22,303 nt of DNA from Pseudovirgaria hyperparasitica (Eukaryota), in NCBI GenBank assembly GCA_010093815.1, contig ML996597.1; one strand, 5' to 3'. The translations under genes were made by a program, and so were the position numbers. Shown in pieces: positions 1 to 22,303 of this stretch. Below the pieces are notes generated by a model. The model made no database searches. It was given only the letters and a program-made list of their open reading frames with translations, and had not been told where the DNA came from. Positions within the stretch are counted from its first letter, which is position 1. Each line of letters starts with the position of its first letter.

Positions 1-2349
1 TCAGTCTATCAGGAGCTGACAGTATTCCTGTGGGTGGTATGCTACAACGTCACCATCATCATCCCCAATCTCATCAGATGTCCAACGTAGACCCTCGACT
101 ATCGAACGATGTTTCGATGGCACTAAACGGGTACGGTCATCTTGAAGACTTTTCTGGGAGTATGATGAGTTCACATGCAGCTGTCAACGAAGGGCACAAT
201 GATCAATCCACTACTGGATTTATCACCAATTCGGTTATGCGCAAAGAACACACCCATGTGTATCCAGAAGATCCATATATCATCAGTCCTTCGAGAGAGA
301 TACAACACCAGAACGTCTTCCAATTGCCACCAGGCGAATCGCCAATATCGACAAGCTTTCTCAAGAGCGCCTCTACAGGGGGGTCTCCCGCCTGGTACAA
401 TATAGGCTCCCCATCTACAGGAATGTACGGAAATACAACCCACATTCCGACTCAAGGCCTTCGATACCCGGTCCTCCAACCTCTCTTGCCTCACCTCAAT
501 GGTCTACTACCAACTTCAATATCCTGTGATCTGCTAGAGCTGTACTTTCAAAGCTCGTCGTGCGCATTCATTCGGCCCTTATCCCCATATGTACTTGGTT
601 ACGTCTTACGCAAGCGATCCTTCCTTCGTCAGATGAATCCCCGAGCATGCAGTCCAGCTTTACTTGCAAGCATACTGTGGATAGGAGCGCAGACCAGCGA
701 GTCCCCATTTCTTACCACTCCACCGTCAGCTCGTGGCAAGATCTGCCAGAAGCTGCTTGAGCTCACCATCAGTCTACTCAGGCCCCTCATTCATTCTCCG
801 GTTGCTACGAATGACACTGCTCCCAGCTACGCTGCAAACACGGTCGTCAATGGGGTCGCATTAGGCGGCTTTGGGGTTGCCATGTCTGGTCAATCTAGCG
901 AGATAAATGGCTCTCCAGGTGCTGCTGGTAACTTGGACGACGTTATAACTTATATGCATTTGGCAATTGTAGTCTCTGCAAGTGAATACAAGGCAGCCAG
1001 TCTTCGATGGTGGAATGCAGCATGGTCCTTAGCACGTGAGCTAAAACTCGGACGCGAGCTTCCTCCAAATACCGTCGTGGTACATGACTTACACCCTGAA
1101 CAGCGTGAAGATGATGTACCTGGCGGTATCGAAATCGATGTATCTGATATAGGACATATCCAGGATCAACCGGGATGCTATTCTGAAGAGGAGCGTGAAG
1201 AGCGACGAAGAATCTGGTGGCTTCTCTACATCATGGACAGACATCTGGCTTTATGCTACAATCGGCCCCTTTTCCTCCTAGACTTAGAGTGTGATGGATT
1301 GTTACAGCCAGTCGATGACTGTGTGTGGCAAAGTGGAGAGTTCTACATCCCAGAATCCAGCTCGACAGATCCAAATTCAAACTATCTTAGACAACGAGGA
1401 CCGACATTTCACTGTACTGGACACAGTATCTTCGGATATTTCTTGCCCCTCATGACAATATTAGGGGGCATAGTCGATCTTAATCATGCCCGCAATCATC
1501 CTCGATTCGGACTAAGAAATCGCAACGGCCGTGAATGGGACGAACAGGCCGCTGAGATAACACAACAGCTTGAAGCATATGAGCACAGCCTTCAGCACTT
1601 CGAGGAACGATTCTGTGGTAGCCTCAAGCACGACGAAGCTGCGAACGGTAGCAGTCATAATGCCGAAGTGCACAGTCCCTCTACTCATTCTATTCACTCC
1701 TCCAGCTCCAGGACTACCGACCAAATATTGCAAACCAAGATTGTCGTCGTCTATGGCACCCATGTCATGCACACACTTCATATACTGCTTAATGGCAAAT
1801 GGGACCCAATCTCACTCCTTGACGACAACGACCTGTGGATCTCATCACAAGCATTTGTAACAGCTACGGGCCACGCGGTCGATGCGGCAAAGGCCATACG
1901 CAACATATTGGACTGTGACCCAGATCTAAGTTTCATGCCTTTCTTCTTCGGAATCTATCTACTGCAAGGGAGCTTCTTACTACTTCTGATTGCAGATAAG
2001 TTACAGGAAGGGGCAACTCCCAGTATTGTTGAGGCTTGCGAAACTATCGTCCGCGCTCATGAAGTGTGTGTCGTTACACTTAATACAGAATATCAGGTGT
2101 GTCATCCAATTCACTTGTCACCTGAGCATGCTTCCATATTGCATCTCTTCATTGGAGGCAACTGTGCGATCGGCACATCTCTTGTTCTATCATTGCTGAC
2201 TTTTGACGTAGAGGAATTTCCGAAAAGTCATGCGGTCCGCTTTGATGCAGGTTCGCGGGCTAGGCGACTCAGGGGAACAACAGTTGCGGCGACGCGAGGT
2301 CTTAGCTTTGTACCGTTGGACAGGTGATGGAAGTGGACTCGCGCTATGA
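1..2349 (+). CDS. xlnR: Xylanolytic transcriptional activator XlnR/Xyr1 (Zn2Cys6 family), 5'-partial; join(<1..2096,2212..2349)
   Basis: Frame is open from the window start. It has XlnR motifs [68 protein letters not shown] and [25 protein letters not shown]. Intron 2097-2211 (GTGTGT...GCTGAC...TAG) restores the canonical C-terminus [11 protein letters not shown]...[15 protein letters not shown]. The Zn cluster is upstream of the window. Confidence 0.95.
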
Positions 2350-4264
2350 TCGAAACCATGGCTATATTACCATCATATGGAAACGTCATCATGCTCCTAC
2401 AGTCATGATATATTAACGATAGATACACTGCATATTCATGCGGTAAATGAGTGATAGTGATACGATTTCGGATGGATCCGGTAGGCCCCCAGAAGCGCAA
2501 ATGATGGGCCTAATCAGGCCGGTGCATTTTCTCATTCTCATTGTCTACTACTAGATCCTTCTTTCACTCTCATGTACTATAGTGTTCGATATACCCAGGG
2601 TGGGTTGTCGTTAGTGTGAACGCAAGCTGAGCACACCTGTACCAATATCAATAGCATGGTGGCATGGATGTTATGGCATATACATGGGTGCGAATGTTTG
2701 TTGGCTGATTCTGCGTCTTTTGTCGAATAACAACAGTCTGCCAAAGATATGAAACTGGTCCACGGAAACAGTCTAGGAGAGTTGAACGTGAAGAATTATA
2801 TTCGAATATCGGTTTGCACCCTGTAAACATGAACTCCGGAATCTGCAATGAGATCAAAATATGGGCGTGGAAACGATCAACGACTCTAGACTATAACTCG
2901 AGCAGCAGTAATTTTAAACATATCCAACGGTCCGCGACCCGCTCTAGGCCAACCCAATGCATATAATAGCTTAAGAGATGTGACTTACTTCACCTCCAAT
3001 AGTAGTGGCGTATAATGTTTTGCTGACCGCAACGACCCGTTACCTATAACCACCCCCCCCAACCCTATCGTGCCTGTGAAGATCTCGGCATTCTATGACT
3101 CAGCCAATAGCTATGGTACATTTCTCCAACTAAGGGTAAATTAACCTGGTACCGATCTCTTCTGGAAACAGAGGACCCACCAAAGAGTGCTTTCCTCGTG
3201 GCATTCGTTGCCATCGCCAGGACCTACCACCCGCTCGCCCTAGACTCAACTTGACACTCCCGGGCATGGGGATGTACAGCTGGAATTTAGCCTAAAATCG
3301 CATACTGCTCATGGGACAGCCAGGGCACCCAAAGCAGCGAGATGACTAGATCCATAGAGGACCGCCAATATCCAGTACCAGTTCTCTTCGCATGAGTTAC
3401 GAGTCACAGCCTAGAAAAAGGCTTGCAGAGTGCCAGTATGACGGCTGTAACAGGCATATGCATCCATCCTGATAAGAGATTGTTCACCCCTGAATAACAT
3501 TCTAGCATCTAGAGGTGGGAGCAGTAACAATTTGCTGGTGCCCTAGGAGCAATCACAGGATGAGGATGTGCGAACCGCTCCCGTTGTTCTCACCAGTTGC
3601 AGGCCTTTGTCCTGTCGCGCAATAGGGCTTTGCCAGGCAGCTGCTATATTTTGTTTCATATTAAGTCACGTCCGGTCAGCACAGCGTGCGTCCAGTGGAT
3701 CTTCTTATATTCCGTGGTACAGGGTGCCTTTCGATCGCCAACCTGAGAAGGTTGTCTACTTCGTATCAAAACTCAGGAGCCGTCAGAACTCGTCAGCTCC
3801 TACCTGTACCTTGTTCGCCCAATACAAGTGAACCCGTATGACGGAGCACATCTGACAAGATCTATATGCCAATACTTGCGCAACTAGCTTACAGTACAAC
3901 GCAGGATCGATGCAAACTGTGCTAATTGAGGCTGCGACCGGGCAGAGCTATCCTTGAGGGTGATAGTGCGTTCAAACTTGATGGAATTGTAAGCGCGTTT
4001 CGTGCTAAGGCAACTGTTGCACTTTCATTGGGGCATCAATTCGGGTGCTTTTACCGAGTATATCGGGTGCACCGTCTTCAAGCATGTACAGGCCGGATCT
4101 ACGATCTACTGACTTACAAGCCTTTTCACTTTACAACTCGGCGTGGCGCTCCTATTTGCATTTCGGCGCCATTGATTTCTCAAGGCTTCTGTCGATTGAA
4201 TAGTTCAAGCAGGTGGACCCTGTTCTGGTGATGGGCTATCAGCTGAAAGCATTGTATTGTAGTA

Positions 4265-6368
4265 TTAGCCTTGGCTGTTGCGTTTCTTTGCTTCTTGCAC
4301 AGCTCGATCCCAGCTCGTTCGCCAAATGAAGATGTTGTTGATTAGCGCGACAACGGCCAACCCAATGGCTGGTCCAGCCCAGAGACCGTGAAGCTCCCAG
4401 CCAAGACCAAAAGCGGTACCAAATGATATTGGTAGCCCAACGATGTAATACGCAAACAAGCTTACGTATCCACCAATCTCTTGTCGCCCTAGGCCGCGTA
4501 GTATACCATTGCAATTGGTAGCAATAGAATCAACTACAGTTGTGTCAGTTCCGAGATCGCTTAACCACATATGATCTGATAATCGACTTACAGAGTTGGA
4601 ATGCCGCACATATCGGCAGTACACCGGCGACAAGATCAATAACCTCTGGGTCTGACGTGAATAGCCTCGGAATGTACGCCTTCAGACTGCTTAACAAGGT
4701 TGTATTCAGTACTCCCACGAAGACAGCAGCTACCATGGCGACTTTTGCAGCCATCCTTGCAGGCTCTGCAAGTGTTGCACCAATAAGATTGGCTATACGT
4801 GTACTGGCGGCGATGCTCATCGGGAATGGGATTTGAAAGGTGAGTGCTGCGACTGTGCTGAGGATGCTTTGCGCAGCTAGATGGCTCGTAGAGAACCAAC
4901 TCGCAGACAGAGTTAGTATTTCGAAGGCCAAGAATTCCGCGAGAACCATGACTAATCCCGGTAGAGCAAGCTTGATCATCGGCCACCAATTTCGAAAGGC
5001 ACGCTTAGAGAACCCTCCCCAGCATTCCATGCCGTGGACGAAATAAACGTAGATGAAGAGACAGAGAGGGAGGAGGTTCTCGGTGACAGCGACAGCAATT
5101 GGCGCCCCAACGAAACCCCACCCGAACACCTAGGTATCAATTAGCAAATGTGTGTGAATACATGTCTGTGACTAAACCAACCCAGACGAATAAGTAATTC
5201 ATCAAAGCATTCGTGGGTGCACAAATGAGTAAAACATATGTTGTGGCTGAGAATAACCCTTGCGCCTGTACATAACGCTTTCCACTCTCAAATGCTGCAT
5301 AGCCGGGGGCTCCGATCAAAAGAATCTTGAGATACAGTCCAGCGAGGCGTGCGGTTTCCTTCTCTGGTACTATAGCTTCGAGAATCTGTGTACCGAGAAG
5401 CCATATTATCGCGATTGGGATTGTGATTGTCCAAAGAAAATACACCATGCGCTGTAGCTGCAAGCCAACTAACTTTTTGTGACCAGAACCATACGCCTGA
5501 GCAGCCAGGGTATCTAAGCTAGTCGCGAGCCTAGGTATGTGAGAATTATTTTGCAAATCGAATTGTGAACTTACCCTTGGTACACGGCGTAGCCGGTAAT
5601 GTTAGCGGTCATACTGGCGAGTGACACAGCGCCAAGCTCTACCTTCCCGATGTGGCCAACTGTGAAAATGCTCGCGACAGTCAGCGAGTATTGCAGTAGG
5701 AACGTGAGAATCAGCGATCTCGAATATCTCGCCAGGACCTTAGACTCCCTCTGCCACGTCGTCTGAATCTTGCCTGCAAGTACCGCACTCTCCCAAGTCC
5801 GGTCGATCAAGCTGGGATTGTCGATACCTCCATAGGGTCTTGAAGGGTCACCAATCAGTGGTGTATCTTCGTTCACTGCTCTGTTTAGGTACTCGTGCTC
5901 GGCTCGTCTACTTTCCTCATCTGGAACACTCTGCACCTTCCTCAGACGACCAAAGGACAGTTGTGATTTGAGCTTTTGTGCCATAGTACTATCGCTGGAT
6001 CGTCTGGGATGTTTTGGTGGTATTATATTGTTGTCCCTAAGCAGACTTCTTTCTTCATTCCTCGCTACTTCTCTCTCTGCTTTCGATAGATGTACATGTT
6101 CGAGCTTGTTCGCGGTAATAGTAGAGCGGGGGCCTGTCGCGATATAACTAGGTCGTCGATACGATTCGGCCAAACAATGCCCCAGCGGTTGGTTGATGGA
6201 GTCTGTATCAGAATCTCCGTCCCCATCAAGGTCCCCTGTATCATACTGGTCGGAGATGTCCTGTGCTATGCTAGCTGCAGCAATTGGCGATGAGGAGAGA
6301 TAGGTGTGTAGCTGGGAAGTGTGTGAAGCACTGTTGCCGCGCGCACGAACAGGAGGTGGCTCTGACAT
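4265..6368 (-). CDS. MATE family efflux transporter (fungal ERC1-like); complement(join(4265..4533,4592..5129,5182..5530,5575..6368)), ~649 aa
   Basis: MATE motifs VGHIGKVELGAVSLASMTANITG, GLATSLDTLAAQAYG, SIAASTRIANLIGA and NGILRGLGRQ. Three GT-AG introns (5531-5574, 5130-5181, 4534-4591) join the ORF-track pieces in frame. The ATG at 6368 (caccATG) is preferred; an in-frame ATG at 6383 is an alternative. Confidence 0.93.
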
Positions 6369-6640
6369 GGTGACTTGTGGCATGGACCTCGTCAATCAAT
6401 GGCTATGGTGGTTCGAGAGACGAAAGAGTGATTGTGTCGAGGGCAATAAGCTCGTGAAGTGACTCCGACTGAGTGGAATCCATTTAGACGATGGATCGGG
6501 TATCGTGGTGCGGTTATAGTGCGGTGGAGCTACCAGGGAATGGTCTGTTGGTGGGGCTGGACTAGGACGGGATGATGTAGGATGAGGTGGTTCAGGCTGG
6601 CTGCAAAGATAAATCGACTTCCAACGAAGGTATATGTATA

Positions 6641-6650
6641 TATTTATATA
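6641..6650 (-). promoter_or_regulatory. Candidate TATA box (TATATAAATA) for the MATE gene
   Basis: AT-only island about 270 nt upstream of the MATE ATG on the minus strand, in otherwise mixed-composition sequence. Confidence 0.4.
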
Positions 6651-7171
6651 TGAGCCGGGTATAATGATGCTAATATTATGGATGCTGCGCTGGGGTTTCG
6701 TGCGGGGCTGTGGGAGGCACAGGTAATTATCCATGAATGGATCCTGGGCCCGTACCATTCATAGCTAATAGGTTATCCGATTGTCCAGGGAAGCAACCTC
6801 AAACAACGCCGTGGAGGTCAGTCACAGGAGTTTCTCCATCTATTCACATTGTCTCATGATGGTTGGGTTCTAGCTCACGCAACGACGACGACGGAACCCT
6901 TGTTACCGTTACGCCCATGCTGACAGTCCCACTAGTGACTTTTTCAGTGTCCTTGTTCGGTAAAGGCTCATTCTGAATCATAATGTTTAATCCCAGTGGC
7001 GAAGTACTACACCCTCGATTCCTGGCTCGAATCTCGGATACTGTACAATGGCTCAAATAATGATAGGGGCTCTGTGCCGATCAGAGATGCAGGTGAAGAT
7101 GCTGTATTTAAGAGATAGTAGCGCTCATTCCTGTTTCATTCGTTATATCTCTCGATTTTTAATTCTCGCCA

Positions 7172-7181
7172 GTCACGTGAC
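7172..7181. promoter_or_regulatory. Perfect palindrome GTCACGTGAC (extended E-box, Cbf1/bHLH-type site)
   Basis: 10-bp palindrome in the divergent MATE/ABC-F intergenic region, 5 nt before the ABC-F ATG. It matches the RTCACGTG Cbf1 consensus; function is untested. Confidence 0.4.
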
Positions 7182-7186
7182 CCATC

Positions 7187-9560
7187 ATGATCGCGTCAAC
7201 ATCAACTATTGTTGCTACATGCCAACAGACGAGGTTTCATCTCCTAGCAGACAGAAGATCATCCGAGGTATGTTCAACGAAATGGGTACTATACTCATCT
7301 GCTGAAGCGCACAGGTGGCCATACAGAAGCTCAACCTTTCCATTATCCCAAAATGCGCCTCTGTTGGGACTCGTGCCAAGACTGCGAAAATCAAGGACAA
7401 ATCGGCCCCGGCTCTTGACATATTGGTTGATGCAGACTTGAAATTAAAATCCGGAGTCCACTATGGTCTTTTGGGTCGCAATGGAACCGGCAAATCCACT
7501 TTGCTGCACGCAATGGCTGCAAAGCTTATCCCAGGGTTATCTTCCGCCACGAAGATAGCTTTGCTACAACAATATGTGTCGGACAGGCAGACGAAATCAG
7601 GGCCATCCGCACGGATCACTTTTAATGGATCCACAGGCCCATCCATGCAGCACAACGCCTTAGAATACGTGATCCAGAGCAATACGACCAAGATCGATAT
7701 CGAATCGAAGCTAGACACGCTCCGGGCTGCGGAGGAAGGGCTAGACGAGCGGTCCCAGCTCAAAGCATATCATATGCTACGCTATCACGAACTGCAAGCT
7801 GCTCTTACAGAATCACGTAAGAATGCTACTCTTAGGAGTGGCTCTCGAGGCTCGGAAGCTCGAAAGGAACTTCTCGCTCTGGAAAAGACTGTCGCAGAAT
7901 ATGGTAAGGAGATTGATTCTGAAGAACCATCCCTTCACTCAGTCGAATGCCAGCATGAACTCGAAAAAGCGGCCGAGAGAATAGCAGAACTTCAATCCCA
8001 GCTTGACGAGATAAAGACTGCTGATATTGATAGCAAAGCGCTCGATATGTTAACTGCACTCGGGTTTTCCAACAAGGAACTTCAGACTCCGGTCGTGAAC
8101 CTATCGGGTGGGTGGCAAATGCGATGCCTTCTGGCCAGCGTGCTCCTCCAGGACGCTGATATCATAATTCTGGATGAACCAACTAACTTCCTGGATATGC
8201 TTGGTATCATCTGGTTACAAAGGTATTTGATCAGTATACGGTTTCGGTCAACGCGTACGTTTGTGATTGTATCGCATGATCGAGATTTTATGGATAGCAT
8301 ATGTGAAGAGGTGATTGTCCTCAAGGATCAATCTCTACTATACTTCGATGGTAATATAACCGAGTACGAACATGATCTTAGGTCGAGGAGAAAGTATCTC
8401 ACGTCCATGAATGATGCCCAGGATCGCCAGAAAGCGCACATGTCGAAGACAATTTCTCAAAACATAAGAGCCGGAAAAAAGTCTGGTGATGACAATAAAC
8501 TACGACAGGCGGCTTCACGGCAGAAGCGACTCGATGAGAGATCTGGTATGCAAGTCAATGCTAAAGGTGGTCGGTTCAAGTTGAATCGTGATCTTGCGGG
8601 TATGTATTCCATGTGTGAGGATGTATCACGATACTCAGCATGTTACTAGGATACCATCTAAGCAATCGACGAGAAATCGATATCCCGCCGGAAGAAAGGA
8701 CAACGAGCATATTACTACCTCAACCACGTGAACTTCGGTTTCCTGGGCCACTGGTGTCCCTTCAGAATGTTTCATTCTCTTACACGTCGAACAAAGATTT
8801 CATTCTTCGTGATATTAACCTCAATATACATATCGGTTCACGTACTGGAGTAATAGGCCTCAATGGTTCGGGTAAAACCACCCTGATTCGACTCATTACA
8901 AATCGAATCAAGCCAAAATCAGGCACAAGCACTTACCATCCTCGCCTCAAGATCGGACACTACTCCCAGCCCATAGTTGAAGAGCTACGTGCTGAAGGAC
9001 AGAATTGCCCCGAGCTGACGTCACTCGCGAAACTGGCATCTGTGTCTGCCGAGGTAATGGATGAAAGTGATATGCGTGCACTGCTTGGTTCGTTCGGATT
9101 GCCTGGGCGTCTTGCCTCTGAGGTCCCCGTTGCAAATCTGTCTGGAGGGCAACTGGTAATACGTCATGACTTTTCTGTGATCTGCACAGGCTGATCAGTC
9201 CATTAGGTGCGACTTGCCCTTGCATGCATCGTTTGGGACCATCCACATTTACTGGTCCTAGATGAAGTTACAACTCATCTGGATCTTTATACAGTCAAAG
9301 CTTTAAGCAAAGCACTACAGTCTTTCAGTGGCGCGGTGATACTAGTCACTCACGATCGTTTTATGATGAAAGCGGTGATTGAAGGTGACAAATCCCTAGG
9401 CTCGAGTGATATTGATGACATGTCCAGCGACGATGAGGGAAAACCGCGAACAGCTCGTGCTACTTATGCCCTCAAGAATGCAAATTTGATGATACAAGAG
9501 TCTGGGGTCTGGCAATTTGAGCAGAGCCTAGGACCGCGACTAGATAAGCTATTCGTGTAA
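7187..9560 (+). CDS. ABC-F family ATPase (two nucleotide-binding domains, no transmembrane domain); join(7187..7267,7315..8599,8650..9155,9207..9560), ~741 aa
   Basis: NBD1: GRNGTGKST, LSGGWQMR, ILDEPTNFLD, VSHDRDF. NBD2: GLNGSGKTT, LSGGQLVR, VLDEVTTHLD, VTHDRF. Introns 7268-7314, 8600-8649 and 9156-9206 are GT-AG and give a continuous frame (2226 nt). Confidence 0.92.
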
Positions 9561-9630
9561 TATGTTAAATAAGTCCAGAAATATAACCTTAAAAGTATTA
9601 TATATACAGACGATACATATTATAAGTCCC

Positions 9631-9694
9631 TAGTACTAAGCAGCAGCTATTATATAGTACCAGGTAGCAGCATATAGCACCAGGCAGCAGCTCC
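9631..9694 (+). repeat. Three degenerate tandem copies of a ~20-24 bp unit (core TAGCACCAGGCAGCAG)
   Basis: tagtactaagcagcag (9631), tagtaccaggtagcag (9655), tagcaccaggcagcag (9675). Confidence 0.7.
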
Positions 9695-9939
9695 ATCGCT
9701 TGAACAGTAAGTACCATTGATAAAGGACCTCAAGAAACTCTACCACCTAACCACCAGGTCAGGATTAGTGAAGCGCTGTGCTGCGAACCATTCTCGTAAG
9801 CACGACAAAATAGCGAGGGTAGGGTAGACCGATGATTTGAATTCGCGAATTGGAATAGGAATAACGGTCATTATAGTTCAAGCTCTAGACCTTATGTACT
9901 AGGCCATTTAAATTTAAAAATACTTGTATTTGCTCATTT

Positions 9940-10815
9940 TCAGATGAGTAGTTCTTCTAGTAACGCTTGTCCGTGTGGTTTTAGATCCGGAAATTTGGAA
10001 ATCGAGTAGAAATCAAGCCAAAACCCGCGTGCATCTTCGTGTGGTGCCATATGTTTGCGTAAGATCGTCTTCCATTCTTTGTCTTCCGATCCAAGACCAA
10101 TTCCAGCGGCAGTATATTCCCACCATACGGGGAAGTACCCACTTGCCTCCCAATCCAAAATACCTGTGAGATTGCCGTTCTCCACCATGATGTTACCACT
10201 GTTTAAGTCCCCATGAGTAAAAGTGAAAGGGCCTGTAGAAGGCATTCGTTGTCGCAAACGCTGACAAGCCTTCTCGGGTACTCCTCTCAGAGCTTTTTTT
10301 AATTCAGCCCAGAGGTCATCATCGGAGGCGAAGGGGCCATGAGGGATGCCATAGTCGGGTGGAAAGAGGAAAGCCGAGTATAGCGGCTTCATATCCACAC
10401 TCGCCAAGTGATGGGAATGGAGCTGCCGAAGCTGTTGGAGAGACTCGGCTGTTTGTACTGCGATACGTTCTTTGTCATCTCTTGAGAGCTTGCTCCACAT
10501 TGCTTGTAACGTAGTCCCAGGGACGCGATGCATGACTGTAAAATGTCGTCCATTGCTTTCAGTCCATTCTTCAACGATGCTAGGCACCGGGATTGTAGTC
10601 TTCTCTTGTATTAGACGAATATTAGGAGCTTCATTATCCGGTGGCTGGTTTGATCTCTCCTTCAGGATCAATTTAGACCCTACGGACCAGACACCACGGT
10701 CGCTGACTCCGTAGACCAGCTTCACATGGCTCTCATAGCGACAAGAATGCTGACGTGTTGAAGACCAGCTACAGGCGCAGCAGGGAATGTCAGTACCTAT
10801 ACCGGTACTAGTCAT
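9940..10815 (-). CDS. Aminoglycoside phosphotransferase/choline kinase (APH)-family protein, 291 aa
   Basis: Intact ORF with TTIPVP, the catalytic-loop motif FTHGDLNSGNIMV, the metal-binding GILDWE and SGYFPVWWEY, typical of fungal APH-like kinases. Confidence 0.9.
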   Translation of the reverse strand: MTSTGIGTDIPCCACSWSSTRQHSCRYESHVKLVYGVSDRGVWSVGSKLILKERSNQPPDNEAPNIRLIQEKTTIPVPSIVEEWTESNGRHFTVMHRVPGTTLQAMWSKLSRDDKERIAVQTAESLQQLRQLHSHHLASVDMKPLYSAFLFPPDYGIPHGPFASDDDLWAELKKALRGVPEKACQRLRQRMPSTGPFTFTHGDLNSGNIMVENGNLTGILDWEASGYFPVWWEYTAAGIGLGSEDKEWKTILRKHMAPHEDARGFWLDFYSISKFPDLKPHGQALLEELLI

Positions 10816-11141
10816 CGAGACTTAAAGACAAGGGAACTGTATAGAAAGGGCATTCGGGAATCTCGCTGCAGCTAATCACAGTGTTCTAGGTCGTCCCTTG
10901 GTCCTACTAGGTTACGTCTATCCATTTGTCCATAGTTAGTTACATGAGAAAGCTTATACTAGGTCTAATCTATTCTTATATAAGATTCTTTTTAATATAC
11001 TTCTAAAGAACTTATAGTTTAGGTTCTAAAAGAGAGTAGATAGATCTATATAGAGGTTATTAGCTCTCTTTAAGATTAATAGTAAGGTTAGTAGATTAGT
11101 ATTAGAATAACTTAGAGAAGTTAATTAGTAATATAATATAT

Positions 11142-11144
<3 letters not shown>

Positions 11145-11177
<33 letters not shown>
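11145..11177 (-). repeat. (AAT)11 microsatellite = (ATT)n 3' tail of LINE copy 1
   Basis: The same tail follows the homologous 3' ends at 20088-20099 and 21268-21282. Confidence 0.9.
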
Positions 11178-11178
<1 letters not shown>

Positions 11179-11397
11179 TTAGTAAACTAGGTAGAGTACC
11201 ACTCTATAGACGCATGCCTTCTCTAGTCTAAGCTACTATATAAGAAGAAACCTATAAATAGGAAAAACTCCCTTATATCTATAACTACGCTCTATCTATC
11301 CTCTCGTTCTTTATATATATATAGCCCTAGGGGCTATCTATAGGCCTATAGCCTATATTATAATAGTTTACCCTTAGGTAGCACGTATAGATACGGA

Positions 11398-11432
11398 GAT
11401 TATTAGTTAAGGGCTACCCTTAACTAATAATC
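11398..11432. repeat. Perfect palindrome/hairpin, 16-bp arms and 3-nt loop, at the ORF2 end of LINE copy 1
   Basis: gattattagttaaggg-cta-cccttaactaataatc. Confidence 0.95.
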
Positions 11433-14400
11433 GCGGTTCTCCCGGGGTTCTTCCGATGTATACTAGGGTTCTTCTAGTATATATCGGGCTTCTTCCGGTA
11501 TATATACGTAGGTCTACTAGAACTAGGGGAGAGGAAGGTATATAAGTATCTATCGGGCGATATTCTTAGAGTACTTATTAAGCTATCGCGTGATGTTAGA
11601 GGTCCTCGTTATATAGATAAGGGCTTATCTTAGGGTATAGAGACTAGAGTACGTCGCGAGGTAGTAGTATATTATACCTCTCCGGCCGTAGTCCTTATAC
11701 TAGAGAGATATATCTAGGACGCCTCTCTAGTAGAGGTAATATAGGAGACCTATAGCGCCTATTTAGGCTTAGAGGAGTATAGATACTTAGGCCTTCGTTA
11801 GCCCTTTATATATCTATTTACTTAGTTTCTTCTAAGGCCCTTAGATCTATTCTAGATACCTATCCTATTAGAAGGCCTACTAGGCTTTAAGTACCTCTCT
11901 CTATTTATTCTAGATCTATAACTATATAACGCGGCTAAGCTTCTTAGGGCTCTATTAGCTTAGGATAGTATCCGGGTTATTTTAAACCTTCTATATAGTC
12001 TAGCTCGAGTCCGCCTCTATATAGTATTTATATTATACTCGAGTTTATTCTATAGTAGAGAGGGCCTAGTAATACGCGCGGATACGTGTACGTAGTATAG
12101 CGAAGGTATATACCCTATCTCCTCTATATTCTTATACTTATTATTTAGTAAAGTATATAAGTCTCTATATCTAGTAGAAGTCCTATATACTCGTTATATT
12201 TATCTCGCGTTAGAGGAGCGTCGTGTTAGTAGCTTTATATATACCGGAGATAAGGCGGAGTATACGGTTTTATATAGACTTAAGCTTTACCCGCCGAGCT
12301 TATATAAGGGCCGTATACTAGTACTTATATCTATATATAAAGGCTAGGCGTACTAGAGAGATATATAGCTATCTTGCCTTATCCCGGGCTATTCTCTACG
12401 TGGATACCGTAATCTAGTATATAGCGGTTTCTATCTAGAGGGCTCTAGAGACGGCGTGTACCACCTATAGTCTCTATTTTAGCTTATTATTAATTATAAC
12501 GCTAAGTGCTCGTATACTCTATGCTAGTAGTTCTATAAAGGCGTCGATTTAGGGGCGACGTGCCCTCTCCCTAGTAGCCTATCCTCTATAGTAGTTAATA
12601 AAGTATATAAGCTAGTATTTTTTAGGTGCGAATTTTACTCCGTGGCGCTTTATCTACTAGACGTATTTCTCGTGGTCTCGTTTAAGTCGTGTATATATTC
12701 TACTAGTACTACTATCGACCGCGAGGAGGTATATATTATCCGTGTATCCAACTACCTCTATATATTCTATTCTCTAAAGGAGGTCTACTATAAAGAAGAG
12801 GAAGAGGATTAGAGAGATAGTACTCCCTTACGGGATGCCGTATACCGTCTCCTTATATTTACTTTGGTATCCGGGGATATATATTTAAGTAGTCCTTTAC
12901 GTAAGGAAGGACTATATAAATTATATAATCTACTTAGGTATTCGCCTTATCCGGAGGTTATAGATAAGTCTTATATAGTTTACCTTATTAAACGCCCCTA
13001 CTATATCTAGGGAGAGTAGCGTAACGACTTATCCTTATTTCTATATAGTCTAGATAACCTTAAGGATATATTAAATGGCCGTGATTAGAGAGCTTTCTAC
13101 CTTCGCCTTCTAGTTTACTAGGAGAAGGCCGTGTACCTATACTACTATACTTATCTTCTTAGTAATCGTGGCTTCTAGTACCTTACTAAGGTAGGAGAGA
13201 AGGGCGATCGGCCTCTATCCCTTCGGCGTGTTTAGGCTCTTCCCTAGTTTTAGAAGTATAACCGTGTATATAGTTCGGAAGCTCTATAGGTAGTATCCTA
13301 TACGGGCGCACGCTTAGAATATATGGCCTATAATTAGTAAGGTCGCCTATATGGTCCTCTTAAGGCATTAATTCGGAATTCTATCTAGCCCGGGCGCTTT
13401 ATCATTCGGGAGTATCTTAATAGCGCCGAGTATATTATCGTCCGTGATTTCCCTAGGGATACTTACGGCTTCCGGGTATTCTATACCGTTAATATCTAAT
13501 AGATCTACGGGTTCTAGGAGAGGGAATATAACCTCTTATAGGATCTCTATTTTCTCGAGGCTCGTGAAGTATATCTTTTCTTAATATATAAGGGGGGGTA
13601 TAAGTGGTATAGGTGTCGGGAAGGCGGTACTTTTAGCCTATTTTACTATATACTATAGTCTAGTAGTATTACGTGTATATCTATCCGTGACTATATACTA
13701 CTATTTATATCGCTTATTACGGAGGACCTTATCTTATTATCTTCTCGCCTCTCTCTATTCATCCTACGCTTTAGGTATACGGTTATAGTATACGCGTGTA
13801 TATAATCTCCGGACTTCTCGCCTATACTCTTATACTTAAGGTATACTTTTCGGGTCTAGGGGTCTATATATTCGGTACGGCACGTGTTTATCTCTTACTC
13901 CCTAGTATGCCTATAGAAGTATATTCACGGCCTGGTTAATGGCCGGGCCATTAGATACGTCGACTATAGACGGGTCTAGGATCGTCGATTCTAGGTCCTT
14001 TAGGTACTTTTCCTAGTTAGTATCCTTCTATAGCTATCGCCCTTGTTAGTCTTAAGGGGTAGATATATCTATTACGGTCTCTATATATTCGTGGTCGGAG
14101 TCTATCTATATAAGGCTTAGACGGTAGTATTAAGTCCTATTATAAATATATCTAGTGGCTAGGGTAAGGTCGAGTATAGATCCGCCCTTATCTTATTTAT
14201 GTTTTCGCTAGGTAATCTATTCTACTAGTATAAGAAGGTATAGAAAGCCGTGGTATCAGGTACATAGTTCTCTAGCTCGAAGCTCTTCGCGGGTAACGGT
14301 TAGTCTACCCTACTAGCTATAATAGAGATTAAAGTCTCCTAGGAGGATATATTATCCTAGCTCGGTAGTACCCTTAAGTATATCATCCACCTAAAGCGAT

Positions 14401-14720
14401 CGGTTCTAATTATATATATTATATATATAGAGGGGTCTAATATTCGTCTAGAGGTATAGTATTATCCGGAGGTTATCCCGTTTAGTATATAACCATAATA
14501 AGAGTAGAATAGACTTATGGATATGGAAGAGGACTCTCCTCTCCGGTCCTAGGGGGTGTATTATATAATATCCTAGGTATGTTATTAGTTTATTCGTCTA
14601 GTAGTATTTATATAGCTCCTATATAGCGAGTATTATAGCTCCGGTCTCCTTAAGGAGTGTCGCCTAGTTCTTACGTTTATACTATATATTTACCTATATA
14701 ATTAGGAGTGTATCTTAGTC
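11400..14720 (-). pseudogene. LINE copy 1 ORF2 (AP endonuclease + reverse transcriptase + C-terminal zinc finger), RIP-disrupted; start approximate
   Basis: Motifs readable through RIP: ILAI*E (ILAIQE, ~14616-14633), LLGDFN (~14328-14345), SDH (14091-14099), KAPGLDRIPN (~13375-13400), *RPIALLSYLSKVLE (~13180-13220), SLDIVGAFNKVNY, GIP*GSTISLILF (~12800-12839) and YTDN for YADD (12735-12746). Confidence 0.9.
11442..11504 (-). repeat. 3 x 21-bp tandem repeat encoding a YIPEEPR-like heptapeptide at the ORF2 C-terminus
   Basis: ccggggttcttccgatgtata / ctagggttcttctagtatata / tcgggcttcttccggtatata; a degenerate counterpart lies at ~19748-19810. Confidence 0.85.
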
Positions 14721-14729
14721 TCTTATTAG

Positions 14730-16186
14730 GTGCTAGGGAATATATAGGCCTATATATTTATTTCTCTAAGACGCGACTATCCTCGTACGGCGGCGGCCTT
14801 AGTAATTCCTTAGGGCTATCCTATTATTAGCTTTCTCGGGATAGTTTACTATTTCTAACCGCTTCCTTATAAGGAGGTAGTCTATAGTAGTAGTATTATA
14901 GTAAAGAGAGGAATAGTAGTAGGTCGCATCGTTTATAGCTACCTTACTCCCTTTATCCGGATTAAGTAGATATATTTAGTAACCTATTTACGTTTCGCGC
15001 ACGTAGCCGACTACGACAGGTACTTACCGTTATAGTTAGAGTACTTTGCCGTATCCCTATCCCTCTAGCCCTCTCCTCGTGTTCCGTAGGGGTACTTCTA
15101 GATACTATATTCTTATTAATACTATCTATACCTAGTCTTTTAGAAGTACCGCTATGCCGTATACCCGTATCCCTAATAGTTAAAGTACTATATTATCGCC
15201 TATGCTCTATCCCATAGTTCCGCTATAAGAAGCTCCCCTTCCGCTAGAAATCCCTCTTATATAATTTAATACGTGAGGGCGGGGTCCTTAAGCTCTACTA
15301 TTATAGTAGAGTATGCCTTCGATCTAGTTTTAATCCCTTATATATTCTTCTACTATACTCTTATAATCTTAATCCCTAGGTATTTTCGCTTATTTAACTA
15401 TTCTATCCGTATAATATCCTCTTCTCTAATAATCTATCCGCTTATAGATATAGAGTATATCTATATCGGGTATATAGCCGCTCTAATAGAGGCGCCTAGA
15501 AAGATACTACTAATCGCGTTCGGATCACGCGAGATAGTCTACTATACGATATTTATTATCGTGGTAAGTACTACTCCTCCTAGCGTGAGTTTAGCGGCGA
15601 CGACGTTTAACTATATTCCCTTTTATTTATTAATCTTACTTACTATATCCTTTAGGGATACTTACTAGACCTATGCTAGGGTATCCTTATTCTAGATTGC
15701 GACACGTATACTATACGCTACGTCGCCGGTCTAGGGGGCCCGTAGTATAGCCTCCGGTGTTACTACTATTTATACCTATATACTAGGGCGCTTACCTTAA
15801 GTAAGTTCCTCCTAGATTCTACGTAGGCTAGCCTCTATTCGGTCGAGCCTACCCTCCGGTCCTTCTAGTTATATCTTCTTCTCCTCCTCCGTAATTCCCT
15901 TTAGATTCTAGATAAGGTTCTAGAATATATATAGGAGGGTCTTCTAGCCCTCTCCGGCTTCCTTCTCTATACGTACTATCTAATAGTTAATACGATCTAG
16001 GAGGGTTTCCCCTCTTAGGGTCCCCTTTATTCCGTCTATCTATAGCGGCGTGCACCTTTAGGTATGTTCTACGTTTTAGATAGATATATAGTTACCCTCG
16101 GTAATATCGCTATATAGCCTTTTCTATTATACCGGTGGGGGTATATCCGGTATATACCGGGGTATATTAGTACCTAAGGCCGCCAT
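14730..16186 (-). pseudogene. LINE copy 1 ORF1 (gag-like nucleic-acid-binding protein), RIP-disrupted; end approximate
   Basis: ATG 16186 is in frame with GRLDRIEASLRRI*EEL and with knuckles that de-RIP to CFNCQGYGHTAQRC (15146-15187) and CSNCNGKHLSWSATC (14999-15043), with a third between them. Confidence 0.88.
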
Positions 16187-16187
16187 A

Positions 16188-16220
16188 TTTATTAGTTAAG
16201 GGCTACCCTTAACTAATAAA
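16188..16220. repeat. Perfect palindrome/hairpin, 15-bp arms and 3-nt loop, immediately 5' of the LINE ORF1 ATG
   Basis: tttattagttaaggg-cta-cccttaactaataaa; the 31-nt core is identical to 11400-11430. Confidence 0.95.
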
Positions 16221-18871
16221 AGGGGGTTGGCGTATCGGCGTTCTAGTAGCGTGGTCCGTGCCTCTATCTCCGTGAGGATTTTAAGAGGGTATATATATAT
16301 CTTTACACGGCGATAACGTCTTAGTTTCGACGCTACATATACATGCGTATAGTAGTAGTTAGTATACTCGGTATACTCTATCGATTAAGGTGTGTATCTT
16401 ACTATATTACCCCGAATGGACCAAGTTAGCCTCTTAGAGATGTAAAAGAAGTTTTTGTTAGAAAGGATATAATCCTAACGAAGATACTTAGGAACCTATA
16501 ATAAACATTAGTAAAGTAGCGATGTTAATATAAACTATATTTTATTTCTTAATTAGGAATAAATACTAAGCTAAAACTTATATATATAGTATATAGTAAT
16601 ATAACGCACTTAGTAATATAAAAATTACTTATTTTAGGTGGTGTCTTATAGAGTAATTAAACTTTGAAATTTACTCTATTTTCTCTAGATACTCTATATC
16701 TTAGAATTAAGTTCTAGAGATAATAACCTAAATATAAAGTATTTTTATAATTACTTTTAGGCGTATTCTAGGGTAATCTAGAGATTCTTTTCCTTCTATA
16801 GATAAAGAGTATAAGTATAACTTAGACGCTAGGTACTTAGAAGTCTCTACTCTAAGCTAGGTAGAATTACCCTCTATATTTTAATAATTCTAATTCCTTA
16901 ATAAGGAAATTAGAGTAAATAAATAGAGTAATTCTACCTTTCTAGTAGCTATATAAGTTAATACCTATAAGTAATACTTTTAATTTTCTATAGGGCCCTC
17001 TAGAGAATCTAATTATCTATAGTAGAACCTTATTATTCTCTATTACTAGAGTAAGGTAAGTAGGGACTTATTATAGGCCAAGAGCATCTATTTTAAACTC
17101 TAGAAGTATTCTAGAAAGGGAGAGAGAGATATAGGGACGTCTAATATAAATAGAACGCCCTAGGGTTATCTTTAAAGCTTAAAGTATAGATAAAAAAGGT
17201 CTTAATTTATAAAAGAATTATATACTATACTAAATATATAAGCCTCTAGATATAAGAGATATACCTTAAATATATAAAAGTAGAAGGGAAGCCTAGAGAC
17301 TATATATATATATATATACTATATCTAGATAACTAAGGTATAGAAGAAATAGAAAGAGGTAATCTAATCTTATAATAGAACCCTCTATAATAAATAATAT
17401 AAATACTAGTATATAATTACTAATAAATATACATAATAGGCTATAGAGCTATAGTATATAGTAAAGTAGACTAAGAGCGCGGACGTGCCGACGCTACTAC
17501 TACTAATGCCTCCCCTAATATACTAGGGAAGAATATATACTATAAGCCCTAAAAAGATAGAGATTCTCTAAGAAGTTATATTTCCCCCCCTAGAGCTAGT
17601 AGACCTATTAGATATTAATAATAATATATATCTAGATATAGTTAATATCTCTATAGAGATTATAGAAGAAGATATACTTAATACTATTAAAGTACTTCTA
17701 AATAATAAAGTATCTAGACTAGATAGAATACTAAATAGATACCTTAAATATACTATATAGGTAATCTTACTACTTATTAGTCTTATCTTCTAGATATATA
17801 CTAAGAACGGGTACTACCCCTAAAGCTTCTAGACTATCTATACTATTATACTTCTAAAGCTAGAGAAGAACTCTAACTCTCTAAAAGGATAGAGACTAAT
17901 TACCCTTCTCTTCTATTTTAGTAAGATACTTAAAGCTATAATCGCGAAGAAGATAAGTACTATAGTATAAGAATATAATCTTCTTCTAGTAAACTAGAAG
18001 GTAAAGACTAGAAGCTCTCTAATTACTACTATCTAATATATTCTTAAAGTTATCTAGACTATATAGAAGTAGGGACGCGTAGTAATATTACTTTCTCTTA
18101 ATATAGCTAGTATATTTAATAAGATAAACTATATAAGACTTATCTATAATCTATAGAAGAGATATATATCTAAATAGATTATAAAGTTTATATAGTCCTT
18201 TCTCGCTAAAAGAATTATCTAGATATATATCTCTAGATATTAAAGTAAATATAAGAAGATAATATATAGTATTCTATAAGGAAGTACTATCTCTCTAATC
18301 CTCTTTCTCTTCTTTACTATAGACCTTCTATAGAGGATATAATATATAGAGGTAGTAGAGTACGCTAATAATATATATCTTCTAGCTATTAATAATAATA
18401 CTAGTTTAATATATAAACGCCTTAAATAAGACTACGAGAGATATATCTAGTAGGTAAAGCGCTATAGAGTAAAGTTTACCCCTAAGAAATACTAACTTAT
18501 ATACTTTATTAACCGCTATAGGAAATAGGCTACTAGAGAAGGAGAGCGACGCCCTAGAATAGATACTTTTACTAAACTACTAATATAGAGTATATATATA
18601 CTTAGTATTATAATTAATAATAAACTTAAATAGAGTCTATAGATTATATATATAGTATCTAGGGCCCTTAAGATAGAAGCCGCTATATACTAGATTACGG
18701 CCTCTATATAGAGAACTACCTAGAATAAGACGTGCTAGCTATATATCTCTATAGTATAACCCGCCTTTATATATAGATATAAGTACTAGTATATAGCCCT
18801 TATATAGGCTAGGTAAATAAAGCTTAAGTCTATATAGAACTATATACTCTATCTTATATCTAGTATATATA

Positions 18872-19011
18872 TGTTAGGCACGTGCCTGCTAGTTGATTAT
18901 ACATGTATATAGTAGTCGTATATAAGTAGTGTGCTCTACCCTTGAAGTAGTAGCTTTAAGATTCGGTCCTTTTAGTATAGTTGGTTGGTGCGTAGAGCCC
19001 GTCTCCTTACA
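18872..19011. mobile_element. Solo LTR (140 bp) nested in LINE copy 2
   Basis: TGTTAGG...CCTTACA termini with a 5-bp TSD ATATA (18867-18871 / 19012-19016). Removing the LTR and one TSD restores gtatatataaagctac, as seen in uninterrupted LINE copy 1. Confidence 0.88.
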
Positions 19012-19821
19012 ATATAAAGCTACTAATATAGTACTACTATAATATAAGATAAATATAATAAATATATAGAACTTCTACTTAATATAGAGAGTAATATACT
19101 TTATTAAATAATAAGTATAGAAATATATAGAATATACTAAATATATCTTTACTATACTATATATATAAGTTAGTATCTACTATTAAGTACTACTATATAT
19201 AGACTAGACTTAACTATAGTATAAGAGTCTAATAGAGATAGACTTAAACTAAATTATATAAGAGATTAGAGATAACCTAGATATCTCTCTAGACTAGTAG
19301 AATCCTTAGAAGCTTATATAAGCTATATAGTTATAGACCTAGAATAAATAGAAGGAAGTTCTCTAGATCTATTAGATATTCTAATAGAATAGATATCTAG
19401 AATAGATTTAGAGACTATAGAAGAAACTAAGTAGATAGATATATAAGAGGCTTATAAAAGTCTAAGTATCTATCCTTCTCTAAACCCGAATAGAAGCTAT
19501 AGAATTTCTATACTATTTATACTAGAGAGGTATCCTAGATATATCTCTATAGTATAAAGTATATAGCTAGAGAGATATAATATAGTACTATCTTATAATA
19601 TACCCGGACCTCTATATATAGAGATAATTACTTATCTATATAATAAGGACCTCTAATATTATATAGTAGCTTAATAAGTACCCTAAGAAGATCGCCTAGT
19701 AAATACTTATATATCTCTCTCTCCTCTAATACTAATAGATCTAGATATATATACTAGATATAACTAGATATATACTAGATAGACCCTAGTATACGCTAGA
19801 AGAACCCTAGAAGAACTCTAA

Positions 19822-19853
19822 TTATTAGTTAAAGGGTAACCCTTAACTAATAA
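19822..19853. repeat. Third copy of the LINE palindrome (one extra A)
   Basis: ttattagttaaaggg-taa-cccttaactaataa at the position homologous to 11400-11430. Confidence 0.9.
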
Positions 19854-20339
19854 CCCCTATACTCTATATATACTATCTAAGAATAAAAATAATAGTACTA
19901 TAGATTATAGATCTATAGATATTTCTAATAGCTATATACTTAAGATAATATAGAGACTTTATAAGATATAGTTATAGAGAGAAGGGAGTTTTTCCTTTTA
20001 TAAAGGTTTCTTCTTATATAATAGCTTAGACTAGAGAAGGTATATATCTATAGAGTAAACTACTCTATCTAGTTATATAATAATAATATTATTATTATTA
20101 TACTTACTATTCTAAAGAGTTCTTAAGTATATATATATATAGTATCTCTATATATTAGTACTATTATATATTATATACTATATATATATATATATTAAAG
20201 ATTATTATACTTAGTATACTCTATTAATTAATATATATAGATTACTATATCGCCATAAATTAACTAGTTTTAGTCCCTTAGAGTATAAGAAGTTTTTTCT
20301 TAATTTTAGTATATTCTATATACAAGTATAGTTATAATA

Positions 20340-20422
20340 GGCCAGGTGGCGTAGTGGTAGTATACTACGTTACTAGAAGCGTTTATCATCTAACGTCGTG
20401 GGTTTAAATCCTATAATAGCTA
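20340..20422 (+). pseudogene. RIP-mutated tRNA-like head of the SINE (Pol III A and B boxes); isotype not assignable
   Basis: A box TGGCGTAGTGG; B box GGTTTAAATCC (de-RIP GGTTCAAATCC); T-stem gtggg/cctat (de-RIP cccac); acceptor ggcca/tagct (de-RIP tggcc); central stem acgtta/taacgt. Confidence 0.75.
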
Positions 20423-21281
20423 CCTTTTTATACACTAGTTTTCGCACGCTCTATTAAAAAGTATACGGGGCTAAGCGAGCATGTAACGTGAAGGTTACCG
20501 TTATATAACTACTTAGTCCTAAGCGACTATTAGGTAATGTAAAAATAACTATACCGTTATTATATAATAAGAATTACCTAATATAGCTACCTACTAAGCT
20601 ATCTTAAGTAGTAGAGCGACGCCTAGAGCGGCTAGACCCATAACTAGCTTAGCTCGAATTATAGAATTTTCACTATATACCGGGGCCTTATCTACTCTAA
20701 TCCGGCTTAGCTCGCGCTTACTCCGGCTCGGTAACCACGAAATAGACGGTAATACCTAATTAAGTATCCCGCCTACCTATAGACGATTATATAGCCCCAA
20801 AGAATAATTTCCGAATTCGGCCTAGCTAGGGTTAGTACTAAGGCATGGACCTATTAGATATATACCCCCTCCGGCATTAGTTATCTTAATTAATAACTAC
20901 TACCCGGCGTAAAGCTATATTCCTATGGATAGGAAAAAACACGGTAATATAGGAATAAAAGACTAGGCCTAGCCTAGCGACCTACCTAATCATAAGAAAG
21001 GTAATACCTACTATAGTTAGTTAGGGCGTTATTAAGAGCCGGTACTAATATAGTAATAAAAGCCTAATATAAGGATAAGAAGTAAGTTTATCACCTAATA
21101 GGATTCGAGGACTTAGACTAGGCTAGGTTAGGTTAGTAATAGGGTCTAGTTAGGGAGCCAATCATAGGAGGTTTTCTTATATACATAGTAGCTAATACTA
21201 GAGGAGGCCTGAGCCTATGGAGCATATATATGGCTATATATATAGTTCTTCCTAGTTAAACACTAATATTATTATTATTAT
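20340..21281 (+). mobile_element. tRNA-derived SINE-like element (~940 bp) with a LINE-related 3' end
   Basis: tRNA-like head, non-coding body, 3' end similar to both LINEs, (ATT)n tail, and an exact 13-bp TSD TATAGTTATAATA at 20327-20339 and 21282-21294. Confidence 0.85.
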
Positions 21282-21294
21282 TATAGTTATAATA

Positions 21295-22303
21295 TAAAGT
21301 AGTACTACTACTACTCTAACTAACTAGCTATATAGTAATAGTACTATCTACTTAGAGAAACCCTTAAAGTTAGTACTAGTCTTAGTATTATTAGTATATT
21401 TCTCTATCTTCTTTATAAGGTTATAAAGTTTATAGATATAGTAGTATATAGTCTTAGTATTCTTAGAGTTAACTACCTAGATAATAGTCTAAAGATTAGA
21501 CTTCTTTATAAGATAGTATAGTATAACTAGTCTAGAGATTATCTTTATAGTAAATAACTAGTATAAGTAGAAGGGTCTACTAATATATATAGAAGTAGTA
21601 GTAGACTAATAAAAGTATAAGACTTTACTAGTATAGATAGAGATCTTAGCTAGCTTTTCTAATTATTAGTTAGAGATCTTTATTATAGTATAATAAAAAG
21701 AGATATAACTTACTTTTATCTACTATAAAGAAATACCTTAACTACTTATTATCTATACTATAATTAGTATATCTACTATAACTAAATAATATCTAGATAC
21801 TAGAGAGAGAAATATAGTAGAACTTAAAGTAGTATTTATTCTTATAATAGATTATATATATCTTTATAGTAATCTTAGAGTAGATATAGATAAGAGCTAG
21901 ATATCTAAAGTAAGAATAGCTAAGATTAACCTTATAACGCCTAGTAGATATAATATTAAGCTATACTCTTATTAGAATAAACTTCTTAATCTTAGTATTA
22001 TTCCTAGTATAGAAATACTCTAGATTTTTAATAGTAAGATATATCTTAAAGTTCTTATAGCTATTAGCTATATAGAGTTAGATAGTCTTCTTACTATAAT
22101 AGTAGAATAACTTATAAAGAATCTCTTTACTATACTTACTATTAATATCTTTATAAGAGCTCTCTATCTTAGATAAGATATAGTAGTTATTATTATAGGA
22201 TTTTAGTGTAAACTTAACCTCTACTATATCTAATAAGTTTATATAAGGTATTTCCTTATTAGGAATAGCTTAATATTAGTAATCGATATTACTAATATTA
22301 TCT
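21295..22303 (-). pseudogene. RIP-destroyed intron-containing protein-coding relic of unknown identity, 5'-partial; continues left of the SINE to ~20270
   Basis: One minus-strand frame has only a handful of TAA/TAG stops over ~196 codons despite the AT richness. A 55-nt GTAAGT...CTAAC...TAG intron (21659-21713) joins it to the next open-looking frame. Confidence 0.55.

What the first reader, a model, noticed from the sequence alone, without database searches (positions are those of the whole stretch)
11398..16220. Identical 31-bp palindromes bracket the LINE coding region (ORF1 start and ORF2 stop)
Seen: ttattagttaagggctacccttaactaataa occurs identically at 11400-11430 and 16189-16219, and nearly so at 19822-19853 in the diverged second LINE. 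In element orientation one copy ends just before the ORF1 ATG (16186). The other overlaps the probable ORF2 terminus (...gat tat tag tta agg gta gcc ctt aac taa taa; one possible de-RIP reading is DYQSRVALD-TGA-TAA). Flanking sequences are unrelated, so this is not an LTR. Established: LINEs normally lack repeated terminal or subterminal motifs. Inference: a conserved cis-element. Options are hairpins controlling translation initiation/termination, two palindromes swapping partners to form a long-range duplex that closes the RNA into a loop, an ORF1p packaging/dimerisation signal, or a dimeric transcription-factor site in DNA.
Basis: partly seen in the sequence, partly recalled or inferred. 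Interest (0 to 1): 0.8.

Follow-up and report, generated by a model that had tools for sequence, protein, structure and literature searches.

The report
Twin hairpins bracketing a dead fungal LINE
A decayed jumping gene in a fungal genome carries the same 31-base hairpin-forming sequence just before its first gene and at the end of its second, which is real and unusual, but nothing here shows that it has a function.

Summary
TTATTAGTTAAGGG-CTA-CCCTTAACTAATAA occurs exactly at 11400-11430 and 16189-16219. A 32-nt variant lies at 19822-19853 in a second copy.

Both exact copies lie inside one RIP-degraded endonuclease/RT LINE on the minus strand, about 16527 (or 16609) down to 11137. The 5' copy ends 2 nt before the ORF1 ATG. 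The 3' copy contains the ORF2 stop codon and is followed by a 263-nt 3' UTR with a (TTA)n tail.

They are not LTRs, target-site duplications or a nested insertion. Public-run contigs show the whole unit, both sites included, at a several-hundred-fold depth excess.

Each copy folds into a 13-14 bp hairpin (-15.8 kcal/mol) and carries stops in all three frames on both strands.

Between the two diverged copies, the palindrome is among the best-conserved 2.3% of 31-nt windows.

None of 13 distant relatives has such a pair. One other family repeats its 3' hairpin inside ORF1.

The nearest precedent is the duplicated B-module of Dictyostelium TRE5-A.

My best reading is a family-specific RNA element marking the ORF boundaries. 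Its function is unproven, and a neutral duplication remains a strong rival. Interest is moderate.

The parts
11125..11136 (-). Candidate target-site duplication, 3' side (TTAGTAATATAA on the + strand), abutting the tail
   Evidence: A 12-nt exact match to 16610-16621. The sequence is AT-rich, so this could be chance. It is tentative.
11137..11399 (-). 3' UTR downstream of the hairpin, ending in a (TTA)n tail (about 11137-11188)
   Evidence: Shared with the second copy (11148-12240 matches 20111-19012) and with a third fragment (11112-11250 matches 21319-21173).
11400..11430 (-). 3' palindrome/hairpin. It holds the ORF2 stop TAG (11426-11424) and in-frame TAA TAA (11405-11400).
   Evidence: RNA hairpin -15.8 kcal/mol, z -5.0, 0 of 200 shuffles as stable.
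11424..14852 (-). ORF2 remnant (AP-type endonuclease plus reverse transcriptase), with many RIP-made stops. The start coordinate is approximate.
   Evidence: Pfam RVT_1 E 7.9e-13. Exo_endo_phos_2 E 2.3e-5 (24.7 bits, below the 27.4 cut-off). Aligns end to end with the intact relative P0171.
14701..16186 (-). ORF1 remnant, ATG at 16186-16184. The end coordinate is approximate.
   Evidence: Reading of the frame. The zinc-knuckle-like spacing with Y in place of C was read by eye. Pfam found no family.
16189..16219 (-). 5' palindrome/hairpin, 2 nt upstream of the ORF1 ATG. An in-frame TAA lies 4 codons before the ATG.
16220..16527 (-). 5' UTR of the LINE. It may run on to 16609 if the candidate target-site duplication is real.
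   Evidence: Summed contig depth stays at the LINE level up to the 16327-16527 bin and falls about 80-fold in the next bin. No similarity to the ORF2 end.
16610..16621 (-). Candidate target-site duplication, 5' side
   Evidence: Tentative.
17233..20154 (+). Second, 5'-truncated and more heavily RIP-mutated copy of the same LINE
   Evidence: blastn at 73-74% identity to 11148-13872 in inverted orientation. GC 0.25-0.29.
19822..19853 (+). Palindrome of the second copy (32 nt: one inserted A, and G>A in the loop)
   Evidence: The hairpin is still predicted at -12.0 kcal/mol.
21173..21319 (+). Third fragment holding only the last ~150 nt of the 3' UTR, without the palindrome
   Evidence: blastn at 71% over 150 nt.

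Best explanation
The two 31-mers are a duplicated hairpin module specific to one LINE family. They belong to the transcribed body of a high-copy, RIP-inactivated, endonuclease/RT-encoding LINE on the minus strand.

One copy closes the roughly 340-nt 5' UTR, 2 nt before the ORF1 AUG. The other contains the ORF2 stop codon and opens the 263-nt 3' UTR.

In the RNA each copy folds into a 13-14 bp stem with a 3-nt loop and carries stop codons in all three frames. I propose that they act as ORF-boundary elements:
- The 5' copy ends any upstream or read-through translation directly in front of the ORF1 AUG.
- The 3' copy ends ORF2.
- Because the two copies are identical and self-complementary, they offer the same binding site twice to one factor, most plausibly the element's own ORF1 or ORF2 protein.
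- Alternatively they pair with each other. That would bring the ORF2 stop next to the ORF1 start in an RNA that ends in (UUA)n rather than poly(A).

Shown here: position, identity, membership of the LINE, predicted stability, and above-average conservation between two copies.
Inferred: any function, and which of the two RNA modes applies.
For: - Exact identity at both sites, with 0 of 100 shuffles giving a match.
- The borders of the shared sequence coincide with the palindrome borders and with both ORF boundaries: 2 nt before the ATG, and the ORF2 TAG inside the palindrome.
- The 3' site is at the homologous place in a second copy that is only 73% identical.
- Contigs of two public runs (one sample) cover both sites as part of a unit spanning 11101-16527. 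Summed depth there is 65,827-273,509, against 258 for a unique flank contig in run X1. None of the 40 listed majority differences falls in either palindrome.
- Hairpin energy is -15.8 kcal/mol, z -4.98. A duplex of the two copies is -41.4 against 2 x -15.8 kcal/mol.
- Between the two window copies, 1 substitution and 1 indel were seen where 6.3 substitutions were expected from dinucleotide-context rates (Poisson P 0.014). Only 2.3% of 2,695 windows of 31 nt are as well kept.
- ORF2 ends where relatives end. The alignment with intact P0171 runs to within 25 residues of our end and 12 of its end.
- A second, unrelated family (L040/L045/L061) repeats its own 3' UTR hairpin 1-4 times inside ORF1.
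Against: - 0 of 13 distant relatives with both boundaries on the contig share a motif of 10 nt or more there. The only 14-nt match (L037) is a target-site duplication.
- Only 3 of 34 relatives have an unusually strong hairpin near the ORF2 stop.
- The palindrome has no CpA or CpG, the two contexts mutated at about 80% in this element. Much of its preservation is therefore simply low exposure to RIP.
- Every copy I could see is dead, and only one 5' copy could be read.
- A stable hairpin 2 nt before an AUG could hinder scanning rather than help it.
- Local hairpins compete with long-range pairing.
- The duplicated B-module of TRE5-A is judged irrelevant for retrotransposition by its authors (PMC3159450).
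Confidence: 0.4

Rival explanations
1. Neutral internal duplication. A short piece of one UTR was copied to the other end of the coding region in the master element and spread with the family, without any function, as proposed for the 3' B-module of TRE5-A.
For: - Absent from 13 of 13 distant relatives.
- There is a published precedent of a duplicated LINE module judged dispensable (PMC3159450).
- Identity between copies is partly explained by the lack of RIP-prone dinucleotides.
- The family looks like one young burst. Differences are 95% transitions, 287 of 303 places in run X1.
Against: - The duplicated unit is exactly the palindrome, with no flanking base shared.
- It lands exactly on both ORF boundaries. 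A random segmental duplication would not be expected to do either.
- Conservation between the two copies exceeds the context-corrected expectation (P 0.014).
Confidence: 0.3
2. DNA-level site. The palindrome is a binding site for a dimeric DNA-binding protein, or a cruciform-forming sequence, acting on transcription, chromatin or recombination of the integrated element.
For: It is a near-perfect 14+14 dyad, typical of dimer sites. It works in either orientation, which would suit both sense and antisense control. TRE5-A has an antisense promoter in its 3' module (PMC3159450).
Against: - The 5' copy lies about 310-390 nt downstream of the element's 5' end, directly against the ATG. That is an odd place for a promoter element.
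- No such motif appears in the 11 kb of host genes in the window.
- Nothing here ties it to a known factor.
Confidence: 0.12
3. An independent small palindromic insertion or a generic genome-wide motif, which happened to enter the LINE master at two places.
For: - Two contigs of run X2 carry different sequence directly left of 11398, the palindrome edge (table 7). That flank matches nothing in the window.
- I could not scan the genome.
Against: - 3 of 3 sites in the window are at LINE positions. None lies in the genic half or in the other RIP-degraded repeats.
- ORF2 ends in the palindrome at the same place where relatives end.
- Two independent insertions exactly at two ORF boundaries are unlikely.
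- There were 0 hits to the motif in three public collections.
Confidence: 0.1
4. A structural by-product of insertion: a target-site duplication, LTR-like terminal repeats, or a LINE nested in the 3' end of another copy.
For: The two copies are direct repeats flanking the coding region.
Against: - Both copies are internal. There are 263 nt of 3' UTR plus tail beyond one, shared by two other copies, and at least 308 nt of high-depth 5' UTR beyond the other.
- 16220-16527 has no similarity to the ORF2 end, as a nested insertion would require.
- The flanks are unrelated, so these are not LTRs.
Confidence: 0.02

Closest known systems
Dictyostelium TRE5-A (structure AB-ORF1/ORF2-BC): B-module present in both the 5' UTR and the 3' UTR (PMC3159450, passages read)
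   Same: It is a LINE with one sequence module repeated directly before ORF1 and after ORF2. The 5' copy defines the ORF1 translation start.
   Different: The B-module is 290 bp and is not described as a palindrome. Here the unit is a 31-nt hairpin. There is no sequence relation and the host and clade differ. The authors consider the 3' B-module irrelevant for retrotransposition.
3' UTR stem-loops of LINEs recognised by their own RT: TRE5-A C-module, eel UnaL2, insect R2 (as cited in PMC3159450; PMC5135761 seen as listing and abstract only)
   Same: A stable hairpin in the 3' UTR of a LINE that ends in a short tandem-repeat tail rather than poly(A).
   Different: The TRE5-A hairpin lies in the 3'-terminal C-module. 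That the UnaL2 and R2 stem-loops also sit at the very 3' end is my recollection, not something read here. Here the hairpin is 263 nt from the 3' end and overlaps the ORF2 stop. A second identical copy sits at the ORF1 start.
SART1 stop-start translational coupling that needs nearby RNA structure (Kojima et al. 2005, as described in PMC5972666, passages read)
   Same: RNA structure placed right at a stop/start junction of a LINE. Here the sequence UAA UAA AU AUG follows a hairpin.
   Different: In SART1 the junction lies between ORF1 and ORF2 and the structure is downstream. Here the junction precedes ORF1, and no upstream ORF is known.
Genome cyclization sequences of flaviviruses (search listing and abstracts only) and palindromic dimerisation sites of retroviruses (recalled)
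   Same: Complementary sequences near the start of the coding region and in the 3' UTR that can pair over kilobases, or self-complementary sites that pair between two RNAs.
   Different: This is an analogy of mechanism only. There is no homology, and no evidence here that the LINE hairpins pair with each other.

Membership tests
Non-LTR retrotransposon (AP-endonuclease type LINE) | Reverse transcriptase domain | tested here: met
   Pfam RVT_1, E 7.9e-13, 49 bits against a cut-off of 29.6, in one minus-strand frame.
Non-LTR retrotransposon (AP-endonuclease type LINE) | AP-type endonuclease N-terminal to the RT in the same ORF | tested here: met
   Exo_endo_phos_2, E 2.3e-5, 24.7 bits, just under the cut-off of 27.4. 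The alignment with P0171, which has both domains above cut-off, covers it.
Non-LTR retrotransposon (AP-endonuclease type LINE) | 5'-truncated copies sharing the 3' end, and a simple-repeat tail | tested here: met
   The second copy holds only the 3' 2.7 kb and a third fragment only the last 150 nt. A (TTA)n tail is present.
Non-LTR retrotransposon (AP-endonuclease type LINE) | Target-site duplication flanking the insertion | tested here: inconclusive
   A 12-nt candidate lies at 11125-11136 and 16610-16621. The sequence is AT-rich, and the depth drop suggests a 5' end nearer 16527.
   No named Tad1 sequence was available. The best relatives are unnamed, at 27-28% raw identity.
LTR / terminal direct repeats | Long repeats at the very ends of the element | tested here: not met
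   The repeat is 31 nt and lies internal by 263 nt and by at least 308 nt. The flanks are unrelated.
TRE5-A-like duplicated UTR module | The same module in the 5' UTR before ORF1 and in the 3' UTR after ORF2 | tested here: met
   This is an architectural likeness only. Homology to TRE5-A was not tested.
Stringent-type LINE 3' stem-loop | Hairpin directly upstream of the 3' tail that the RT needs | tested here: not met
   The hairpin lies 263 nt from the tail. The RT dependence cannot be tested with these tools.
RIP-mutated repeat | TpA/ApT above 0.89 and (CpA+TpG)/(ApC+GpT) below 1.03 (thresholds recalled) | tested here: met
   LINE1 gives 1.67 and 0.19. The genic part gives 0.75 and 1.26. 95% of differences to other copies are transitions.
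Known RNA families (Rfam 15) | A match at gathering score | tested here: not met
   The only hit in 11000-16700 is snoR138, 21.2 bits against 44, E 0.96, elsewhere in ORF2.

The most novel reading that the evidence does not exclude
The twin hairpins are a cyclization or dimer-linkage device of a LINE. They switch from two local hairpins to one 31-nt duplex, possibly aided by the zinc-knuckle-like ORF1 protein. This would join the ORF2 stop to the ORF1 start, or join two RNAs. It would couple ribosome recycling and cis-preferential protein loading in a retrotransposon RNA that has no poly(A) tail. The repeated 3' hairpin of the L040/L045/L061 family would be a second, independent invention of the same principle.
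Probability: 0.15. Interest if true: 0.75.

Novelty: new variant of a known kind. Interest (0 to 1): 0.4.

Why it matters
How LINE RNAs are recognised in cis by their own proteins is still poorly understood outside a few model elements. So is how translation of their two ORFs is organised, especially in elements without poly(A).

An identical hairpin placed exactly at the ORF1 start and the ORF2 stop would be a compact and easily mutated handle on both questions. A second family with a repeated 3' hairpin hints that the arrangement may recur.

If it is only a neutral duplication, it is a small curiosity of one dead fungal repeat family.

Tried and rejected
- The exact 31-mer gave 0 hits in metagenome contigs. 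The core pattern with a free loop gave 0 hits in viral contigs and 0 in genome contigs.
- Earlier-findings look-ups gave nothing for this genome or sequence. A word search returned only unrelated Giardia notes.
- Rfam gave no family at gathering score. Pfam found nothing in ORF1, nor in the intact ORF1 of L040.
- The loose-end sequence left of 11398 and the other loose ends match nothing informative in the window.
- The host could be placed only in the Pezizomycotina. The ABC-F gene's best hits are 48% identical proteins of Leotiomycetes and Sordariomycetes.
- Target-site duplication, LTR and nested-insertion readings were rejected.
- I considered a transposon excision footprint around TTAA and a piggyBac-like end by eye. 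I dropped both because the outer arms are also palindromic and the site recurs at homologous LINE positions.
- Two literature searches for paired or palindromic LINE UTR elements and one for LINE cyclization (12 of 183 papers listed, all viral or cellular) found no description of such twin hairpins. This is 'not found in these three searches', not proof of absence.
Full report
OBSERVATION. The 31-mer TTATTAGTTAAGGGCTACCCTTAACTAATAA occurs exactly at 11400-11430 and 16189-16219 on the + strand. None of 100 dinucleotide-preserving shuffles produced any match. It is a 14+14 dyad around an asymmetric 3-nt centre (CTA). Both copies have the same orientation, so they are direct repeats.

A third site at 19822-19853 is 32 nt long. 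It has one extra A in one arm and a G>A change in the centre, and it lies in the opposite orientation. A scan allowing up to 11 mismatches found no further site in the window. blastn aligns only the 31 nt between the two exact sites, so the flanks are unrelated.

WHAT SURROUNDS IT. One minus-strand frame between 16259 and 11100 carries Pfam RVT_1 (E 7.9e-13) and the endonuclease family Exo_endo_phos_2 (E 2.3e-5, just under its cut-off). The other two frames carry nothing. All frames are full of stops.

- A neighbouring frame starts with ATG at 16186-16184 and reads like a LINE ORF1. Its zinc-knuckle-like spacing, with Y where relatives have C, was read by eye only. Pfam finds nothing there.
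- The 5' palindrome ends 2 nt before this ATG and puts an in-frame TAA four codons upstream.
- The ORF2 frame enters the other palindrome as GAT TAT TAG and would meet TAA TAA at its end.
- The ORF2 alignment with the closest intact relative, P0171 (E 9.8e-121), runs to within 25 residues of our stop and 12 of its own. The palindrome therefore sits at the natural ORF2 end and does not interrupt it.

THE ELEMENT IS LARGER THAN THE BRACKETED REGION. Similarity to a second copy (17233-20111, + orientation, 73-74% identical, 5'-truncated) continues past the palindrome to 11148. A third fragment (21173-21319) matches 11112-11250. The element ends in a (TTA)n tail at about 11137-11188. The 3' palindrome is therefore 263 nt inside the element.

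On the other side, contigs of two public runs from one sample were laid on 10900-16900 at 80% likeness or better. 14,871 and 5,659 pieces mapped. In run X1, summed depth is 65,827-273,509 in every 200-nt bin from 11101 to 16527 and falls to 1,538 in the next bin. A unique flank contig has depth 258. The tool warns that summed depth is not a copy number. I take it only as a several-hundred-fold excess, and as a repeat boundary near 16527.

A 12-nt candidate target-site duplication (11125-11136 and 16610-16621) would put the 5' end at 16609. It is AT-rich and tentative. Either way the 5' palindrome is at least 308 nt inside the element, at the 3' end of its 5' UTR. The stretch 16220-16527 has no similarity to the ORF2 end, so a nested insertion is excluded.

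RIP.
- LINE1 has TpA/ApT 1.67 and (CpA+TpG)/(ApC+GpT) 0.19. The genic part has 0.75 and 1.26.
- 287 of 303 places that differ from other copies in run X1 are transitions. The 40 best-supported ones mostly show G or C in other copies where the window has A or T.
- None of those 40 lies in either palindrome. 308 further differences were not shown, so minority variants cannot be excluded.
- The palindrome contains no CpA or CpG. In the LINE1/LINE2 alignment these contexts differ at 79% and 84%, against 26% for CpT, 47% for CpC and 11-19% for TpA and TpT.

IS IT BETTER KEPT THAN ITS SURROUNDINGS? From those context rates, 6.3 substitutions were expected in the palindrome between LINE1 and LINE2. 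One substitution and one indel were seen (Poisson P for one or fewer is 0.014). Empirically, 2.3% of 2,695 windows of 31 nt have two or fewer differences, and the mean is 10.1. This is modest support for constraint in the master lineage. Both copies are dead, contexts were read from an already mutated sequence, and only one comparison exists.

STRUCTURE.
- As RNA (minus strand) the 31-mer folds into a 13-bp predicted stem with a 3-nt loop. The energy is -15.8 kcal/mol, z -4.98, and 0 of 200 shuffles fold as well.
- With flanks the stem grows to 15-16 bp at both sites. The variant in LINE2 still folds at -12.0.
- Two copies can instead form one duplex of -41.4 kcal/mol, against -31.6 for two hairpins. 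This ignores the cost of closing a 4.8-kb loop.
- The sequence has stops in all three frames in both directions, as direct reading shows.
- Rfam has no matching family.

RELATIVES.
- A word-based search gave 50 proteins at E 1e-5 or better, the best at 28% identity. A full HMMER scan gave 28,271 proteins at E 0.001 or better, also with a best of 28% raw identity. No close intact family member is on record.
- A profile of four hits fetched 80 metagenome LINE loci. 430 of 593 candidate stretches were confirmed and the best 80 were kept. All are about equally distant from the window element.
- Of the 80 loci, 13 had an ORF1 with upstream sequence and a complete ORF2 with its stop. The rest were dropped for lacking one of these, and the ORF assignment in L054 and L031 is doubtful.
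- In 12 of the 13, the longest word shared between the ORF1-start and ORF2-stop regions was 6-9 nt, which is chance level.
- In L037 it was 14 nt. That word lies 8 nt before the ORF1 ATG and again right after the simple-repeat tail, so it is a target-site duplication.
- Of 34 loci with 80 nt or more after the ORF2 stop, 3 (L030, L045, L023) had a hairpin there stronger than 95% of same-size control regions inside ORF2.

A SECOND FAMILY WITH A REPEATED 3' HAIRPIN. A blastn-short comparison of each 3' UTR with the upstream part of its own element, run on 36 elements including the window, gave significant hits as follows:
- the window (31 of 31 nt);
- L037 (the target-site duplication);
- L061 (a 14-nt inverted match at E 0.005, probably chance);
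- the L040/L045/L061 family.

In that family the 3' hairpin, about 38 nt after the ORF2 stop, recurs once (L045, L061) or four times in alternating orientation (L040) inside the 3' part of ORF1. That motif occurs in 3 of the 80 loci. Twin hairpins at the ORF boundaries are thus not a clade-wide feature. But a 3' hairpin with a twin further upstream has arisen in at least one other family.

LITERATURE.
- Dictyostelium TRE5-A has the structure AB-ORF1/ORF2-BC. [quoted passage not shown] The authors regard the duplication as irrelevant for retrotransposition, because TRE5-B and TRE5-C lack it. A hairpin in the 3'-terminal C-module is essential. Similar stem-loops are cited for UnaL2 and R2 (PMC3159450, passages read).
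- SART1 couples ORF2 translation to an overlapping stop-start site and needs nearby structure (PMC5972666, passages read).
- PMC5135761, on L1/Alu 3' stem-loops, was seen only as a listing and the start of its abstract.
- Three searches found no description of identical hairpins at the ORF1 start and ORF2 stop of a LINE.

MECHANISM. What is shown is an architectural fact. One hairpin module is duplicated, lies inside the transcript, sits exactly at both ends of the coding region, is carried by a very abundant family, and is somewhat better kept than its surroundings. I commit to an RNA-level ORF-boundary element as the most likely reading (0.4). It closes all frames in front of the ORF1 AUG and at the ORF2 end. 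It also offers two identical sites for one binding partner, or for pairing with each other.

The strongest rival is a neutral duplication of the TRE5-A kind (0.3). Its weakness is that the duplicated unit is exactly the palindrome and lands exactly on both ORF boundaries. A DNA-level dimer site (0.12) and an independent mini-insertion or genome-wide motif (0.1) cannot be excluded without the genome. For the latter, two X2 contigs with a different left flank at 11398 are the only hint. Target-site duplication, LTR and nested-insertion readings are rejected.

VERDICT. The functional interpretation remains a hypothesis. It is a new variant of a known kind (LINE UTR hairpins and a duplicated UTR module). 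Interest is moderate.

Noticed in passing
L040:858-1014 and 4806-4830; L045:269-290 and 4151-4174; L061:3266-3287 and 6996-7019: A metagenome LINE family repeats its 3' UTR hairpin (about 38 nt after the ORF2 stop) inside the 3' part of ORF1. L045 and L061 have one extra copy. L040 has four, in alternating orientation, where the copies also encode a short repeated peptide. The motif is present in 3 of 80 loci.
   Followed up: partly
L037:8624-8637 and 14004-14017: A 14-nt target-site duplication flanks a full-length LINE whose ORF1 ATG lies only 8 nt from its 5' end and whose tail is a CACTCA-like simple repeat. It is a clean example of an intact insertion on a 66-kb metagenome contig.
   Followed up: partly
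window 11148-13872 versus 17233-20111: Mutation between the two LINE copies hits CpG (84% of sites differ) as hard as CpA (79%). Many differences to other copies are TA in the window where the others have CG. The RIP-like process in this fungus therefore seems to act on CpG as well as CpA.
   Followed up: partly
window 11322-11349: The 3' UTR holds two more small dyads, TAGCCCTAGGGGCTA (11322-11336) and ATAGGCCTAT (11340-11349). The first resembles the GGG/CCC core of the main palindrome with its arms swapped.
   Followed up: no
window 11398 (table 7): Two contigs of run X2 match from the palindrome edge rightwards but carry about 35 nt of unrelated sequence to its left. This may be a subfamily with another 3' UTR, a rearrangement at the palindrome, or the motif in another context.
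   Followed up: partly
window 20202-20297: A 99-nt stretch, 72% identical to the 5' UTR segment 16359-16456, lies next to the tail of the second LINE copy. No palindrome or ORF1 follows it, so it is probably a stray 5' UTR fragment of a further copy.
   Followed up: no
window 10900-11100 and 16528-17232, 20300-22303: The DNA flanking the LINE copies is also RIP-degraded repeat (RIP indices 1.66/0.11 and 1.76/0.16). The left flank, 10900-11100, has a summed depth about 100 times that of the unique flank contig. The LINEs therefore sit in a repeat-rich, AT-rich block next to a normal gene region (GC 0.44-0.51).
   Followed up: no
window 1-10821: The gene-rich half holds long ORFs. One (7306-9194) is an ABC-F type ATPase whose best named hits, at 48% identity, are from Leotiomycetes and Sordariomycetes. 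The others look by eye like a fungal zinc-cluster transcription factor, a MATE-type transporter and a phosphotransferase-like protein. These three were not tested.
   Followed up: partly
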